From NCBI GenBank assembly GCA_024239035.1, contig JANBVK010000001.1, positions 506,202 through 570,201 on the forward strand: a stretch of 64,000 nt of DNA. Reading direction: 5' to 3'. The number at the start of each line of letters is the position of its first letter. Within the stretch, counting starts at the first letter, position 1. The translations under genes were made by a program, and so were the position numbers. The stretch is from Patescibacteria group bacterium. GTDB taxonomy: Bacteria > Patescibacteriota > Minisyncoccia > UBA6257 > GWB1-50-10. Positions 1 through 64,000 of this stretch are shown piece by piece. The notes beneath the pieces are model-generated. The model was not told the origin of the DNA and ran no database searches. It worked only from the letters and a program-made list of their open reading frames with translations.

Positions 1-324
1 CGCGGGCTTTTGGGATCAGGCGGTGAATCCGAGTTATCAACATTAATCCTCCCGTTTTTAGATGTTATAATACAAGAAGTGAAATACGCTCGCGATTCTT
101 ATGAGCGCCGTTATTCAAAAAAAGTTGAGAAGTTAATTCTTGTCGGTGGCGGCGCTAATTTACTGGGCATTGAGAAATATTTTGGAAACCAGATGGATTT
201 GGTCATCACTGCTCCGCCGACGTTTGCCAATCTTGAATATAACCCCGAGCTTGAACCAGCGGTTAAAGGTCTAGCGCGGCAGCTGCCCGTCGCTCTTGGA
301 TTAGCGAAGAAATATTTCACGTAA
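1..324 (+). CDS. pilM: Type IV pilus assembly protein PilM, C-terminal fragment (5' end lies outside the window)
   Basis: ORF runs in from the window edge. C-terminal actin-like ATPase segment (LILVGGGANLLGIEKYFG). Directly followed by pilN/pilO-like genes. Confidence 0.55.
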   Translation, partial: RGLLGSGGESELSTLILPFLDVIIQEVKYARDSYERRYSKKVEKLILVGGGANLLGIEKYFGNQMDLVITAPPTFANLEYNPELEPAVKGLARQLPVALGLAKKYFT

Positions 325-540
325 AGGGCTTTGTATAAATTTTAGAGCTAACAGTGATGAAAATTTATGACTTCGACTGAGCTCAGCCGAATGTCCTACA
401 AAATCTTTATCCCCTCCTTTTCGCGCTTGCGCAAAAGAAGGGGGTGCACAAATTTATGATAAAATTTATTTCACCAAAGGCCCGCCCCATTAGATGTATA
501 AAGCTATCTAACGGGGTGAATAAATTTTAATAAATTTGGC
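325..540 (+). promoter_or_regulatory. Conserved pilus-gene leader module, copy A. It has an extended -10 (TGTATAAAT at 332-340) right after the pilM stop, AAAATTTAT blocks and TTTGGCATG at the start codon.
   Basis: Shares ordered sequence blocks with 1999-2210 and 7145-7280 (AGGGCTTTGTATAAATTTT, GATGAAAATTTAT, CAAAACCTTTATCC, AAATTTGGCATG). Confidence 0.5.
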
Positions 541-1128
541 ATGCCTGAAACAAAATCTCCAACAATACCAACAACCCCTCCGTCTCCGAATAATTTAAAA
601 GAACAGTTTGTATCTGAGGCTATTCCTGTTGGACTTCCTTGGCGACTGCTCATTTTTTCACTTATTCTCTTTGGTTTTTCCCTTTTTGTATTTTTTGGTC
701 TGCGTTTCGGGTACAACTCTTACATTGATACCAGAACCGGGGACCTTGATGAAAAAATTGGGAATCTAAGTGGGCAGGTCAGTCAGGAAGAGCAACAAAG
801 TTTTATTAACTTTTATTCTCAACTCGTCAATCTCAAGAAAGTTCTCGATCGCCACGATTTCACTGCCAGTATTTTCAGCTTTCTTGAAAAGAACACTCTT
901 GGGAAAATTTCTTACATTGATGCTGATTTTACCGTTCTAGACAGTTCGTTAACTTTAAAGGGAGCTGCTGCATCAAGTGAGTCACTAATCAATCAACTCA
1001 CTTTATTTGATGAATCCCTGGAAGTGGATCGGGTTGTTTTAAATCAAATGAACTCTAGTAAGGATGGAGTAACTTTTGGCGTAACGCTATTTTTCAATCC
1101 AGATTTTTTTAAGAAGCCAGCATTATAA
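541..1128 (+). CDS. pilN: PilN-like pilus assembly protein (single N-terminal TM helix)
   Basis: 195 aa. TM helix LLIFSLILFGFSLFVFF followed by a periplasmic coiled region. Sits between pilM and pilO. Confidence 0.5.
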   Translation: MPETKSPTIPTTPPSPNNLKEQFVSEAIPVGLPWRLLIFSLILFGFSLFVFFGLRFGYNSYIDTRTGDLDEKIGNLSGQVSQEEQQSFINFYSQLVNLKKVLDRHDFTASIFSFLEKNTLGKISYIDADFTVLDSSLTLKGAAASSESLINQLTLFDESLEVDRVVLNQMNSSKDGVTFGVTLFFNPDFFKKPAL

Positions 1129-1129
1129 C

Positions 1130-1699
1130 ATGAAAACATCAACCAAAAGAATTTTGAGCATCGGTTTAGCAGGACTTTTCTTTATTGGTATTCTTGTAGT
1201 CTTTGGCAGCCTTATCCGGCCGGAGATGACGAAAATCAACGAGAAGAGAGCTCTTCTAAGTTCCAAAGAAACTCTTTTTAGCAACGAGCAGGATGCCGTC
1301 AGTCAGGTAAGGGATCTTATTGGTCAATTTCAGAGTATCGTCAAGCTTCAAGAGACCGTTTCTTTAGCCCTTCCTTTAGAGGAGAACATTACTCAGATTT
1401 TAAACCAACTGCAATCTATTGCTAATTTATCTAATGTTGAGATGAGGTCTTTTTCTATAAGACCCCTTGCTTTTGAGGCGTCAAGGCAGCCTTTAGTAAA
1501 AAGGTTGGGTGTTTTGGAATTAGATATCTCTATTGATGGTCCATATGATAATATTAAAAATTTCCTAAGATCACTTGAGACGAACGTCCGGGTAGTCAAT
1601 GCAAAGAGTTTTCGTCTTGCCACCATTAGTGGTGAAGGTTCACCACCTGGCGAAGATTTTAATATGACATTAACAGTCGAGGTATACCATCAAGAATAA
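1130..1699 (+). CDS. pilO: PilO-like pilus assembly protein
   Basis: 189 aa. N-terminal TM helix then coiled coil. Operon position after pilN with a 1-nt spacer. Confidence 0.45.
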   Translation: MKTSTKRILSIGLAGLFFIGILVVFGSLIRPEMTKINEKRALLSSKETLFSNEQDAVSQVRDLIGQFQSIVKLQETVSLALPLEENITQILNQLQSIANLSNVEMRSFSIRPLAFEASRQPLVKRLGVLELDISIDGPYDNIKNFLRSLETNVRVVNAKSFRLATISGEGSPPGEDFNMTLTVEVYHQE

Positions 1700-1707
1700 C
1701 CAGCGTT

Positions 1708-1998
1708 ATGGCCATCACCATTGAACAAGAAAAAAAACCAGTTAATTGGGTCGCTATTCTTACAGCGGTTGTTATTGTCGTTGTTTTGTTTATTGGGACT
1801 TATTTCCTCTTTTTCAAAAAACCCGAGCTGATTGAAATAGTGACTCCAGGAACGCTTCAGGACGTAAGTAAAATTTCCAAACTTTCTTTTGATCCTGAGA
1901 GTGTCTTGAATTCGCCCACCTTCAAGCTTTTGAGGCAGTACGGTACGGGCGTTACGGTTCCTACTCCTGGTCGGAGTAACCCGTTTAAGCCGTTTTAA
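1708..1998 (+). CDS. Small membrane protein at the end of the pilMNO operon (PilP-like?)
   Basis: 96 aa. TM helix ILTAVVIVVVLFIGTYFLFF. Tightly coupled to pilO. Confidence 0.3.
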   Translation: MAITIEQEKKPVNWVAILTAVVIVVVLFIGTYFLFFKKPELIEIVTPGTLQDVSKISKLSFDPESVLNSPTFKLLRQYGTGVTVPTPGRSNPFKPF

Positions 1999-2210
1999 AG
2001 GGCTTTGTATAAATTTTCAAGCTAAGGGCGATAAAAATTTATGTACAAAACCTTTATCCTGAGCCAGTCGAAGGATTATAATTTAAAAGGTGACTCTTCG
2101 ACTCCGCTCAGAGTGCTCAATGTTGTAGGACATTCGGCTGAGCTCAGTCGAAGCCATAAATCTTCTTCACTGCGCATTGAACTCCGTTCGAAAATTTATA
2201 CAACATTGGC
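1999..2210 (+). promoter_or_regulatory. Conserved pilus-gene leader module, copy B, upstream of pilB
   Basis: Starts AGGGCTTTGTATAAATTTT immediately after a stop codon, as copy A does. Contains the 28-mer 2123-2150, which is the exact reverse complement of 374-401. Confidence 0.5.
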
Positions 2211-3944
2211 ATGACAGATCAAGCTTTATTTAAAGAACTAGTTGAGAAGAAAGTTTTAGATAAGTCATTAGCAGAGAAAACACTAAGAGACGCCGGTTTT
2301 ACTGGTCGTTCGGCTGAGGAGATTTTGTACGAGAAGCGACTAGTTGACGAAATTGTCACTGCGAAGGTTAAAAGTGAACTCTTAGGAGCCCCTTACAAAA
2401 AAATTGATCCAACAGCTATTCCCGACGATCTGCTTAAAATTATCCCTTACGAAACTTCAAAAACGTATCGGGTTATTCCCATTGAGAAGCAGAAGGATAT
2501 GCTTGTTGTTGGAATGCTGCGTCCGGATGACGTGAGAGCGCAAGAAGCCCTTCGCTTTATCGCCAAACGTGAGCGTTTGTCTTTAGGTGTTTTTATTATT
2601 ACCCCCTCAGACTTAACGGCTGTTTGGCGCCGCTACACACCTTACCGGAGTGAGATTGAATCCGCTGTTAAGGAACTGAGCGTGAAACCGGACGAAGAAG
2701 AGCGCCTCATTTCTCTAGAAGAAGGAACAAAGAGCGCCGAAGAAGCGCCTATCATAAAAATTGTTGCTTCAACTCTGCGGCAGGCAGTTGAGGTTTCTGC
2801 CTCAGATGTTCATATTGAACCGCAGCGTTCACGTTTGAGATTAAGGTTTAGGGTTGATGGCAAGCTTCAAGAAGTTGCTTCTCTACCTCTCTCACTCAGT
2901 AAGCCGATTGTTTCTCGGGTTAAAGTGCTCTCTCGCCTCCGACTTGATGAGACACGTATTCCCCAAGACGGACGCTTTAGAACCTTGGTTTTTGGCAGGG
3001 ATATTGATTACCGTGTCTCCACTTTCCCGACGCCCTCCGGTGAAAAGGTGGCTATCAGGGTGCTTGATCCTACTACCGGTCTTCGGGGGTTGAAAGAGAT
3101 AGGACTTAGTGATTACAATTTTAAAATTTTAGACAAAGCAATAAAAGCCCCTTATGGAATGATTTTGATCACCGGCCCTACTGGTTCGGGTAAGACAACA
3201 ACTCTTTATGCAATAATGCAGAAGATTAACAGAGAAAGTCTGAATATTGTGAGTTTAGAAGACCCGGTAGAGTATTTTATGGATGGTATTAACCAGTCTC
3301 AAGTTAGACCTAAGATCGGTTATGATTTTGCCTCCGGTCTTCGTCAAATTCTTCGTCAGGACCCGGACGTGATTATGGTTGGCGAGATTCGTGACTCCGA
3401 AACAGCTTCATTAGCAGTAAACGCCGCGCTTACCGGGCATATGATGCTGTCAACGCTGCATACGAATAATTCTGTCGGCGTCATTCCTCGTTTGGTTGAT
3501 CTTGACGTGCCGGGCTTTCTTTTGTCTTCAGCGCTAAACTTAATGTTGGCCCAGCGATTAGTTGCGCGGCTTTGTCCGGATTGCAGAGAAAAAAGTAAAG
3601 CGCCGCCGGAGGCACAAAAAGTTATAGCTCTTAACCTGGATTCGTTATCACCGGTATTGAAAAAAAATATAAAGTTCACTTCTCCCTATAATACTTATCA
3701 TACTAACCCTAAAGCTGACTGTAAGTCTTGTGGTGGTAAGGGTTTTGTTGGTCGGATAGCAATTTTTGAAATTTTCAGAATGACCCGAGAGTTGGGAGAG
3801 ATTATTAACGCCGGATTTACGGAAGGAAAACTTCGGGATGAGGCTCGTCGCCAGGGGATGGTTAATCTAAGGCAAGACGGTATTATTAAAGCACTAGAAG
3901 GAGATGTTTTATTAGAAGAAGTACTTAAAGAAACAGAGCAATAA
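2211..3944 (+). CDS. pilB: Type IV pilus assembly ATPase PilB (GspE family)
   Basis: 577 aa. Walker A ITGPTGSGKTTTLYA and a GspE N-terminal domain. C-terminal tetra-Cys (CPDC...CKSCGGKG). Confidence 0.9.
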   Translation: MTDQALFKELVEKKVLDKSLAEKTLRDAGFTGRSAEEILYEKRLVDEIVTAKVKSELLGAPYKKIDPTAIPDDLLKIIPYETSKTYRVIPIEKQKDMLVVGMLRPDDVRAQEALRFIAKRERLSLGVFIITPSDLTAVWRRYTPYRSEIESAVKELSVKPDEEERLISLEEGTKSAEEAPIIKIVASTLRQAVEVSASDVHIEPQRSRLRLRFRVDGKLQEVASLPLSLSKPIVSRVKVLSRLRLDETRIPQDGRFRTLVFGRDIDYRVSTFPTPSGEKVAIRVLDPTTGLRGLKEIGLSDYNFKILDKAIKAPYGMILITGPTGSGKTTTLYAIMQKINRESLNIVSLEDPVEYFMDGINQSQVRPKIGYDFASGLRQILRQDPDVIMVGEIRDSETASLAVNAALTGHMMLSTLHTNNSVGVIPRLVDLDVPGFLLSSALNLMLAQRLVARLCPDCREKSKAPPEAQKVIALNLDSLSPVLKKNIKFTSPYNTYHTNPKADCKSCGGKGFVGRIAIFEIFRMTRELGEIINAGFTEGKLRDEARRQGMVNLRQDGIIKALEGDVLLEEVLKETEQ

Positions 3945-3954
3945 TGAATACTCC

Positions 3955-5028
3955 ATGATGGATTACAAGAAAAAATTAGATGAGTTGTTGCTTATCACCG
4001 CTCGTCAAAACGCCTCTGATCTTCACATAGCGGTTGGTCGCCGTCCGACTATCCGGATAGATAGTGTTCTCGTTCCTCTTGCTAAGGAAACTATTCTCAC
4101 TAAGGAGGATGCCGAAGGTTTAGTGCTTACTCTTTTGACAGAGGAACAAAAAAAAGCTTTCTCTCTGAAGAAACAAGTTGATTTTTCATACAGCCTTGAA
4201 GACAAAGCCCGATTCCGGGTTAATGTTTACATGCAGCGAGCTTTTATGGCCGCCGCACTTCGTTTAATTCCAGCTCAGATTAGAACGATTGAGGAACTGA
4301 ATCTACCACCGCTTATCCACGATTTCACTAGACTTAATCAGGGATTCATTTTAGTAGTTGGGCCGGCTGGTCACGGCAAGTCTACCACCTTAGCGGCTCT
4401 TCTTGATGAAATTAACCACAAACGGACAGACCATATCATTACCGTGGAAGACCCGATTGAGTATTTATTTTCACAGGACCGGTGCATTATCTCTCAGCGA
4501 GAAGTGGGACTTGATACCCTTTCTTTTGGTGATGCTCTTCGTTCGGTTTTACGTCAGGATCCAGACGTAATTATGATTGGTGAGGTTCGGGATCCGGAGA
4601 CAATGGCAACGGCTATGACGGCGGCTGAGACTGGCCATTTAGTGTTCTCCACCATGCACACGAATTCCGCCTCTCAAACAATTGACAGAATAATTGATAG
4701 TTTCCCGCCTAGTCAGCAGGGTCAGATTATTTCACAACTCGCATCAACACTTGTTGCCGTTGTCTCCGAGCGTTTGATTCCACGTGTTGGGGGTGGCAGG
4801 ATCCCAGCTACCGAGATTATGTTGGCCAACCCCGCCATCAGAAACCTTATTCGGGAGAAGAAAATTTATCAGATTGACTTGGTTATTGAAACGAGTGTTC
4901 AGGAGGGGATGTTGTCACTAAACCGTTCGCTCGTGAATTTAATAAAGAGCAAGGAAGTTTCCTTAGAACAAGCAAAGGGTTATTCCCTAAACCCGGCCGA
5001 GCTGGGAATATTACTTGAAAGAACATGA
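3955..5028 (+). CDS. pilT: Twitching-motility retraction ATPase PilT
   Basis: 357 aa. Walker A VVGPAGHGKSTTLAAL. PilT-type length with no N-terminal GspE domain. Confidence 0.85.
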   Translation: MMDYKKKLDELLLITARQNASDLHIAVGRRPTIRIDSVLVPLAKETILTKEDAEGLVLTLLTEEQKKAFSLKKQVDFSYSLEDKARFRVNVYMQRAFMAAALRLIPAQIRTIEELNLPPLIHDFTRLNQGFILVVGPAGHGKSTTLAALLDEINHKRTDHIITVEDPIEYLFSQDRCIISQREVGLDTLSFGDALRSVLRQDPDVIMIGEVRDPETMATAMTAAETGHLVFSTMHTNSASQTIDRIIDSFPPSQQGQIISQLASTLVAVVSERLIPRVGGGRIPATEIMLANPAIRNLIREKKIYQIDLVIETSVQEGMLSLNRSLVNLIKSKEVSLEQAKGYSLNPAELGILLERT

Positions 5029-6230
5029 AATTTGGCTATAAAGCTAGAACTAAAGAAGGAGAGCTTCAAATCGGCAATGTTGAAGCAGCTAATCGTGACA
5101 GCGCGTTAAGTATCCTTTTGGGGCACGGACTTTTTGTTTTGAGTTTGGAGCTGATTTTGGAAGTTCACTGGTACGCAAGAATACTTGATTTCTTCAAGCG
5201 GGTTAAGTCGACTCATCTGATGATTTTTACCCGGCAGTTTGCTACTCTTCTTGCTTCCCAAGTACCCCTTTCAGATAGTCTAGCCAACCTTTATCGTCAG
5301 ACCAGTCACCCGCTTCTTAAAGAAACTATTGCTGATATTGCCAATGACATTGATGCTGGCTTCTCCTTATCACAGTCTCTTGAGCGACACACGAGTATTT
5401 TCTCTGAGTTTTACGTCAATATGGTAAAGTCAGCTGAGGTAACTGGCCGCCTTTCCGAGGTGCTCGACTTCTTAGCAGATTATCTGGAAAAACAAGCTGC
5501 ACTGTTTGCTAAAGTTAAAAATGCACTAATTTATCCGATTTTTGTGATTGCACTTTTTATAGTGGTAGTGATTGTTATGGTTTCCGTAGTTTTACCTCAA
5601 ATCACTCCTATCTTTTCAGAGGCAAACATTGAATTACCTATTTTTACTCAAATTTTACTTAGCCTCGGTAACTTCATTTCTCGCTGGTGGTGGGCTGTTG
5701 GTATTGTACTTTTCGTGTTTCTTCTCATGATTATTGATTATTTCCAGACCGAAGAAGGAAAAGTGGTTTTTGATGAATTGAGTTTACGGGTACCTGTAAT
5801 CGGATTGCTTTTTCGGAAGCTCTACATTGCCCGTTTTGCCGAATCAAGCCGGGTGTTAATTAAGGGAGGCCTTACCATTCCCCAAGCAATTGAAATATCA
5901 TCTCATACCATCGGTAACACCGTTTACCAAGGATTACTCCACGAAGCATCAGGTCAGATCCGAAAAGGACAACTTCTTTCTAAAACACTTGAGGCGATGC
6001 CGGAGTTCCCACCGCTTGTTTCTCAGCTCATTAGCGTGGGGGAGACAACCGGTCGTTTGGAACAGCTTTTAGAAAAGGTTAGCGATTTTTATACTCGGGA
6101 GGTGGAAGACATGGTTAATAACTTAGTTACCCTTATCCAACCTGCGTTGATGGTTGTAATTGGCGGGATGGTGGCGCTCCTTTTTGCTTCAATTCTTCTG
6201 CCGCTCTATAATCTTTCGAGAGCTTTCTAA
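5025..6230 (+). CDS. pilC: Type IV pilus inner-membrane platform protein PilC (GspF family)
   Basis: 401 aa. Two GspF repeats and TM segments. ATGA overlap with pilT. Confidence 0.85.
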   Translation: MKFGYKARTKEGELQIGNVEAANRDSALSILLGHGLFVLSLELILEVHWYARILDFFKRVKSTHLMIFTRQFATLLASQVPLSDSLANLYRQTSHPLLKETIADIANDIDAGFSLSQSLERHTSIFSEFYVNMVKSAEVTGRLSEVLDFLADYLEKQAALFAKVKNALIYPIFVIALFIVVVIVMVSVVLPQITPIFSEANIELPIFTQILLSLGNFISRWWWAVGIVLFVFLLMIIDYFQTEEGKVVFDELSLRVPVIGLLFRKLYIARFAESSRVLIKGGLTIPQAIEISSHTIGNTVYQGLLHEASGQIRKGQLLSKTLEAMPEFPPLVSQLISVGETTGRLEQLLEKVSDFYTREVEDMVNNLVTLIQPALMVVIGGMVALLFASILLPLYNLSRAF

Positions 6231-6305
6231 ATAGATGAGATTGGCAATTATGCTATAATATTTTAAGAAAAGGTCGGCGAACGATAAATAGTTAACGAAA
6301 GTAAA

Positions 6306-6683
6306 ATGTTAAATAATAAAGGATTTACCTTAATTGAAACATTAGTCGTTATAGCGATTATCGGGCTTTTAAGCTCAGTTGTAGTAATTGGTCTCGGCGG
6401 AGCAAGATCAAAAGCCAGAGACGCTCGCCGGATTGCGGATATCCGATCAATTCAGAGCGGTCTTGAGGTTGATTATACTGCAGTCGCTGGATACCCTGCC
6501 ACTATTCCGGCAAATGCCCCACAGACGGATCCGCAAGGTACGAGCTATGCTTATGAAATAGTTGGTACCGAAGGCTATCTACTGGGGATTTGTTTGGAAA
6601 ACACAGAAGGAACTACCGGTGCCGCTCCCTGCCCCGCTGCGGGTGTCAGTTGTGTTGGTAACGAGTACTGTGTTTCTCAATAA
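6306..6683 (+). CDS. Type IV pilin (prepilin N-terminal cleavage/methylation domain)
   Basis: Leader MLNNKG|FTLIETLVVIAIIGLL. C-terminal Cys-rich tail. Confidence 0.7.
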   Translation: MLNNKGFTLIETLVVIAIIGLLSSVVVIGLGGARSKARDARRIADIRSIQSGLEVDYTAVAGYPATIPANAPQTDPQGTSYAYEIVGTEGYLLGICLENTEGTTGAAPCPAAGVSCVGNEYCVSQ

Positions 6684-6703
6684 CACTCGATTATATACAC
6701 GAA

Positions 6704-7144
6704 ATGAATAATAAAGGATTCACTCTTATTGAAATGCTTGTCGTTATTGCGATTATTGGTCTTCTCTCTTCAACAATTTTGATTGGTTTGGGGAACGCGC
6801 GGACTCGGGCACGGGACGCGCGGCGTATCTCTGATTTGCGCCAAGTACAGAACGGTTTGGAAAATCATTATGTGGAGAGTAATCAAACTTACCCTCAGGA
6901 TGTCTACAATTCCATCTCCGGCCTGCCCGTTGACCCACAAGGAGGAGAGTACGGTTATGTGAGGATTAGTACCCAAAGTTATGTGCTGGGAGCGTGTCTT
7001 GAAAATGACAGATCAAGCGACATTCAGAGCTTTAGTAGTAACTATGATGTGAGTCCTATTGGCAGTCCACTTATACCGCCGCCTACTTGTAACTGCGAAG
7101 ATTCTGATTCTTACTGCGTCGCAATTGGAATAGGCGGCCGTTAA
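6704..7144 (+). CDS. Type IV pilin, second paralogue
   Basis: Leader MNNKG|FTLIEMLVVIAIIGLL. C-terminal Cys residues. Confidence 0.7.
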   Translation: MNNKGFTLIEMLVVIAIIGLLSSTILIGLGNARTRARDARRISDLRQVQNGLENHYVESNQTYPQDVYNSISGLPVDPQGGEYGYVRISTQSYVLGACLENDRSSDIQSFSSNYDVSPIGSPLIPPPTCNCEDSDSYCVAIGIGGR

Positions 7145-7280
7145 GGGGCTTGGTATAAATTTTCGAGGCCTACTCGATGAAAATTTATTTACCAAACCTT
7201 TACCCGCCTAAATTTTTGCGAAGTAAAAACTTGGGTGGGTGCTCAAATTTATAACTTCGCTTTACTCAGATAAATTTGGC
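7145..7280 (+). promoter_or_regulatory. Conserved pilus-gene leader module, copy C, upstream of pilD
   Basis: GGGGCTTGGTATAAATTTT after the stop, GATGAAAATTTAT, CCAAACCTTTACCC, and AAATTTGGCATG at the start codon. Confidence 0.45.
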
Positions 7281-8180
7281 ATGTCGTATATTTATTATTT
7301 AATCCTCTTTTTATTCGGGCTCTCGGTGGGGAGTTTTTTGAATGTCGTTGCTCTGCGGTATCAACCATCACGTAGTGTTTTTGATCCTCGAAGTTTAAGT
7401 GGACGGTCTAATTGCCCTTACTGCAGAGCGAAACTTGAGTGGTTTGAATTAATTCCAATAATCTCTTTTCTTATTCAGAAAGGGAAGTGTCGAAGGTGTG
7501 GTCACCGATTATCTTTCCAGTATCCTGTTGTTGAACTTTTATCGGGACTAATTTTCATTGCCGTCCCTTTTTATTTTCATAGATTTTACGGTGTTCTTAA
7601 TCTCTTTTCCTTTGATTCTTCGCTTCACTCTTTTTATGGGTTCCTAGTTGTTTGGGTTTTAGTATTTATTGTCTGGCTTTTAATTAGTATTATTGACAGC
7701 CGCCATTATCTTATTCCTAATGAGTTGAACGTGAGCTTGGGGATACTAGGAGTAATTATCGTTCTTATTAAAAGCTTCCCTTCCTCATGGCTTCTGCCTT
7801 TTCATAATACTTTTTTGCGGCATTATGAACTTTTGTTTTCACCTTTTCAAAACGTAATTGCAAACCATTTGTTAGGAGCTTTGTTAGGAGCTCTTTTTTT
7901 CGGGATTTTAATAGTTGTGAGTCGCGGTCGGGCAATGGGATTAGGTGATGTAAAACTTGCCTTGGCTTCTGGTTTAGTGCTTGGCTGGCCTGATATTGGT
8001 TTGGCAACGCTTTTGGCTTTTATTTTTGGTGGGGCGTGGGGTGTAATTTTACTGCTTACAAAGAAAAAGACTATGCGCGATAAAATTCCTTTTGCCCCTA
8101 TTTTTATTTTAGGTGTCGTTGTTACAGTATTTTTTGGCTTTGGAATTGTAAACGGCTACTTTAGTTTGTTTAATATTTAG
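7281..8180 (+). CDS. pilD: Prepilin peptidase PilD (A24 family)
   Basis: Polytopic membrane protein with a CPYC...CRRCGH zinc motif. The ATG at 7281 follows the conserved TTTGGCATG. The ORF track starts at an upstream GTG at 7239, which lies inside the leader. Confidence 0.8.
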   Translation: MSYIYYLILFLFGLSVGSFLNVVALRYQPSRSVFDPRSLSGRSNCPYCRAKLEWFELIPIISFLIQKGKCRRCGHRLSFQYPVVELLSGLIFIAVPFYFHRFYGVLNLFSFDSSLHSFYGFLVVWVLVFIVWLLISIIDSRHYLIPNELNVSLGILGVIIVLIKSFPSSWLLPFHNTFLRHYELLFSPFQNVIANHLLGALLGALFFGILIVVSRGRAMGLGDVKLALASGLVLGWPDIGLATLLAFIFGGAWGVILLLTKKKTMRDKIPFAPIFILGVVVTVFFGFGIVNGYFSLFNI

Positions 8181-8257
8181 CGTCCGAGCTTCGCTAGCTT
8201 TTTAGCTTCGCTAGCCTATTAGCTGTATAATAATAAGAGTGGCTATTTATTGGTCTA

Positions 8258-8860
8258 GTGAGTCAGGTTCTAATGAAGTTAATGAAGCTAATTAAGCTAA
8301 AAGCTAGTAACGGCTTTACGTTGGTTGAAATAATGGTGGTTATTGCGATCACCGTACTTCTCTCTAGTATAGCAATTACCTACAATCGTTCGGGAGAGCG
8401 GCAGATTGTCCTGTTCCGCGATCAGGCACTTGTTGTGGGACTTTTAAACAGGACGAAATCCCTTGCTATTCAAAAGTACCGTGATCCGGACATCTCAGGA
8501 GATTACTCGACCTGCGCCTTTGGCTTGCACTTTGAGTCGGGTTCGCGCGATTTTATTCTTTTTCAAGATTTCGGAGAGGGTGGCTGTAGTCTGGCTAATT
8601 ATGCATATGGCCCGACAGATCCTACCGCTACCCCCCCGCCACCACTCGAGGAACTGGAAAGTTTTTCTCTGGATTCTAAACTGGAGTTCTCTGGAATACC
8701 AATAGGCGGTTTGGACATTCTTTTTGTCCCCCCCGAGCTTACTGCGACGACTACACACGCGAGTGGATTTCCAGTGACTATTACTATTCAAACAGTGGGT
8801 GGTGGGTCTACTGTTCCCATCACCGTCTTTTCAATTGCCGGTCAGATTATCACGGATTAA
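8258..8860 (+). CDS. Minor pilin / pseudopilin (FimT/GspH-like)
   Basis: SNGFTLVEIMVVIAITVLLSSIAI prepilin motif. An extended -10 (TGTATAATA) lies upstream at about 8225. Confidence 0.55.
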   Translation: MSQVLMKLMKLIKLKASNGFTLVEIMVVIAITVLLSSIAITYNRSGERQIVLFRDQALVVGLLNRTKSLAIQKYRDPDISGDYSTCAFGLHFESGSRDFILFQDFGEGGCSLANYAYGPTDPTATPPPPLEELESFSLDSKLEFSGIPIGGLDILFVPPELTATTTHASGFPVTITIQTVGGGSTVPITVFSIAGQIITD

Positions 8861-8866
8861 AATTCA

Positions 8867-9379
8867 ATGAAATATTTTTTAAAAAATAGAGAAGGAAACT
8901 TGTTAATTGAATCCATGGTTGGAATCAGCATCGCGGTAGTGGGACTTTTAGGTATCTTGGGTTTACTCTCCCGGTCTTTAGCTATTAATAAGGACGTTGG
9001 TCAAAAATTTATTGCAACTTATCTGGCTGCGGAAGGTATTGAAGTAGTAAAGAGCTTGATTGATAAGGACTATGCAGACGGAAATGCGTGGAATACTACA
9101 GTAACGGGCGGCAGTCACGAGGTGAGTTATGATAGCACCGCGCTTACAACATTGGTTGGTAGTCCTAATACCTTACTTTTCGATTCAACCGACAGAACGT
9201 ATAGTTACGCGGGTGGCAACCCAACCCTTTTTACGAGAACTGTTGATATTGTGGAAATAGATAATAATGGCGACGGTGGGACTGATGAGATAAAAGTAAA
9301 TTCCATTGTCCAGTGGTTGGCACGGGGAGTTACCCAAGAAGTTAATCTTGAGGACCATTTTTTTGACTGGCGACCATGA
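8867..9379 (+). CDS. Minor pilin (PilV-like)
   Basis: N-terminus GNLLIESMVGISIAVVGLLGIL, a degenerate class III signal. Sits in the minor-pilin operon. Confidence 0.45.
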   Translation: MKYFLKNREGNLLIESMVGISIAVVGLLGILGLLSRSLAINKDVGQKFIATYLAAEGIEVVKSLIDKDYADGNAWNTTVTGGSHEVSYDSTALTTLVGSPNTLLFDSTDRTYSYAGGNPTLFTRTVDIVEIDNNGDGGTDEIKVNSIVQWLARGVTQEVNLEDHFFDWRP

Positions 9380-9939
9380 AGAAAGTAGAACTAAAAACTA
9401 GTCGGGGATTCACTTTAGTTGAATTAATTGTTGCTATGTCTATTTTTTTAATTGCTATTGTGATTATCGTCGGAGTATTTGTCCGCTCTTTAAGAACTCA
9501 GCGGATCGTGAACCACTTAATGGCTGTTAACAGCAATACCAGTTTGGTTATTGAGCAGATGGCGCGAGAGGTCAGGACTGGTTATGAATTTAGACTTAAC
9601 CCTGCGGGTAGTGCATGCGTTGGTGGACAGAGAGAAGAGCTGGAGTTTACAAACTCTAAAGGTAATAAGGTTTTCTATCATGAAGAAAGTGGCGCTATTG
9701 CGCGTGAGGAGTGTGCCGGAGGGGATTGTACAAGTTCAAGTTTTGAACCGCTGACGGCTTCTAATATAACGGTGGATCGTTTGTGTTTTTTAAATACCGG
9801 TAACCCGAATAATAATAGGGATCCATGGCGGATCACAATATTTTTAACGGTTGATTCATCCAATCCTCAGCTCGCGGGCAATATTATTAATTTTCAGACT
9901 ACGGTGGGTGCAAGAATTTTACCCGAAGATCTGGAGTAG
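9376..9939 (+). CDS. Minor pilin (PilW-like)
   Basis: SRGFTLVELIVAMSIFLIAIVII motif. ATGA overlap with the upstream gene. Confidence 0.55.
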   Translation: MKKVELKTSRGFTLVELIVAMSIFLIAIVIIVGVFVRSLRTQRIVNHLMAVNSNTSLVIEQMAREVRTGYEFRLNPAGSACVGGQREELEFTNSKGNKVFYHEESGAIAREECAGGDCTSSSFEPLTASNITVDRLCFLNTGNPNNNRDPWRITIFLTVDSSNPQLAGNIINFQTTVGARILPEDLE

Positions 9940-9945
9940 AGTAGT

Positions 9946-10374
9946 ATGCAAATCCGAAATAAACATACAAACGCGAAAGGGAGTGAGGGGCAGGCCCTTC
10001 AACGCAATTCAGGGCAGGTAATGCTTATTAGTGTCATCATGCTCGGCGGTATACTTTTAAGTGCCGCTGCAATTGCAGGGCTTCTCACAATTTATCAGAT
10101 CCGAGCCGCTAATGACGTAGTAAACTCCGCTAAGGCCATTTTTGCTGCAGATACTGGTATTGAGGTGGTAAGTTGGTGTTTCTTTAAAGGGTGCTCTCCG
10201 AATGAAGCGCAAAACCCCCCGGCTATTCCCTTTGATGACGCATCCGTTTCTTTCGAAGTTAATTCAAGCATTGACCCCGTCAACTTTGAATTGAACATTG
10301 TTTCAAGAGGTCTTGCAGCGAATGGAAAAGCAATTAGGATTTTGGAAGCCATTTTTGAGACACCAGCTCCTTGA
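9946..10374 (+). CDS. PilX-like minor pilin
   Basis: N-terminal GQALQ...VMLISVIMLGGILLSAAAIAGL hydrophobic segment. Last gene of the pilin operon. Confidence 0.4.
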   Translation: MQIRNKHTNAKGSEGQALQRNSGQVMLISVIMLGGILLSAAAIAGLLTIYQIRAANDVVNSAKAIFAADTGIEVVSWCFFKGCSPNEAQNPPAIPFDDASVSFEVNSSIDPVNFELNIVSRGLAANGKAIRILEAIFETPAP

Positions 10375-12438
<2,064 letters not shown>

Positions 12439-12447
12439 TTAAGTCCC

Positions 12448-12738
12448 ATGAGTGCAATTGACAAGAAAACAATTAAAGATTTAGCAGAACTTTCCCGAAT
12501 TAAACTTACAGAAAGTGAGGAGAAAAACTTGCTTAGTGACTTGGAGAAGATATTGGATTACTTTGAGGAATTAAAAGAGGTTAATACGGACAATGTTTCA
12601 CCAATGACAGGCGGCACTTTTTCTAGAAATATTTTTAGGAACGATGAGGACGATAACTCCCTGCCAAAAGAGCGTGCAATTGAAGCGTTTCCAGAGAAGA
12701 AAAAAGGTTTTTTGAGAGTTCCTCCGGTTTTTGAATAA
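12448..12738 (+). CDS. gatC: Asp/Glu-tRNA amidotransferase subunit C
   Basis: 96 aa GatC-like, immediately upstream of and overlapping gatA. Confidence 0.75.
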   Translation: MSAIDKKTIKDLAELSRIKLTESEEKNLLSDLEKILDYFEELKEVNTDNVSPMTGGTFSRNIFRNDEDDNSLPKERAIEAFPEKKKGFLRVPPVFE

Positions 12739-14203
12739 TATGACCCATTTGCGTGATCTTACTATCAAATCTTTCCACGAAGGTCTTTTGAATAAAGACT
12801 TTTCTGCGCTCGAAATTGTCCGGGCAACTTTCTCGCATATTGAGAATCGAGATAAAGAAATAGGCGCTTATCTGGACTTGCATAAAGATGAAGCGATGAC
12901 TCAAGCTTCACGTGTTGATGTCGCTGTTGCTGAAGGAGGAGATATTCATCCGCTTGCCGGCGTGCCAATTGCGATTAAGGACAACATTCTAATTGAAGGA
13001 ACTCGCACCACAGCAGCTTCTAAAATTCTGAAAGACTACAGTGCCAGCTATGATGCAACAGTTGTAAAGAAGCTAAAAGAGACTCAGGTAGTGTTCCTTG
13101 GGAAAACTAATTTAGATGAATTCGCGATGGGGTCTTCGACTGAAAACTCGGGATTTCAATTAACTCGCAACCCCCACGATACAGAGAGGGTGCCGGGTGG
13201 TTCTTCGGGGGGGTCGGCGGCAGCGGTGGCCGCTAATATGGCGGTTGCGGCATTAGGGTCTGACACAAGCGGTTCTGTCCGCCAACCGGCAGCTTTTTGT
13301 GGGGCGGTGGGTTTAAAACCTACCTACGGTGCGGTTTCCCGTTTTGGTTTGATTGCTATGGCTTCAAGTTTAGATCAAATCGGTCCTATTACTAAAACTG
13401 TAGAAGACGCTATCATCCTTTTTAAAGCCATAAGAGGTAAGGATAATTTTGATGCAACGAGCGTTAATCCTCCGGCTGGCGGAGAGTATAGAGATGAACT
13501 TTTAAACCCTCCCCTTGAGAATGTGAGAAAACTGCGGATCGGTGTCCCCAAAGAGTATTTCATTGATGGTCTTGATCCAATGGTAGAGGTGGCAATACGG
13601 GGAGTTATTAATAAATTAGAAACCTTAAAACTTGAGTTTAAAGAAATTAGTTTACCTCACACTAAGTATACTACCTCGTGCTACTACATCATTATGCCTG
13701 CGGAACTTAGCACTAATCTTGCCCGCTTTGATGGTATCCGTTATGGAACGAGGAACGAGGGACGAGAGATAAAAAACTTGATAGATTTATACAAAAGCAA
13801 TCGTGGAGAAGGATTTGGCGAAGAAGCGAGACGTCGAATTCTCTTGGGGGCGTTTGTGCTCTCTGCGGGTTATTATGAGGCCTATTATGCCAAGGCACAG
13901 AAAGTCAGACGACTTGTTGCACGAGATTTTGATGAAGCATTTAAAGACGTTGATGTTATTCTTACTCCATCAACGCCGACACCAGCTTTTAAGATAGGCG
14001 AGAAAGTAAATGATCCAATTGCGATGTATCTCTCTGATGTTTTCACAGGTTCGGTGAACCTTGCCGGGCTTCCGGCGATTTCTATCCCGGTAAAAAAATA
14101 TGAATTGAGCGACGGCGAGTTGCCGATCAGTTTTCAACTCATCGGCCGTCACTTCCGCGAAGCCGACATTTTGGGAATTGGTCAGTACTACGAGCGATTG
14201 TAA
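12731..14203 (+). CDS. gatA: Asp/Glu-tRNA amidotransferase subunit A (amidase family)
   Basis: Amidase signature GGSSGGSAAAVAA, Ser-cisSer-Lys triad region. 490 aa. Confidence 0.9.
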   Translation: MNNMTHLRDLTIKSFHEGLLNKDFSALEIVRATFSHIENRDKEIGAYLDLHKDEAMTQASRVDVAVAEGGDIHPLAGVPIAIKDNILIEGTRTTAASKILKDYSASYDATVVKKLKETQVVFLGKTNLDEFAMGSSTENSGFQLTRNPHDTERVPGGSSGGSAAAVAANMAVAALGSDTSGSVRQPAAFCGAVGLKPTYGAVSRFGLIAMASSLDQIGPITKTVEDAIILFKAIRGKDNFDATSVNPPAGGEYRDELLNPPLENVRKLRIGVPKEYFIDGLDPMVEVAIRGVINKLETLKLEFKEISLPHTKYTTSCYYIIMPAELSTNLARFDGIRYGTRNEGREIKNLIDLYKSNRGEGFGEEARRRILLGAFVLSAGYYEAYYAKAQKVRRLVARDFDEAFKDVDVILTPSTPTPAFKIGEKVNDPIAMYLSDVFTGSVNLAGLPAISIPVKKYELSDGELPISFQLIGRHFREADILGIGQYYERL

Positions 14204-14874
14204 ATCACCTCTTCTGCTTTTTTGAGATCATCAGGAGTTGCTATTGGGAACCAGAACTCTGCTTCAACTTGGAAGATTTTGTGATCGCGAGCCATACTAG
14301 CGATTGCTACTGATAAATATTGCTCTCCGTTTTGGTTTGGCGCTGGGGCATAGCTAAAGATGTGTTTACTGAGCACTTGGCCATTTGTAAGCGCGAGGTT
14401 TGACTCGGGTTTTTGGGGTTTTTCAACAATGTTTTTTATGCTGCCGTCGTCATTTAGCACGACTACGCCGAATTTGCGGGGATCATTTACTCTTTTAGCA
14501 ATCACTGCCAGATCGTGTGCGAGGCAATTTTCGATAGTTGCTTGGTCTAGGAGATCATCCGCGAGGAAGACAGCAAATGACTCGTTTGGATCTAGTAGAT
14601 CTTTACAGATCTCAAGTGCGTGATAGGTACCCTTTTTCTCTTTTTGCCAGACATAAGTAACGGGTCTTCCGCAGAAAGTGTCACCACAATGGCTTTTGAT
14701 CTGTTCTCCTAAATAACCAACGACAATAATAAGATCAGTGATCTTTTTTGGGAAGTTTGAAACCAAGCGCTCTAAGAGCGGCTTGCCGCCTAATTTAATA
14801 AGCGGTTTTGGGGTGGTATATGTAAGCGGCCGCATGCGAGTTCCTTCGCCAGCTGCCAGAATTATAGCTTTCAT
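14188..14874 (-). CDS. Sugar-phosphate nucleotidyltransferase (NTP_transferase fold)
   Basis: N-terminus MKAIILAAGEGTRMRPLTYTTPKPLIKLGGKPLL is the classic GxGxR nucleotidyltransferase motif. Confidence 0.7.
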   Translation of the reverse strand: MKAIILAAGEGTRMRPLTYTTPKPLIKLGGKPLLERLVSNFPKKITDLIIVVGYLGEQIKSHCGDTFCGRPVTYVWQKEKKGTYHALEICKDLLDPNESFAVFLADDLLDQATIENCLAHDLAVIAKRVNDPRKFGVVVLNDDGSIKNIVEKPQKPESNLALTNGQVLSKHIFSYAPAPNQNGEQYLSVAIASMARDHKIFQVEAEFWFPIATPDDLKKAEEVIYNRS

Positions 14875-14887
14875 AACTTATTTTTTG

Positions 14888-14962
14888 CGGACCCGACCGG
14901 ATTTGAACCGGCGATCTCCTCCGTGACAGGGAGGCGTGTTAACCGGGCTACACCACAGGTCC
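14888..14962 (-). tRNA. tRNA-Asp (GTC)
   Basis: Reverse complement folds as a cloverleaf. Acceptor GGACCTG/CGGGTCC, D-stem GTGT/ACAC, anticodon stem CCTCC/GGAGG, loop CTGTCAC, T-arm GCCGG-TTCAAAT-CCGGT. CCA is not encoded. Confidence 0.85.
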
Positions 14963-15006
14963 ATCAGGAATTTTGACCTGATTTCATGTTAAATTCCTAG
15001 TCATTG

Positions 15007-15080
15007 TACCAGGGGTGGGATTTGAACCCACAACCTCAGCTTTATGAGTGCTGTGCTCTAACCAATTGAGCTACCCTGGC
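15007..15080 (-). tRNA. tRNA-Met/Ile2 (CAT)
   Basis: Reverse complement GCCAGGGTAGCTCAATTGGTTAGAGCAC...CTCATAA...GTGGGTTCAAATCCCAC. Anticodon CAT. G1-U72 pair. Confidence 0.8.
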
Positions 15081-15248
15081 ACTTTTGTTGCAGCTGTTTT
15101 ACAGAACTGGAATCAGCTCATTGCTACTATAAAGGAATTTGCCCTGTTAAATCAAGGGTGGAAGAGTGGATTTTATTAGAACCTGTTTTACTTTAATCTA
15201 TTCTAATGCTTAAATAAAGATGGTTCATTTAGATAATAGGAGAGAATT

Positions 15249-15641
15249 ATGACCCTTCAAGATTTTGTCGATTCTCTCTTCGGAGGGGACGAACACGGGT
15301 TCGCTGGGAAAATCTGGCTAGAGGATATACAAGAAGAGTTGGGTTCCGAAGCGTGGCAAGAATGGACGTCCTCTTCTGTGAGTAGAGAGTCTGTCATACT
15401 TCTCGCCAGAGTAATGTCACGCCAGATCTCGAGACGTTTAATGGGGATTTGCACAGACGACCTTTATAAGAGAACGTACGATTGGGGACGTGCTGTTCTC
15501 CAAGAAATCTATGAGAAAGCGATTGCCCACGGCATTGAAGTTGGCCCAGAAGAAATTCATCCATCTCTTACGCCCACTGAGCTTTTTGTGGCAAAGGGGC
15601 TTATACGCCAAGACAAAAAAGGAGGGGTTCACCTCACCTAA
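15249..15641 (+). CDS. Hypothetical protein (130 aa) on a tRNA-flanked islet
   Basis: SD AGGAGAG 7 nt before the ATG. Clean rho-independent terminator downstream. No recognisable motif. Locally higher G+C. Confidence 0.5.
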   Translation: MTLQDFVDSLFGGDEHGFAGKIWLEDIQEELGSEAWQEWTSSSVSRESVILLARVMSRQISRRLMGICTDDLYKRTYDWGRAVLQEIYEKAIAHGIEVGPEEIHPSLTPTELFVAKGLIRQDKKGGVHLT

Positions 15642-15698
15642 AAAGGCCTTAGGATAGCCAAAGAGATAAAATCTCAACTGGGTGACGAACAATCGTAG

Positions 15699-15732
15699 GG
15701 GTGTGCTAAACGGCACATCCCTCATCTTTTTT
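15699..15732 (+). terminator. Rho-independent terminator (GGGTGTGC-taaacg-GCACATCCC then TCATCTTTTTT)
   Basis: Stem-loop plus T-run seen directly in the sequence. Confidence 0.7.
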
Positions 15733-15789
15733 CAAGGTCTAGTGGCGGATACAGCACAAATCTCATAAGAACATAAAACTTATCACAAG

Positions 15790-15814
15790 AGCTTCCACAA
15801 GGAAGCTTTTTTTG
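15790..15814 (+). terminator. Second plus-strand terminator (AGCTTCC-acaa-GGAAGCT-TTTTTTTG), about 60 nt after the first
   Basis: Perfect 7-bp stem plus a T7 run. May end a short transcript. Confidence 0.55.
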
Positions 15815-15982
15815 TTTACAAAAATCGCTGGCAGGATATGAACGTTGAACAAAAACAGCGGCTCCAGAGATTAATTTTTCCTAATGGAATCATTTTTAAT
15901 AAATCCACAGGAAGTTATGGAACCGCTGTCTTGTCGCCTATATTCGAGCTTTCTCGCTCTTACACAGGCAATGCGTCACACT

Positions 15983-16057
15983 TGGTTGCGGGAGCGGGAG
16001 TCGAACCCGCTACCTCAAGGTTATGAGCCTCGCGTGCAACCGGTACACTTCCCCGCA
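15983..16057 (-). tRNA. tRNA-Met (CAT) with encoded CCA
   Basis: Reverse complement ...CGAGG-CTCATAA-CCTTG...GCGGG-TTCGACT-CCCGC-TCCCGCA-A-CCA. Resembles an E. coli Met tRNA 3' half. Confidence 0.8.
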
Positions 16058-16131
16058 GGGTCATTCTACCCAATTGGATTTTAATTTGCAACAAAACTAG
16101 AATGAAATTAGAATAATGAAATCCACCGGGT

Positions 16132-17265
16132 ATGAGCAATATAATCATCGAATCACAAGAAGAAATTAGATTACGCAGTGAATTAGAAAAAAAGAATGAC
16201 GCGGAATCAAAGCGTCTGAAGCGTTTTTTGGGCATGCCCGATCTTTCGCGTACGGAAGAGAGTCCCCTAGCTGCCATCATCAGACGGGTTAAAAAAATCG
16301 AAACGTTTAAGAACTTTGACGACATTAAAATTCCGGAAGTCATCCCGACGAAAATATTATTCGACCTGTTCAATATGCCCCCGGGTCACCCCGCCCGCAG
16401 CAGATCGGACACTTATTACGTGGATGAAGATAACGCTTTGCGGACCCACGATACTGTTTTCTGGTATTATTATCTGAATCATCCGAAAATACGCGAAAGA
16501 ATATCAGCGGGTCAGGATTTCGGCGCTATCTGTTACGGTAAGGTCTACCGGAAGGATGAGATTGACCGCCATCACATGAACGTATTTCACCAGTTTGGCG
16601 GACTCTACCTTGCTCCTGACGATAAAAAAACCACGATCCTTGACGACCTAAAAAATGTTTTGGGAGAGGTCGCTAAAAGTGTTTTCGGGCCCGACATTAA
16701 ATATAATTTCACCCCCGAAATTTTCCCGTATACGGATCCAAGTATCGAAATGAATATTAAAATTAGGGGAGAATGGGTGGAAGTGGTGGGTTCCGGGTTG
16801 CCGCGCAAAGACGTGTTAGTTAATTTTGGAGTGACCGGCTATAACGGTTGGGCTTTCGGTTTCGGTTTGGAGCGACTGGCAATCGTTAGCATGGACCTTC
16901 CCGACATTCGCCTTCTTTGGTCAAATGACGAGCGGATCAAGCGCCAACTCCGACTCGGCAATTCTTATAAAGAGGTAAGTAAATACCCGCCGGTCACGCG
17001 AGACATTTCCTTCGTTGTGGACAAGGGTTTTGTGCCAAACGACTATTTCGATCTAATTCGGGACATCGGCGGAGAATTAGTGGAAGAGGTGAAGCTCATT
17101 GATACCTACGAGAACGAAGAAAAATTCGGTAAAAACAAAGTAAGTTATGCTTTTCGCATTACCTATCGTTCAACCGAGCGGACGCTCACGAATGAAGAGG
17201 TGGATAAGATACATAACGAAGTGGAAGAACGCACCAAACAGGATTTCGGCGGGGTGGTGCGTTAA
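16132..17265 (+). CDS. pheS: Phenylalanine--tRNA ligase, monomeric mitochondrial-type (class II catalytic core fused to a C-terminal FDX-ACB anticodon-binding domain)
   Basis: Motif PPGHPARS...DTYY and motif 3 GFGLERLAIV. The C-terminal 110 aa (KYPPVTRDISFVV...DYFDLIRDIGGELVEEVKLID...FRITYRSTERTLTNEEV) match the FDX-ACB domain of PheT and of human FARS2 almost motif-for-motif. Confidence 0.85.
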   Translation: MSNIIIESQEEIRLRSELEKKNDAESKRLKRFLGMPDLSRTEESPLAAIIRRVKKIETFKNFDDIKIPEVIPTKILFDLFNMPPGHPARSRSDTYYVDEDNALRTHDTVFWYYYLNHPKIRERISAGQDFGAICYGKVYRKDEIDRHHMNVFHQFGGLYLAPDDKKTTILDDLKNVLGEVAKSVFGPDIKYNFTPEIFPYTDPSIEMNIKIRGEWVEVVGSGLPRKDVLVNFGVTGYNGWAFGFGLERLAIVSMDLPDIRLLWSNDERIKRQLRLGNSYKEVSKYPPVTRDISFVVDKGFVPNDYFDLIRDIGGELVEEVKLIDTYENEEKFGKNKVSYAFRITYRSTERTLTNEEVDKIHNEVEERTKQDFGGVVR

Positions 17266-17276
17266 CTGAAGAGTTT

Positions 17277-19427
17277 TTATTCCCGGTGAATTTCTTTTCT
17301 GAATCGTTCCAAATTTTCGGCAAGTAGCGGGTAGTTTTTTAAAGAAGAATCCTTTTCCAAAATTTTGGTTGCTGCCTCCCGTGCGCTTTGTACTAGTCCA
17401 GGGTTTTGGAGAGCTTTCATTGCAAGATCCGGTATGCCAGTCTGACCGGTGCCCAAGAATTCTCCAGGTCCCCGGATTGCCAAGTCCTTCTCGGCGAGCT
17501 CAAGACCGTTTTTAGCCTCAACAATTGACTTTAATCTTTGATGAGTGGCTTTAGCCGAAGAGTCAGTAAAGAGGAAACAAAATGATTGATGTTTTCCCCG
17601 GCCGACTCTGCCCCGAAACTGATAAAGTTGAGCTAGTCCAAATCTGTCGGCGCCTTCAATCATCATAATGACGGCGTTGGGTATATCTACGCCCACCTCA
17701 ATAACTGAGGTGGATACAAGAATGTCTATTTTCTCTTCGCTGAAATCTCTCATAATATTCTCTTTCTCTTTCGCTTTCATCTTGCCGTGAAGCATTACTA
17801 CGCTCAGATCAGGAAATACTTTTTTGGATAACTTTTCATACTCTTCTTTAACCGATTTAAGTTCTAGTTTACTTAACTCCTGCTGGGAATTCGCAACTCC
17901 CGGTTCTTGATCTGGTTCGATTCTTGGACAAACAACAAAGGCCTGTCGTCCTTTTTTAATTTGGCCGTGAATAAAAGCATATGCTTTCTCTCGGTTTACT
18001 GGTGCTACTACTTTCGTGATGATTGGTCTCCGGTTTTTTGGCAATTCAGTGATAAGAGAGAGATCGAGGTCGCCAAAAAGAGTTAAGGAAAGCGTACGTG
18101 GAATCGGAGTGGCCGACATTGAAAGAAAATGAGGTAAGAATTTTTGCGAGTCTTGAGTCTTGCTGTATACAAGCAGTGATTGGCGTTGCTTTACGCCAAA
18201 TCTGTGCTGTTCGTCTACTACCACCAATACTAATTTTGGAAAAGTAACGTTTTTCTGTATTAAGGCATGAGTGCCAACCGCTATTTTCACTTTTCCGTCG
18301 GCAATTTCCTTAATCAGCGAAGGTTTTTTAAGAACTGTCTCCAAATTGTGACCGTAGGAAACCCTCGCTTCGCTGCTTGTAAGTAGAGCGATTCCCCCCT
18401 CAAAGTTTTGGAATAAGTTGGTTAGTGTTTGATAATGCTGTCTGGCTAAAATTTCGGTTGGAGCCATAAAAGCAGTTTGGTAACCGAGGCGGCCCGCTGT
18501 AATGGCGGCGATTGCAGCAACGATTGTTTTACCGGAGCCGACGTCACCTTGGAGCAAACGGTTCATTGGGTGCGGTTTTCCAATGTCTTGTAGAATTTCC
18601 CAGAGCGATTTTTTTTGAGTGGAGGTAAGTTCGAAAGTTAGGGCGCTGGTAAGTTTTCTTATCTCTTCAATGTCCGTGGTAACGGAAACAGCTTTCTCCT
18701 TAGATAGCTTTAGTCGTTCTAATAAGTTGTAGAGTTGGAGAAAAAATAGATCCTCAAAAGCGAAGCGTTTTTTTGCAATCAGTGCCTTATCTAAACTTGG
18801 GGGAAAATGAACGTCCCGGATGGCAATGTTTATCTCCGGAAGCGACTCTCGTTTCAGAATTTCTTGGGGTATGGTTTCAGGAGGTTTTATACCGGCGCCC
18901 AAAATTGGTTTTATAAGGTAACGCAAGCCTTTTGAAGTTAATCCTCTTGTTTCGGGATAAATAGGCACGATTCTGCCTGTGTGTTTTGTTTCCTGTTGAC
19001 CGATGTCTATAAGTTCGTAAACAGGATTAGAGAGATAAATTTCGTCCTCTCCAGTAGTGATTTTTCCGGAGAAGTTTGCAGTCCGGCCAGGCCTTAAAAT
19101 GTTTCTAATGTAAGGCTGATTAAACCAAACTGCCCTAATGGAACCGGAGTCGTCACTAACTAGGGCCTCTACTATAAATAAGCGCCGCCGCCAGGTGCGG
19201 CGGCCGCCGACGTCTTTGATTATTCCTTGAATAGTGGCGTTCTGGTTCGGCTGGAGGTCAGCAATTTTATATATTTGGGAGTAATCTTCGTAGCGCGTCG
19301 GAAAATGCCAAAGTAAATCTTTTACCGTTTCGATTTTTAATTTCTTAAGTTTGTCTAAGAAACGGGGACCGATGCCTTGAACTTCCGTGAGTAGGGTTGA
19401 GGGTTGTATCCTACCCATAGCGCGCAT
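17277..19427 (-). CDS. recG: ATP-dependent DNA helicase RecG
   Basis: 716 aa. Wedge/OB N-terminal region, Walker A GDVGSGKT, DEQH box. Confidence 0.9.
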   Translation of the reverse strand: MRAMGRIQPSTLLTEVQGIGPRFLDKLKKLKIETVKDLLWHFPTRYEDYSQIYKIADLQPNQNATIQGIIKDVGGRRTWRRRLFIVEALVSDDSGSIRAVWFNQPYIRNILRPGRTANFSGKITTGEDEIYLSNPVYELIDIGQQETKHTGRIVPIYPETRGLTSKGLRYLIKPILGAGIKPPETIPQEILKRESLPEINIAIRDVHFPPSLDKALIAKKRFAFEDLFFLQLYNLLERLKLSKEKAVSVTTDIEEIRKLTSALTFELTSTQKKSLWEILQDIGKPHPMNRLLQGDVGSGKTIVAAIAAITAGRLGYQTAFMAPTEILARQHYQTLTNLFQNFEGGIALLTSSEARVSYGHNLETVLKKPSLIKEIADGKVKIAVGTHALIQKNVTFPKLVLVVVDEQHRFGVKQRQSLLVYSKTQDSQKFLPHFLSMSATPIPRTLSLTLFGDLDLSLITELPKNRRPIITKVVAPVNREKAYAFIHGQIKKGRQAFVVCPRIEPDQEPGVANSQQELSKLELKSVKEEYEKLSKKVFPDLSVVMLHGKMKAKEKENIMRDFSEEKIDILVSTSVIEVGVDIPNAVIMMIEGADRFGLAQLYQFRGRVGRGKHQSFCFLFTDSSAKATHQRLKSIVEAKNGLELAEKDLAIRGPGEFLGTGQTGIPDLAMKALQNPGLVQSAREAATKILEKDSSLKNYPLLAENLERFRKEIHRE

Positions 19428-19486
19428 ATTTTACCATGTTTTATTCCAGTTAACAAATTAAAAAAGTTGCGGTGTTATTATCCAGT

Positions 19487-19687
19487 TTAATCTTTAGTCA
19501 AAAATCCCTGAGTCACACCCAATGCCCAACTTCTTATTTCTTGGTCTGATTTATTAGGAACCCTTTCTTTTAATTGCGTGAAGAGCGTATCACGCGCTTT
19601 AATTTTTTCTTTGTTTCGCGGGTCAAGGTATACTGTCGCCAGTGCAGTAACGTACTCTAGTGCTTGGATTGTAATATTTGAAATCAT
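19487..19687 (-). CDS. Hypothetical small protein (66 aa)
   Basis: ORF only. Co-directional with and 8 nt downstream of the 150-aa ORF. Confidence 0.3.
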   Translation of the reverse strand: MISNITIQALEYVTALATVYLDPRNKEKIKARDTLFTQLKERVPNKSDQEIRSWALGVTQGFLTKD

Positions 19688-19694
19688 AGGTGGA

Positions 19695-20147
19695 TCAAGC
19701 CGCGGCTGCTTCAGGAATTAACTCTCTCGACAGTGTGCCGAGGGCGATATGTATTGCCCATTCTTCAATGGATTCACGAGAGGAGAATTGTTCTCGCCAC
19801 CGGTTATCGAGACCTCTTTTTAAGAATGCTCTAGATATCATATTTACGTCATCTATCACAACGTTGTGGGTTCGGCGTCTTAGCTCATCGATGTTTTGGA
19901 CACTTTCGCGGTATCGTTCAGGGTCGTAGGAAAGCCTTTTGCTAAAAACCGCAAGCCTGAGGATTGTTTCAATATATCGTATACAATCCTCTTTGAGTGT
20001 TTCAAGTTGTTCTGTGAGCGTCTCGTCTTCTCTTGTCTCAGCAGTCGATTCTAATTGCTGTAGAAGCGGGTCGTATTCTACCGGCACGGGTTCTTTTCCC
20101 AGTACTTCTTCATGGAATTCTCCAAATAATTCTGGTCCTTTTTCCAT
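19695..20147 (-). CDS. Hypothetical acidic protein (150 aa) abutting tRNA-Lys
   Basis: The ORF start is 2 nt from the 3' end of tRNA-Lys(CTT). Acidic Glu/Leu-rich N-terminal half. Confidence 0.4.
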   Translation of the reverse strand: MEKGPELFGEFHEEVLGKEPVPVEYDPLLQQLESTAETREDETLTEQLETLKEDCIRYIETILRLAVFSKRLSYDPERYRESVQNIDELRRRTHNVVIDDVNMISRAFLKRGLDNRWREQFSSRESIEEWAIHIALGTLSRELIPEAAAA

Positions 20148-20148
20148 G

Positions 20149-20221
20149 TCCGCCCGGTAGGGCTCGAACCTACGACCGTTTGCTTAAGAGGCAACTGCTC
20201 TACCAACTGAGCTACGGGCGG
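20149..20221 (-). tRNA. tRNA-Lys (CTT)
   Basis: Reverse complement CCGCCCG-TA-GCTCAGTTGGTAGAGC...CTCTTAA...GTAGG-TTCGAGC-CCTAC-CGGGCGG-A. Anticodon CTT. Confidence 0.8.
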
Positions 20222-20274
20222 TTGTTGATAAGTCGCGCCTTACAGTATACGGGATTTGTTATAATTATCAAAGA

Positions 20275-20559
20275 ATGAACGGAGAATTAAAACCGACGGC
20301 GGGGTCAAAGACTCCACTTATCATTGTAATTGTTGTCGTTATTCTTGTCATTGCGGCAGTTATTTATTGGTATCTAGTCTTAAGGGGTCCCGCAACCCCA
20401 CCCGTAGTCGAGACACCAACGGCGGAGATTACCTCGCCGGATTTAGGAAGTGAACTTTTTGAGAGATCGTCCAACCCTGTAAGCGGTCAGCTGCCGGATA
20501 CCATTGCTCCGGTTCCAAACCCGCTTGAAGGTATTTATGAAAATCCGTTCGGGGGTTAA
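20275..20559 (+). CDS. Small membrane-anchored Pro/Thr-rich protein
   Basis: TM helix LIIVIVVVILVIAAVIYWYLVL. Lies immediately upstream of the Cys-rich protein. Confidence 0.4.
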   Translation: MNGELKPTAGSKTPLIIVIVVVILVIAAVIYWYLVLRGPATPPVVETPTAEITSPDLGSELFERSSNPVSGQLPDTIAPVPNPLEGIYENPFGG

Positions 20560-20571
20560 ACGTGGAAACCT

Positions 20572-22650
20572 ATGACTTACAACTTAAAGTTTTTAATTAG
20601 GCACTTTAGATTAATTCTCTCCGTTGCCGTTTTGGTCGCGGGGATTATTTTATCTTATGTTGTATTTGCCCAAGATTTAGGTTCCGGCGAACCGACCGAT
20701 GAAGAACTCCGAGTTGCCGGCATTACGTTTCCTATTGCCGAGTTGGGTAATTGTGCGAGCAAAAGCGAATGCCACGATTACTGTAATGACACTGCGAACA
20801 TGGGTGTCTGCATTTCTTTTGCAAAAGCGCATGGCCTTATGAATGAGACAGAGGCAGCTCATGCAGAACAATTTAGAGGGCGGATGGAGTCCGAAGGTGG
20901 GCCTGGCGGATGTCGAAGTCCGGTGGATTGTGAGGCGTACTGCAGTAATATCACTCACATAGAGGAATGTATTGCCTTTGCTGATGAGCAAGGCTTTGAT
21001 GAACCTGAAATTAAGGAAGCGAGAAAGATCGCAGCTTACTTAAGAGCGGGTGGAGAGATGCCTGGCGGTTGTACCTCTGAAGCATCTTGTATGGAGTACT
21101 GTGGTGACTTCAGTCACGCTAGGGAATGTTTTGAGTTTGCGACACGTGCCGGCCTTGCACAAGAGGATGAATTCGGAGATGAAGATGATATACCTTCGCC
21201 AGAACAGTTCCAAAAGCTTATAGAATTAACAGAGCGAGGTGAGACGCCTGGAGGGTGTCAAGGAAGACTCGAATGTGAGTCGTATTGCCGAGACTCCGCG
21301 CACTTTGAGGAATGTATCGCTTTTGGTGAGAAGATGGGTTTTATTGGTCCTGAGGAGGCAGCGATGGCACGGAGGACCGGGGGAGTCGGTCCTGGTGGGT
21401 GTAACTCTCATGAGTCCTGCACGGCGTACTGTAATAATCCCGCGAATCAGGAAAGTTGTTTCAAATTTGCCGAGGATCATGGACTTATTCCCGAAGATGA
21501 GCTAAGACATGCGCGCGAAGGATTTGTAAGCTTGCGTCAGGGGCTTGAGCAAGCACCGCCAGAGGTACACGCCTGTCTGAGGTCAGTCTTAGGTCCAAAC
21601 ATTATTGAGGACATTCAGGCGCAAAGACTTACACCAGGTCCTGAGATTGGTGAGCGAGTTCGTGGCTGCTTTGAAGATTTTGGTCATCGGAATGACCCGC
21701 GCGAGGCATTCGGAGACGCGCCACCAGAGGTGATTGCTTGTCTTCAAGATAAGCTGGGGGTTAATACTTTCAGTGGTATACGTAGCGGTGAAATATTTCC
21801 GACTCCTGAGATGGGGGACGTGTTCCGCGTGTGTTTCGAGAGCGTGCGGTTTGAAGAGAAGGGATTCTTTAGTGGGTCCGATGGCCCGGGGGAGTTTGGT
21901 GGCCCCCCGCCGCAGGAAATTCGGAATTTTATAAGAAGTGCCCCACCTGAGGTTAAGGTTTGTTTGAGAGAAAAACTAGGAGGAGATCTTGAAAGATTGG
22001 GGAGCGGAGACGCGTCATTTCCTCCCGAGTTTGGGGAGTATATGCGTGGTTGCTTCGAGTCATTCGGCCCACCAGAACACGAAGGGGATGAAAGTTTCCG
22101 CCCACCCGGGTTTCAACCCGGAGTCCCTCCCTCCGATGTTTTTGAACCGCGTGTCGCGCCGCTAGATTTTAGTAATTTACCTCCGGAAGTAATTGAGTGT
22201 GTCAAATCAACGGTAGGGGTGAATCTTTTAGATACTGTGCGGGGGGAAGAACTTACTCCTGATATAGGGGAACGTGTTAAGTTATGTTTTGAGAAGCTGC
22301 AGTCAAATATTGCTCCGTTCCCGCGACCTGGTGATAGTGTAGTTTGCATTCAAGTAATTACTCCGGCCCACGATCCTGCAACAGGAGTTTGTAAGAAATT
22401 TTCCACCCCCTGTGATGTACCATCCGGTTGGCTCAGTGGTTGCCCGGTAAAGAGCGATTTATCATTACCTCCGACAACAGTAGTAGAACCTACTCCGGAA
22501 CCGACTACGATTCAGTTTGATCCGGTTGAGGAATGTACTAAATCCGGCGGCACTTTTATACTAGAGGACGGGTCGTGTGTATTATCATCTACAGAAACGG
22601 GGGGAGGAAGCCTTTTAGACGCAACAAAGAGATTTCTTTTCGGACGATGA
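20572..22650 (+). CDS. Secreted/anchored Cys-rich modular protein (5 C-x5-C-x3-C-x9,10-C modules plus 4 PPEV..C...CFE modules plus a C-terminal Cys-rich region)
   Basis: N-terminal signal/anchor, then internal tandem repeats visible in the translation. No known family recognised. Confidence 0.6.
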   Translation: MTYNLKFLIRHFRLILSVAVLVAGIILSYVVFAQDLGSGEPTDEELRVAGITFPIAELGNCASKSECHDYCNDTANMGVCISFAKAHGLMNETEAAHAEQFRGRMESEGGPGGCRSPVDCEAYCSNITHIEECIAFADEQGFDEPEIKEARKIAAYLRAGGEMPGGCTSEASCMEYCGDFSHARECFEFATRAGLAQEDEFGDEDDIPSPEQFQKLIELTERGETPGGCQGRLECESYCRDSAHFEECIAFGEKMGFIGPEEAAMARRTGGVGPGGCNSHESCTAYCNNPANQESCFKFAEDHGLIPEDELRHAREGFVSLRQGLEQAPPEVHACLRSVLGPNIIEDIQAQRLTPGPEIGERVRGCFEDFGHRNDPREAFGDAPPEVIACLQDKLGVNTFSGIRSGEIFPTPEMGDVFRVCFESVRFEEKGFFSGSDGPGEFGGPPPQEIRNFIRSAPPEVKVCLREKLGGDLERLGSGDASFPPEFGEYMRGCFESFGPPEHEGDESFRPPGFQPGVPPSDVFEPRVAPLDFSNLPPEVIECVKSTVGVNLLDTVRGEELTPDIGERVKLCFEKLQSNIAPFPRPGDSVVCIQVITPAHDPATGVCKKFSTPCDVPSGWLSGCPVKSDLSLPPTTVVEPTPEPTTIQFDPVEECTKSGGTFILEDGSCVLSSTETGGGSLLDATKRFLFGR

Positions 22651-22683
22651 TACAGGAGTTTAGAATTTTGGATTCAAAACTAA

Positions 22684-22709
22684 AAAACCGCCAACGAGGC
22701 GGTTTTTTA
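22684..22709 (+). terminator. Rho-independent terminator (AAAAAACCGCC-aacga-GGCGGTTTTTT), bidirectional
   Basis: A-run, GC stem and T-run. Lies between the Cys-rich gene and the convergent tRNA. Confidence 0.75.
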
Positions 22710-22714
22710 TTATG

Positions 22715-22786
22715 TGCCCCCGCCAGGATTCGAACCCGGAATTCAACGTCCGAAGCGTCGCGTGATATCCGTTTCACTACGGGGAC
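22715..22786 (-). tRNA. tRNA-Arg (TCG), tentative isotype
   Basis: Reverse complement GTCCCCG-TA-GTGA...TCAC-G-CGACG-CTTCGGA-CGTTG-AATT-CCGGG-TTCGAAT-CCTGG-CGGGGGC-A. Loop read gives anticodon TCG. Confidence 0.65.
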
Positions 22787-22866
22787 TTGTAATGCTTTAC
22801 CGTTGAGCGTGTATATGAGTTGATTCTCTCTCACTCACCGTAATTTAATATTAGCAAAATCTCAAG

Positions 22867-24384
22867 TTGGGTATTAAAATTAAGTTAGTGAGATTTACTA
22901 TTCCAAAGGAAATTAAAGATATTGCCGACGTCCTTGAAAAGGCCGGTTACCGGGCATATTTAGTTGGTGGCTCTGTACGTGACCTGCTGCTTAGCCGTGA
23001 ACCAAAAGATTGGGATATTGCGACCGATGCCAAGCCCGATGAGGTTCAGAAATTATTTTTCACATTCGCTAAAGCTACGGCGGACAAGCCCGCCACAATT
23101 TACGAAAATCAATTCGGCACGGTCGGGGTAAAAACCAGTTCAGAGGATGAGCGGCTAAAAGTGGTGGAGATAACCACATTTCGCATTGAAGGCAAATATA
23201 CTGATAAGCGCCATCCCGACGAGATTAAATTTGCAGAAACTATTGAAGAGGATTTAAGCCGCCGCGACTTCACCGTAAATGCACTTGCCCTGAGCTTTGT
23301 TGAAGGGATTGCGGGGGAGATTATTGATCCTCACGGCGGCCAGAAAGATTTAAAAGAAAAAATCATCCGGACTGTCGGTAACCCTCGAGAGAGATTTAGT
23401 GAAGATGCTCTCAGGCTTATGCGGGTGGTGCGGCTTGCGGCAGAGCTTGGATTTAAAGTAGATAAAGAGACTGCAAAAGCCATTCAAGACGAAGCCGGTT
23501 TATTGGAAATGATTGCTAAAGAGCGGATTCGTGAAGAATTAGTGAAGATTATTATGACTCTCCGTGCTGCTACCGGAATTGTTATGTTGGAAGACTACAA
23601 ACTTCTCCGCTACATTATGCCCGAGCTCCGAGAAGGTATCGGTTGTGGTCAGAACAAGCATCACATCTATACTGTTTTTGATCACAACGTGCGGGCCCTA
23701 AACTACACCGCCGAGAAAAAGTACCCGTTTCACATTCGGTTGGCGGCGCTTCTTCACGACGTGGGAAAACCAAGGACGAAACGCGGTGAAGGGCCGAATT
23801 CCACCTTTTATAATCACGAAGTAGTTGGTGCTAAACTTACTATTAAGATATTAGACAGGCTTCATTTTTCAAAAGATATAGTGGAGAAAGTTGCCCATTT
23901 GGTTCGCTCACATCTTTTTTATTACAATGTAGGCGAGGTGACTGAGGGGGGCGTCCGGCGATTTTTGCGCCGGGTGGGCCCGGAAAACGTCGATGACTTA
24001 ATAAAAGTGCGTGAGGCCGACCGGATTGGCTCTGGTGTTCCTAAAGCGGTCCCTTACAAAATTCGCCATCTTCTCTTTATGGTTGAGAAAGTAAAAAATG
24101 ATCCGATAAGTCCGAAGATGTTAAAAGTTGATGGTGGGGATGTGATGAGAGTTTTAGGAATCAAACCAGGACCAGAGATAGGACAGATTTTATCCATTCT
24201 TCTTGAAGAGATTCTTGACGACCCATCTAAAAACACGAGTGAGCATTTAGAGTTACGGTTGAGCGAACTTGGGAAACTAAAGGAGGACAAGCTTAGTGAA
24301 CTCTCCCGCAGAGCGCAAGAGAGAAAAGAAGAATTCGAGAGCGGGGTTGAGAGAGAGATAAAGAAGAAATACTATGTGAAATAA
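22867..24384 (+). CDS. cca: CCA-adding tRNA nucleotidyltransferase (PolyA_pol head plus HD domain)
   Basis: GGSVRDLLL...DWDIAT nucleotidyltransferase motif and HD motif LLHDVGK. Most tRNAs in the window lack an encoded CCA. The start may be a downstream GTG. Confidence 0.8.
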   Translation: MGIKIKLVRFTIPKEIKDIADVLEKAGYRAYLVGGSVRDLLLSREPKDWDIATDAKPDEVQKLFFTFAKATADKPATIYENQFGTVGVKTSSEDERLKVVEITTFRIEGKYTDKRHPDEIKFAETIEEDLSRRDFTVNALALSFVEGIAGEIIDPHGGQKDLKEKIIRTVGNPRERFSEDALRLMRVVRLAAELGFKVDKETAKAIQDEAGLLEMIAKERIREELVKIIMTLRAATGIVMLEDYKLLRYIMPELREGIGCGQNKHHIYTVFDHNVRALNYTAEKKYPFHIRLAALLHDVGKPRTKRGEGPNSTFYNHEVVGAKLTIKILDRLHFSKDIVEKVAHLVRSHLFYYNVGEVTEGGVRRFLRRVGPENVDDLIKVREADRIGSGVPKAVPYKIRHLLFMVEKVKNDPISPKMLKVDGGDVMRVLGIKPGPEIGQILSILLEEILDDPSKNTSEHLELRLSELGKLKEDKLSELSRRAQERKEEFESGVEREIKKKYYVK

Positions 24385-24389
24385 TCCGG

Positions 24390-24460
24390 CGGGGCATAGT
24401 ATAGTGGTAGTACGCAGGCTTCGGGAGTCTGTAGTCTGGGTTCGATTCCCAGTGCCCCGA
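24390..24460 (+). tRNA. tRNA-Pro (CGG)
   Basis: CGGGGCA-TA-GTAT...GTAC-G-CAGGC-TTCGGGA-GTCTG-TAGT-CTGGG-TTCGATT-CCCAG-TGCCCCG-A. Confidence 0.8.
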
Positions 24461-24545
24461 CAAAAAAAGTTATCGGTATCGTAGTTTAGCTTTTCTTCTC
24501 CTCTTTTTTCTGTGTTTTTTCTTTGCTAGTTTTGATTTTTTATTC

Positions 24546-24670
24546 ATCCCGTTAGAAACAGGATGTGCTTGAAAAGCGCATCCGTGATATGCTGTCTAAC
24601 TCAACCCTTAATACATCTCTTAATGATTTGGCAGATGTAAGGTTTATAGTCTGATTGTTTCTAACGGGAT
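24546..24670. repeat. MITE-like element with perfect 15-bp terminal inverted repeats ATCCCGTTAGAAACA / TGTTTCTAACGGGAT and about 95 bp internal sequence
   Basis: The inverted repeat is seen directly. Its core matches the inverted repeats at 34537-34631 and 484-516. An internal GGATGTGC...GCGCATCC hairpin is present. Confidence 0.55.
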
Positions 24671-24689
24671 TCATAGGTATCTAAATTAT

Positions 24690-25349
24690 ATGGAAAAGGT
24701 GTCTTTAAAAACAAGTGACGGAGTAGAAATTATCGGAGATTACTATACCGGGTTAGGTAGTAGAGGCGTATTACTTCTGCATATGATGCCCACAACGCGC
24801 GTTTCGTGGCGGGGTTTTGCGCCAAAACTTGTCGAGCACGGTTACCACGCACTAGCCATTGATCTTCGTGGCCATGGCGAGTCTGCCAACGGACCGGAAA
24901 ATTATAAAAGTTTCTCTGACAAAGAACATCAAGCGAGCATTCACGACGTTGAATCCGGCGTACAGTTTTTAAAAGAAAAAGGAACCGTAGATGGGGAACT
25001 TGTGATAGTAGGTGCGTCTATCGGTGCAAATCTTGCATTATGGTATGCGTCGGATCATACAGAAATAAAACAGATTGTTTTACTCTCGCCGGGTCTGAAT
25101 TACAAAGGCATAGAAACCAAGCCGCTTATCAGGCGGCTGGAAGTCGGTCAAGGGGTGTTTTTTGCCTCTTCCGAAGACGACGAGCGCTCCAACGGAATAA
25201 ACGCTGACATGAATCGTGAACTTCATAAACTGATTCCTCAAGGAGTAGAGAAAAAACTTGTTATTTACCAAGCTGTTGGTCACGGCACGGATATGTTCGG
25301 TAAGGAGAAACCAGATCTTGAATCGGAGATTCTTGAATGGATAAAGTAA
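24690..25349 (+). CDS. Alpha/beta hydrolase (dienelactone-hydrolase-like)
   Basis: Nucleophile elbow VGASIGANL, HG...HG pattern, 219 aa. Confidence 0.6.
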   Translation: MEKVSLKTSDGVEIIGDYYTGLGSRGVLLLHMMPTTRVSWRGFAPKLVEHGYHALAIDLRGHGESANGPENYKSFSDKEHQASIHDVESGVQFLKEKGTVDGELVIVGASIGANLALWYASDHTEIKQIVLLSPGLNYKGIETKPLIRRLEVGQGVFFASSEDDERSNGINADMNRELHKLIPQGVEKKLVIYQAVGHGTDMFGKEKPDLESEILEWIK

Positions 25350-25350
25350 T

Positions 25351-26043
25351 ATGGATCAAGAAAAAGTAACTCAGAGTTTTGAAGAGAAACGTCCAGTACT
25401 CCGCGTTATACACAGTACCGTTGCTCTTTTTGTTATCGCAGGGCTAATTTATATTTCGGGGATCCAACAATATTTTTTTTACCAAAAGACCCCCGCCGCC
25501 TTAGAGCAGGTAGTTGTTGATAGCGTAGTTGACGCTGATATTCTCACCGTTCCCCTTACGGTATTTATTCTTATAAATAATGAATCAGACGGGTCCAAGC
25601 GGAGCAACGAGAACACAAAGCATCTTATAGAAAACGCCTCCCGCGTATGGAGTCAAGCGAGTATTGTGCTTGAGATAAAAAATTTGTATCGTATATCAAC
25701 AAGCGATGAAGAACTGGAAAATTTCTATCACACCCCCGGAGTATTTATTAGAAACGTTAGAGAATTTGATGAGACAACCATAAACGTATTCTTAGTGGGC
25801 CGCCTGAGAGGAATAAATGGCATTGCTTTTAGCGGGTTACAGAGCGTCGCGGTGGCAGATATCACAACCGTTTATGACTTCCGGGCGTTAGCTCACGAGA
25901 TCGGTCATATCTTGGATTTAAACCACGTGCCGGCAGTAAGAGAACGGCTTATGTTCCAGGGCGCAAATGGTTTTCTGCTCTCGCTTGGGGAAATTATACA
26001 AGCTCGCGAATCAACCGAAGAACTTTTTATACGGAAATTCTAA
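25351..26043 (+). CDS. Membrane-anchored metzincin-like zinc metalloprotease
   Basis: N-terminal TM helix and the motif HEIGHILDLNH (HExxHxxxxxH). Confidence 0.45.
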   Translation: MDQEKVTQSFEEKRPVLRVIHSTVALFVIAGLIYISGIQQYFFYQKTPAALEQVVVDSVVDADILTVPLTVFILINNESDGSKRSNENTKHLIENASRVWSQASIVLEIKNLYRISTSDEELENFYHTPGVFIRNVREFDETTINVFLVGRLRGINGIAFSGLQSVAVADITTVYDFRALAHEIGHILDLNHVPAVRERLMFQGANGFLLSLGEIIQARESTEELFIRKF

Positions 26044-26049
26044 CAATAT

Positions 26050-26604
26050 ATGAATATTACAAGAGAAGACGCTTGGGAACTGCTAAATGAATACGTAAAA
26101 TCAGAAAGTTTAATAAGGCACTGCTTGTCAGTGGAGGCGGCAATGAAAGCATACGCTAAAAAGTACAATGGAGATGTTGAGAAATGGGGTATTGCCGGAT
26201 TGCTTCATGATTTTGATTACGAGAAATTTCCCTCGTTAGAAAAGCATCCGTTTGAGGGCTCTAAGATTTTAAAAGAAAAAGAATATCCAGAAGACATTAT
26301 TCGGGCTATTTTAGGACATGGGAACCATACCGGAGTAGAGCGGGAAAGCCAGATGGCAAAGTGCCTCTTTGCGGTAGATGAACTCTGTGGTTTTATTGTT
26401 GCTCTTGCTCATATCCGGCCGGGGCACCTTGAGGGTATGGCTGCTAAATCCGTCAAGAAAAACCTGAAGAAAAAAGGTTTTGCTGCCGCAATAAGTAGGG
26501 AGGAGATTGAGCAGGGAATTTCAGAGTTGGGGATTGACAGAGAGAGCCATATTAATTTAGTTATTCAAGCCTTACAAGACATATCTAAGGAGCTCGGGTT
26601 TTAA
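26050..26604 (+). CDS. HD-domain phosphohydrolase
   Basis: H...HD pattern (GLLHDFDYEKF, ILGHGNHTG). 184 aa. Confidence 0.55.
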   Translation: MNITREDAWELLNEYVKSESLIRHCLSVEAAMKAYAKKYNGDVEKWGIAGLLHDFDYEKFPSLEKHPFEGSKILKEKEYPEDIIRAILGHGNHTGVERESQMAKCLFAVDELCGFIVALAHIRPGHLEGMAAKSVKKNLKKKGFAAAISREEIEQGISELGIDRESHINLVIQALQDISKELGF

Positions 26605-26644
26605 TTAACTTTTAACGCAGGGATAGTGTATTATAATATGCTAT

Positions 26645-27208
26645 ATGGAGAGACTGAACGTTTTGGCTCTTTCGGGAAGTTTACGTACCGATTCGTACAA
26701 TAGAAAAGCACTGCAGATCGCGAAGCGTTTTGCAAGCGAGTGGGGAGCAAATGTTACTGAGGTTGATTTGCGTGAACTAGACCTCCCAATCTACGACGGC
26801 GATATCGAAGCAAAAGGATTTCCCGAATCAGTTTTAAAAATTAAATCAGCAGTTGAGGCAGTAGAGGTGCTTCTTATTGCATCTCCAGAGTACAACCATT
26901 CAATCTCTGGAGCGCTGAAAAATGCAATTGATTGGCTGTCAAGAGGCGATAATTCATTAAACGGTAAAATTGCTGCGGTCTTTGGGGCATCTGCCGGGGG
27001 ATTCGGCACGGTTCGGGCGCAACCCCATCTCCGCCAAATACTTGAGGCATTAAACGTTCTGATTCTACCGCAGCCGCAATTATTTATTAAAACAGCTCAC
27101 GAGGCGTTTGACTCCGATGGTTCTTTAAAGGACAAGAAAACGGAGGAGCGGTTGAAAAAACTAGTACATCAAACGCTTGAGATCGCTAGTAAGCTTGCTC
27201 AAAAATAA
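26645..27208 (+). CDS. NAD(P)H-dependent FMN reductase
   Basis: N-terminus LNVLALSGSLRTDSYNRKAL is the typical flavodoxin-like FMN reductase start. 187 aa. Confidence 0.7.
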   Translation: MERLNVLALSGSLRTDSYNRKALQIAKRFASEWGANVTEVDLRELDLPIYDGDIEAKGFPESVLKIKSAVEAVEVLLIASPEYNHSISGALKNAIDWLSRGDNSLNGKIAAVFGASAGGFGTVRAQPHLRQILEALNVLILPQPQLFIKTAHEAFDSDGSLKDKKTEERLKKLVHQTLEIASKLAQK

Positions 27209-27210
27209 TC

Positions 27211-27432
27211 ATGGAACAAATTTTAACGGATAATCAGCTTATCATCACTCTTATAATTCTCTGGACCTTGCCGTGGAAAGGAGTATCGCTCTGGAAGGCA
27301 GCCCAACTTAAAGACAAATGGTGGTTTATCGCACTTTTAGTTATTAATACGCTTGCAGTTTTGGAAATTCTATACATCTTTGTGTTTAGTAAAAGAAAAA
27401 AGCGTCTCCAAGATTCTTTTCAGAGATCTTAA
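27211..27432 (+). CDS. Small two-TM membrane protein
   Basis: 73 aa with two hydrophobic helices and a basic C-terminus. ORF-level evidence only. Confidence 0.3.
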   Translation: MEQILTDNQLIITLIILWTLPWKGVSLWKAAQLKDKWWFIALLVINTLAVLEILYIFVFSKRKKRLQDSFQRS

Positions 27433-27440
27433 AAAATTAA

Positions 27441-28109
27441 ATGCAGCACGTTTTCGCTGTCTATAAACCTAAAGGCCCTACGTCGCATGATGTTGTTAAC
27501 GAGATTCGAAAGATAACAGGCGTAAGAAGGGTGGGACATGCCGGTACCCTGGACCCGCTTGCCTCCGGCGTGCTTGTAGTTGGAGTAGGGAGAGACGCAA
27601 CACGAACTCTAGGGCGGGTGTTGCAAGAAGAGAAAGAATATATTGCCCGGATAAAACTTGGAGAGGAGAGTGTAACCGATGACGCGGAAGGAGAAAAAAC
27701 GGTTTATAAAGTTTCTGTCCCGCCAACGCGTCATGAGGTGGAAGATGCGACGTCAAAATTTTGTGGCAACATTTTGCAAATGACGCCTATCTACAGCGCG
27801 GCAAAAGTAAGAGGTAAACGCTCTTACAAACACGCGCGGCAGGGCAGACCGCTCTCACCGGGGGCTCGGCAGGTTGAAATAAAAGAAATTGAGATTTTAA
27901 AATATGAGTGGCCGTATCTTACACTCCGCGTAGTGACCGGTTCGGGAGTGTATATTCGTGCTCTTGCTCGCGATATCGGCCGGGAACTCAAAACCGGCGG
28001 TTATCTTTTTGAATTGGAGCGCACGCGTGTAGGAGAATTTACTAAAGACAAGGTAATTCAACTGAGAGATCTAGCTGAATTTTGGAAAACAAAAGAGAAA
28101 GTGCAATGA
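27441..28109 (+). CDS. truB: tRNA pseudouridine(55) synthase
   Basis: VYKPKGPTSHDVVNEIRK...GHAGTLDPLASGVLVVGVG, with the catalytic Asp in the TLDP motif. Confidence 0.9.
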   Translation: MQHVFAVYKPKGPTSHDVVNEIRKITGVRRVGHAGTLDPLASGVLVVGVGRDATRTLGRVLQEEKEYIARIKLGEESVTDDAEGEKTVYKVSVPPTRHEVEDATSKFCGNILQMTPIYSAAKVRGKRSYKHARQGRPLSPGARQVEIKEIEILKYEWPYLTLRVVTGSGVYIRALARDIGRELKTGGYLFELERTRVGEFTKDKVIQLRDLAEFWKTKEKVQ

Positions 28110-28375
28110 AGAAACATTTAAGCATCAAAGTGTTCGGGGACGTGCAGGGAGTTATTTTTCGCGCGTCCGCGGAGCGCCTCGCAAAAAAACTCGGTATCAC
28201 GGGTTTTGCACGGAACGAGCCGGACGAATCGGTCTACATCGAGGCCGAAGGTGAAGAGTTATCGCTTCAGGAGTTTGTAAGGTGGTGCAGACAGGGCCCT
28301 GATTTTTCTAAGGTCAGAAGCATAGAGACTAAGGAAGGCGAACTGAAAAATTTTACCGATTTTCGTATATCTTGA
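28106..28375 (+). CDS. acyP: Acylphosphatase
   Basis: VFGDVQGVIFRASAERLAKKLGITGFARNEPDESVYIEAEG matches the acylphosphatase signatures. The ATG at 28106 overlaps the truB stop. The ORF track starts at an upstream ATG at 28082. Confidence 0.8.
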   Translation: MKKHLSIKVFGDVQGVIFRASAERLAKKLGITGFARNEPDESVYIEAEGEELSLQEFVRWCRQGPDFSKVRSIETKEGELKNFTDFRIS

Positions 28376-28387
28376 TAGACTATAACT

Positions 28388-28603
28388 ATGCCTGATGTAG
28401 CATCTGTTCACGGTAAAAAAGTGGTTTACGAGAAGAACGCCTATGAAGGTATTAAGTATTTGCGGGATGACTTGGATTCTCGGGAAGCAATGGTGTTTTT
28501 TGGGGCTGCGCGCAGAGCCGGATCTGCGCCATTTGAGGATGATGATGACAGGCAATTTACTTTGATATACAAGAATGGTACATATACGTTGGTACGACGT
28601 TAA
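28388..28603 (+). CDS. Hypothetical small protein (71 aa)
   Basis: ORF only. Acidic DDDD stretch. Sits between acyP and tRNA-Ala. Confidence 0.3.
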   Translation: MPDVASVHGKKVVYEKNAYEGIKYLRDDLDSREAMVFFGAARRAGSAPFEDDDDRQFTLIYKNGTYTLVRR

Positions 28604-28664
28604 TTTTGGGGATATAGTAAAGTGGCATTACGCGGCATTTTCACCCCGTTAGACATAAACAAGA

Positions 28665-28735
28665 GGGCCTATGGTCTAGTGGTACGACACCACATTCGCA
28701 TTGTGGAGACGGGAGTTCGATTCTCCCTAGGTCCA
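28665..28735 (+). tRNA. tRNA-Ala (CGC)
   Basis: GGGCCTA with the G3:U70 identity pair, anticodon arm CCACA-TTCGCAT-TGTGG, T-arm GGGAG-TTCGATT-CTCCC. Preceded by a solo CCCCGTTAGACAT motif at 28644-28656. Confidence 0.8.
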
Positions 28736-28740
28736 CAAAC

Positions 28741-28778
28741 AAAATCAACTCACTTTTATGGTGAGTTGATTTTGTTTT
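28741..28778 (+). terminator. Rho-independent terminator (AAAATCAACTCAC-tttta-TGGTGAGTTGATTTT-GTTTT)
   Basis: Long stem and T-runs directly after the tRNA. Confidence 0.7.
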
Positions 28779-28832
28779 ATGATTAAGGAGAATCGAACAG
28801 GCAAAATATTTATTAAGTATCATAATAAAAAT

Positions 28833-29396
28833 ATGACTAAAAAATATTTAATAATAGGTGTTGTCATTATTATAGTTGGAGTAATCGGCTACGTTGTTTT
28901 TGTGCTCGTTAGTTCTAGTGAGTTAAACGAACTATCACCAATTGAGAGTAGCTCCTTAATCGCCGTTAATGACTCTTTTGACACTATGACCTCCGACGAG
29001 ATGGCAGAATTTAATAAGGCGGTAGACGCTATGAAAGATGACATTATGATCAAAGACGAAGACATGCCTTCTGCTCCGACTGCTCCGAGTGTCACTGCTC
29101 AGGGAGAATTTAGACGACGAGCTCATAGTGTGGAAGGAAAAGCTTTAATCATCGAACATGACGGTGAGCGCGTGCTGCGATTTGAAGATTTTGAAACAAG
29201 TAATGGCCCCAATTTACATATCTATCTTTCGTCAGGACTTGGCATTGGTGATTCAATTGATCTAGGGAAAATCCGCGCCACAAAAGGAAATGTGAACTAC
29301 CCGATTGACCCCGGTATAGATACTAAAAAGTACAATAAGGTTTTAGTGTGGTGCGTACCTTTCCGCGTACTCTTCAGTTATGCGGAATTACAATAA
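28833..29396 (+). CDS. Membrane-anchored DM13-domain protein
   Basis: TM helix after MTKKYL. C-terminal ...GERVLRFEDFETSNGPNLHIYL...KGNVNYPI...VWCVPFRVLFSYAEL matches the DM13 pattern. The ORF track starts at an upstream in-frame ATG at 28779. Confidence 0.5.
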   Translation: MTKKYLIIGVVIIIVGVIGYVVFVLVSSSELNELSPIESSSLIAVNDSFDTMTSDEMAEFNKAVDAMKDDIMIKDEDMPSAPTAPSVTAQGEFRRRAHSVEGKALIIEHDGERVLRFEDFETSNGPNLHIYLSSGLGIGDSIDLGKIRATKGNVNYPIDPGIDTKKYNKVLVWCVPFRVLFSYAELQ

Positions 29397-29401
29397 CCCC
29401 C

Positions 29402-29434
29402 AAACGGCTCAACGATGAGTGCCGTTGAGCCGTT
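29402..29434. repeat. Hairpin AACGGCTCAACG-N8-CGTTGAGCCGTT, also a likely terminator, copy 1
   Basis: Perfect 12-bp stem. An identical stem recurs at 32518-32550. Confidence 0.6.
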
Positions 29435-29532
29435 AGATTATTTGCAATTATATGCTCAGATAAGTATTCTAAAAGACAGTTATTTCACACGTAAAATTGT
29501 ATAATTCACGATAAGAAAGGCAGGGTAATCAG

Positions 29533-31035
29533 ATGTCCAAGGCAGAATTCTTTAGGACGATGGACAGTATCGGTTTAGCGTTGACTTTTGGCGATGTGCT
29601 CCTCAAGCCGGGATATTCCGAAGTTTTACCGGCAGATGTTGATGTTTCAACAATGTTCTCGCGACACGTATCACTGAAGATACCAATTGTAAGTGCCGCG
29701 ATGGACACTGTTACGGGGGATCTTATGGCAATTGAGCTCGCGAAGCTGGGAGGTTTGGGGGTTATTCACCGCGGGTTATCGGCCAGAGACCAAGCAAAAA
29801 CTGTGGTGCGCGTCAAAATGCATATGAACGGACGTATCAATACACCGATCTGTGTTCGTATGGATGACACAATCGGAAACGTTCTTACCATGCGAGAAGA
29901 AAGAAACTTTGAGTTCCACACTTTCCCGGTAACCGACAATGAGGGAAAACTTATTGGACTCTTGACACGACGGCGGTTTGAGATGTCTGAGGATGAAGAT
30001 ACTCTTGTGTCTTCAGCTATGACTACTGATCTGGTAACGGCGCCGGAAGGGACATCGCTAGCAGAAGCATACAGGATTATGATTGAGCAGGACGAGAAAG
30101 TACTGCCATTGATTGACGGCGGAGATCGTCTTGCTGGTATGTGTCTTTTCTCAGACGTCAAGCGCATTATGTCCAGCGATGCAGGTACTCACAACGTCGA
30201 CAGCAATGGCCAACTTATAACGGCCGCGGCTGTCGGTACCGGTGATGAGGCGCTTGAACGCGCCGAGCTTCTTGTGGGCAAAGGAGTTGATGTCATTGTA
30301 ATTGACACCGCACACGGTGACTCGAAAGATGTTTTTGAAACACTCAAAGAGCTCAAAAGTCACTATGGCGATAACGTTGATATCGTTGCAGGAAACATTT
30401 CTCAGGGCTCTGCGGCGAAGCGTCTGGTGGATGCTGGGGCAGACGGCATCAAAGTCGGGCAAGGGCCCGGATCCATCTGCACTACACGCATAGTCACCGG
30501 TGTAGGGTGCCCTCAAGTAAAAGCAGTATATAAATGCGTATCAGCCATCGAGGGATTAGGTGTTCCTGTGTGCGCCGACGGCGGGATCGAGAATTCCGGT
30601 GAGATTACCATTATTATTGGTGCCGGCGCTCACAGCGTAATGCTCGGTAGTCTTCTAGCCGGGACCGACGAAGCGCCTGGAACAATCACAACAGACCCTA
30701 GTAGTGGCCAGCGCGTCAAGTATATCCGAGGTATGGGCTCACTGAGCGCAATGCAAGAGAGTGAAGGTTCTCGTGGACGTTATAGGCAAGATGGAACACA
30801 CACTCTTGTACCGGAAGGGATTGAGGGTTATGTTGCGCTCCGAGGGTCGTTAGCCGATTTAGTTAAACAGCTCGTCGGTGGTTTGCGAGCAGGAATGGGC
30901 TATGTTGGTGCCGCGGACATCAAAGAGCTGCGGGAAAAAGGAGAATTTGATCTTCTTACGCAGGCTGGTGTGAAGGAGTCACATCCTCATGGTGTCACGG
31001 GAATCAGCGAAGCGCCAAATTATAGGAGGGGTTAA
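29533..31035 (+). CDS. guaB: IMP dehydrogenase with tandem CBS domains
   Basis: Catalytic loop [12 protein letters not shown] pair inserted in the TIM barrel. 500 aa. Extended -10 TTGTATAAT at about 29494. Confidence 0.9.
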
Positions 31036-31036
31036 C

Positions 31037-32500
31037 ATGAGCGCACCCAGTTTTGAGTCGTTCGTTGCCCAATACCTCCGTCTTGCTGTTTGCGGAACTT
31101 ACTGGGGTGACGAAGGGAAAGGGAAAATCGTAGATATCTGCAGCGAGTATTTTGATATCGTTGTGCGGTTTTCCGGAGGAGAAAACGCAGGCCATTCAGT
31201 GAATGACGAAAGCAAAAATTTCGCATTTCATCTGCTGCCCAGCGGTTTTGCGCGTGGTAAGACATGCGTGCTCGCCGGTGGCGTACTGCTGAAGTTACAG
31301 GCACTCGTAGCGGAGATTGCGGAGAATACACCCAAACTTTCTTGTACGGCGCCTGATGTGCTGATCGATGAGCGATGTCCGATCTGGACGCCGTACCACG
31401 CTCTATTTGAAGCATATATTGAGAGATTACGCGGGAAAGACGCAATCGGAACGACGGGGCGTGCAATGGGTCCATTGCAAGGATTTCACAGCATGCGAGA
31501 AGGTGTAATTGCCGCGCACTTGCGGGATAGACGGCAACTCATGCGTGTCGTGACCCAACTCCATGCAATACTTAAGCCATGCTTTGACAAGATGGTGGAT
31601 GAGGTTCCGACGCCGGCCTCTGTTGTGGACGAACTGGTTGCGCTCGCGCAGTCATCAGGGATACTCAAGAGCATCATTGATACCGGTGCGTATCTCTTTG
31701 ATGAGATTACCAAAGGTAGCAAGAGAGTTTTGTTTGAAGGTTCTCAAGCTACGGGGCTGGATGTCAATGCAGGCACGTGGCCGTTTACAACGTCAACTTC
31801 ATCAACCGCAGGAGGTATTGCTGCCGGAACGTTGCTTCCACCAGGAGCTCTTTCGGGGACGTTACTCGTTATGAAGCTGTTTCCGACGCGTGTCGGCGGC
31901 GGCAGTATGCCGAGCGAGTTATCCTCCAGAGAAGCAATCCAGCGTTTTGCAGATGCCAATCCGGAGCTTTTCGAGAACGGCAGCGCTCGCGCTGAATTCT
32001 TAGAAGATAGGCTGCGGCACTGCAACACCGATGACGCTACAAGCGCTGAACTGGGGGAGTATATAATGGTGAAGGCGCGTGAGATTGGCGTCAGTACCGG
32101 TCGAGGCAGGAGTCCTGGCAGGCCCGATCTTGCGTGGGCTCGATATGCGATTCGAGTCAATGATCCAATTGGCTGTGTGCTGAACGGTTTGGATGTTGTC
32201 TCAGGCCTTGAAATAATTGAGGTTGTCACCGGTTATCGGTACCGGGGTGTCGAATTAGCGCCGGGAATAGTGCCGGTTCTTGACTTAGCCAACGTCGAAC
32301 CGGTAATTGAGCAGTGGCCCGGGTGGAAAGAAGATATCACCGGAGCGGCGAGTATGAACCAATTACCGCAAAATGCCCGGCGTTTCATCGAGAGATTTGA
32401 AGAAGGGCTGGGACGTTCCATCATTTTGATAGGGACGGGGACAAAACGTCGCGACGTCATCTTCCGCGAACCTAAGGCTCGACTCAATGCAATTTTTTAA
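31037..32500 (+). CDS. purA: Adenylosuccinate synthetase-like protein (divergent, with insertions)
   Basis: P-loop YWGDEGKGKIVD and GGENAGHSV motifs. The ATG at 31037 sits 6 nt after AGGAGG. The ORF track's upstream start at 30989 overlaps guaB. Confidence 0.75.
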   Translation: MSAPSFESFVAQYLRLAVCGTYWGDEGKGKIVDICSEYFDIVVRFSGGENAGHSVNDESKNFAFHLLPSGFARGKTCVLAGGVLLKLQALVAEIAENTPKLSCTAPDVLIDERCPIWTPYHALFEAYIERLRGKDAIGTTGRAMGPLQGFHSMREGVIAAHLRDRRQLMRVVTQLHAILKPCFDKMVDEVPTPASVVDELVALAQSSGILKSIIDTGAYLFDEITKGSKRVLFEGSQATGLDVNAGTWPFTTSTSSTAGGIAAGTLLPPGALSGTLLVMKLFPTRVGGGSMPSELSSREAIQRFADANPELFENGSARAEFLEDRLRHCNTDDATSAELGEYIMVKAREIGVSTGRGRSPGRPDLAWARYAIRVNDPIGCVLNGLDVVSGLEIIEVVTGYRYRGVELAPGIVPVLDLANVEPVIEQWPGWKEDITGAASMNQLPQNARRFIERFEEGLGRSIILIGTGTKRRDVIFREPKARLNAIF

Positions 32501-32517
32501 CAAGGAGGTCTAAAAAC

Positions 32518-32550
32518 CAACGGCTCAACGACAATCATCGTTGAGCCGTT
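32518..32550. repeat. Hairpin CAACGGCTCAACG-N8-CGTTGAGCCGTT, also a likely bidirectional terminator, copy 2
   Basis: Same 12-bp stem as 29403-29434. Lies between the convergent purA and thioredoxin-like genes. Confidence 0.6.
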
Positions 32551-32571
32551 TAAATTTATAAGAAACAGGTA

Positions 32572-33783
32572 CTACCCAAACGTAAACGTAAAAGCGCGGA
32601 GGCCGGGGTTTTCAATAATGATTTCCAGGGTGTGTTCGCCGCTGCCTGCCGGGTCTTCGATAAGGCGATATAATCCGTCTTCTTTAACAAATACGGTTGT
32701 CTCACCGTTTTTAGTTTGTATATCAATCCCGGCAGCATCTCCCACGGGAACTCCGTCGCGGAGGATCCGAATATTTACTCCTTCTTCTGAACTTGCAACT
32801 ATAAAAACTTTCTGTGCCTGGTAGCGAAAGATAATTTTTGCACCGGCGCTTTTGTTCTCTGCGAATTCGCGTGTAAATTCCCAATCCCCGTCGAGATATA
32901 AAATATTAGTTTTTATGCCAATCGGCTTGGTAAGTGTTTGAATACCCTCTGTGCTGGATTTTCCATTTCCAAGGTAAAGATTTCGCCATGCGCCAAAGTA
33001 AATCTCCGGACTTCTGGGACTTAGAGCATCAACAGTTTCAACTCCCTCCGGTTTTGCAATTTCTTTTTCGATGCTGTCTTTGATTTCTAAGACTGTCATT
33101 CGTTCTTCCAAGAGTTCTTGAATTTTTCTCTCTGTCTCTTCGTATCTGCCTTCACCAATGTGGTCATAGACAATAAACCCGTCGATATCGATCAGATATT
33201 TCCTTGGCCAATAACGATTTTTATATGCATGCCAGGTTGAGAAATCATTGTCTAAAACCACGGGGTACTTTACGCCGAATTTTTCCACAGCAGCCTGGAC
33301 GTTTTCATACTTTTTTTCGAATTCAAACTCTGGGGTGTGCACGCCGATAATAGCTAATCCCTTGTCGCTGTATTTCTCATCCCACGCATTGAGGTACGGC
33401 AGGGTTCGTTGACAGTTAATGCAGCTGTATGTCCAGAAATCAACGAGGATTACTTTTTTTCCAATCAATTCTTTAATGGAAATTTTCGGTACATTAATAA
33501 ATCCGTCCGGAGTAGTTACCTCTTTTGCGGGCTCATATTGTTTCGCCTTTTCTTCGATGCGTTTTATAAAAAGAGATTTAACTTCCCCGGGCGTCGAAAT
33601 TCCAGCTCCACCAGACGGTAAGATTTCTTTATTTCTTTCGGTTACTATAGAACCTATGTCAATTTCTGCTTCTTTTAAATTTTCTGAGGTCGGTACCGGA
33701 AGCTTTTTTGATTGCAGGTAAAAGATCGCTCCTATAATTGCGATAACAGCCGTAATAAGAATAATTGTTTTTGGGTTTATCAT
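32572..33783 (-). CDS. Membrane-anchored thioredoxin-like thiol:disulfide oxidoreductase (TlpA/ResA-like, WTYSCINCQ) fused to a DipZ-C-terminal-like beta domain
   Basis: N-terminal TM helix, CxxC in a thioredoxin fold, and about 170 aa of C-terminal extension. Overlaps ccdA by 1 nt. Confidence 0.7.
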   Translation of the reverse strand: MINPKTIILITAVIAIIGAIFYLQSKKLPVPTSENLKEAEIDIGSIVTERNKEILPSGGAGISTPGEVKSLFIKRIEEKAKQYEPAKEVTTPDGFINVPKISIKELIGKKVILVDFWTYSCINCQRTLPYLNAWDEKYSDKGLAIIGVHTPEFEFEKKYENVQAAVEKFGVKYPVVLDNDFSTWHAYKNRYWPRKYLIDIDGFIVYDHIGEGRYEETERKIQELLEERMTVLEIKDSIEKEIAKPEGVETVDALSPRSPEIYFGAWRNLYLGNGKSSTEGIQTLTKPIGIKTNILYLDGDWEFTREFAENKSAGAKIIFRYQAQKVFIVASSEEGVNIRILRDGVPVGDAAGIDIQTKNGETTVFVKEDGLYRLIEDPAGSGEHTLEIIIENPGLRAFTFTFG

Positions 33784-34493
33784 TATCGTAAAAGAAAACG
33801 GTTTAAAAGTTCAAAGTTAGCGATGAGGTTTAAGCTTTGTGTGAAAACAAAGACGCCGAGAACAATAAGAACAACTCCAAAAGCAATATTGATGTATTTA
33901 AGTATATGCGCGTAGCGGTTGATTATGGTGGATGCCTGTGCGGCGAAGAACCCAACAACAAGAAAAGGGATACCAAGACCGAGTGAATAAGAAAGCAAGA
34001 GATAGAAGGTGATTCCGGGTTGCGTTGCTGCAAGACCTAGAATAGCCCCGAGGGCAGCGCCAACACACGGTGTCCATCCAGCACCAAAGGCGGAGCCGAA
34101 AACAAAAGATGTTATATACTTTGATTTAAATTGTTTTTTGACGGCAAATTTATGTTCTCTATCAAGGAAAGGGATTTTGATTAACCCAACGAGATATAGC
34201 CCAAAGAAAATAATAATAGCTCCGCCTATTCTTGAGAGCCAAATCAAGGCGTTGTATGCTACTGCCTCGAGAACGGTGTTTAGAAGAACTCCTAGGATTG
34301 CAAAGATTACAGAAAACCCTAAAACGAAGAACACGCTATTTAGAAACACATCTTTTCTTTTTGATCGAGAATCACTAAGTGACGTTCCTGACAAGTATGC
34401 TAGGAATCCGGGGATTATGGGCAGTACACAAGGAGAAAGAAAAGAAACTATCCCCGCAACGAAAGCAACAACAATTGTAATCTCTGCCATCAT
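33783..34493 (-). CDS. ccdA: Cytochrome c-type biogenesis / disulfide reductant transporter CcdA (DsbD core)
   Basis: Six TM helices. The two conserved Cys motifs LSPCVLPIIPGFLAY and GAGWTPCVGAAL. Confidence 0.85.
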   Translation of the reverse strand: MMAEITIVVAFVAGIVSFLSPCVLPIIPGFLAYLSGTSLSDSRSKRKDVFLNSVFFVLGFSVIFAILGVLLNTVLEAVAYNALIWLSRIGGAIIIFFGLYLVGLIKIPFLDREHKFAVKKQFKSKYITSFVFGSAFGAGWTPCVGAALGAILGLAATQPGITFYLLLSYSLGLGIPFLVVGFFAAQASTIINRYAHILKYINIAFGVVLIVLGVFVFTQSLNLIANFELLNRFLLR

Positions 34494-34531
34494 GACTCAC
34501 GTATAATATCACGCAGTGTTAGAAAAAAAAA

Positions 34532-34636
34532 GTTGACCCCGTTAGAAATCCGCCCTGCCAAGGGCATGGCGGCAGGCCCTCGACTGAGCTCGGTCGAAGT
34601 CCCACCTCGGGGCGGCTTATTTCTAACGGGGTTGAC
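34532..34636. repeat. MITE-like element with 12-13-bp terminal inverted repeats (C)CCCGTTAGAAAT / ATTTCTAACGGG(G) flanked by the direct 6-bp GTTGAC on both sides
   Basis: Inverted repeat and flanking direct repeat seen directly. The interior holds the TCGACTGAGCTCGGTCGA near-palindrome shared with the pilus leaders. Confidence 0.55.
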
Positions 34637-34724
34637 CCTCTCTGATATTTGAGTTAGTTTACCTACCAGCGGGAACCAAGACGGATTTCTAATTTACAAC
34701 CTAAAATGAATCGAGGGTAGGACA

Positions 34725-35672
34725 ATGAATGCAAGGAACTTTTTCAGATTGCTGGAGGCGCGATGGGCACAGGATCTTTTTGTGTGCGTGGGTTTGGACA
34801 GTGATTTAAGCAAGATCCCGGAAGCCGCCCAGGTTTCCGATAAAACCTATCCTGTGGGGCTGGATCCAACGGCAACCATCTTTGGATTCAACTCCGCCAT
34901 CGTGGATGCGACGAAGGATTTAGTTTGCGCATACAAACCGAACATCGCTTTCTACGAAGCGCATGGCGGTGCCGGTTGGCTCGCGCTCTACCAAACCGTC
35001 ACGTATATCCACGAGGTTGCGCCTGAAGTGCCGGTGATCTTGGATGCCAAGCGCGCCGATATCGGTAACACGAATAACGGCTATGTGCGCGCGTTCGAGC
35101 TTTTACAAGTCGATGCCATCACAGTGAACCCGTACTTGGGTGCCGAGGCGTTGCAGCCGTTCTTGGATCAGAAGGATAGGGGGATTATCGTCCTCTGTCG
35201 TACCTCTAATCCTGGTGCAGGCGAGTTTCAGGATATGGTTGTCTCTGTGAGCGAAGAGCAATTTGCTAATATCTCGCGGGGTCAGCCTGTCAGTGATTCC
35301 GAGTTCTCAATGCCGAGAACAATGCCGCTTTATCAGTATGTTGCATACCGAGTGGCGGCCCGTAGTACCGGCTGGAACAAGAACGGTAACTGTGCAATCG
35401 TCGTCGGGGCAACGTACCCCGGTGAACTTCGGGAAGTGCGCCAACAAATTGTCGGTGACATGCCGATTCTCATTCCGGGTATCGGAAAACAAGGCGGGGA
35501 TATCGAGAAAACCGTTGCCGCCGGCATTGACAGTCGGGGGCAGGGGATAATTGTCAACTCCTCGCGGGGGATTATCTTTGCATCCGGAGGGTCAGATTTT
35601 GCGGAAGCGGCTCGCAGGGAAACCGTTAAACTCAGCGACACAATTAACGATTGTCGTCAGAAAGGAGAGTGA
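34725..35672 (+). CDS. pyrF: Orotidine 5'-phosphate decarboxylase (long type 2 form)
   Basis: Motif ILDAKRADIGNT. 315 aa. Confidence 0.85.
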   Translation: MNARNFFRLLEARWAQDLFVCVGLDSDLSKIPEAAQVSDKTYPVGLDPTATIFGFNSAIVDATKDLVCAYKPNIAFYEAHGGAGWLALYQTVTYIHEVAPEVPVILDAKRADIGNTNNGYVRAFELLQVDAITVNPYLGAEALQPFLDQKDRGIIVLCRTSNPGAGEFQDMVVSVSEEQFANISRGQPVSDSEFSMPRTMPLYQYVAYRVAARSTGWNKNGNCAIVVGATYPGELREVRQQIVGDMPILIPGIGKQGGDIEKTVAAGIDSRGQGIIVNSSRGIIFASGGSDFAEAARRETVKLSDTINDCRQKGE

Positions 35673-35677
35673 GTGAC

Positions 35678-36346
35678 ATGACCAACCTACCTCTTGCCCA
35701 CCAGAGACTCGCGGCGACATTCTTTGATATCGGAGTGGTTAAGTTCGGAGAGTTCAGGTTGAAGCTTCACGAGGAGCACCCTGATGCACCGCTGTCCCCG
35801 ATTTACCTCAATCTCCGCACGGCAGATAATCTAGAACAGGGGCTCCTTACCTCGTCTGTCATTGCCTCGGTCGGTAGGATGCTTTACGAAATGGCCGGAG
35901 AACTTAGTCTCGACTATTCCTGCGTCGCCGGTGTGCCGCGGGCTGGTAATCTCTTTGCGAGAGCGTTTTCTGAGGCGTCACCAGGACAACCCGTGCCGCT
36001 CCTGCGTCTCGAGAAAACCGAGAAAGACGGCCTCCGCCGGGTGACCCGCCTTGTTGGTGGAGAGTACTCGCCGGGCGAGAGAGTTCTCGTTATTGACGAT
36101 TGTATCACGATGGGTGAGAGCAAACTGGAGGGTATCCAGGTTCTCGAGAGAGCCGGACTTGTGGTAAATGATGTTCTCATCATTGTGGATCGTGAAGGAG
36201 GCGGTGACAGAGAGCTTGAAAAAGCTGGCTACAGGTTGCATGCTATGTTCACTCTCTCAGCGTTACTTGAGTTCTATCTAGAGAGCGGTAGAATTTGCCA
36301 AGATAGGTATGAGGAAGTAAGAACCTACCTCGCTGCCAATTCATGA
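35678..36346 (+). CDS. pyrE: Orotate phosphoribosyltransferase
   Basis: PRPP-binding motif VLVIDDCITMGES. The ATG at 35678 is preceded by AGGAGAG. The ORF track's start at 35651 overlaps pyrF. Confidence 0.8.
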   Translation: MTNLPLAHQRLAATFFDIGVVKFGEFRLKLHEEHPDAPLSPIYLNLRTADNLEQGLLTSSVIASVGRMLYEMAGELSLDYSCVAGVPRAGNLFARAFSEASPGQPVPLLRLEKTEKDGLRRVTRLVGGEYSPGERVLVIDDCITMGESKLEGIQVLERAGLVVNDVLIIVDREGGGDRELEKAGYRLHAMFTLSALLEFYLESGRICQDRYEEVRTYLAANS

Positions 36347-36390
36347 CTTTCTTCTCAACAAGACGGGAGGAAAAATACCTGCATCAGACA

Positions 36391-36420
36391 GCGGTCCGAG
36401 AAAATCGGACCGCTTTTTGT
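36391..36420 (+). terminator. Rho-independent terminator (GCGGTCCGA-gaaaat-CGGACCGC-TTTTTGT)
   Basis: Stem plus T-run after pyrE. Confidence 0.7.
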
Positions 36421-36455
36421 TTCCTTAAACACTTATAGTATCATTATATAAATAA

Positions 36456-38135
36456 ATGACTGCCGGTGTTTTTGAACTTACAATTGTTATTTTAATTGCT
36501 GCTGTATTGGGGGTTGTAGCTAAATTTTTGCGCCAGCCGATTATTCTGGCTTATCTTGCCGCCGGAGTCGTTATTGGTTACTTTGGTTTTTTTAATCTGG
36601 CCGATAAGGAAACGTTCCGGGTGTTTTCAGATTTGGGAATTATGTTTCTCCTTTTCCTGGTAGGGCTTGAGATTAATTACACCTCATTGAAGATATCGGG
36701 AAAAGCCTCCGTACTCGTGGGCCTGGGCCAGATTATATTTACCTTTGCTATTGGCTTCTTAATAGCCACCGCTCTTAATTTCAGTTACTTTCACGCCGCC
36801 TACATTGCGATAGCGCTTACGTTCTCGAGCACTATTATTGTAATAAAACTACTCTCCGACAAAAAAGACCTAAACAGTCTTTATGGAAAAATCAGCGTCG
36901 GTTTTCTCTTGGTTCAGGATTTTGTAGCAATTTTAATCCTAATACTCTTAGCCGGCATTGATTCGGGTCAAGGATTGCTTTTAGGGAGTATGGTGTTCGC
37001 GGTTCTGAAAGGTCTTGTGCTCTTTGCGGTGATGCTCTGGCTCGGTCGTAAAATATTACCATGGCTATTTGATAAGATTGCCCGTTCTCAGGAGCTGCTC
37101 TTTCTCGCCAGTCTTGGTTGGGTATTTCTACTTGCGGTAATCGTCAGCAGATTAGGATTCTCAATTGAGATTGCCGGACTCTTAGCCGGTGTCGCGCTTG
37201 CGAACTCTTCAGAGAATCTCCAAATAGCCAGTCGTATCAGACCGCTTCGCGATTTCTTCATTCTTATATTTTTTGTTATTTTGGGGTCTTCGGTTGTGTT
37301 TTCGAACTTTGGCGGATTGATAATTCCCATTATTATCCTTTCGGCATTTGTTTTAATTGGTAACCCGCTTATCGTTTTAATTATTATGGGGCTTATGGGA
37401 TACCGCAGGCGGACAAGTTTCTTGGCGGGTGTAACCGTTGCTCAAATTTCTGAATTTAGTCTTATTTTGGCGGCGTTAGGGTTTAAGCTTGGGCACATTA
37501 ACGAAGGAGTGGTGGCGCTTATTACTGCGGTTGGTGTTGTAACAATAACTCTCTCAACATACTTAATTGTGCATGCCGACTGGATTTTTAAACGTCTCTC
37601 GCGGCTCTTGCGTATTTTTGAGCGCCGGAATACAAAAAAAGAGGCTTTTATAGCGGAAGAATTCAAGAAACCAATTGTTTTAATCGGTTGCGGCCGGACG
37701 GGGGCGAGTATAGCCTTTAACTTACCCAAAGAAAAACTTTTGATCATTGAGTTTGATCCGGAGGTAATTGATCAGTTAAAACGACATGGTATTGATTATA
37801 TATTCGGTGATATAACCGACTCCGAGATTTTTGAGAAAGCCAATTTTAAAGAGGCGCGTTTAGTTGTCTCAACAAGCCCTAACTTAGAAGACAACCTGAC
37901 TCTTCTTACCGAACTTAAATTGCTGGAAAAAAGGCCTAGAATCATCCTTCGGGCCCAAACCGAGAGGGAAGCAGAGGTTTTGTATCGCGAGGGCGCGGAC
38001 TACGTTCTGCTTACAACTTTTACCTCCGGCCAGTATTTAGGCAAAACCATTGCCATTGATCCGGATATGAAGATTTTAGACACCTTAAAAGAACGAGACA
38101 TTGCTCTTATGGGGCGAATGAACCGTGCGGCGTAG
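36456..38135 (+). CDS. CPA2-family cation:proton antiporter with a C-terminal TrkA-N (KTN) domain (KefB-like)
   Basis: About 12 TM helices, then the Rossmann motif IVLIGCGRTGASIA. Confidence 0.8.
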   Translation: MTAGVFELTIVILIAAVLGVVAKFLRQPIILAYLAAGVVIGYFGFFNLADKETFRVFSDLGIMFLLFLVGLEINYTSLKISGKASVLVGLGQIIFTFAIGFLIATALNFSYFHAAYIAIALTFSSTIIVIKLLSDKKDLNSLYGKISVGFLLVQDFVAILILILLAGIDSGQGLLLGSMVFAVLKGLVLFAVMLWLGRKILPWLFDKIARSQELLFLASLGWVFLLAVIVSRLGFSIEIAGLLAGVALANSSENLQIASRIRPLRDFFILIFFVILGSSVVFSNFGGLIIPIIILSAFVLIGNPLIVLIIMGLMGYRRRTSFLAGVTVAQISEFSLILAALGFKLGHINEGVVALITAVGVVTITLSTYLIVHADWIFKRLSRLLRIFERRNTKKEAFIAEEFKKPIVLIGCGRTGASIAFNLPKEKLLIIEFDPEVIDQLKRHGIDYIFGDITDSEIFEKANFKEARLVVSTSPNLEDNLTLLTELKLLEKRPRIILRAQTEREAEVLYREGADYVLLTTFTSGQYLGKTIAIDPDMKILDTLKERDIALMGRMNRAA

Positions 38136-39090
38136 AAGATTAAAGTTAGTGCTTTGGTTCTTGTTGTTTATCGTCCCTATTACTGCTGTTTGGGTTCTTG
38201 GTAGTGAGTATCTTGTATCTCGGCAAATTCCCGAACGAATCCCTGAAGTTATCACATCTGAGGCAACCGTTCTTGAGGTAGTTGTTCCTAAAGTGGTTGT
38301 CCCCAAAGTAGTCGCCGTGCCGCAAGGGGAGATTCGATTGGTCCTCGTTCCTCGAAACATTTCTTTAAATCCAGGGATTACTCGTGCGATTTTTGATGGC
38401 GCAGAGGTTCCGATTTTTGATTATAGCGGATATGTCTATGTGCTTCTTCCGGTTAGTGCACAAAAACCCGTTGGCGCGTACGATCTTGAAGTTCTTGAAG
38501 GTGAACGAGTTGTGAATTCACTACTTGTTAATGTTGTCCATAAAGAATTTCCTAAGGATGTACTGAATGTCTCGTATGAGTTTGTAGAATTTCCACAAGA
38601 AGTTAAGGACAGCATTCGGGAAGTTAAGCAACCATTCCTTGAAGCGCTTCAGCGAACGGTTGCGATACGGCGTTGGAGTACGGGATTTAGTCACCCGCTC
38701 GAGGTAATTGATATAACGGATTTTTTCGGTCAGCAGAGAGTGTACACGAATTACACCACACCGTTTCATAGCGGTGTTGATTTAAGAGCCGCTCCGGGAA
38801 CCTCTGTACGCGCCATCTCCGAGGGACGGGTGCTCTGGGGAGGAGACAGCAAATTATACTTTGAAGGGAACGCAGTTGTTATTGATCACGGTCAGAAAAT
38901 TATTTCAATGTATCTCCACCTCGATTCCGTTGAGGTGGAGGTTGGCGATATAGTTAGGCGAGGTCAGGTGGTCGGGCGGTCAGGTGCAAGCGGTTTCGGA
39001 ACCGGGCCGCATCTTCACTTCGCGGTAAAGGTGGGAGGAAAATACGTTGGCCCACTCCAGTTTATTGGAGCATTTCAAGACATCCGCTGA
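38125..39090 (+). CDS. M23-family metallopeptidase
   Basis: HSGVDL...(H)xxxD and HLHF motifs (GTGPHLHFAVK). N-terminal TM anchor. Confidence 0.75.
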   Translation: MRRRRLKLVLWFLLFIVPITAVWVLGSEYLVSRQIPERIPEVITSEATVLEVVVPKVVVPKVVAVPQGEIRLVLVPRNISLNPGITRAIFDGAEVPIFDYSGYVYVLLPVSAQKPVGAYDLEVLEGERVVNSLLVNVVHKEFPKDVLNVSYEFVEFPQEVKDSIREVKQPFLEALQRTVAIRRWSTGFSHPLEVIDITDFFGQQRVYTNYTTPFHSGVDLRAAPGTSVRAISEGRVLWGGDSKLYFEGNAVVIDHGQKIISMYLHLDSVEVEVGDIVRRGQVVGRSGASGFGTGPHLHFAVKVGGKYVGPLQFIGAFQDIR

Positions 39091-39091
39091 A

Positions 39092-39517
39092 TCAATTTCC
39101 TTCAAGAAGCCAGCCGCGGGATTTAATGTAGAGAGCTGCAGCAATTCCGCCTAAAGTGTCAATAATTAAGTCTAAGAGCGTGTCGAGCGGCGATCCCTGA
39201 ACCCCAGGAATAAAACCCCACCTGAAGAACGCATAGCGGTCAATGGAGAATTCAAAAATTTCCCAAAGGACACCGATGAAAAGCGCAAGAAGTGCAAGTG
39301 ATAGAACAAACCTTGCCTTACTCATCAAATTCAAATTTTCCCGGAGGACAGGAAGAAAAGCGAAGGCAGCAAAGATAATCCAGGCTCCGCCCGAGAAATG
39401 GACAATTATGTCAAAAAAGAAGTATTTATTATACCAGTGAAGTAATATTCCCAGGGCATGTCCTGCCACTACAACCAAAGTTATAAACAGGAGCTCCTTT
39501 TCAAGCTTCTTCTCCAT
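39092..39517 (-). CDS. Hypothetical integral membrane protein
   Basis: 141 aa with 4 predicted TM helices. ORF-level evidence only. Confidence 0.35.
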   Translation of the reverse strand: MEKKLEKELLFITLVVVAGHALGILLHWYNKYFFFDIIVHFSGGAWIIFAAFAFLPVLRENLNLMSKARFVLSLALLALFIGVLWEIFEFSIDRYAFFRWGFIPGVQGSPLDTLLDLIIDTLGGIAAALYIKSRGWLLEGN

Positions 39518-39617
39518 AAGTTATAATGTGAATAATACTACCAAGACTGTGATATAATAAAAAGGTAGTTAAAGTTAAAAGGTCGATTTTCTAATTGCTA
39601 ATTACTAATCATATCAT

Positions 39618-40301
39618 ATGGTTATCCAGGATTGGGTATCAGTTGTAGTTAGTTCGCTCCAGAACTTGTGGGTAGGCGCGGTTGGAGTGCTGGGCAGCAT
39701 TATCGGGGCGCTTATAGTGCTCATCGTCGGTTTAATTGTTGCCTCGGGCTTGGCAGCGTTAGTGGAAAGGATTGTTGGTCTTCTTAAGATAGACAAACTC
39801 TTAATGAACCTTGGGCTCCAGGAGTACTTTGAACGAGCGAGTCTTAAAATAAACAGTGGCCGATTCTTCGGAAGAATCGTGTACTGGTTTTTGGTAGTAG
39901 TATTCCTATTAGCGGCTACTGACATCCTTGGGTTTTTCACTCTCTCTAATTTCTTAAGAGATGTGCTTCTCTACATTCCGAACGTGATTGTAGCGGTTTT
40001 GATTATGCTGGCAGCGGTTATTGTTGGAAACCTCTTGAGGAATCTTGTTAGGGCGTCTGTGGAAAGCGCAAAGCTTCACGCAGCAAGTTTCCTGTCATCA
40101 CTTACCTGGTGGGCGGTTATTGTCTTCGGATTTTTTGCCGCTCTCTCTCAGCTTGGGATTGCTGTTTCCATCATTAACTCTCTAGTTACCGGTTTTGTTG
40201 CAATGCTTGCCCTCGCTGGCGGTATTGCCTTCGGCCTTGGTGGTAAGGATTACGCTACGTCACTCCTTAATAAATTAAGGCATCACGTCGGAGATAAGTA
40301 A
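39618..40301 (+). CDS. Hypothetical integral membrane protein (internally duplicated TM pairs)
   Basis: 227 aa with multiple TM helices. Strong stem-loop terminator downstream at 40319-40380. Confidence 0.35.
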   Translation: MVIQDWVSVVVSSLQNLWVGAVGVLGSIIGALIVLIVGLIVASGLAALVERIVGLLKIDKLLMNLGLQEYFERASLKINSGRFFGRIVYWFLVVVFLLAATDILGFFTLSNFLRDVLLYIPNVIVAVLIMLAAVIVGNLLRNLVRASVESAKLHAASFLSSLTWWAVIVFGFFAALSQLGIAVSIINSLVTGFVAMLALAGGIAFGLGGKDYATSLLNKLRHHVGDK

Positions 40302-40393
40302 GTATCGCGAGACGCTTTTGTGCCCGGCGGTGAGATCGTGACCGTGGTTTGCCTCGGTTGCGGTTCTACCGCCGGGCACATTTATTTTTATTT

Positions 40394-40452
40394 TACGTAA
40401 TTGATTACGTAAGAGGAGGCTTGACTTTGCTTTTACCACGCGTTTTAATAGG
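40394..40452 (+). promoter_or_regulatory. rplU promoter region. Tandem palindromic TTACGTAA boxes (40394-40413), then -35 TTGACT (40424-40429), a 17-nt spacer, and -10 TTTAAT (40447-40452).
   Basis: Read directly from the sequence. The spacing fits a sigma-70-type promoter. Confidence 0.45.
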
Positions 40453-40459
40453 AATCAAT

Positions 40460-40768
40460 ATGTTTGCAATAATCGAAACCGGAGGGAAGCAATACAAAGT
40501 TGAACTCGGTGAGAAAATTCAAGTAGAGAAACTTGATGTTAAAGATGGCGAGACCGCGGTCTTTGATCAAGTTCTCCTTAGAACCGATGAGAAGGAAGTA
40601 GTAATAGGTAATCCTTATATCAAGGGTGCCCGTGTTGAGGCAAAAGTTTTGAAGTCAGGAAAAGGTGTTAAGAAAATTGTTTTTAAGTATCACCCGAAAA
40701 CCCGTTACCGCAAGAAAAAAGGCCACCGTCAACCCTACACAGAGGTGGAAATTTTAAAAATTAAATAG
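40460..40768 (+). CDS. rplU: 50S ribosomal protein L21
   Basis: MFAIIETGGKQYKV...KFKYHPKTRYRKKKGHRQPYTEVEI. The ORF track's longer version, 40349-40768, includes the leader. Confidence 0.85.
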   Translation: MFAIIETGGKQYKVELGEKIQVEKLDVKDGETAVFDQVLLRTDEKEVVIGNPYIKGARVEAKVLKSGKGVKKIVFKYHPKTRYRKKKGHRQPYTEVEILKIK

Positions 40769-40772
40769 CTTT

Positions 40773-41369
40773 TTAATTTCTTCGCTCCAGAGCTTGCTTC
40801 AATGTTTCCTCGTCTGCGAACTCAATTTCACCGCCGGTAGGAATCCCCCGGCCTAGGCGAGTAATTTTTTCGGACAGTCCTTGAAATTCTTTACGAATAA
40901 GATCGGCAGTGAAATCACCGAATGCGGTAGGACTCAAGGCTAGAATAATTTCCTTTGCCTTGCCGCCTAGTTCCTGAGAGATCCTCTCTCTTAAGTGTTG
41001 GAATCGCAGTTTTTGGTTACTGGTGAGAGTTCCGTGTTCAACCAACTCTCCTAAAATAAGGTAGTGTCCCATAAAGTTTCCAGCCTTTTCAATAGAGAGG
41101 AGATCAGCTTCTTTTTCAACAATAGTAATGATGTTTTTATCACGCTTAGGATCAGTACAAATTGAACACAGGCGTCCGCCGCTTTTCATAAAAAAACACC
41201 TCGGGCAGCGATTGACTCTTTTTAGGCCGGAGAAGGCCGACTCCAGCTCTCCTAAATTGTTTTTATCAATACTCAATAGATAAAAAGCGAGCCGTGTCGC
41301 CATCCGCGGTCCGATTGAAGGGAGTTTGGAAAAAACCTCAATAAATTTTTTAATAGGATCGGGAAGCAT
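40773..41369 (-). CDS. recR: Recombination protein RecR
   Basis: HhH, C4 zinc finger (CPRC...CSIC) and Toprim domain. Confidence 0.9.
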   Translation of the reverse strand: MLPDPIKKFIEVFSKLPSIGPRMATRLAFYLLSIDKNNLGELESAFSGLKRVNRCPRCFFMKSGGRLCSICTDPKRDKNIITIVEKEADLLSIEKAGNFMGHYLILGELVEHGTLTSNQKLRFQHLRERISQELGGKAKEIILALSPTAFGDFTADLIRKEFQGLSEKITRLGRGIPTGGEIEFADEETLKQALERRN

Positions 41370-41381
41370 TACATTTAGAAA

Positions 41382-42728
41382 CTAAACTTTGTCTGTGTGT
41401 CGGGTGTCAATGTTTCTAAAACTCACTTTTTCCGCGTCAAATTTCAGTTTCACGGTTCCTAAAGGACCGTTTCGGTGTTTAGAGATGATAACCTCAACTA
41501 GATTTTGTTCTTCTTCAGAGACATCAATTCCTCCCCGGTCTTTACGGTAGAGAAAGAGGACAACGTCGGCATCCTGCTCAAGCGAGCCTGATTCCCGGAG
41601 ATCTGAGAGGCGGGGAACTTTTCCTTCTCTTTGATCAACGGCTCGGGAAAGCTGAGAGACGGCAAGCAACGGAATTTTTAGTTCTCTTGCTAGCGATTTT
41701 AAGCCGCGGGATATCTCAGTTACTTGTTGGACCATGTTGTCGCTCCCGGTCCGGGGGCGAACGAGTTGTAAATAGTCAACAATTAATAAATCTAAACCGT
41801 GATCTATTTGAAGTCGGCGCGCCATTGATCTCATCTGGAGAATATTAGGGGACGGTGTGTCGTCAATAAAAAGGCGGGTTTTGGAGATCTCATCAAGAGC
41901 TTGTTGGATAAGAGCAAAATCCATATCTTCGTTAAGTCGGCCGGTTCGGAGACGCCAGAGCGGTATTTGGGCCTGAGTCGCAATTACTCGGTCTATAACT
42001 TGGTCGCGGGACATCTCAAGGGAAAATACTCCAACCGAGAGACCGTTAAGAGCAGCTCCCCGGGCAATATCAAGAACAAAAGCAGTTTTACCAAAAGAGG
42101 GTCTTGCTCCAATTATAATGAGATCGGATTTTTGCAGTCCCGAGAGAATTGAATCTAGGCCGTGAAATTCGGTAGCAACACCTCTTAGTTTTCCTCCTTC
42201 GCCGTGGTGGAGTTTTTCTAATCTTTCATAGGCGGCCGGTAGCTCATCTTTAATGTGGATAAATTTTTGACTTTTGGATCGTCCCGAAATATCAAAAACC
42301 TTTTGTTCCGCCAGATCGAGAAGGTTCTCAAAATCGTCTTGTTCCAGGGCTTCTTCGTTGATCTCTGATGAGATTCGAATCAAGTCGCGTCGCACTCTCT
42401 TTTCTCTGACAATATTAGCGTAGGGAATAACATGAGCGGCGGTCGGGACACTGTTTATAAGTTCTGTTAAATAATTGGCTCCGCCAACTTCTTTGAGTTG
42501 ATGCTTTTCTTTCAGCCGACTTGAAACAGTTAGGAGATCTACTGGTTCACCCTGTTCAAAGAGATCTAAGACGCTCTCGTAGATCTTTTGGTGGTTAGGA
42601 TGGTAGAAGTCTGTTGGCTGTATAACGTCAACGACTTTCAGGATCGCGTTTTTATCGAGGACAAGCGAACCGAGCACTGAACGCTCGGCCTCTAAATCCT
42701 GAGGTGGAAGCTTAAGATTTTTAGGCAT
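41382..42728 (-). CDS. dnaB: Replicative DNA helicase DnaB
   Basis: DnaB N-terminal domain plus a RecA-like core with Walker A GARPSFGKTAF. Confidence 0.9.
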   Translation of the reverse strand: MPKNLKLPPQDLEAERSVLGSLVLDKNAILKVVDVIQPTDFYHPNHQKIYESVLDLFEQGEPVDLLTVSSRLKEKHQLKEVGGANYLTELINSVPTAAHVIPYANIVREKRVRRDLIRISSEINEEALEQDDFENLLDLAEQKVFDISGRSKSQKFIHIKDELPAAYERLEKLHHGEGGKLRGVATEFHGLDSILSGLQKSDLIIIGARPSFGKTAFVLDIARGAALNGLSVGVFSLEMSRDQVIDRVIATQAQIPLWRLRTGRLNEDMDFALIQQALDEISKTRLFIDDTPSPNILQMRSMARRLQIDHGLDLLIVDYLQLVRPRTGSDNMVQQVTEISRGLKSLARELKIPLLAVSQLSRAVDQREGKVPRLSDLRESGSLEQDADVVLFLYRKDRGGIDVSEEEQNLVEVIISKHRNGPLGTVKLKFDAEKVSFRNIDTRHTDKV

Positions 42729-42736
42729 AAAGGCAG

Positions 42737-44146
42737 TTAAACCGCCTTTCGGATAAAGGGTCCGAAGGGGGTATCTTCTACCTCATATCCTACCCGCTTT
42801 ATTTTTTTTCTCAAGGCATCAGCTTGAGTAAACTGTTTATTATGTCTGAATAACTCGCGTTGCCTGGCAAGAACTTGGAGTTTTTTCGGTACTTTTGCGG
42901 GCCTTAGAGTCAAGCCGAAAATTGCGAGTGCTGACTCAATAAATTCTTTAATGATCTTAGCGTTGCGTTTCGGGAGGCTCCAAACGTTTTTTTGGAATCG
43001 GCTGATTAAACTAAAAATAACCGCTAAAGCCTCGGGGGTATTCAGATCATCTTGAAGCACTCGGTGGAGAACTTGTTCTTTTTGTTTAACTACTTTACTG
43101 ACGTTGAATTTTGGTAAACTAGAAGATTTTTTCGGGGATTTATGTTTTATAATAACGGCTAGTTTTTCTAAAAATTCTTGAATGGTTTGAAGTGAAGCGC
43201 GGGCTTGAGACGCAAGATTGGGGGTATAATTTATGGGTGTTCGGTAATGATGACTAAGTACGATCCAGCGAAGCACTTCAGGCGGGTATTTTTTAAGAAA
43301 ATCGCGAATTGTTATGAAGTTCTTTAAGCTCTTTGACATTTTCTTACGATGGACAAGCAGGAAACCGGTGTGCATCCAAATTTTCACAAAAGGTTTTCGG
43401 CCCGACGCTGCTTCTTGTTGAGAAATTTCTGCTTCATGGTGGGGAAATTTTAAATCAATTGCACCGCCGTGAACATCGTATTGGGGTCCGAAGAAACTTT
43501 CTGAAATTGCAGTGTCTTCTATGTGCCACCCCGGTCGTCCCCGGCCAAGCGGTGTATCCCAAGCGGGTTCTCTACCTCCCTTTGTTTTTACGAATTTCCA
43601 TAGCGCGAAATCACCCTTGTTTCTTTTATGTGACGATTCGTCAATTCGCGTGACGGCGTCCTCGGCCTGGGCCGCGGTGCGCTTTGAGAGTTTGCCGTAA
43701 TCGCTGAATTTAGCAATATCAAAATAGTACCCGTCTTTTGCTTCATAAGCGTACCCCTTTCTGGTTAAAGTTCGGATTTGCCGTATTATTTGGGGGATGA
43801 AGTCGCTAGCACGGGCATACCGATTTACTGAGGTAATCTTTAATCTTTTTATGTCCTCTAAATATTTCTTTTCAAAGGATTTGGCGAGAGTGAGTGGGTT
43901 TTTACGTTTTCTGCGCGCTCGGTCAATAATTCTATCCTCAACATTAGTGATGTTTTGTAAATAAAAGACACGCCATCCCAAAAAACGGAGATAACGGACG
44001 AAGATATCAAAAGCCAGATAAGTGCGACCGTGGCCGATGTGAGAATAATCATAGACGGTCGGTCCGCAGACAAATAGTTGCAGAGGACGTCCCTTAGGCT
44101 TTGTTAGCTTTTCTTTTTTGCCGGTGAGAGAGTTATAAATGCGCAT
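42737..44146 (-). CDS. cysS: Cysteine--tRNA ligase
   Basis: HIGH (HIGHGRT) and KMSKS motifs. 469 aa. Confidence 0.9.
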   Translation of the reverse strand: MRIYNSLTGKKEKLTKPKGRPLQLFVCGPTVYDYSHIGHGRTYLAFDIFVRYLRFLGWRVFYLQNITNVEDRIIDRARRKRKNPLTLAKSFEKKYLEDIKRLKITSVNRYARASDFIPQIIRQIRTLTRKGYAYEAKDGYYFDIAKFSDYGKLSKRTAAQAEDAVTRIDESSHKRNKGDFALWKFVKTKGGREPAWDTPLGRGRPGWHIEDTAISESFFGPQYDVHGGAIDLKFPHHEAEISQQEAASGRKPFVKIWMHTGFLLVHRKKMSKSLKNFITIRDFLKKYPPEVLRWIVLSHHYRTPINYTPNLASQARASLQTIQEFLEKLAVIIKHKSPKKSSSLPKFNVSKVVKQKEQVLHRVLQDDLNTPEALAVIFSLISRFQKNVWSLPKRNAKIIKEFIESALAIFGLTLRPAKVPKKLQVLARQRELFRHNKQFTQADALRKKIKRVGYEVEDTPFGPFIRKAV

Positions 44147-44148
44147 TT

Positions 44149-45105
44149 TTACTGGCTCCAGTTCAGAATAATGTCGTCTATTCTGGGTGTCATACTCTGG
44201 GCAAGATTACTCTCAAGAGTGACCCTGTAGCGGAGATATCGGTTGTCTTTTATCCATTCTCTGTCGCAGCTTTTTATCTCAATTGCACTGTTGGGCCCGG
44301 GGCAAGTGGCACCAAAGAATTGGTCGGTATCTCCTTGACCATCACAGGCGATATCCGGTCCCCAAAAGCTCCAAGGTCCGCTTGAGCTGTTTGATGCTGC
44401 AATTTGGAATTTAGTGCAAGTTCCGGCTGGCTGACTACCCTGCCAGATGATGCTGTTTAGAGTTACTCCACCCGCTATCTGGGCATCAAAAATTGATGAT
44501 TCCAAGATTGCGGTGAGTTTGCCTGCTCTCCAACTTGTTTCGACTTTATAATCAGAGATGCCGCAGCCGTTGTTGTTAGCGCAGTTAAAACTAATCCAGC
44601 CCTCATCGTCGTTCCAAGCGTATCCCTGGAAGATTCCATTAGCGTCTATGGTTACCCGGTAGTTTGAACTAGAACACGTGCTTGAGGCATCCTCAACTCC
44701 TGAACCATCGCAGTCACCATCGCCGCACCAAAAACTAATCCAGCTAATTTGGTCATTCCAGGCGCAACCGGAGAGATTGCCGCTGCCGTCCGGATTTGTG
44801 ACTTGGTAATCACTGGTTGAGCAAATGTCTCCGATTGGACTTGTGGCGCAGTCAAGAGAAATTTCTTCGATTGACGAGCTGGCATAACCGACAAGTGTTG
44901 AGGTGCCGACAATAACGGTGTGGGTCTTATGAAAATCCCACCAACCGCTTATATCACTCCACGCCATGCTACTGGTGGCATTTGAGCTAATGTTAGTTCC
45001 GGGGTTACTGTCCGCCGCCGCTTTTTGGGATTGAAAAAACAAAACAATCGTGAGAGTAACAGTCATTACTACAAGGATCCAAAAAATGACTTTTGCAACT
45101 TTCAT
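44149..45105 (-). CDS. Secreted Cys-rich repeat protein (3 copies of GxAWND..xWISFxC)
   Basis: Signal/anchor VIFWILVVMTVTLTIVLFF, then repeats SGCAWNDQISWISFWC, QGYAWNDDEGWISFNC and others. Its stop is 2 nt upstream of cysS. Confidence 0.5.
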   Translation of the reverse strand: MKVAKVIFWILVVMTVTLTIVLFFQSQKAAADSNPGTNISSNATSSMAWSDISGWWDFHKTHTVIVGTSTLVGYASSSIEEISLDCATSPIGDICSTSDYQVTNPDGSGNLSGCAWNDQISWISFWCGDGDCDGSGVEDASSTCSSSNYRVTIDANGIFQGYAWNDDEGWISFNCANNNGCGISDYKVETSWRAGKLTAILESSIFDAQIAGGVTLNSIIWQGSQPAGTCTKFQIAASNSSSGPWSFWGPDIACDGQGDTDQFFGATCPGPNSAIEIKSCDREWIKDNRYLRYRVTLESNLAQSMTPRIDDIILNWSQ

Positions 45106-45167
45106 TGATTAAATTATAACAGAACTCGAATTGGGGGCATTTATGGTACTATTAAAATAAATACAGC

Positions 45168-48100
45168 ATGAAGATAAGAACCAAAAAAGCTATTATAATA
45201 GGATTTTGTTTGCTTTTCGGACTTGGATTTTTTCTCCCAGCATTCGTTTTTGCTCAAGACGCTATTTCTGCGGTGGATCCAATTTTTCCTTCTTGGATGA
45301 TTGATGAGAGCGGAACGCATTTTGAGATAAACAATAACCCCTTTCTTGACCTCACGGTTGATAGCTCGGAGAATGTCCAGCTACAAATAGAGTCGATGCC
45401 GGAGATGGTAGTGATGATAATCGAGTCGGACTCTTCCGCTATTTCAAGCCAGATAAGTGTAAAAGGTCTTGAACCATCAACTACCTACTATAAATATGAA
45501 GATAGCTACCAAAATAGCGTGACTATCGATACTAGCAGTTCAGGAACCCTTACGTTTAGTCAGGATTTGTCGGTTCCACATATTATCTTTATACAAAAGA
45601 ATAAAAGCACCAAATTCATAAGAGATGACCTAACTGGTGGCGATTGTACAACAATAGGAATTTGGGATGTGACTACAAAAACTTGTACTCTCACTACCGA
45701 TGTTTTTGAGACGATTCAGATAGATAGTAACGATATCACACTCGACGGTAACGGTCATAGTATCTTTGGGGGAGGCATAGGAGTTTTTCTAGTTAGGAAG
45801 ACCGGAGTCACTGTTGAAAATCTTAACGTCAGAGGGTTTAATTCAGGAATTCTCTTATTCAGTTCGAATTTCAATAACTTACTCAATAATTCTTTGAGAC
45901 CCAACCTTACTGGAATTTCTCTATCGGGGACTAGCAATAATAATACAATTAGTGGTAATAACGTCTCATTAGGTGAGATAGGAATTTCTCTTCTGAGAGG
46001 TACAGGTAACAATAATGTTATTAACAATACTACATCGAATAATCGAAACGGCATCTCTCTCGGTCAGTCCGATGGTAATAGTTTAATAAACAACGTTGCC
46101 AATTCGAATAGTCGTTCTGGGATTAGCCTATCCGCTTCTAAGGATAACGTTCTAACTGATAATATCGTGCAGGAGAACGGGGAGGTTGATTTGGGTTTCG
46201 GAGCAAGTCAGCTCATCGATTGTGCTAATACAATTCAAGGGACTATTGGTTCTGGCAATAAACCGTTTGAGTATTTTAATTCTGTTGTAGATTTAAACAA
46301 CAAAACTCTTTCGGGATTAATACTTTGTGATGCTGACGATTCTAAAATTAGTGGTGTAGCAGTTGCTGGTTCAGGTACTAAGAAGAATAACGGTATATCA
46401 CTCCATTTTACGGATAATTCAATTATTGAGAACACTACTTCATCGGATAATCGCCAAGGCATTTCCTTTTTTAATTCAACTAATAACATTGTTAATAACA
46501 GCACCTTCGCAGAGAATGCTCTTCGGGGAATTTTTGTTGTTTCCAGGTCACCGTCTAATGAAATTGTTAATAATAATTTCATTAATAATGCCTTTCCACC
46601 TTTTGTTCAGACGAGGAGTGAGAGCGTCTTTAATTTACCCTTACCTGTTGGCGGTAATCACTGGAGTCGTTTCGATTCTCCGGCGGAAGGATGCGGTGAT
46701 GCTGATAACAACAGTATTTGCGACGCTCCGTTCGTCTTTTCGGGAGGGCAGGATAATTTCCCATTCGTGAATCGGGATGGCTGGAAAATACCTATAGTTA
46801 GAGAGCCGGTGGTTATTGTGCCAGGGATTATAGGCACAAAACTAAATAGAGTTTTGGATGGTAAGGAAGTTTGGCCACGAGTAAATACAATGATTACTTC
46901 CAGTACCGATGACTATTTAGACGAACTCAAGCTTACTGTAAACGGTACTCAGACGACAGGAAAAGAAATGAACCCTTCTAGAGTTATTGAAGAAGAATCT
47001 GTTTTGTTTTTTAACTTTGTATTCTACAAGAACCTCATAGATAACTTCAAAAATCAAGGATACGTGGAAGGCACAACACTTTTCACGGTTCCCTACGACT
47101 GGCGACTGGATATTCAAGATGAAGTAAATAGGTTAGACAGTGTAATCCAGCAGGCAATCGCAGAGTCCCTGAACGGCAAGATAGACATTATTGCCCACAG
47201 CATGGGAGGCCTGTTGGTAAAAGAGTTATTGGCAAACGCCACAAGCACAGTTTTCGTGAATAAACTTATTCTTGCGGGAGTGCCACAACTAGGTGCATCC
47301 GGAACATTTAAAATATTAAATTTCGGTGACAACCTTGGTTTTGAACTTGGACCGATTGATATCTTGAATTCTGAACGAGTGAAAATCATTTCCCAGAACA
47401 TGCCAGGTGTGCATGAACTTCTTCCAAGCGAGCGATACGTCCAAATAAACGGTGGCTATGTAAAAGATTTTAGAAACGGAATACAGATATTGGACTTTGA
47501 TCAAACAGAACAATTTATGATTGATGACGGAAGAAACCCTCTCTTGCTTAGTGAAGCCGATGCGTTTCACCAAGGATTAGACAATCAAGCGTTCAATGCA
47601 CCCGAGGTACACAATATAATGGGGTGCCAAAATCCTGAAACAATTTTTGGATTCAATATTTATGATAACAATGTAATTGATGTAACCCGAGATCAGGGGG
47701 ATGGCACAGTGCCACTCACGAGTGCCATCAATCTTTCCGGAGATTTTACTAATTATTTTGCTCTTCACAACGAAACAAACATAGATCATCTTGATTTGAT
47801 ACGAGACAGTCGTCCGATTGATCTTATCAATGACATTATCAATGAAACAGGAGATCCTCTACCGCAAGGAATCTCAACATCCACCATTGATTGTTTTGAT
47901 ACACCTGCCGTATCCGGAAACGAAACAACCATATCTTTCAGCCTCCATAGTCCTGCACAGCTTAATGTCTTTGATTCACAAAACAATCATACGGGGTTCA
48001 ACGAAGATGGTGATATCGACTTGCAAATTCCTGGAAGCAGCTTTGAAACAATAAACGGAAACAGCTTCGCGCTTGTGCCAGCAGGCGACACCTACCGAGT

Positions 48101-48944
48101 AGAAATCCAAGCGTTATCAGAGGGTGACTTTACCTTGAAAACCAAAACCTTCAACGGCGTCGCGATTATAGACGCGGTGACTTACGTAAACATCCCGCTC
48201 CCAAGCAATCAAACTCAGGCAGAACTTACCTTTACAGACACACAAGGAAATTTGACATTGAACGTTGATAATGACGGAGATGATATTATTGATGTTACTT
48301 TCCAACCAAACGCTATACTTGACGCTACGAGTAGTTTGGATATTACGCCGCCCGATATCACCATAGTATCTATTCCACCCGAAATCCTCTTGAACACAGA
48401 CTTCGTGTTTACTTTTAATGCAACTGATGATCTCTCGGGTGTTGAGGTACTCAAAGCCACGCTTGATGGTAACCCTGTAAGCAGCGGAGATACGATTACG
48501 TTGTCAGAAGTTGGCGACCACCTTTTCAGAGTTGAGGTTACAGACAAAGCAGGCAACCCCAGAGTAGAAGAAATAGGATTTAAAGTAGTTTATGATTTTG
48601 GTGGTTTTCTTTCGCCACTGCAGAAAAAAACTCTGGTATTCCAAGCGGGACGCAGTATACCAGTGAAGTTTCAATTACGAGACGTGAATAATAGTGTTAT
48701 TTCAAACGCGAGTGCATCTCTCTTTTTCGCTTTTCTCACTAATGGGGAATCAGGCACTTTCCAACCAGCAGTATCAAAAGGAAAAGCAAATATAGAAAAT
48801 CAATTCAGATTTGATCAAGAAGAACAGCAATATGTCTATAACTTGAATACAAAATCTTTAACTCCTGGAGATTACCGCTTAAGAGTTGATTTAGATGACG
48901 AAACCTCGAAATTCATAGACGTAGAACTGCGGAGCAATAAGTAA
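45168..48944 (+). CDS. Giant secreted multidomain protein: signal peptide, parallel beta-helix repeat region, a PGAP1/LCAT-like alpha/beta-hydrolase (lipase-like) domain, and Ig-like/Big domains
   Basis: 1258 aa. N-rich beta-helix repeats (NNTISGNNVSLGEIGISL...). Nucleophile elbow IIAHSMGGLL at about aa 670. C-terminal ...ATDDLSGVEVLKATLDGNPV...VTDKAGNP Ig-like pattern. Confidence 0.7.
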   Translation: MKIRTKKAIIIGFCLLFGLGFFLPAFVFAQDAISAVDPIFPSWMIDESGTHFEINNNPFLDLTVDSSENVQLQIESMPEMVVMIIESDSSAISSQISVKGLEPSTTYYKYEDSYQNSVTIDTSSSGTLTFSQDLSVPHIIFIQKNKSTKFIRDDLTGGDCTTIGIWDVTTKTCTLTTDVFETIQIDSNDITLDGNGHSIFGGGIGVFLVRKTGVTVENLNVRGFNSGILLFSSNFNNLLNNSLRPNLTGISLSGTSNNNTISGNNVSLGEIGISLLRGTGNNNVINNTTSNNRNGISLGQSDGNSLINNVANSNSRSGISLSASKDNVLTDNIVQENGEVDLGFGASQLIDCANTIQGTIGSGNKPFEYFNSVVDLNNKTLSGLILCDADDSKISGVAVAGSGTKKNNGISLHFTDNSIIENTTSSDNRQGISFFNSTNNIVNNSTFAENALRGIFVVSRSPSNEIVNNNFINNAFPPFVQTRSESVFNLPLPVGGNHWSRFDSPAEGCGDADNNSICDAPFVFSGGQDNFPFVNRDGWKIPIVREPVVIVPGIIGTKLNRVLDGKEVWPRVNTMITSSTDDYLDELKLTVNGTQTTGKEMNPSRVIEEESVLFFNFVFYKNLIDNFKNQGYVEGTTLFTVPYDWRLDIQDEVNRLDSVIQQAIAESLNGKIDIIAHSMGGLLVKELLANATSTVFVNKLILAGVPQLGASGTFKILNFGDNLGFELGPIDILNSERVKIISQNMPGVHELLPSERYVQINGGYVKDFRNGIQILDFDQTEQFMIDDGRNPLLLSEADAFHQGLDNQAFNAPEVHNIMGCQNPETIFGFNIYDNNVIDVTRDQGDGTVPLTSAINLSGDFTNYFALHNETNIDHLDLIRDSRPIDLINDIINETGDPLPQGISTSTIDCFDTPAVSGNETTISFSLHSPAQLNVFDSQNNHTGFNEDGDIDLQIPGSSFETINGNSFALVPAGDTYRVEIQALSEGDFTLKTKTFNGVAIIDAVTYVNIPLPSNQTQAELTFTDTQGNLTLNVDNDGDDIIDVTFQPNAILDATSSLDITPPDITIVSIPPEILLNTDFVFTFNATDDLSGVEVLKATLDGNPVSSGDTITLSEVGDHLFRVEVTDKAGNPRVEEIGFKVVYDFGGFLSPLQKKTLVFQAGRSIPVKFQLRDVNNSVISNASASLFFAFLTNGESGTFQPAVSKGKANIENQFRFDQEEQQYVYNLNTKSLTPGDYRLRVDLDDETSKFIDVELRSNK

Positions 48945-49024
48945 ATAGCAGCCTTTATCTTTCTATTTGATGAGATCTCCGATGCGTTGAGATCCTTATT
49001 AGCAGCATTGAACAGATATATAAT

Positions 49025-49384
49025 ATGAAAAAATATCTTATTGATTTAGGAGTGGGGTTGCTTTGGGGTTTCGTACTTTTTTTAGGGCCTAGTTTATTTT
49101 CTGGACTGTATGGGTTTTTATTTTTTGATAAAATAGGGAATTTGTTTCCATTTCTACAAGGCAACCTTCTCTTAACTCTGTTCTCGTTAAGCCTTGTCTA
49201 TTTAATACTTTCATTACCGATTTTTATTCTTTACCTTATAACCCCCTTTTATAAGAAGAGCCATCAAGAGCCCCGCCGCCTTCTCCTCTCCCTCTTGTCC
49301 TTTTCTTTAGGGGTTTATATTGCTTTATTCTTATACGTCGGAATAGGACTGATTGGTTTCTCGAGAGGTAGTTTTATTTTGTAA
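49025..49384 (+). CDS. Hypothetical integral membrane protein (119 aa)
   Basis: Four hydrophobic helices. Preceded by the GATGAGATCTC motif. Confidence 0.35.
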   Translation: MKKYLIDLGVGLLWGFVLFLGPSLFSGLYGFLFFDKIGNLFPFLQGNLLLTLFSLSLVYLILSLPIFILYLITPFYKKSHQEPRRLLLSLLSFSLGVYIALFLYVGIGLIGFSRGSFIL

Positions 49385-49568
49385 TCTATGATTAGGTAAC
49401 GGTCAACTTACTGCACTCGCCTTTGTTCTTGATGAGATCTCTGATGTGTTGTGTTCACTATTAGAATTATTGAGGTAAATATGAATAAAAGGATATATCT
49501 ATATAGTTTTTTGTTGGGGCTTAAGGAAAGAACATATTTTTATACTTTTCTAGATCGGCTCAAGCCCA

Positions 49569-50852
49569 ATGGACCTTAACCTCAAGAGACCAAAAAATTT
49601 GTTTATTGCATTTTTGGTGATTGGCGTTCTTATTGTGGTGGGACAGCGCATCAAGATAGTTAATTTATTCAATCAAACATTCTTTTCTGAAGAAAGCTTA
49701 GTTGAGGAAATTTCTTTGAGCGGATCTCTTAGTGCATCTGTTTTGAAAAGTGAATCTTTGGGTGGAACAAACAGGAACACGCGGGGTGGGGTCGTAGTTT
49801 CGTGTTTGTCTAACGCGAAGACACCAACCCGCGACAAGGTAATCATTAACGAAGTTGCTTGGATGGGGACTACAGAAAGTTTTAGTAATGAATGGATCGA
49901 ACTGAAAAACATTTCGAATGATCCCGTCTCCATCTCCGGTTGGCAGTTTATGGATAAAGACGAACAAATAAAAATTATTTTCCCAGACTCGGCCGAAATT
50001 CCGACGAGTGGACTTTATCTTTTAGAAAGAGGTGAAGAAGCAATTGCCGGAGTCGAAGCTGACATCATCTACGCCGGTAATTTAAGAAATAGTGAAGAAG
50101 GTTTAAGATTATTTAACAATAAATGCGACTTAGTTGATGAAGTTTTAGCAAATCCTGATTGGCCGGCGGGGAATAACAAAGATAAAAGTCCCATGGAGCG
50201 GAATATTAAAGATTTTTCTTGGTACACCTCCACTATTATCGGCGGTACTCCGGGGAATGTAAATTCTCAGCCGCCCTTTAATGGATCTTTAGCTGTTTTA
50301 AATTTAGATACGGTTACAACCTTAGGCGATGACACCAAAGAGAGTGGAGAATTGGTTGAAGTTGAAGTTACTGTAATCCCGGAACAAAACTTCTCGCCTC
50401 CCCCTCCTTTCACTGGCTCGCAAGTATTAATAAGTGAAATAATGGCGGGAATTAACGGTAACGCAAAGCATGAGTTTATTGAACTTTACAATCCGGCGTC
50501 AAGTCCGGTTGATTTAAGCGGCTGGACACTGAAAAAGAAAAGTTCAACCGGAAGAGAGTCGTCTCTTGTTGTCTCGAGTCGTTTGGAAAGTAAAATTATT
50601 CCGCCCGGGAGCTATTTTCTTCTCGTAAACAGCGGAGGATGGACTGGCAGCATGATACCTGATGTGGAATGGCCCTCTTCATACAACCTTGCTTATACCA
50701 ACAATGCTATTTCCATCTACAACAAGGATGGAGAAGTAGTTGATGAAGTAAACTGGCAGGAAATCCCGAAAGGTAGGAGCTTCGAACGCCCATCTTGGGT
50801 GGACGATCAGTTTATAATTCAAATATCACCCAATCCTCAAGGTTCTAACTAG
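49569..50852 (+). CDS. Secreted protein with two lamin-tail-domain (LTD) repeats
   Basis: Repeats VIINEVAWMGT...NEWIELKNISNDPVSISGW and VLISEIMAGINGNAKHEFIELYNPASSPVDLSGW. N-terminal TM anchor. Confidence 0.6.
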   Translation: MDLNLKRPKNLFIAFLVIGVLIVVGQRIKIVNLFNQTFFSEESLVEEISLSGSLSASVLKSESLGGTNRNTRGGVVVSCLSNAKTPTRDKVIINEVAWMGTTESFSNEWIELKNISNDPVSISGWQFMDKDEQIKIIFPDSAEIPTSGLYLLERGEEAIAGVEADIIYAGNLRNSEEGLRLFNNKCDLVDEVLANPDWPAGNNKDKSPMERNIKDFSWYTSTIIGGTPGNVNSQPPFNGSLAVLNLDTVTTLGDDTKESGELVEVEVTVIPEQNFSPPPPFTGSQVLISEIMAGINGNAKHEFIELYNPASSPVDLSGWTLKKKSSTGRESSLVVSSRLESKIIPPGSYFLLVNSGGWTGSMIPDVEWPSSYNLAYTNNAISIYNKDGEVVDEVNWQEIPKGRSFERPSWVDDQFIIQISPNPQGSN

Positions 50853-50980
50853 TCCGAAGAGGGAAAAATTTGCCAACTCGGAAAATTTGTGTCGCCTTGG
50901 AAGTTATCCCCAAAAATATGTGTTTCGGCCGCCTTTCAATTTAATTTTAAAAACCTAAAATAAGAAAAGGTCACTCATTA

Positions 50981-51030
50981 AAGTATTTTAAAGTATTTTA
51001 AAGTATTGCAAAGTATTTTAAATTATTGCC
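50981..51030. repeat. Tandem 10-bp repeat array (AAGTATTTTA x2, AAGTATTGCA, AAGTATTTTA, AATTATTGCC) ending 23 bp upstream of nrdJ
   Basis: Five head-to-tail units with helical-turn periodicity, seen directly. Confidence 0.6.
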
Positions 51031-51052
51031 ACCACTTATAAAATTTTAAAAC

Positions 51053-53512
51053 ATGAAAGAGAAAAAAAATACTCTTCGTAGCGAGGTTAAATTAAGCGAC
51101 GCGAGAATTAACAGAAGTTTTTCGGAAAATGCCTTGAAGATGATGCGCAAGCGTTATCTTTTTACCGACGAAAAAGGTAATCAGGAGACTTCCGCCCAGA
51201 TGTTTCATCGGATTGCCCGCACTTTAGCTGAAGTTGAGAAAAATTACGGTCACAATGCGCAATTTGTAAAGAAAGTTGAGCGCGACTTCTTTGAAATTAT
51301 GGCTGGTAAGGAATATACACCCGCTGGGCGGACGATTACAAACGTCGGAACACCTACATCCCTTATCGCGAACTGTATTGTTTTGCCAATTCACGATTCA
51401 ATGGAGAGTATTTTTCAAACCTTAAAGGATGCATCTCTTCTGCAGCAAGCCGGTTCGGGTTTAGGCTTTTCTCTTGATGAACTCAGGCCGTCAATGTCGC
51501 CGACAAAACGGTCGCGAGGTTCCTCGTCCGGTCCGGTTTCATTTTTAAAAATTTACAACGAAGCTTTTAGTACAATTAAACAGCAGGGGCGTCACGGTGC
51601 GAACATGGCAATGATGAGCGTTGATCATCCCGACGTTTTGGACTTTATCCGTTCAAAAGCAGTAGAAGGAGAGATTAGAAACTTTAATATATCTATTAAG
51701 GTGACTGATAAGTTTATGAGAATGGTGGAGGAGGAACCGGATGAGCAATGGTATTGTACGTGGAAAGGTAAAAAGTCAAAACCCAGTAAAGTTCTTCGGC
51801 ACCCGAACGGAAGTGTTTACGGGTCAGAGGATATCAACATTACGGTTGGCGAACTTTTTAACGAAATTGTTGAATACGCTTGGACAAACGGGGAACCGGG
51901 TATAGTTTTTATTGATACTGTAAACAAATCAAATCCTTTGCCGGGCTTAGGGCGAATTGAGTGTTCTAATCCTTGCGGTGAACAGTTTTTACACTCCTAC
52001 GATAATTGTAATTTGGGATCGATTAATCTGGCCACCCTTGTTAAAGATAAGCAAGTTGATTACGAGCGACTTAGATTTGTGGTGAAGACTGCAGTACGGT
52101 TTATGGATAACGTGATTGATAAGTTTGATTTCCCGGTTAAGAAAGTTACCGCCTTAGCGCGTAAGAATCGCCGGATCGGTTTGGGAATTATGGGGTTTGC
52201 TGACATGCTTTTCCAACTCGGCATTAAATACAATTCTGAAGAAGGATACGCTACAGCAGGAAAAATAATGTCAGTCATTCAAGAATCAGCTCATAGAATG
52301 TCTCAGGAGCTTGCTGAGGAGAAAGACGTTTTTCCCAATTACCCAAAGAGTATTTTTGCAGAAAAGAAAATAAAAATGAGAAACGCTGCCCTGACTACCA
52401 TTGCTCCAACTGGTTCTATTGCTATGATGTTTGATTCTTCTTCCGGTGTGGAACCGAACTTTGCTTTAGCCTACATCAAACAAGATAAGGATGGTGTGCA
52501 GTACCAATATCTCAATAGATATTTTGAGGAAGAACTTCGGCGTCGGACATTTGATGAGGTAACCATTTCAGAGATTAAAAAGGAGATTGTTAAAACCGGC
52601 AGTATTCAAAACCTTGATTATCTACCCCAGGATCTCCGTGATACGTTTGTGGTTGCAATGGATATACCAGGTGAAGATCACATTGGAATGCAGGCCGCGT
52701 TTCAAAATCATATTGATAATTCTATTTCCAAGACTATTAATCTCCCGAATAGTGCAACCCGGGAGGACGTTAAGTCCAGCTTTCTTCAGGCGTGGAAGTT
52801 GGGGTGCAAGAGCTGCACGGTCTATCGGGACGGCAGCCGCAACATTCAAATTTTAAACCTGGGAACGGGAGAGAATATAAAATCAACCACTGAGGCACCG
52901 ACAGGAGAGAATTCACCGGAAGAAACTAACCTTGACCTAGAGATAGACAAAGGGAAGCTCTCGCCAAGAGCTCGGCCGATGGTTATGGAGGGAAAGACCT
53001 ATAGGGTAAAAACCGGCTATGGCAAGCTTTATATCACAGTTAATAATGACGAAACCGGAGTGCCTTTTGAGGTATTCGCGACAATTGGGAAGAGCGGCGG
53101 TTTTTTCCAGGAGCAAAGCGAGGGTATTTGCCGGCTTATTTCCTTGTCTCTCCGAGCCGGCATTAAAGTTGAAGAAATTATCGATAACTTAAAAGGCATT
53201 CGCGGACCAATGCCTGTGTTTTCTGATAAGGGAACAATTCTTTCATTGCCGGATGCTATCGGGCAAATACTGGAAGAACATGTTCGGAAAGAAATACCAA
53301 AAGCGGAACTGCCGGCGGGTTCTAAAGTTTCTGAGGCGGCCGTGGTAGCAGCAAAAGTAGATTTGGATTTTCTTAAGAAAGAAAATGAAATTAAAGGAGA
53401 ATCACTAGCCGATAACGGAATGATGCCAGGTTGCCCGGATTGTGGTGCGTCCCTTCAGGTAAGTGAAGGGTGCTTGAATTGCCGAAGCTGCGGCTTTACG
53501 AGATGTACGTAG
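51053..53512 (+). CDS. nrdJ: Adenosylcobalamin-dependent (class II) ribonucleotide reductase with a C-terminal zinc ribbon
   Basis: 819 aa monomeric RNR core (…NCIVLP…, GLGFS, active-site Cys region). C-terminal CPDC...CLNCRSC. Confidence 0.85.
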   Translation: MKEKKNTLRSEVKLSDARINRSFSENALKMMRKRYLFTDEKGNQETSAQMFHRIARTLAEVEKNYGHNAQFVKKVERDFFEIMAGKEYTPAGRTITNVGTPTSLIANCIVLPIHDSMESIFQTLKDASLLQQAGSGLGFSLDELRPSMSPTKRSRGSSSGPVSFLKIYNEAFSTIKQQGRHGANMAMMSVDHPDVLDFIRSKAVEGEIRNFNISIKVTDKFMRMVEEEPDEQWYCTWKGKKSKPSKVLRHPNGSVYGSEDINITVGELFNEIVEYAWTNGEPGIVFIDTVNKSNPLPGLGRIECSNPCGEQFLHSYDNCNLGSINLATLVKDKQVDYERLRFVVKTAVRFMDNVIDKFDFPVKKVTALARKNRRIGLGIMGFADMLFQLGIKYNSEEGYATAGKIMSVIQESAHRMSQELAEEKDVFPNYPKSIFAEKKIKMRNAALTTIAPTGSIAMMFDSSSGVEPNFALAYIKQDKDGVQYQYLNRYFEEELRRRTFDEVTISEIKKEIVKTGSIQNLDYLPQDLRDTFVVAMDIPGEDHIGMQAAFQNHIDNSISKTINLPNSATREDVKSSFLQAWKLGCKSCTVYRDGSRNIQILNLGTGENIKSTTEAPTGENSPEETNLDLEIDKGKLSPRARPMVMEGKTYRVKTGYGKLYITVNNDETGVPFEVFATIGKSGGFFQEQSEGICRLISLSLRAGIKVEEIIDNLKGIRGPMPVFSDKGTILSLPDAIGQILEEHVRKEIPKAELPAGSKVSEAAVVAAKVDLDFLKKENEIKGESLADNGMMPGCPDCGASLQVSEGCLNCRSCGFTRCT

Positions 53513-53592
53513 TTTAGTTTTTGGGTGGGTCGTTTAATGACGTAACTGAATCCCTTTATAGGGATTTTTTCTTTCTATTTTTTTCGATTTAT

Positions 53593-54192
53593 CTACTTTC
53601 CGGCGTCTGGGATTTTCAGCCACTTATTTGCGGTTATGTGCCAGTCGGCCGCATCAACCACCTGTAATGTATCCCAAAGATCTTTGGCTGATTTTGTATA
53701 GAGTTTTTCATCGCGGATCATCCTGCGGAACTTCACCCACTTTTTTGGTAATTTAGAACCTCGTTCTTCCAGTTCTTTTATTTCCAAATCAATATCTAGA
53801 TTATCAGCGTCCTTAATAATTTTTGCTTCTATAGATTCCCTTTTTTCGTATTCTTGGAGAACGTCACTGTAGAAATTTTGAACCTCGGTTCCTTCAAATA
53901 AATCGCGTGCTGATGCATTCTCATCTGCATCAACGTAAACCTTTTGAATATAGCTCAAGTCGGTCGTCCTGGTCTCGGCAATGTCGTGAACCAAAGCCAT
54001 TTTCAAAATTTTTTCCTCATTCTTCACTCCTTCTTTTCTTGCGATAATGAGTGCTAACCAAATAACTCTTAATGTGTGCTCAAGGACGTTGGCGCAGTCC
54101 ATTCCGAGATGTTGCCTCCACCCTCGTTGGATATTGTGCAGAGAACCTATTTCAAATAGAAACTCAATATCCCTCTTATTATTTTTCTCCAT
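53593..54192 (-). CDS. HD-domain 5'-deoxynucleotidase (YfbR-like)
   Basis: Motifs H...LVHDIAETRTTDL...D. 199 aa. Confidence 0.6.
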   Translation of the reverse strand: MEKNNKRDIEFLFEIGSLHNIQRGWRQHLGMDCANVLEHTLRVIWLALIIARKEGVKNEEKILKMALVHDIAETRTTDLSYIQKVYVDADENASARDLFEGTEVQNFYSDVLQEYEKRESIEAKIIKDADNLDIDLEIKELEERGSKLPKKWVKFRRMIRDEKLYTKSAKDLWDTLQVVDAADWHITANKWLKIPDAGK

Positions 54193-54597
54193 AAAATCAT
54201 TCAGCTGGTGGACTCATTCCAACACAGGGAGAACCCAACTTCTACCCGACACTCTCTAGTGTTCGTCTTTGCTTTGCAAAATAAACCTATTTGTGTCTTT
54301 TGCTGGCTTTTTTTGCCAACATTTCACGCTTTATCGCAAGTCGTTTTTTGGTCTTTTTTGAATGTGATTTTTTTCTTTTTGGTGTTCCTGTGTTTCTTTT
54401 CGCCATAGATATAACTATACACTTTATTTATAGCTTCGAACACTGAACGAAATTCGAACTTTTTTCGGGGATATATTCTATAAAGAAAGCTCCTCGCCTC
54501 GATTTGAGTCGAAGGGTTCTGCCATAAGCAACAATTTGACAGACAACAAACAGGGGCTATATCATTTGTGCAGAACATACACATTAGGAGGTGTCTA

Positions 54598-54774
54598 GAT
54601 GAGCGATCAGGAGAAGTCGGAAAAGAAGAAGATTCCTCCGCACAACTGCGAGGAGCACAAGGTTTCGGACGGCGGAGGGCTTGACCCGCGGAATCCGGGA
54701 AAAACGTGGGTTACCACCTACCGTTGCGGGAAATGCGGAGCGTTCTTGGGTCGGGAAACAGAGCAACTCGACTA
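54598..54774 (+). CDS. Small zinc-ribbon-like protein (58 aa, below the ORF-track cutoff)
   Basis: AGGAGGTG SD 6 nt upstream of the ATG. HNCEEH...CGKCG motif. Markedly higher G+C than its flanks. Hairpin terminator at 54857-54885. Confidence 0.4.
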
Positions 54775-55049
54775 ATTAGTGAGAAAGGCGCTTAGGTATG
54801 GTCTCGTTCGTACCTTTCCCTGTTCGAATCCCTACCCACAAAAAACAGAAGTTAAAGAGGAGTGGTTTATGCCACTCCTTTTTAATTTTACTCCCCCTAC
54901 AGGACGCGTTCAGAACTCTAGATTGGGCTGTTATTAGGAAAGAGTTGCTTGAGTTTGAAGGTGTATAAAAAGGAGTATGTTTATATACCTGATTTGAGGT
55001 TGTAATGTATAATTCATAAATGAAACCAACTCCTTTTGTTCGAGTCCTG

Positions 55050-56807
55050 TTATCGCTTTAGTACTTTTTTTCTGAGTCGAATGGACTTCGGAGTAATTTC
55101 CAACAATTCATCATTAGCCATAATTTCTAAACCGCACTCTAAAGTGAGCTTAACCGGAGGTGTCAAATTCAGGGCATCATCGGATCCGGATGCGCGCATG
55201 TTGGTTAACTGCTTTCCCTTGGTTGGATTAACGGTCATGTCCATTCCTTTACTGACATTTCCAATAACCATACCTTCATACACTTCTGTGTTTGGGCCAA
55301 TATAAAGAGTTCCACGATCTTGTAAATTATAAAGGGAAAACCCCAGCGATTTGCCGGTTGCCATCGAAATCATGGAACCAACTTCGCGGTGTTTAATCTC
55401 ACCCACATGCGGCCGAAAGCCAATAACGCGCGATGCCATGATCCCTTCTCCTCGTGTGTCAATCACAAATTCTGAGCGAAGCCCAAGCAGACCGCGTGTT
55501 GGGATTTCAAACGCTAGTCGAGTGTTCATATGATGCGATTTCATTCCTATCATAATTCCTTTACGCTTAGCAACCCTTTTAATAACAACACCGGATAAAG
55601 ATTCTGGTATGTCAATAATAAGTTCTTCAAATGGCTCAAGGGTCTGCCCCTCCTTTTCTTTTAAAATCACGTGCGGTTGAGAAACTTGTATTTCATAACC
55701 TTCGCGGCGCATGTTTTCCAAGAATATTGCGATATGCATTTCTCCGCGTCCATAAACGATATATTGGTCTACTTGGGAAAAATCTATCTTAATTCCAACA
55801 TTCACCTCTAATTCTTTTTCTAAACGTTCCTTTAACTGTGAGTTTGTTACAAACTTTCCTTCCCGACCGGAAAAAGGGGAGTTATTGACCATAAATCCAA
55901 GAGAGAGAGTTGGTTCATCGACGGCGATATGCGGTAAAAGTTCAGCTGATTCATCTATTGCCATTGTGTCGCCAATGTAGATTTCAGGAAATCCTGCAAT
56001 AACAACAATATCTCCTGCCTCAGCGCGCTCGACTTCTTTTCTTGTAAAACCCTCAAACGTAAAAAGCTTGGTTACTGTACCTTTTTGCACTGTTCCATCA
56101 ACTCGTTTGATAAAGAGTTGATCCTTTTCTTTTACTGCCCCTTCATAAATACGAGCGATCGCTAAACGACCAAGATAGTTGTCATAATCCAAGTTGAACG
56201 ATTGCATACGCAATGGTTTATCCGTCTCTGCCGGTGCCGGAGCAATATTTTCTATTATTGCATCAAGTAATGGCGTCATATCTTTTGAATCCTGGTTCAA
56301 TTCCTTTTTAGCTATCCCACGTTTTCCAACAGTATAAACTGTCTGAAAATTCAGCTGATCATCATTGGCTCCTAAATCCATAAACAGCTCAAGTATTTCC
56401 TCAACAGCTTCTTCTGGTTGACTCCCTGGTTTGTCGATTTTATTTAAAACAACCAGCGGTTTAAGGCCAATTTCTAATGATTTTCTCAAAACAAATTTTG
56501 TTTGCGGCATGGGACCTTCTTGCGCGTCAACAACAAGAAGCACGGAATCAATTGAGCGCAAAACACGTTCCACTTCTGAACCAAAGTCCGCATGCCCTGG
56601 AGTGTCAACAATATTGATCTTTGTGCCTTTATAAAACATGGAAGCATTTTTAGCATAAATTGTAATACCACGCTCTTTTTCCAGCACGTTACTGTCCATA
56701 CTGACGGACTCATTAGTCGTCGCTCCTGTTTGACGCATTAATGCATCAGTAATTGTTGTTTTCCCATGGTCAACATGGGCAATGATTGCAATGTTTCTTA
56801 TTTCCAT
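55050..56807 (-). CDS. typA: Translational GTPase TypA/BipA
   Basis: N-terminus [14 protein letters not shown]...[13 protein letters not shown]. 585 aa, BipA length. Confidence 0.9.
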
Positions 56808-56823
56808 AAAATTATTTCACAGA

Positions 56824-58104
56824 TCATCCTCGGTGACGGGTACTGTTATGACGCTTTCGAGACGATCGTTGGTACTTTTTTGTAGAACTTTGCCTTGGAC
56901 GATCTCGTCCTGTAAAGTGCTTTCGGCTCCGAGCAAGAAAATGTTTTTTAGGGGTCGTCTTTTTCCTTTCTGGGGGAAGCATTGGCAGAGATAATATTGG
57001 CAATGATTTACGGATTAGTCGTTCAATTTTTTTAACATCGGCTTTCTGAGACGAAGTAACAAAAGAAATGGCTTTTCCATAACAGCCTGCTCGTCCGGTT
57101 CTTCCGATGCGGTGGACATAATCTTCTGAATTATCCGGGAGATCAAAGTTAATCACTAACGAGATATTTTTCACGTCAATGCCGCGAGCGGCAATATCTG
57201 TTGCGACCATGGCACGAAAACGCCCGTTGATAAATCCTTCAAGCGCTGCTTTTCGTTGTGCTTGAGAACGATTGGAATGTATTTCTGTTGCTGTATGACC
57301 CATGTTACGAATATCGCGTGCAATACGTTTTGCTCCATATTTAGTTCGTGAAAAAATAAGAGTTGTGTCCTTTTGATATTGTTGCAGTAAAGAATCAAGC
57401 AAGCGCATCTTATTCTCTTTTGTGACAACAAATACTTCTTGTTCTACGTTTTCCGCCGACGTCCCTTGTGGAGCAATTTCAATTCTAAGCGGCAGTTTCA
57501 TAAACGTGCTAGCCAGCAATGAAATGGACTTCGGCATCGTTGCAGAAAATAACATCGTTTGCCGTTCTTTTGGCGCAGTTTGTAGAACTCGTTTAATTTG
57601 TGGCAAAAACCCGACGTCAAGCATGCGATCTGCTTCGTCAAGAACAATAATATTTACCTGATTGGGCGTATATATTCTTTGATTCATTAAATCAACCAAG
57701 CGTCCCGGAGTAGCAACAACGATATGAGGATTACGTTTCAGAGCTTTCACTTGTGCATATTGAGGAATTCCTCCAATAACTACCGCACAACGCAATCCCA
57801 ATGGAGTACAGATTTGTTTGAGCGCTCGTTCTACCTGAAGCGCGAGTTCACGTGTAGGAACTAAAACTAACCCCTGTCCCTTAAGCAGAGTAATGCGTTG
57901 AATCATCGGTATACCAAACGCCAAAGTCTTTCCTGTTCCGGTTTGGGCAATGCCGACAACATCTTTACCTTCCAAAGCACCTGGAATAACCTGGTGTTGG
58001 ATTGGTGTTGGGATATTGAATTCCTTTTGTTTGAGGACAGCGAGAAGATTTCTTGCTATCCCAAGGTCGTGAAAGTGACCAGTAAACTGCTCTTTTTTTG
58101 TCAT
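56824..58104 (-). CDS. DEAD-box ATP-dependent RNA helicase with a basic C-terminal tail
   Basis: Q-motif, AQTGTGKT, DEAD, SAT and HRIGRTGR motifs. Lys/Arg-rich tail. Confidence 0.9.
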   Translation of the reverse strand: MTKKEQFTGHFHDLGIARNLLAVLKQKEFNIPTPIQHQVIPGALEGKDVVGIAQTGTGKTLAFGIPMIQRITLLKGQGLVLVPTRELALQVERALKQICTPLGLRCAVVIGGIPQYAQVKALKRNPHIVVATPGRLVDLMNQRIYTPNQVNIIVLDEADRMLDVGFLPQIKRVLQTAPKERQTMLFSATMPKSISLLASTFMKLPLRIEIAPQGTSAENVEQEVFVVTKENKMRLLDSLLQQYQKDTTLIFSRTKYGAKRIARDIRNMGHTATEIHSNRSQAQRKAALEGFINGRFRAMVATDIAARGIDVKNISLVINFDLPDNSEDYVHRIGRTGRAGCYGKAISFVTSSQKADVKKIERLIRKSLPILSLPMLPPERKKTTPKKHFLARSRKHFTGRDRPRQSSTKKYQRSSRKRHNSTRHRG

Positions 58105-58411
58105 AAATTTAATGTGTAACCCGATGTTCTTGGAGGGTCACATGAATGACGCAAAAAGAGTCGAGTTGCTCGGAGTAATTCAACCAAGCTTTGGTCAATA
58201 GTATATCAAAAAGATAATATTCTGTCAAGCATTTTCTTTTTTCTGTTTTGAATCCTAACAAGAAATAAAAATACAGGTGACAAAAGCTATCTGGATTTTT
58301 ACTGCTCCGCAGGCAGGAACAAGTTCCCAAGGGACTCTCACGCGCTCACTAGAGTTCGCTTTTGAAAATCGCAAACCAAAAACACCCACGGGGGTGTTCT
58401 GGATTTGCGAG

Positions 58412-58483
58412 CTCCGCGGGCAGGACTCGAACCTGCAACCTAGTGGTTAACAGCCACCCGCTCTACCGTTGAGCTACCGCGGA
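58412..58483 (-). tRNA. tRNA-Asn (GTT)
   Basis: Reverse complement TCCGCGG-TA-GCTC...GAGC-G-GGTGG-CTGTTAA-CCACT...GCAGG-TTCGAGT-CCTGC-CCGCGGA-G. Minus-strand terminator at about 58374-58398. Confidence 0.85.
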
Positions 58484-58655
58484 ATATTACTAATCTACCA
58501 AATATTGCAATTAGTGCAAGGTTTAATATAATAGAGCGATGGATAGAAAAGAACTAATTAGAACAATTTACCTATATCGTTGGGGGAAAATTCAGAAAGG
58601 GAAACACTCGTAAAACACATGCTGTACCGGCACACTCCGTAGTCGGGGTGTGATT

Positions 58656-58728
58656 CCCCCGTTAGCTCAGTTGGTAGAGCAGCTGCCTTTTAAGCAGACG
58701 GTCGTAGGTTCGAATCCTACACGGGGGA
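58656..58728 (+). tRNA. tRNA-Lys (TTT)
   Basis: CCCCCGT-TA-GCTCAGTTGGTAGAGC...CTTTTAA...GTAGG-TTCGAAT-CCTAC-ACGGGGG-A. Upstream -35 TTGCAA / -10 TATAAT at about 58512-58539. Terminator at 58752-58786. Confidence 0.85.
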
Positions 58729-58849
58729 CAAGGAAGGTGAGTTTTTTCACAAAGCCGCCCGGCACAACCGAGGCGGCTTTTCTTTAAAATTAGCTCGTGT
58801 TATGTTGATTGTGTAGCCCTGAGATACGACCTCTTATTTTGATTAAAGC

Positions 58850-60283
58850 GTGATTAATTTTATTAAAAAACCGATTGTTATCTTGATTGCCGTGCTGGTT
58901 ATTGTTTTTGGCGTCTATTTTCTTTTTATAAAAGACAAGAAATCTGCTCACGAGTTTGTCGTCGTTCGACGAGGTGATCTTCTGCAGGAGGTCAGTGTTA
59001 CGGGTCGGGTGAAACCTGTCGCGGACGTTGACCTCGCCTTCGAAAATAGCGGGAGGATAGCAAGGGCAAGCGTTGACATCGGTGATAAGGTATTTGCCGG
59101 TCAGGTTTTAGTTCGGTTGGACAGCTCCGAATTATCCGCCGAATTAACAAAAGCTGAATCAGATTTAGTAACCCAGGAGGCAAAATTAAGTAAGTCAGAA
59201 ACCGATTTAACTAATCTTTACGCCAGCATTATTGATATTTTAAATGACGCTTTCATCAAAGCTGATGATGCCGTCCGCGCGAAAACAGCCGCAATCTTCA
59301 GTGGTTCGAGAACGTCCGCTTATCAATTGACTTTTTCTACATGCGACGATCAGGCAAAGATAGATTCTATTAATGGGCGTCTTGTCTCTGAGAGCATTTT
59401 GGATAAATGGGAGACGGAGCTTGCCACGCTGACGAGCGAGTCGTCTGATGCTGAACGTGACCAGGCACTTAAAAACGCCAAAGGGCACCTCATAGACATT
59501 AGGGGATTCGTTGATCGATTGAACGACGTGTTGACTGATGATTGTGTGCTCGGTCAAAGCTCATTAGATATCTACCGAACCAACGTTAATAGCAGTCGAA
59601 CCAATATAAATACTGCTCTGACCAACATCAATGATCAGGAACAGAGCATTAATTCGCAGAAGGCTGCGGTTGTCTCGGAGGAGGCAACAATTAAAAGTTA
59701 TCAAGCAGCCGTTCAAACTATCAAGGCACAGCTCTCCAAAACCGTTCTTTATTCTCCCATTACCGGTGTTGTCACGGTGCAAAACGCTGAGAGAGGGGAG
59801 ATTGTAGGTGCCAACGAGGTAATAGTTTCAATTATTTCCATTACCCAACTTGAAATTGAAGCGAATATACCAGAAGCAGATATTGCGAAAGTAGAAATCG
59901 GCGATGTGGCAAAGGTAACTCTGGACGCTTACGGCAGCGACGTGATTTTTAATATAGAAGTTGCCGCCATTGATCCTGCAGAAACCATTGTTGAAGGAGT
60001 GGCAACATACAAAACTACATTTCAGTTTATAGGAGAGGACGAACGCATTAAATCAGGAATGACTGCTAACATTGACGTGTTAACCGACAAGCGCGAGAAC
60101 GTTATCACCGTTCCCCAGCGAGCAGTCATTACAAGAAGCGGAGAGAAAATAGTGAGATTGCTTCGCGATGGAATAGTTGAAGAAAGAAAAGTTATTACGG
60201 GTCTTCGCGGCTCTCTCGGGAATATAGAAATTATCGAAGGAGTGGAGAGCGGGGATAAAGTTATTATTTTTCTTCAACCTTAG
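58850..60283 (+). CDS. Efflux periplasmic adaptor (HlyD/MacA-type membrane fusion protein)
   Basis: GTG start. N-terminal TM helix, long coiled coil and beta-barrel/lipoyl motifs. Followed by an ABC ATPase and an FtsX permease. Confidence 0.7.
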   Translation: MINFIKKPIVILIAVLVIVFGVYFLFIKDKKSAHEFVVVRRGDLLQEVSVTGRVKPVADVDLAFENSGRIARASVDIGDKVFAGQVLVRLDSSELSAELTKAESDLVTQEAKLSKSETDLTNLYASIIDILNDAFIKADDAVRAKTAAIFSGSRTSAYQLTFSTCDDQAKIDSINGRLVSESILDKWETELATLTSESSDAERDQALKNAKGHLIDIRGFVDRLNDVLTDDCVLGQSSLDIYRTNVNSSRTNINTALTNINDQEQSINSQKAAVVSEEATIKSYQAAVQTIKAQLSKTVLYSPITGVVTVQNAERGEIVGANEVIVSIISITQLEIEANIPEADIAKVEIGDVAKVTLDAYGSDVIFNIEVAAIDPAETIVEGVATYKTTFQFIGEDERIKSGMTANIDVLTDKRENVITVPQRAVITRSGEKIVRLLRDGIVEERKVITGLRGSLGNIEIIEGVESGDKVIIFLQP

Positions 60284-60310
60284 TGCGCCGGGTTTTGGGA
60301 TTGTTCATAT

Positions 60311-61027
60311 ATGCATTTAATTGAGGTAAAAGATTTAGAGAAAACATATTATATTGATAGTGTTCAAACCCCGGCTCTTCGCGGGGTATCTTTTAAAATT
60401 AAAGAAGGAGAGTTTGTAGCCATAGTCGGTCCTTCGGGCTCGGGTAAATCAACCCTACTCCATGTTTTAGGGTTTTTAGACAGGCACACGGCGGGCGAGT
60501 ACCACTTTGATGGCAAAACTATTAATGATTATTCAGAAGAAGAAATTGCCCGTGTAAGGAATAAAGAGATGGGATTTATTTTCCAAACCTTTAATTTACT
60601 TCCTCGCACAACCGTTCTTGAGAACGTTAAACTTCCTCTTCTTTATTCCGGTGTTAAAGAGTCGTTGTGGGAGAAAAAAGCTCGGCAGGTTATTGATTCA
60701 GTCGGTCTTTCTCATCGGCTTCACCACGAATCTTCTCAGCTCTCAGGTGGAGAAATACAAAGAGTTGCCATTGCCCGCGCTCTTGTAAATAACCCGAGAA
60801 TTATTTTTGCTGATGAGCCTACCGGTAATCTTGATTCTAAGTCGGGGAAAGTAATCATGGAGCTTATTCAGAAACTTAATAATGACGGGCATACTGTCAT
60901 ATTAATCACGCACGAGACCTACACCGCCAAGCACGCAGAGCGTTTAATCCGCTTAAGCGATGGAGCGATAAAGGAGGACGCTCCCGTTGACCATCGTCTT
61001 GTCGCCGCTGACCACTTTACGAAATAA
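60311..61027 (+). CDS. ABC transporter ATP-binding protein (MacB/LolD type)
   Basis: Walker [10 protein letters not shown], signature LSGGEIQR, Walker B IIFADEPT. Confidence 0.9.
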
Positions 61028-61038
61028 ACGCATTTTTC

Positions 61039-62295
61039 ATGTTGATTAAATACAGCGTCAAAACAGCCCTTACGGGACTTATAACCAATAAATCCCGCTC
61101 AATTCTCACTATTCTCGGGATTGTAATAGCCATCGCTGCCATCGTGCTTATCGTTTCCATCGGCCAAGGAGCTAAGGATTTGATTTTACAACAAATCCAG
61201 GGACTTGGATCAAAAACTATAGTGGTTATTCCTGGCAGAGAGCCGGAGGGGCCCTCTGATTTTGTAAACGTATTTCTAGACTCTTTAAAAGAAAAGGATT
61301 ATAAACTTTTAAAAAATAAAAACAACGTTCCTGGCGCAGAAGACATCATGCCTTTGGTGATCAGCTCAGTTAAATTATCTTATTTTGATGAGACATACCA
61401 AGCTACAATATTGGGCGGCGGAGACGATGAAATAAACAATCTGATGGCCAGAATATTTGATATTTTTCCTGATCGTGGGTCTTTCTTCACGCCGCAAGAC
61501 GTTTCTTCAAGAGCAAGCGTTATTGTTATAGGCGACAATGTCCGTGAGGAACTTTTTGGAGAAAGCATTAATCCTTTGGGGGAGAAGATAAAAATCAATG
61601 GACGCAATTTTAGGGTTATTGGCATTTTACCTTCAAAGGGGCAAGTTTCTTTTTTTAACTTTGATGATATGGTGTTAGCTCCGTACACTACAGCTCAGCA
61701 GTACATATTGGGGCGAAAATATTTTGACCGCATTATTGTTGTGGCAAAATCAGAAAAAGTCATTGCGAGAACGGTTAGCGACATAGAGATTACTTTGCGA
61801 AGTTCTCATGGTATAACTGATCCAGATAAAGATGATTTTTTTGTTGAAACTCAAGCGGATCTGGTTGAGCGTGTAGGTTTTATTACAAATATTTTAACTT
61901 TGTTTTTAGTAACTATTGCTGCCATATCTTTACTTGTTGGCGGAATAGGAATTATGAATATAATGTTGGTTTCCGTTACCGAAAGAACTAAAGAGATAGG
62001 TCTTCGTAAGGCGGTGGGAGCGACAAACAAAGACATACTAAGACAATTTTTATTAGAATCGGTTTTACTCACCGCGATCGGCGGGATAGTAGGAATTGCA
62101 CTTGGGGTAGCGCTCTCTTTTGTTGTCTCTTTAATATTAACTTACTCTCTGGGTCTAAACTGGGAATTTACTTTTCCTCTATCGGCGGCTGCTCTAGGGT
62201 TAGGAGTTTCCGCCGCGGTGGGGCTTGTGTTTGGAATCTATCCTGCAAGGCAAGCCGCTAAGAAAACCCCAATAGATGCTCTGCGGTATGAATAA
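61039..62295 (+). CDS. ABC transporter permease, FtsX/MacB type
   Basis: N-terminal TM, large periplasmic MacB_PCD-like domain, C-terminal 3-TM FtsX domain. Confidence 0.85.
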   Translation: MLIKYSVKTALTGLITNKSRSILTILGIVIAIAAIVLIVSIGQGAKDLILQQIQGLGSKTIVVIPGREPEGPSDFVNVFLDSLKEKDYKLLKNKNNVPGAEDIMPLVISSVKLSYFDETYQATILGGGDDEINNLMARIFDIFPDRGSFFTPQDVSSRASVIVIGDNVREELFGESINPLGEKIKINGRNFRVIGILPSKGQVSFFNFDDMVLAPYTTAQQYILGRKYFDRIIVVAKSEKVIARTVSDIEITLRSSHGITDPDKDDFFVETQADLVERVGFITNILTLFLVTIAAISLLVGGIGIMNIMLVSVTERTKEIGLRKAVGATNKDILRQFLLESVLLTAIGGIVGIALGVALSFVVSLILTYSLGLNWEFTFPLSAAALGLGVSAAVGLVFGIYPARQAAKKTPIDALRYE

Positions 62296-62405
62296 ATAAA
62301 AGACTTATTAATTCAGATTTATAACGCGTGAACGGAAGTAATATGGTATAATGTTTGTAAATTTAAAAATATATAAAGGTCGGTATTGATAAAGAGAATA
62401 TTTAT

Positions 62406-62663
62406 ATGAAAGGTCTTCATTACGTAACGTATACATTGTTGGTCGTCGGTGGCCTTAACTGGCTGCTTGTTGGTCTTATAGGTTGGGATATTGGTGCTCT
62501 TTTCGGTGGAATGGATGCGGTTGTTTCAAGAATTATTTACATTCTTATTGGTGTCTCCGCTGTTGTTGAGATCGTGACTCACAAGAGTTGTTGTCGGGGA
62601 TGCGGGAAAGGCGCCGCTGCTTCTAGTGCTCCCGTCCCTGGTCAGGGAACGGGCACAACCTAG
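62406..62663 (+). CDS. DUF378-like small membrane protein
   Basis: VVGGLNWLLVGLIGWDIGALFGG pattern. Extended -10 TGGTATAAT at about 62343-62352 upstream. Confidence 0.45.
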   Translation: MKGLHYVTYTLLVVGGLNWLLVGLIGWDIGALFGGMDAVVSRIIYILIGVSAVVEIVTHKSCCRGCGKGAAASSAPVPGQGTGTT

Positions 62664-62760
62664 TAATAACTTATTGAATTTAAATTAACAAAAACGGTCG
62701 GTGTTTATGCGCCGATCGTTTTTGTTTGAAAACATCAGGAAATTGTTTCATTATTAATAA

Positions 62761-63585
62761 ATGCTTATTACAAAATTATCGGGTGAGACGGAACAATTCT
62801 CTCACAGCAAACTTCAAAGGTCATTAACGAACGCCGGTGCCCCACCCGAACGCGTTAAAGCAATCGTCCGGGAAGTAGAGAAGGGATTGAAAAAAGGGGT
62901 GACTACGCAAGAAATTTACCGAAGAGCATTTTCTCTTCTGAAGCGGGAGAAAGGGCCGTTTGCAGCGCGATACAGTTTGAAGAGGGCAATTTTTGAGTTG
63001 GGTCCGCATGGATATCCTTTTGAGAAATTTATCGGCAAATTATTGGAAAGAAAAGGGTACAAAGTAGAGATTGGTAAATATATCCGCGGGAAGTGCGTTA
63101 CCCACGAAGTTGACGTAGTTGCCAAGAAAGAGAACAAACACTTCCTTATTGAGAGTAAATTTCATAATCGGCAAGGTACTAAATCCGACGTGAAAGTGGC
63201 GCTCTACATTAAAGCGCGATTTGATGACATCCAAAGTAAATTAAAAAACGTGCCGGGTCACACCGTGTTTCACCAAGTATGGCTTATAACAAACACAAAG
63301 TTCACTAGTAATGCAATCCGCTATGCTAACTGCGTGCACATGAAAATGACGGGGTGGAATTATCCGAAGCGTGGGGGTCTTGAAGATCTTATTGAACAAT
63401 CCGGTCTCCATCCTCTCACAGCTCCTACGAGCTTGTCTTCTCCTCAAAAAAAAGCGCTTCTAAATAAAGGAATTGTTCTTTGTCGGGAAATAATAGAAAA
63501 ACCCCGACTCCTTAAAGAGATCGGTTTAAGAGGCGATAAACATCAACGAGTGATAGAGGAAATTGAAAGTATATGCTCAGTATAG
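62761..63585 (+). CDS. ATP-cone domain fused to an Mrr-cat-like (PD-(D/E)xK) restriction-endonuclease domain
   Basis: N-terminal about 95 aa fits the ATP-cone pattern. The middle region GYPFEKFIGKLLERKGYKVEIG...HEVDVVAKKENKHFLIESKFHN fits Mrr catalytic-domain architecture. Confidence 0.55.
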   Translation: MLITKLSGETEQFSHSKLQRSLTNAGAPPERVKAIVREVEKGLKKGVTTQEIYRRAFSLLKREKGPFAARYSLKRAIFELGPHGYPFEKFIGKLLERKGYKVEIGKYIRGKCVTHEVDVVAKKENKHFLIESKFHNRQGTKSDVKVALYIKARFDDIQSKLKNVPGHTVFHQVWLITNTKFTSNAIRYANCVHMKMTGWNYPKRGGLEDLIEQSGLHPLTAPTSLSSPQKKALLNKGIVLCREIIEKPRLLKEIGLRGDKHQRVIEEIESICSV

Positions 63586-63594
63586 TTAAAAACA

Positions 63595-64000
63595 ATGAAG
63601 AATAAGGAAATAATTGTTGTCGTTGTTATTCTTATTCTCTTTTTGCTGGCCGGATATTTTGCCCGGGAGTATTCTGAAGCCCTAAAAGGACTGATTCAGT
63701 TTCAGGGTCCCTCCGGAATGCTGCTATATGTTTTAGGGGCAATAGTGGCGACGGTTATTGCTCCTCTTAGTTTTTTACCCTTTTTACCCGTGGCGGTTGC
63801 TCTTTGGGGCAGCTTTATAGCGGCGGTTTTGAGTATTATTGCCTGGACAGCCGGGGCAATAATTGCTTTTACTCTGGCCCGGCGTTACGGTCACCCGCTG
63901 GTTCATAAGATTGTGAATATGAAAAAAATTGAACGATTTGAAAATCTGATTCCACCCCAGAATCTTTTCTGGAGCGTTGTTTTTATGCGCGTTGCCTTAC
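63595..64000 (+). CDS. DedA/TVP38-family membrane protein (3' end outside the window)
   Basis: Hydrophobic helices and ...FLPFLPV... in a DedA-like arrangement. Runs off the window edge. Confidence 0.55.
   Translation, partial: MKNKEIIVVVVILILFLLAGYFAREYSEALKGLIQFQGPSGMLLYVLGAIVATVIAPLSFLPFLPVAVALWGSFIAAVLSIIAWTAGAIIAFTLARRYGHPLVHKIVNMKKIERFENLIPPQNLFWSVVFMRVAL

What the first reader, a model, noticed from the sequence alone, without database searches (positions are those of the whole stretch)
45168..48944. 1258-aa exported protein combining a beta-helix region, a PGAP1/LCAT-like lipase domain and Ig-like domains
The protein has a signal peptide. Next comes about 330 aa of Asn-rich parallel beta-helix repeats (NNxISGNNVSLG...GISL). 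A central alpha/beta-hydrolase domain follows, with the nucleophile elbow IIAHSMGGLL and the upstream PGIIGTKLNR segment typical of PGAP1/LCAT-type lipases. The C-terminal half holds Ig-like/Big domains (...ATDDLSGVEV...VTDKAGNP...). A surface-exposed lipase on an adhesin-like scaffold fits a membrane-attacking or lipid-scavenging function in an organism that cannot make its own lipids. Its gene is transcribed divergently from the WISF-repeat protein and sits in a block of secreted proteins (44149-50852).
Basis: partly seen in the sequence, partly recalled or inferred. Interest (0 to 1): 0.65.

Follow-up and report, generated by a model that had tools for sequence, protein, structure and literature searches.

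The report
Exported LCAT-type phospholipase of an ultrasmall bacterium
This gene from a tiny, host-dependent (Patescibacteria/CPR) bacterium encodes a large exported protein whose core is a phospholipase of the same family as human LCAT and lysosomal phospholipase A2, and it is followed by a small membrane-protein gene in a pairing that recurs in these bacteria, which makes the pair a testable candidate for how they attack or harvest other cells' membrane lipids.

Summary
ORF 45168-48944 (+) encodes a 1258-aa protein. It has one N-terminal signal-like hydrophobic segment, a NosD-type Asn-rich beta-helix, an alpha/beta-hydrolase domain and C-terminal beta-sandwich domains.

The organism is a Patescibacterium. 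The family is large (673 representatives at E<=1e-30) and uncharacterised.

There are two additions. The same beta-helix scaffold carries NlpC/P60, C39-like or M6-like hydrolases in related proteins. LCAT-like genes in Patescibacteria are also followed by a small 3-4-TM protein gene: 24/80 against 4/506 controls, and 6/6 in the reverse test. The window's own copy is the uncalled ORF 49025-49384.

The best reading is an exported phospholipase A or transacylase that acts on foreign membranes. Activity, substrate and the partner's role are untested. It is a new variant of a known kind.

The parts
45168..48944 (+). Gene for the 1258-aa exported multidomain protein (beta-helix, LCAT-like lipase, beta-sandwiches, PxKF)
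   Evidence: ORF list and translation. A 100% identical protein, P0001, lies on a 729-kb scaffold.
45168..45254 (+). Signal peptide, aa 1-29 (MKIRTKK, hydrophobic core, VFA|QD). The alternative TTG start at codon 15 was used by the source annotation.
   Evidence: It is the only hydropathy peak in the protein. The sequence was read directly. Cleavage is inferred and no predictor was run.
45258..45677 (+). N-terminal conserved domain, aa 31-170. It has no Pfam match and precedes the beta-helix in the whole family.
   Evidence: No Pfam hit. The family consensus is strongly conserved here (HFEITDSEYLNI...TTYHKY...). It was not modelled.
45678..46802 (+). Asn-rich right-handed parallel beta-helix (NosD/CASH type), aa 171-545. 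It ends with the NosD-like GGN.W...C.D..N..CD motif.
   Evidence: Pfam NosD 4.8e-26 and Beta_helix 4.6e-20. TIGR04247 and TIGR03804 hits. The family profile matches NosD 7o0y at 2.2e-19. Asn is 16%.
46803..47882 (+). LCAT/LPLA2-type alpha/beta-hydrolase (phospholipase/transacylase) domain, aa 546-905. It has the PG(I) oxyanion-region motif, PYDWR and AHS678MGG.
47199..47201 (+). Codon of the nucleophile Ser678
   Evidence: Invariant in 33 homologues and 143/143 in diverse representatives. It aligns with LPLA2 Ser165.
47700..47702 (+). Codon of the triad Asp845 (GDGTV)
   Evidence: 147/147 conserved. It aligns with LPLA2 Asp327.
47787..47789 (+). Codon of the triad His874 (IDHLD)
   Evidence: 131/146 conserved. 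It aligns with LPLA2 His359.
47907..48299 (+). Beta-sandwich domain, aa 914-1044 (LHSP...GNHTG motif), that always travels with the hydrolase
   Evidence: Model pLDDT >90. In the exhaustive search most relatives match the full span 546-1060. Conserved motifs are seen.
48342..48593 (+). Ig/PKD-like domain, aa 1059-1142
48603..48932 (+). C-terminal PxKF ('rightmost') domain, aa 1146-1255, of unknown function
   Evidence: NCBIfam NF038114 scores 56.9 bits against a cutoff of 35. The PVKF motif is at 1165-1168. The model is low-confidence here.
49025..49384 (+). Candidate partner gene: a 119-aa, roughly 3-TM membrane protein 80 nt downstream, not called in the source annotation
   Evidence: ORF and sequence. 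Only 8/2000 shuffles of the gap give an ORF this long. Its N-terminus is 42% identical (E=1e-7) to the ORF in the same position in L001, a 57% GC genome. Small TM ORFs lie in the same position next to relatives. Membership of the main partner family was not shown.
48967..48989 (+). First copy of the 23-nt direct repeat TTGATGAGATCTCYGATGYGTTG, 23 nt after the lipase stop codon
   Evidence: Two copies in the window against 0 expected. Function unknown.
49429..49451 (+). Second copy of the 23-nt repeat, 45 nt after the stop of the small ORF

Best explanation
The gene encodes a Sec-exported, extracellular or cell-surface phospholipase A / transacylase of the LCAT/LPLA2 family from a Patescibacteria (CPR) bacterium.

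Proposed mechanism. The signal peptide is cleaved after export. The N-terminal domain, the NosD-type beta-helix and the C-terminal Ig-like and PxKF domains act as a stalk or targeting scaffold, probably binding envelope glycans or surface structures. The LCAT-like domain docks on a phospholipid membrane through the family-specific membrane-binding and cap subdomains. Ser678, activated by His874 and Asp845, attacks an acyl ester of a glycerophospholipid and releases a lysophospholipid. The acyl-enzyme is then resolved by water, giving a free fatty acid, or by a lipid alcohol, giving transacylation.

The target is most likely the membrane of a host or neighbouring cell. The outcome would be membrane damage plus release of lysolipids and fatty acids that a lipid-auxotrophic epibiont can take up. 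The small polytopic membrane protein encoded just downstream is a dedicated partner, most likely self-protection (immunity) or a membrane dock or acceptor.

Shown: domain identities, the fold, the triad and its conservation, the family distribution, and the gene pairing in relatives. Inferred: export and cleavage, substrate, target cell, hydrolysis versus transfer, and the roles of the scaffold and the partner.

For: Active site: Ser678, Asp845 and His874 align with LPLA2 Ser165, Asp327 and His359 (triad from PMC6027918). Conservation is 143/143, 147/147 and 131/146 across representatives that are at most 50% identical to each other. Y, D, W and R of the PYDWR motif are each conserved in at least 140/141.

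Location: a single N-terminal signal-like segment and no other TM segment.

Organism and need: the homologues are Patescibacteria. The literature reports missing lipid synthesis, lysolipid enrichment and no identified lipid-acquisition mechanism (PMC7242380; PMC11665869; PMC8080830).

Envelope-attack toolbox: the same beta-helix scaffold is fused to NlpC/P60, Peptidase_C39_2 or M6-like domains in related proteins.

Partner: 24/80 LCAT-like genes have a small ORF with at least 2 TM segments downstream, against 4/506 controls. In the reverse test 6/6 members lie downstream of an LCAT-domain gene, with the preceding gene overlapping by 4 nt or ending 1 nt before. The three closest relatives of the window protein that were examined all have such an ORF.
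Against: There is no biochemical evidence for any member of this bacterial clade. Alpha/beta hydrolases change substrate easily.

The lid-loop disulfide of LCAT cannot exist here, because the domain has only one Cys, so regulation differs.

Surface retention is unexplained: there is no LPxTG motif and no C-terminal TM segment.

The host or target is unknown, and nothing in the sequence shows that the substrate is foreign rather than self membrane.

Lipid auxotrophy of this particular genome was not tested; only 64 of 729 kb were seen.

The window's own small ORF was not called by the source annotation. It has no database hits and only weak similarity to its positional counterparts (E=1e-7 over 43 aa, E=0.013, and not significant).

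Model coordinates could not be inspected, so triad geometry rests on alignment and superposition scores rather than measured distances.
Confidence: 0.55

Rival explanations
1. It is an interbacterial toxin with an immunity protein, used for competition or killing rather than nutrition. The exported LCAT/Tle4-like phospholipase destroys the membranes of target bacteria, and the small downstream membrane protein is the cognate immunity factor protecting the producer. This parallels Tle-Tli pairs of the T6SS but with Sec export.
Against: There is no T6SS or T7SS or any other delivery system. The partner is not homologous to Tli4 and has no known immunity fold. It is not clearly distinct from the main explanation, because killing and feeding can be the same act for an epibiotic parasite.
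Confidence: 0.2
2. It is a self-directed lipid-remodelling enzyme. The enzyme works on the producer's own outer leaflet or on scavenged lipids as an LCAT-like transacylase. It generates or re-acylates lysolipids to build and shape the cell's highly curved membrane, with the small membrane protein acting as its dock or acceptor-presenting partner.
For: LCAT and LPLA2 are transacylases as well as lipases (PMC6027918). Lysolipids are enriched in CPR cells (PMC7242380). The partner is an integral membrane protein of the producer.
Against: A 375-aa beta-helix plus several Ig-like domains would hold the catalytic domain far from the producer's own membrane. Sibling proteins on the same scaffold carry peptidoglycan and protein hydrolases, which suggests outward-directed attack. 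A close fold relative, Tle4, is a toxin.
Confidence: 0.15
3. It is a surface glycan-directed enzyme or adhesin with an accessory esterase. The beta-helix is the functional core (polysaccharide binding, lyase or epimerase), and the alpha/beta hydrolase removes acyl or acetyl groups from envelope polymers or lipoproteins rather than from phospholipids.
Confidence: 0.07

Closest known systems
Human lysosomal phospholipase A2 (LPLA2/PLA2G15; PDB 4x90) and LCAT (4xx1, 5txf), Pfam PF02450
   Different: Sequence identity is only 17-19%. The lid disulfide is impossible because the domain has a single Cys. The position after the N-terminal 'PG' is Ile instead of LPLA2 Asp13 or LCAT Cys31; this correspondence rests on my recalled LPLA2 sequence plus PMC6027918 and suggests no acidic pH optimum. 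The domain is embedded in a 1258-aa bacterial exported protein between a beta-helix and beta-sandwich domains. Activity is untested.
Tle4/TplE (PA1510), T6SS antibacterial phospholipase of Pseudomonas aeruginosa (PDB 4r1d, Tle4-Tli4 complex)
   Different: Tle4 is delivered by a T6SS, whereas the window protein has a Sec signal peptide and CPR bacteria are not known to have a T6SS (none in the window). Tli4 is not a small polytopic membrane protein and is unrelated to the partner ORFs found here.
NosD (PDB 7o0y), periplasmic beta-helix of the NosDFY nitrous-oxide-reductase maturation system
   Same: Beta-helix repeats and the C-terminal GNYW...D.NNDG..D motif match (Pfam 4.8e-26; family profile 2.2e-19).
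   Different: There are no nosZ, nosF or nosY genes nearby. NCBIfam NosD scores 62.9 bits against a cutoff of 300. Here the helix is an N-terminal scaffold shared by proteins with various hydrolase payloads.
Secreted LCAT-family phospholipases of apicomplexan parasites (Toxoplasma TgLCAT, Plasmodium PbPL)
   Same: They are LCAT-family enzymes secreted by obligate parasites, and their catalytic activity helps breach host-derived membranes (PMC5830472).
   Different: They are eukaryotic, with a different architecture and no beta-helix or small partner gene. The relationship is at domain-family level only.
Putative secreted phospholipase of the CPR predator Vampirococcus lugosii (Vamp_34_196)
   Same: The same functional proposal was made for it: disrupting the host membrane and supplying phospholipids to a lipid-auxotrophic CPR bacterium (PMC8080830).
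   Different: Its family was not compared here, so whether it is LCAT-like is unknown. That paper describes no beta-helix fusion or partner gene.

Membership tests
LCAT/LPLA2 family (Pfam PF02450) | Sequence match to the family model above the curated threshold | tested here: met
   73.7 bits against a cutoff of 21, E=2.2e-20, aa 566-755. Precomputed PF02450 is also present on 49 of the 120 listed homologues (my hand count from the table).
LCAT/LPLA2 family (Pfam PF02450) | Ser-Asp-His triad in the family motifs (A/G-H-S-x-G nucleophile elbow, G-D-x-T-V Asp, C-terminal His) | tested here: met
   Ser678, Asp845 and His874 align with LPLA2 S165, D327 and H359. They are conserved 143/143, 147/147 and 131/146.
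LCAT/LPLA2 family (Pfam PF02450) | Alpha/beta-hydrolase core plus the family-specific membrane-binding and cap subdomains | tested here: met
LCAT/LPLA2 family (Pfam PF02450) | Lid-loop disulfide of the vertebrate enzymes | tested here: not met
   There is only one Cys (C820) in aa 546-900. This feature belongs to the vertebrate enzymes (from my own knowledge) and not to the Pfam family as a whole.
LCAT/LPLA2 family (Pfam PF02450) | Phospholipase A and/or acyltransferase activity on glycerophospholipids | not testable with these tools
   This needs a biochemical assay.
PGAP1-like (PF07819) | Match to the family model above threshold | tested here: not met
   E=0.022, 14.9 bits against a cutoff of 24.3, covering only the nucleophile-elbow region 664-714.
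Tle4-type T6SS lipase effector | Fold similarity to Tle4 | tested here: met
Tle4-type T6SS lipase effector | Association with T6SS genes (VgrG/Hcp/PAAR) and absence of a Sec signal | tested here: not met
   An N-terminal signal peptide is present. No T6SS domains were found among the window ORFs scanned or in the homologue loci.
Tle4-type T6SS lipase effector | Adjacent cognate immunity gene of the Tli4 type | tested here: not met
   The adjacent small ORF is a polytopic membrane protein with no Pfam family. It is analogous in position only.
NosD (N2O-reductase maturation) | Full-length match to the NosD equivalog and a nosZ/nosDFY operon context | tested here: not met
   TIGR04247 scores 62.9 bits against a cutoff of 300. 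There are no nos genes in the window.
PxKF ('rightmost') C-terminal domain proteins (NCBIfam NF038114) | Match above the curated cutoff, located at the extreme C-terminus | tested here: met
   56.9 bits against a cutoff of 35, aa 1146-1255 of 1258, covering the full model 2-113/113. PVKF is at 1165-1168. No function is known, and there was no relevant literature hit.
Type Va autotransporter with a beta-helical passenger | C-terminal outer-membrane beta-barrel translocator | tested here: not met
   There is no autotransporter domain in Pfam or NCBIfam. The C-terminus is made of Ig-like and PxKF domains.

The most novel reading that the evidence does not exclude
The LCAT-like module and its small polytopic membrane partner form a dedicated two-gene lipid-acquisition cassette of Patescibacteria. 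The exported enzyme strips acyl chains or lysolipids from a host membrane. The partner either shields the producer's own scavenged membrane or receives the product for incorporation. Either way, this would be the missing mechanism by which lipid-auxotrophic CPR bacteria obtain their membranes.
Probability: 0.2. Interest if true: 0.85.

Novelty: new variant of a known kind. Interest (0 to 1): 0.55.

Why it matters
Patescibacteria are a large part of bacterial diversity, generally lack fatty-acid and phospholipid synthesis, and are enriched in lysolipids. [quoted passage not shown]

This gene belongs to a large, uncharacterised and catalytically conserved family of exported LCAT/LPLA2-type enzymes in these bacteria. 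Homologues are also present in Saccharibacteria, the only cultivable and genetically tractable group.

The family therefore offers a concrete enzyme plus partner gene to test for host-membrane attack and lipid harvesting. It also points to a modular "beta-helix scaffold plus envelope-degrading payload" design on CPR cell surfaces.

If the enzyme proves to be an ordinary secreted esterase, the finding reduces to routine domain annotation of a hypothetical protein.

Tried and rejected
1. PGAP1 membership was rejected because the hit is sub-threshold.

2. A functional NosD was rejected: there is no nos context and the score is far below the equivalog cutoff.

3. A conserved 'secreted block', or linkage to type IV pili or secretion genes, was rejected. 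The flanks of homologues are unrelated housekeeping genes. The WISF and LTD neighbours hit only the window's own locus. The pilus cluster is about 35 kb away.

4. No paralogues of any domain were found elsewhere in the window.

5. No sortase (LPxTG) or C-terminal TM anchor was found.

6. A database search with the window's 119-aa ORF gave nothing, not even a self-hit, because the source did not call it as a gene. Its homology to the main partner family could not be shown, and its similarity to the partner of P0002 is not significant.

7. The PxKF domain could not be modelled (pLDDT 25-48), and the literature holds nothing relevant.

8. Literature searches for LCAT-like enzymes in Patescibacteria, Parcubacteria or Saccharibacteria found no description of this family. 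These searches cover open-access text only.

9. Promoter and terminator scans around the gene were no better than shuffled controls.

10. Rfam found only tRNAs in the window.

11. Triad geometry could not be measured because model coordinates are not exposed to the scripting tool.
Full report
**1. Observation**

The window carries an uninterrupted ORF at 45168-48944 (+) of 1258 codons.

The only strongly hydrophobic segment lies at residues 5-29. It is preceded by MKIRTKK and followed by VFA|QD, which is the layout of a Sec signal peptide. There is no second TM segment, no lipobox and no LPxTG motif. The source annotation starts the protein at a TTG 14 codons downstream (1244 aa), probably because of an AGGA just upstream of it. 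I prefer the ATG start because it restores the charged n-region, but this is not proven.

**2. Domain anatomy**

- Beta-helix. Pfam and NCBIfam give a NosD/right-handed beta-helix over roughly 171-545 (NosD 4.8e-26, Beta_helix 4.6e-20, TIGR03804 repeats).
- Hydrolase. The LCAT hit (PF02450) at 566-755 scores 73.7 bits against a cutoff of 21.
- C-terminus. A PxKF 'rightmost' domain at 1146-1255 scores 56.9 bits against a cutoff of 35.
- PGAP1 and a dozen generic alpha/beta-hydrolase models match only the nucleophile elbow, below threshold.
- Residues 31-170 have no Pfam match but are strongly conserved in the family.

**3. The hydrolase domain**

An AlphaFold2 model of residues 533-1000, built on a 33-sequence alignment, is confident (pLDDT 87, pTM 0.86).

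A profile of the family aligns its H-S-x-G-G serine, its G-D-x-T-V aspartate and a C-terminal histidine with LPLA2 chain positions 166, 328 and 360. These are Ser165, Asp327 and His359 of the published triad. The second alignment segment is weak on its own but agrees with the structural superposition.

In the window protein these residues are Ser678, Asp845 and His874. Across 147 representatives that are at most 50% identical to one another, they are conserved 143/143, 147/147 and 131/146. At each checked position of the PYDWR motif (Y, D, W, R) conservation is at least 140/141. The enzymes are therefore under selection to stay catalytically competent.

There are two differences from the vertebrate enzymes. 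Only one cysteine occurs in the domain, so the lid disulfide cannot exist. The residue after the N-terminal 'PG' is Ile (128/139 in the family) rather than LPLA2's Asp13, which that paper links to the acidic pH optimum. This correspondence rests on my recollection of the LPLA2 N-terminus, so it is an inference.

**4. The rest of the protein**

A model of residues 895-1258 shows three regions:
- a high-confidence beta-sandwich at 914-1044 (pLDDT >90);
- a moderately confident Ig-like domain at 1059-1142;
- an unresolved PxKF domain.

**5. Organism and family**

The identical protein lies on a 729,382-bp metagenomic scaffold. Every homologue whose source name gives a lineage is from Patescibacteria (Colwell-, Moran-, Jacksonbacteria, Paceibacterota, the Parcubacteria group), apart from a few beta-helix-only hits assigned to Bacteroidota and Nitrospirota. 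The usual annotations are 'NosD domain-containing' or 'cell surface protein'.

The window itself has housekeeping genes, nine tRNAs, a type IV pilus cluster (about 541-9939) and no lipid-synthesis genes.

The hydrolase plus sandwich module has 673 representatives at E<=1e-30 and 2,826 at E<=1e-10 in a library of 1.84 billion proteins. More distant LCAT-like domains occur in Saccharibacteria and in non-CPR bacteria such as Streptomyces, Nocardia and Steroidobacteraceae.

The module's position within its protein ranges from residue 1 to beyond 1000. The N-terminal scaffold may be a NosD helix, another beta-helix type, DUF5018 or nothing. Conversely, the NosD-type scaffold of the window protein is found fused to NlpC/P60, Peptidase_C39_2 or M6-like domains in related proteins. 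The picture is a modular set of exported proteins in which a common stalk carries exchangeable envelope-degrading payloads.

**6. Neighbourhood**

The 318-aa W/C-rich repeat protein, the lipase, a 119-aa hydrophobic ORF and a double lamin-tail-domain protein all begin with hydrophobic segments.

It is not a conserved unit, however. Homologue loci are flanked by unrelated housekeeping genes, and the WISF and LTD proteins have no counterparts there.

One neighbour does recur. A small ORF (114-131 aa, no Pfam family) lies directly downstream in 4 of 4 homologue loci first examined.

- Forward census. Across all fetched loci, 24 of 80 complete LCAT-like genes are followed on the same strand by an ORF of at most 170 aa with at least 2 TM segments. 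Among other genes of at least 300 aa in the same loci the figure is 4 of 506. The positives are almost all Patescibacteria from several classes, including proteins without a beta-helix.
- The partner family. Fourteen of the small proteins form one family with four TM segments, a Cys-containing loop, an F-x-x-W-x-K/R-F motif and a basic C-terminus. A profile search finds 107 members, all hypothetical, with no Pfam family beyond weak DUF202 hits.
- Reverse test. In six of six members on long contigs that were not used to build the profile, the small gene lies downstream of a PF02450 gene, and the preceding gene either overlaps it by 4 nt or ends 1 nt before it. In one locus the LCAT gene appears split and a 215-aa ORF intervenes.

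**7. The window's own partner candidate**

The window's candidate partner, ORF 49025-49384, is weaker evidence.
- The source annotation did not call it, and it has no database hits.
- An ORF of 119 codons is unlikely by chance in that 624-nt gap (8/2000 shuffles).
- Its first 43 residues are 42% identical (E=1e-7) to the ORF in the same position in L001, a genome with 57% GC.
- The closest relative of the hydrolase module (P0121, 64% identity) is followed 12-24 nt later by a 107-111-aa three-TM ORF of marginal similarity (E=0.013).

I treat it as a probable gene and a probable partner of a second, fast-diverging type.

**8. Mechanism**

Shown:
- an exported-type N-terminus;
- an LCAT/LPLA2 fold with an intact, conserved triad;
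- a patescibacterial host;
- modular scaffolds;
- a conserved small membrane partner.

Inferred from family knowledge: LCAT-family enzymes bind membranes interfacially, form an acyl-serine intermediate from a glycerophospholipid, and pass the acyl chain to water or to a lipid alcohol (PMC6027918). Members of the family and its close fold relatives are used to breach foreign membranes (Tle4; Toxoplasma LCAT, PMC5830472).

Patescibacteria generally lack lipid synthesis, are enriched in lysolipids and have no identified lipid-acquisition machinery (PMC7242380, PMC11665869). A secreted phospholipase of another CPR bacterium has been proposed to damage the host membrane and supply lipids (PMC8080830).

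The most likely function is therefore an exported phospholipase A or transacylase acting on the membranes of host or neighbouring cells. The beta-helix and Ig-like domains would serve as stalk or targeting modules. The small membrane protein would serve as self-protection or as a membrane dock or acceptor.

The rivals are listed with their tests: a pure toxin-immunity pair, self-directed lipid remodelling, and a glycan-directed enzyme with an accessory esterase.

**9. Novelty and score**

The domain family, the fold and the functional idea are all known, so this is not categorically new. I found no description of the following in the searchable literature:
- the large patescibacterial clade of LCAT/LPLA2-type exported enzymes;
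- its presentation on a beta-helix scaffold shared with other envelope hydrolases;
- the tight pairing with a family of small polytopic membrane proteins.

I rate it a new variant of a known kind, with interest 0.55. It would not astonish a specialist, but it makes an explicitly open question, how CPR bacteria obtain lipids, directly testable with a defined enzyme and partner.

Noticed in passing
window 49025-49384 (+); L082 11393-11737; L083 10957-11340; L084 11290-11667; L085 11267-11662; L086-L090 5501-59xx; L091 3009-3344: A small (about 105-155 aa) 3-4-TM protein gene lies directly downstream of LCAT-like lipase genes across Patescibacteria: 24/80 against 4/506 controls, and 6/6 in the reverse test. 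It often overlaps the preceding gene by 4 nt. The main family has 107 database members, all hypothetical. The window's copy is a divergent type and is not annotated in the source.
   Followed up: yes
window 48967-48989 and 49429-49451 (+): A 23-nt direct repeat, TTGATGAGATCTCYGATGYGTTG, brackets the small ORF. One copy lies 23 nt after the lipase stop codon and the other 45 nt after the small ORF's stop, and each is roughly 35-50 nt upstream of an ATG. There are two copies in 64 kb against 0 expected. It contains the palindrome GAGATCTC. It could be an operator or promoter element or a duplication scar.
   Followed up: partly
P0060, P0091, P0109, P0085 and others among the homologues: The same N-terminal domain plus NosD-type beta-helix scaffold is fused to NlpC/P60, Peptidase_C39_2/C39 or M6-like protease domains instead of the lipase. 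This suggests a modular family of exported envelope-degrading enzymes in Patescibacteria.
   Followed up: partly
window 45168 versus 45210: The source annotation starts the lipase gene at TTG codon 15 (1244 aa), after an AGGA motif. That start would remove the basic n-region of the signal peptide. The ATG at 45168 gives a canonical signal peptide.
   Followed up: partly
window 44149-45105 (-): A 318-aa protein with an N-terminal TM or signal segment and W/C-rich repeats (WSDISGWWDF, CAWNDQISWISFWC, YAWNDDEGWISFNC), transcribed divergently from the lipase gene. It has no Pfam match and is not found next to the lipase homologues.
   Followed up: partly
window 49569-50852 (+): A 427-aa protein with an N-terminal TM segment and two lamin-tail (LTD, PF00932) domains. 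It is not conserved next to the lipase homologues.
   Followed up: no
window 541-9939 (+): A type IV pilus cluster with PilO-like, PilB (T2SSE + MshEN), PilT-like, PilC (T2SSF), prepilin peptidase (A24) and at least two N-methyl pilins. It is typical of Patescibacteria and lies about 35 kb from the lipase gene.
   Followed up: no
window 58850-62295 (+): A MacAB-like three-gene set: a HlyD-family membrane-fusion protein, an ABC ATPase and a MacB/FtsX permease. The substrate is unknown. Whether it could handle lipids or lipopeptides was not examined.
   Followed up: no
window 20572-22650 (+): A 692-aa ORF with no Pfam match, in a stretch of raised GC (0.49 against about 0.43).
   Followed up: no
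window 24690-25349 (+): A second, small (219 aa) alpha/beta hydrolase (Abhydrolase_1/DLH-like), unrelated to the LCAT-like domain.
   Followed up: no
L087, L089 and the JGI 3300050046 locus: Three independent loci share the local gene order ArgRS, PIF1-like helicase, LCAT-like lipase, small TM protein, then IleRS a few genes further on. This is lineage-level synteny around the pair.
   Followed up: no
L086 3307-5504: In one Kaiserbacteria-like contig the LCAT-like gene appears split into a 497-aa ORF and a 215-aa ORF ahead of the small partner gene. This could be a frameshift or pseudogene, or a genuine split.
   Followed up: no

Follow-up and report, generated by a model that had tools for sequence, protein, structure and literature searches.

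What does a protein do when a nucleotide switch is joined to a nuclease? ATP-cones are the dNTP-supply switches of ribonucleotide reductases (RNR) and of NrdR, and the window, as we call the whole 64-kb stretch of DNA analyzed here, carries a gene for which a preliminary description had proposed the fusion of an ATP-cone with a PD-(D/E)xK core of the Mrr type. The family to which this gene belongs has database names and no published function in the literature that we searched. Our best reading, drawn from sequence and gene context and given slightly less than an even chance, is that of a nuclease gated by adenine nucleotides and serving the turnover and salvage of nucleic acids.

Domain architecture and local context of the gene

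The gene, the domains of its product and the neighboring features are:

58850-60283, + strand: HlyD-like adaptor, upstream of the ATP-cone-nuclease gene (ORFs, Pfam labels)
60311-61027, + strand: ABC ATPase, upstream (ORFs, Pfam labels)
61039-62295, + strand: MacB/FtsX permease, upstream (ORFs, Pfam labels)
62406-62663, + strand: DUF378 membrane protein, upstream (Pfam DUF378)
62726..62754, + strand: weak sigma-70-like promoter match, TTGAAA-17-CATTAT, just 5' of the ATG (consensus scan)
62761..63585, + strand: complete ORF, 274 aa plus stop, with ATP-cone, PD-(D/E)xK nuclease and helix-hairpin-helix (HhH) tail (ORF list, sequence)
62761..62994, + strand: ATP-cone domain, about residues 1-78; two short strands, then helices 15-24, 29-41, 49-61 and 67-78
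62998..63024, + strand: junction L80-G81-P82-x-G84-x-P-F87-E88, from the cone to the first nuclease helix (conservation)
63013..63360, + strand: PD-(D/E)xK nuclease core (Mrr_cat / AF1548-type), about residues 85-200
63373..63582, + strand: C-terminal helical domain, about residues 205-274, AF1548-like_C, HhH-like fold
63595..64000, + strand: VTT/DedA-family membrane protein, downstream, leaving the window (sequence; Pfam VTT_dom on the full 203-aa product, L001)

The ATG start of the 62761-63585 ORF abuts an in-frame TAA, and the translation contains all the peptides that the preliminary description had quoted; a protein 100% identical to it, P0001, is labeled 'ATP cone domain-containing protein [Patescibacteria group bacterium]' and comes from a 729-kb scaffold. 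The window copy, part of a streamlined Patescibacteria genome, stands alone behind a MacAB-type efflux operon, in a stress / metal-transport island type of context that was also seen at other loci, and other CPR genomes have a similar HlyD-like/MacB/ABC block upstream of the homolog P0119. The VTT/DedA gene is probably co-transcribed with the ATP-cone-nuclease gene, because it lies on the same strand and starts 9 nt past the stop codon. Sigma-70-like matches in the upstream region were not more numerous than expected by chance (2 found, 3.2 expected), and the GC content, 0.39-0.45 over 56-64 kb of the window, gave no trace of a recent transfer of the gene.

Pfam searches bore out the proposed fusion, with a match of residues 1-75 to the ATP-cone profile (PF03477) at 31.3 bits, above the curated cut-off of 25.8, and a match of residues 85-191 to Mrr_cat at 28.0 bits, above the cut-off of 21; a further match of residues 232-271 to AF1548-like_C reached 19.7 bits, under the cut-off of 23.9. 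In an AlphaFold model based on the alignment of the family (pLDDT 92.2, pTM 0.88), the cone is predicted to fold as a short beta-hairpin capping a four-helix bundle that can be superposed on the cones of RNR and NrdR, NrdR structures being its best structural matches, and the pTM indicates a fixed arrangement of the modeled domains. The nuclease has the alpha-beta-beta-beta-alpha-beta core fold of PD-(D/E)xK enzymes and resembles, in structure comparisons, AspBHI, MspJI and LlaBIII as well as the ligand-gated nucleases Can2 and Card1, while the HhH tail resembles the HhH regions of Pol X, RAD51 and RuvA. At E values up to 1, Pfam detected neither Mrr_N nor SRA nor any other reader of modifications in the 274-aa protein, and an NCBIfam search with the same limit returned no NrdR family for it. 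The zinc ribbon of NrdR is absent, the cone sits at the N-terminus with a nuclease behind it, and the length is 274 aa versus about 150 aa for NrdR.

The nuclease and the tail belong to the same family as AF1548 of Archaeoglobus fulgidus (PDB 1Y88; Mrr_cat plus AF1548-like_C), which aligns with residues 90-271 (E 6e-35) but lacks the ATP-cone. AF1548 is a structural-genomics entry without assigned function that was predicted to be a restriction endonuclease from sequence and structure alone (PMC1821046), and our literature search found no paper on its function past this 2007 prediction and none on the cone-nuclease fusion. Compared with the cones of NrdA, NrdB, NrdD and NrdR, the output here is a PD-(D/E)xK nuclease and not a zinc ribbon or a reductase. 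In contrast to Mrr / type IV enzymes, AspBHI, MspJI and LlaBIII, the protein has a cone and an HhH tail instead of a modification-reading or target-recognition domain, and the restriction-modification or defense context of Mrr / type IV enzymes is not seen among its most frequent neighbor families. Unlike Can2, Card1, Cap4 and NucC, its sensor is an ATP-cone, for bulk adenine nucleotides, and not a CARF or SAVED domain for cyclic oligonucleotides; no CRISPR or CBASS genes were found near the surveyed family loci. The third, HhH domain and the membership in the AF1548 structural family go beyond the preliminary description, as does the recurrent beta-CASP / AMP-phosphorylase / Prs / RuBisCO operon link presented below.

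Conservation of the catalytic and nucleotide sites

Conservation was analyzed in 145 divergent relatives, mostly less than 50% identical to each other. The predicted catalytic residues are:

63022-63024, + strand: E88, helix glutamate, kept in 145/145
63112-63114, + strand: D118, kept in 145/145
63151-63153, + strand: E131, kept in 144/145
63157-63159, + strand: K133, kept in 145/145

The last three form the D...E-x-K motif to which the preliminary description had drawn attention, and their counterparts in AF1548 are D38, E51 and K53. The near-invariance of all four residues points to selection for catalysis, which on this evidence is probably retained in the family. The cone-nuclease architecture and the intact catalytic residues thus make a nucleotide-sensing nuclease the natural reading of the protein; this part of the earlier interpretation stands, whereas its ideas of defense or restriction and of an RNR regulator find no support in the gene context described below. 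Conservation along the protein peaks in the junction, where the 10-residue block from residue 81 has the highest mean value (0.77) and G81, G84, F87 and E88 are each kept in 145/145 sequences; together with the pTM of the model, this supports a coupling between cone and nuclease.

In the cone, the conserved residues K5, E11, K17, L18, T49 and Y/H53 align to K9, E15, K21, I22, T55 and H59 of NrdA, which, along with R10, we take to be the nucleotide-contacting residues of the E. coli protein. The conservation of these equivalents suggests that the cone is probably functional. The equivalent of R10, a phosphate contact in NrdA, is not conserved and is A or S in most members, in which the family differs from the NrdA, NrdB, NrdD and NrdR cones, as it does in lacking a genomic link with nrd genes. 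Among the cysteines, strong conservation and covariation are confined to C112 and C191 and do not extend to C241 and C272; a four-cysteine metal cluster was rejected on these grounds, the C112/C191 pair being retained.

The family is single-copy and, at 90% identity, falls into more than 4,000 clusters in CPR bacteria, archaea, Bacteroidota and Chlamydiota, with a mean column identity across phyla of 61%, which is unusually high. Some members lack the cone, namely AF1548 and P0179, P0180 and P0266 (211-222 aa), so that the cone seems to be a regulatory module added to a nuclease that suffices by itself. Neither the IMG/VR viral contigs nor a set of 50,697 phage records contained a relative, and a phage origin was rejected for this reason; only 2 of 72,556 plasmids carry a family member.

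Gene neighborhoods of the family

The locus sample consisted of the 80 best matches of one metagenome scan, in which kin loci were not collapsed phylogenetically, and partners were counted at the 31 loci whose flanks each reach 5 kb or more. The preliminary description had posed a choice between defense islands and nrd operons, and the survey returned neither: 15 of the 31 well-flanked loci have instead at least one salvage partner, that is, a beta-CASP ribonuclease-like gene (12/31), an AMP-phosphorylase-like gene (12/31) or a Prs-like gene, and about half have none of the three. These partners are always on the same strand as the family gene, and the gap to a directly adjacent beta-CASP gene ranges from -34 to +65 nt. 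They recur in various gene orders at metagenome loci, and the operon linkage with AMP phosphorylase spans at least five orders and several phyla; the family gene is often the first of its operon. In annotated operons on two plasmids, one of Criblamydia and one of Pontibacter, the gene for the ATP-cone protein is followed by genes for an MBL/beta-CASP protein, a thymidine-phosphorylase family protein and Prs, all overlapping or nearly abutting.

In two MAG contigs, one from a Nitrososphaera MAG, the family gene lies inside an operon of the archaeal AMP pathway (AMP phosphorylase DeoA, R15P isomerase E2b2, type III RuBisCO), in the order IF-2B-type isomerase, type III RuBisCO, AMP phosphorylase, family gene and PEP synthase, with NCBIfam equivalog-level calls for AMP phosphorylase, RuBisCO III and PEP synthase; in many bacteria it adjoins an AMP-phosphorylase-like gene. 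The best PDB matches of the bacterial phosphorylase partner are 4GA4-4GA6 (E 1e-104, versus 1e-38 for true pyrimidine phosphorylases), which are entries for the AMP phosphorylase of T. kodakarensis. An RMMBL domain, and aCPSF1 as its closest relative, make the beta-CASP partner look RNA-directed, whereas DNA is the usual ligand of HhH domains. In archaea the AMP / pentose-bisphosphate pathway is established, and it has been proposed for CPR bacteria, with RNA-derived ribose as a suggested source (PMC5113843, PMC6389311), and the pathway papers that we checked name no nuclease, no ATP-cone protein and no gate. In the family, the operon linkage with this pathway was seen at 12 of the 31 well-flanked loci; it is absent from the 64-kb window, in which none of the probes for beta-CASP, AMP-phosphorylase-like, Prs, Usp, P-ATPase and other proteins had a tBLASTn match. 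The window protein branches among stand-alone members in an approximate tree, and a pathway role is therefore transferred to it by homology, at 44-55% identity.

Other neighbors of the family include genes for Usp, PFK, lactate dehydrogenase, NDH2, PPK2, MgtC, P-type ATPases, AhpC, SOD and a ribosome hibernation factor. In Bradyrhizobium, the MBL-Prs-TPase triad bll3115-3117 is induced by microoxia (PMC6515984), the genes flanking it not being listed in the supplements, and in Burkholderia low oxygen causes a 30-fold induction of the MBL 'metal-dependent RNase' BCAM0300 (PMC3721108). Direct control by FNR found no support, as the FNR/CRP box TTGAT-N4-ATCAA, with at most one mismatch, is not enriched upstream of the family gene (0.12 versus a background of 0.10 per kb). 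An unbiased Pfam census of 125 immediate neighbors contained no DNA methyltransferase or established defense family among its 25 most frequent families; the sole 'conflict system' name, GT4-conflict, came from 2 matches, to proteins that also match ordinary group-1 glycosyltransferases.

Proposed function and its alternatives

As the relatives adjoin genes for nucleotide recycling and low-energy stress, and not for virus defense, the nuclease probably serves the breakdown of nucleic acid for recycling. Starting from the observed architecture, fold, conservation of the catalytic and nucleotide sites and gene neighborhoods, we infer the ligand, the direction of regulation, the substrate (DNA or RNA) and the pathway role. 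The product would be a cytoplasmic three-domain endonuclease in which the N-terminal ATP-cone binds adenine nucleotides (ATP and/or dATP), the invariant junction LGPxGxPFE links the cone with a metal-dependent PD-(D/E)xK nuclease at its catalytic helix, and the C-terminal HhH domain grips the nucleic-acid backbone independently of sequence. Occupancy of the cone by nucleotide would turn the nuclease on or off, most likely through the oligomeric state or the geometry of the junction, by analogy with RNR and NrdR, and would confine cleavage to a particular energy or dNTP status in a housekeeping or stress-related turnover of nucleic acids. The beta-CASP nuclease could trim the resulting fragments to nucleoside monophosphates, from which an AMP-phosphorylase-type enzyme would release the base and ribose-1,5-bisphosphate, itself to be converted into PRPP or, via the isomerase and type III RuBisCO, into 3-phosphoglycerate. 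It is gene order that would place the family protein in the AMP / pentose-bisphosphate pathway.

The same domains could also make a structure- or damage-specific nuclease of DNA repair or recombination, its activity tuned by the dATP/ATP pool via the cone. The likeness of the HhH tail to Pol X, RAD51 and RuvA is consistent with this, as are the single copy and the strong conservation, which repair genes often show, and at 6-8 loci with an MnmA-type synteny the gene is followed by a PDDEXK_1/Cas4-like nuclease (Pfam) and a putative family-4 uracil-DNA glycosylase (identified by eye). This synteny also holds MnmA, AlaRS and YceG, however, and may for that reason be an inherited order without functional meaning; the loci that show it are probably from CPR-type genomes like that of the window. 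We consider a repair role unlikely, since it leaves unexplained why operons in other phyla repeatedly, and in changing order, join the gene to AMP phosphorylase, Prs, RuBisCO and PEP synthase, and the canonical repair partners (ligase, polymerase, RecA, Mut) do not recur in the neighbor census. Quite improbable is an NrdR-like transcription factor, in which DNA binding would be all that the nuclease fold and the HhH domain do, and the cone would adjust the repression of RNR or of the adjacent salvage operon to ATP/dATP. The match of the cone to NrdR structures and the leading position of the gene in many operons would fit such a regulator, and so would the window itself, where the preliminary description had correctly reported an RNR (51053-53512) without an ATP-cone and no NrdR, HMM and motif searches having found no other ATP-cone or NrdR-like ORF in the 64 kb. 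Arguing against it, the four catalytic residues are essentially invariant in 145 divergent members, and the catalytic motif persists in cone-less homologs such as AF1548. A link to RNR was rejected after tBLASTn of the window RNR against all loci gave no match near the family gene: no RNR homolog lies within about 10 kb at any other surveyed locus, and the RNR of the window lies some 9 kb upstream of the gene, with unrelated genes between.

The other earlier idea, an Mrr-like type IV restriction enzyme or other anti-phage nuclease gated by dNTP levels, is in our view very improbable and was rejected as the main reading. What speaks for it is the Mrr_cat match, the likeness of the core to AspBHI, MspJI, LlaBIII and the ligand-gated Can2/Card1, weak PADLOC matches to ZorD and CARF-PDDEXK effectors in their nuclease domains, and a Criblamydia island that is flanked by an integrase and an AbiE toxin-antitoxin pair. 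The PADLOC matches, however, span only the shared nuclease fold (E 7e-5 and weaker), and the protein lacks detectable modification readers, the most frequent families of the census include no restriction-modification or established defense partners, and viral, phage and plasmid collections hold no or almost no copies. Restriction enzymes are not known for the high conservation across phyla that this family shows, and the gene is present in minimal CPR genomes among housekeeping genes.

The adenine-nucleotide-gated nuclease that we favor could be taken one step further, to a possible though doubtful role of the family as the unrecognized valve at the entrance to the AMP / pentose-bisphosphate and NMP-salvage route, which would read adenylate or dATP, and perhaps redox via the covarying C112/C191, and license nucleic-acid breakdown under energy or oxygen limitation. 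If so, the breakdown of cellular or imported nucleic acid would feed the beta-CASP nuclease, AMP phosphorylase and Prs or RuBisCO, the family would provide the first known ATP-cone that controls a nuclease rather than dNTP synthesis, and it would supply nucleotides to CPR bacteria, which are described as limited in biosynthetic capacity. More generally, a large, conserved cone-nuclease family would extend the logic of the ATP-cone from nucleotide synthesis to nucleic-acid breakdown, and the gene order that it shares with AMP phosphorylase, type III RuBisCO, Prs and beta-CASP proteins suggests a source of substrate, and a possible gate, for the AMP pathway in archaea and CPR bacteria. As the family recurs beside gene families that are induced by low oxygen in Burkholderia and Bradyrhizobium, it may also bear on the physiology of dormancy and persistence. 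The family protein is small and cytoplasmic, the structure of its core is solved, and Pontibacter and Criblamydia are cultivable carriers.

Domain anatomy and conservation of the cone-nuclease

The open reading frame at 62761-63585 (+) was confirmed to encode a protein of 274 aa, with its ATG immediately 3' of an in-frame TAA and all of the peptides quoted in the preliminary description present in the translation. The ATP-cone and the Mrr-like nuclease domain proposed there were both recovered by Pfam searches, the former at the N-terminus (residues 1-75; 31.3 bits, cut-off 25.8) and the latter as a match to Mrr_cat (residues 85-191; 28.0 bits, cut-off 21), together with a match below threshold to AF1548-like_C at residues 232-271. 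A homologue of known structure is AF1548 (1Y88; E 6e-35 over residues 90-271), a structural-genomics entry without known function whose D38, E51 and K53 were predicted to be catalytic in the GOS paper (PMC1821046); this kinship and the third domain had been overlooked. The window protein consists of three domains, an ATP-cone and a PD-(D/E)xK nuclease, both intact, followed by an HhH tail, and the AlphaFold model generated from an alignment of 40 family sequences was confident (pLDDT 92.2, pTM 0.88).

An identical protein, deposited on a 729-kb scaffold, is named 'ATP cone domain-containing protein [Patescibacteria group bacterium]', and NCBIfam contains no model specific to it. The window gene belongs, as an ordinary member, to a family that is annotated in databases but uncharacterised; as the fusion is already visible in Pfam and in PGAP names, its observation is not new in itself, and no description of it was found in the literature searched.

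The family is large and strongly constrained: clustering at 90% identity gives over 4,000 clusters, and of those formed at 50% identity 469 have E <1e-30. Nearly all members share the same architecture and a length of 270-295 aa. In a set of 145 divergent sequences, mostly less than 50% identical to each other, E88, D118 and K133 were kept in all, E131 in 144, and K5 and K17 of the cone in 143 each. Conservation peaks at the junction LGPxGxPFE (residues 80-88), which runs from the cone into the helix bearing E88. Profile alignment of the family to E. coli NrdA (probability 85.6%, E 5.5e-6) placed K5, E11, K17, L18, T49 and Y/H53 opposite NrdA K9, E15, K21, I22, T55 and H59, positions that line the activity-site nucleotide pocket, with the equivalent of NrdA R10 not conserved. 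Because homologues lacking the cone exist (AF1548 and the family proteins P0179, P0180 and P0266), the cone looks, from these comparisons, like a regulatory module appended to a self-sufficient nuclease.

Gene neighbourhoods in the window and across the family

The features relevant to the window neighbourhood are as follows.

45168-48944 (+): 1258-aa protein with NosD/beta-helix repeats and an LCAT-type lipase/acyltransferase domain
49569-50852 (+): the next gene, 427-aa protein with lamin-tail domains
51053-53512 (+): RNR with a C-terminal TSCPD domain
53593-54192 (-): HD/YfbR-like 5'-deoxynucleotidase
5' of the window gene, same strand: HlyD-like adaptor, ABC ATPase, MacB/FtsX permease and DUF378 protein
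62761-63585 (+): window gene
Downstream, starting 9 nt past the window-gene stop: VTT/DedA membrane protein

MetK and PP2C genes follow that for VTT/DedA, and GC content around the window gene is unremarkable. As had been stated, the RNR has no ATP-cone of its own and no NrdR is encoded within the 64-kb window, where no further cone or NrdR-like ORF was found. The RNR gene lies tail-to-tail with that of the deoxynucleotidase, forming a small dNTP-pool gene pair, and the 1258-aa and 427-aa proteins are probably surface-exposed or secreted. Approximately 5-8 kb past the window end, on the opposite strand to the window gene, an 840-aa Eco57I/DNA_methylase-type protein adjoins a LexA-like repressor (16008-19131 of L001, the source contig); no other family member has a methyltransferase nearby, and this one is not conserved at other loci.

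To compare contexts, 88 non-redundant loci bearing a homologue were collected from one metagenome scan and from genome, plasmid and exact-protein look-ups, and processed by ORF calling, clustering of neighbours and naming of cluster representatives. An unbiased Pfam census of 125 immediate neighbours was headed by P-type ATPases (9), beta-CASP metallo-beta-lactamase nucleases (7), MnmA (6), Usp (6), PDDEXK_1 nucleases (4) and MgtC (3). Four types of context were distinguished.

Gene contexts of the cone-nuclease
Context A, same-strand module: cone-nuclease, sometimes an 84-aa protein, beta-CASP nuclease, 500-aa 'thymidine phosphorylase family' protein, Prs-like ribose-phosphate diphosphokinase
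Context B, metal and oxidative stress: copper-type ATPase directly downstream, multicopper oxidase, CusAB, DUF411, AhpC, SOD, Zn/Mn ABC transporters
Context C, housekeeping synteny: YceG ... MnmA, cone-nuclease, Cas4-like nuclease or MgtC, putative uracil-DNA glycosylase (read by eye), AlaRS
Context D, a Nitrososphaera MAG and a Clostridia-labelled MAG: IF-2B-type isomerase, type III RuBisCO, AMP phosphorylase, cone-nuclease, PEP synthase

Context A is usually flanked by genes for Usp, lactate dehydrogenase-like, PFK, MgtC/DUF4010, NDH2, PPK2 and heavy-metal P-type ATPase proteins, and annotated examples in which its genes abut or overlap come from one plasmid each of Criblamydia sequanensis and Pontibacter actiniarum. 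In CPR genomes, context B adds a ribosome hibernation factor and HlyD-like/MacB/ABC blocks resembling that of the window. The loci of context C probably belong to CPR-type genomes like the window's. The AMP phosphorylase, RuBisCO III and PEP synthase of context D pass NCBIfam equivalog cut-offs.

Individual loci merit separate mention. On the Criblamydia plasmid (NZ_LK031773, record 2689-23079), the four-gene module shares an island with genes for phosphoketolase, glycogen phosphorylase, acetate kinase, CusA and a P-type ATPase. An integrase and an AbiE toxin-antitoxin pair mark its borders, which gives the island the look of a mobile 'energy-stress' cassette. The two MAGs of context D (L087 and L089) share the whole operon, reflecting either mis-binning or its inter-domain transfer in full. 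Another stress- or dormancy-flavoured context is that of a Nealsonbacteria MAG (L096:6683-9617), in which the cone-nuclease gene overlaps the start of a Zn/Mn-type ABC transporter gene pair by 4 nt and is flanked by genes for a cold-shock protein and a ribosome hibernation factor (Ribosomal_S30AE).

Linkage to AMP phosphorylase and stress genes

The bacterial 'thymidine phosphorylase' passes archaeal-type phosphorylase models, scoring 470-507 bits on the AMP-phosphorylase model, just below its cut-off of 535. Its best PDB matches are 4GA4-4GA6 (E 1e-104), entries for the T. kodakarensis AMP phosphorylase, with true pyrimidine phosphorylases at 1e-38. The beta-CASP partner bears an RMMBL 'RNA specificity' domain and most closely resembles aCPSF1 and Cas14-type ribonucleases.

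Of the 31 loci flanked by 5 kb or more on each side, 12 carried the AMP-phosphorylase-like gene, 12 beta-CASP and 9 Prs, with at least one of the three in 15. The partners were invariably on the cone-nuclease strand, with a gap of -34 to +65 nt where beta-CASP was adjacent. At least five arrangements of the phosphorylase gene were seen (immediately upstream or downstream of the cone-nuclease, behind beta-CASP, behind a P-ATPase, and with or without Prs), which favours functional coupling with the cone-nuclease over inherited synteny. The family is repeatedly operon-linked to the beta-CASP nuclease and to nucleotide catabolism of the AMP-phosphorylase/Prs/RuBisCO type, and is often found among genes for energy, oxygen and metal stress. 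In an approximate NJ tree, operon-type contexts occupied one large part of the family and the window protein branched close to the root, together with stand-alone members; the 64-kb window contains none of the partner genes.

Three further conserved proteins accompany the module. The 84-aa ORF lies between the cone-nuclease and beta-CASP genes in eight loci (L025, L028, L029, L030, L032, L044, L075, L077; e.g. L075:3534-3788), has a C-terminal ...SCCGGH motif and no match in Pfam; proteins of 219 aa (11 loci; L003:14635-15294) and 97 aa (8 loci; L075:6590-6883), usually encoded 3' of the Prs-like gene, have none in Pfam or NCBIfam.

So consistent an association with stress islands and with the AMP-phosphorylase pathway seems not to have been described in the literature searched, and the AMP-pathway papers checked name no nuclease or ATP-cone protein (PMC5113843, PMC6389311, 10.1101/2019.12.22.886556). 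In Bradyrhizobium, microoxia induces the MBL-Prs-thymidine-phosphorylase triad bll3115-3117 at the protein and RNA levels (PMC6515984). Low oxygen also induces the Burkholderia lxa (low-oxygen-activated) locus, which encodes Usps, PFK, a cation ATPase, HlyD/ABC transporter proteins, a class II RNR and an MBL 'metal-dependent RNase', the last increased 30-fold (PMC3721108, PMC4981469, PMC6127331).

Proposed role, alternatives and further sequence features

We propose that the cone binds ATP and/or dATP and would gate the nuclease by way of the invariant junction or by oligomerisation, and that the cone-nuclease would initiate nucleic-acid breakdown whose products enter NMP phosphorolysis and salvage. 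Such control of a nuclease by an ATP-cone would be a variation on two known themes, ATP-cone allostery and ligand-gated restriction-fold nucleases. A repair nuclease is the main competing explanation; it is supported by the HhH tail and by the conserved gene order that includes a Cas4-like nuclease and a probable uracil-DNA glycosylase (read by eye). In the Patescibacteria genome of the window, the protein may do the same catabolic job without linked partners, or possibly a repair-type one.

The two functions initially suggested fared less well. A DNA-binding regulator akin to NrdR is disfavoured by the invariance of the catalytic residues and by the absence of nrd linkage, no RNR homologue being found near the cone-nuclease in any surveyed locus other than the window's. 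A dNTP-gated nuclease of defence or restriction is likewise disfavoured by gene context and distribution: no DNA methyltransferase or established defence family was among the 25 most frequent families of the neighbour census, and its two GT4-conflict matches were both to proteins also matching ordinary group-1 glycosyltransferases.

Two further features emerged from the alignments. C112 (63094-63096) and C191 (63331-63333) covary perfectly across the 145 divergent sequences, with both present in 136 and neither in 9, a pattern that points to a disulfide or a ligand site common to the two and, as the family occurs in low-oxygen and oxidative-stress islands, possibly to a redox switch. The query was matched in two separate stretches in the family representatives P0143 (324 aa), P0155 (335 aa), P0211 (403 aa) and P0222 (295 aa); the first three exceed the usual length by 50-130 aa, suggesting that the nuclease domain holds an insertion near residue 160-170, where conservation across the family is lowest.
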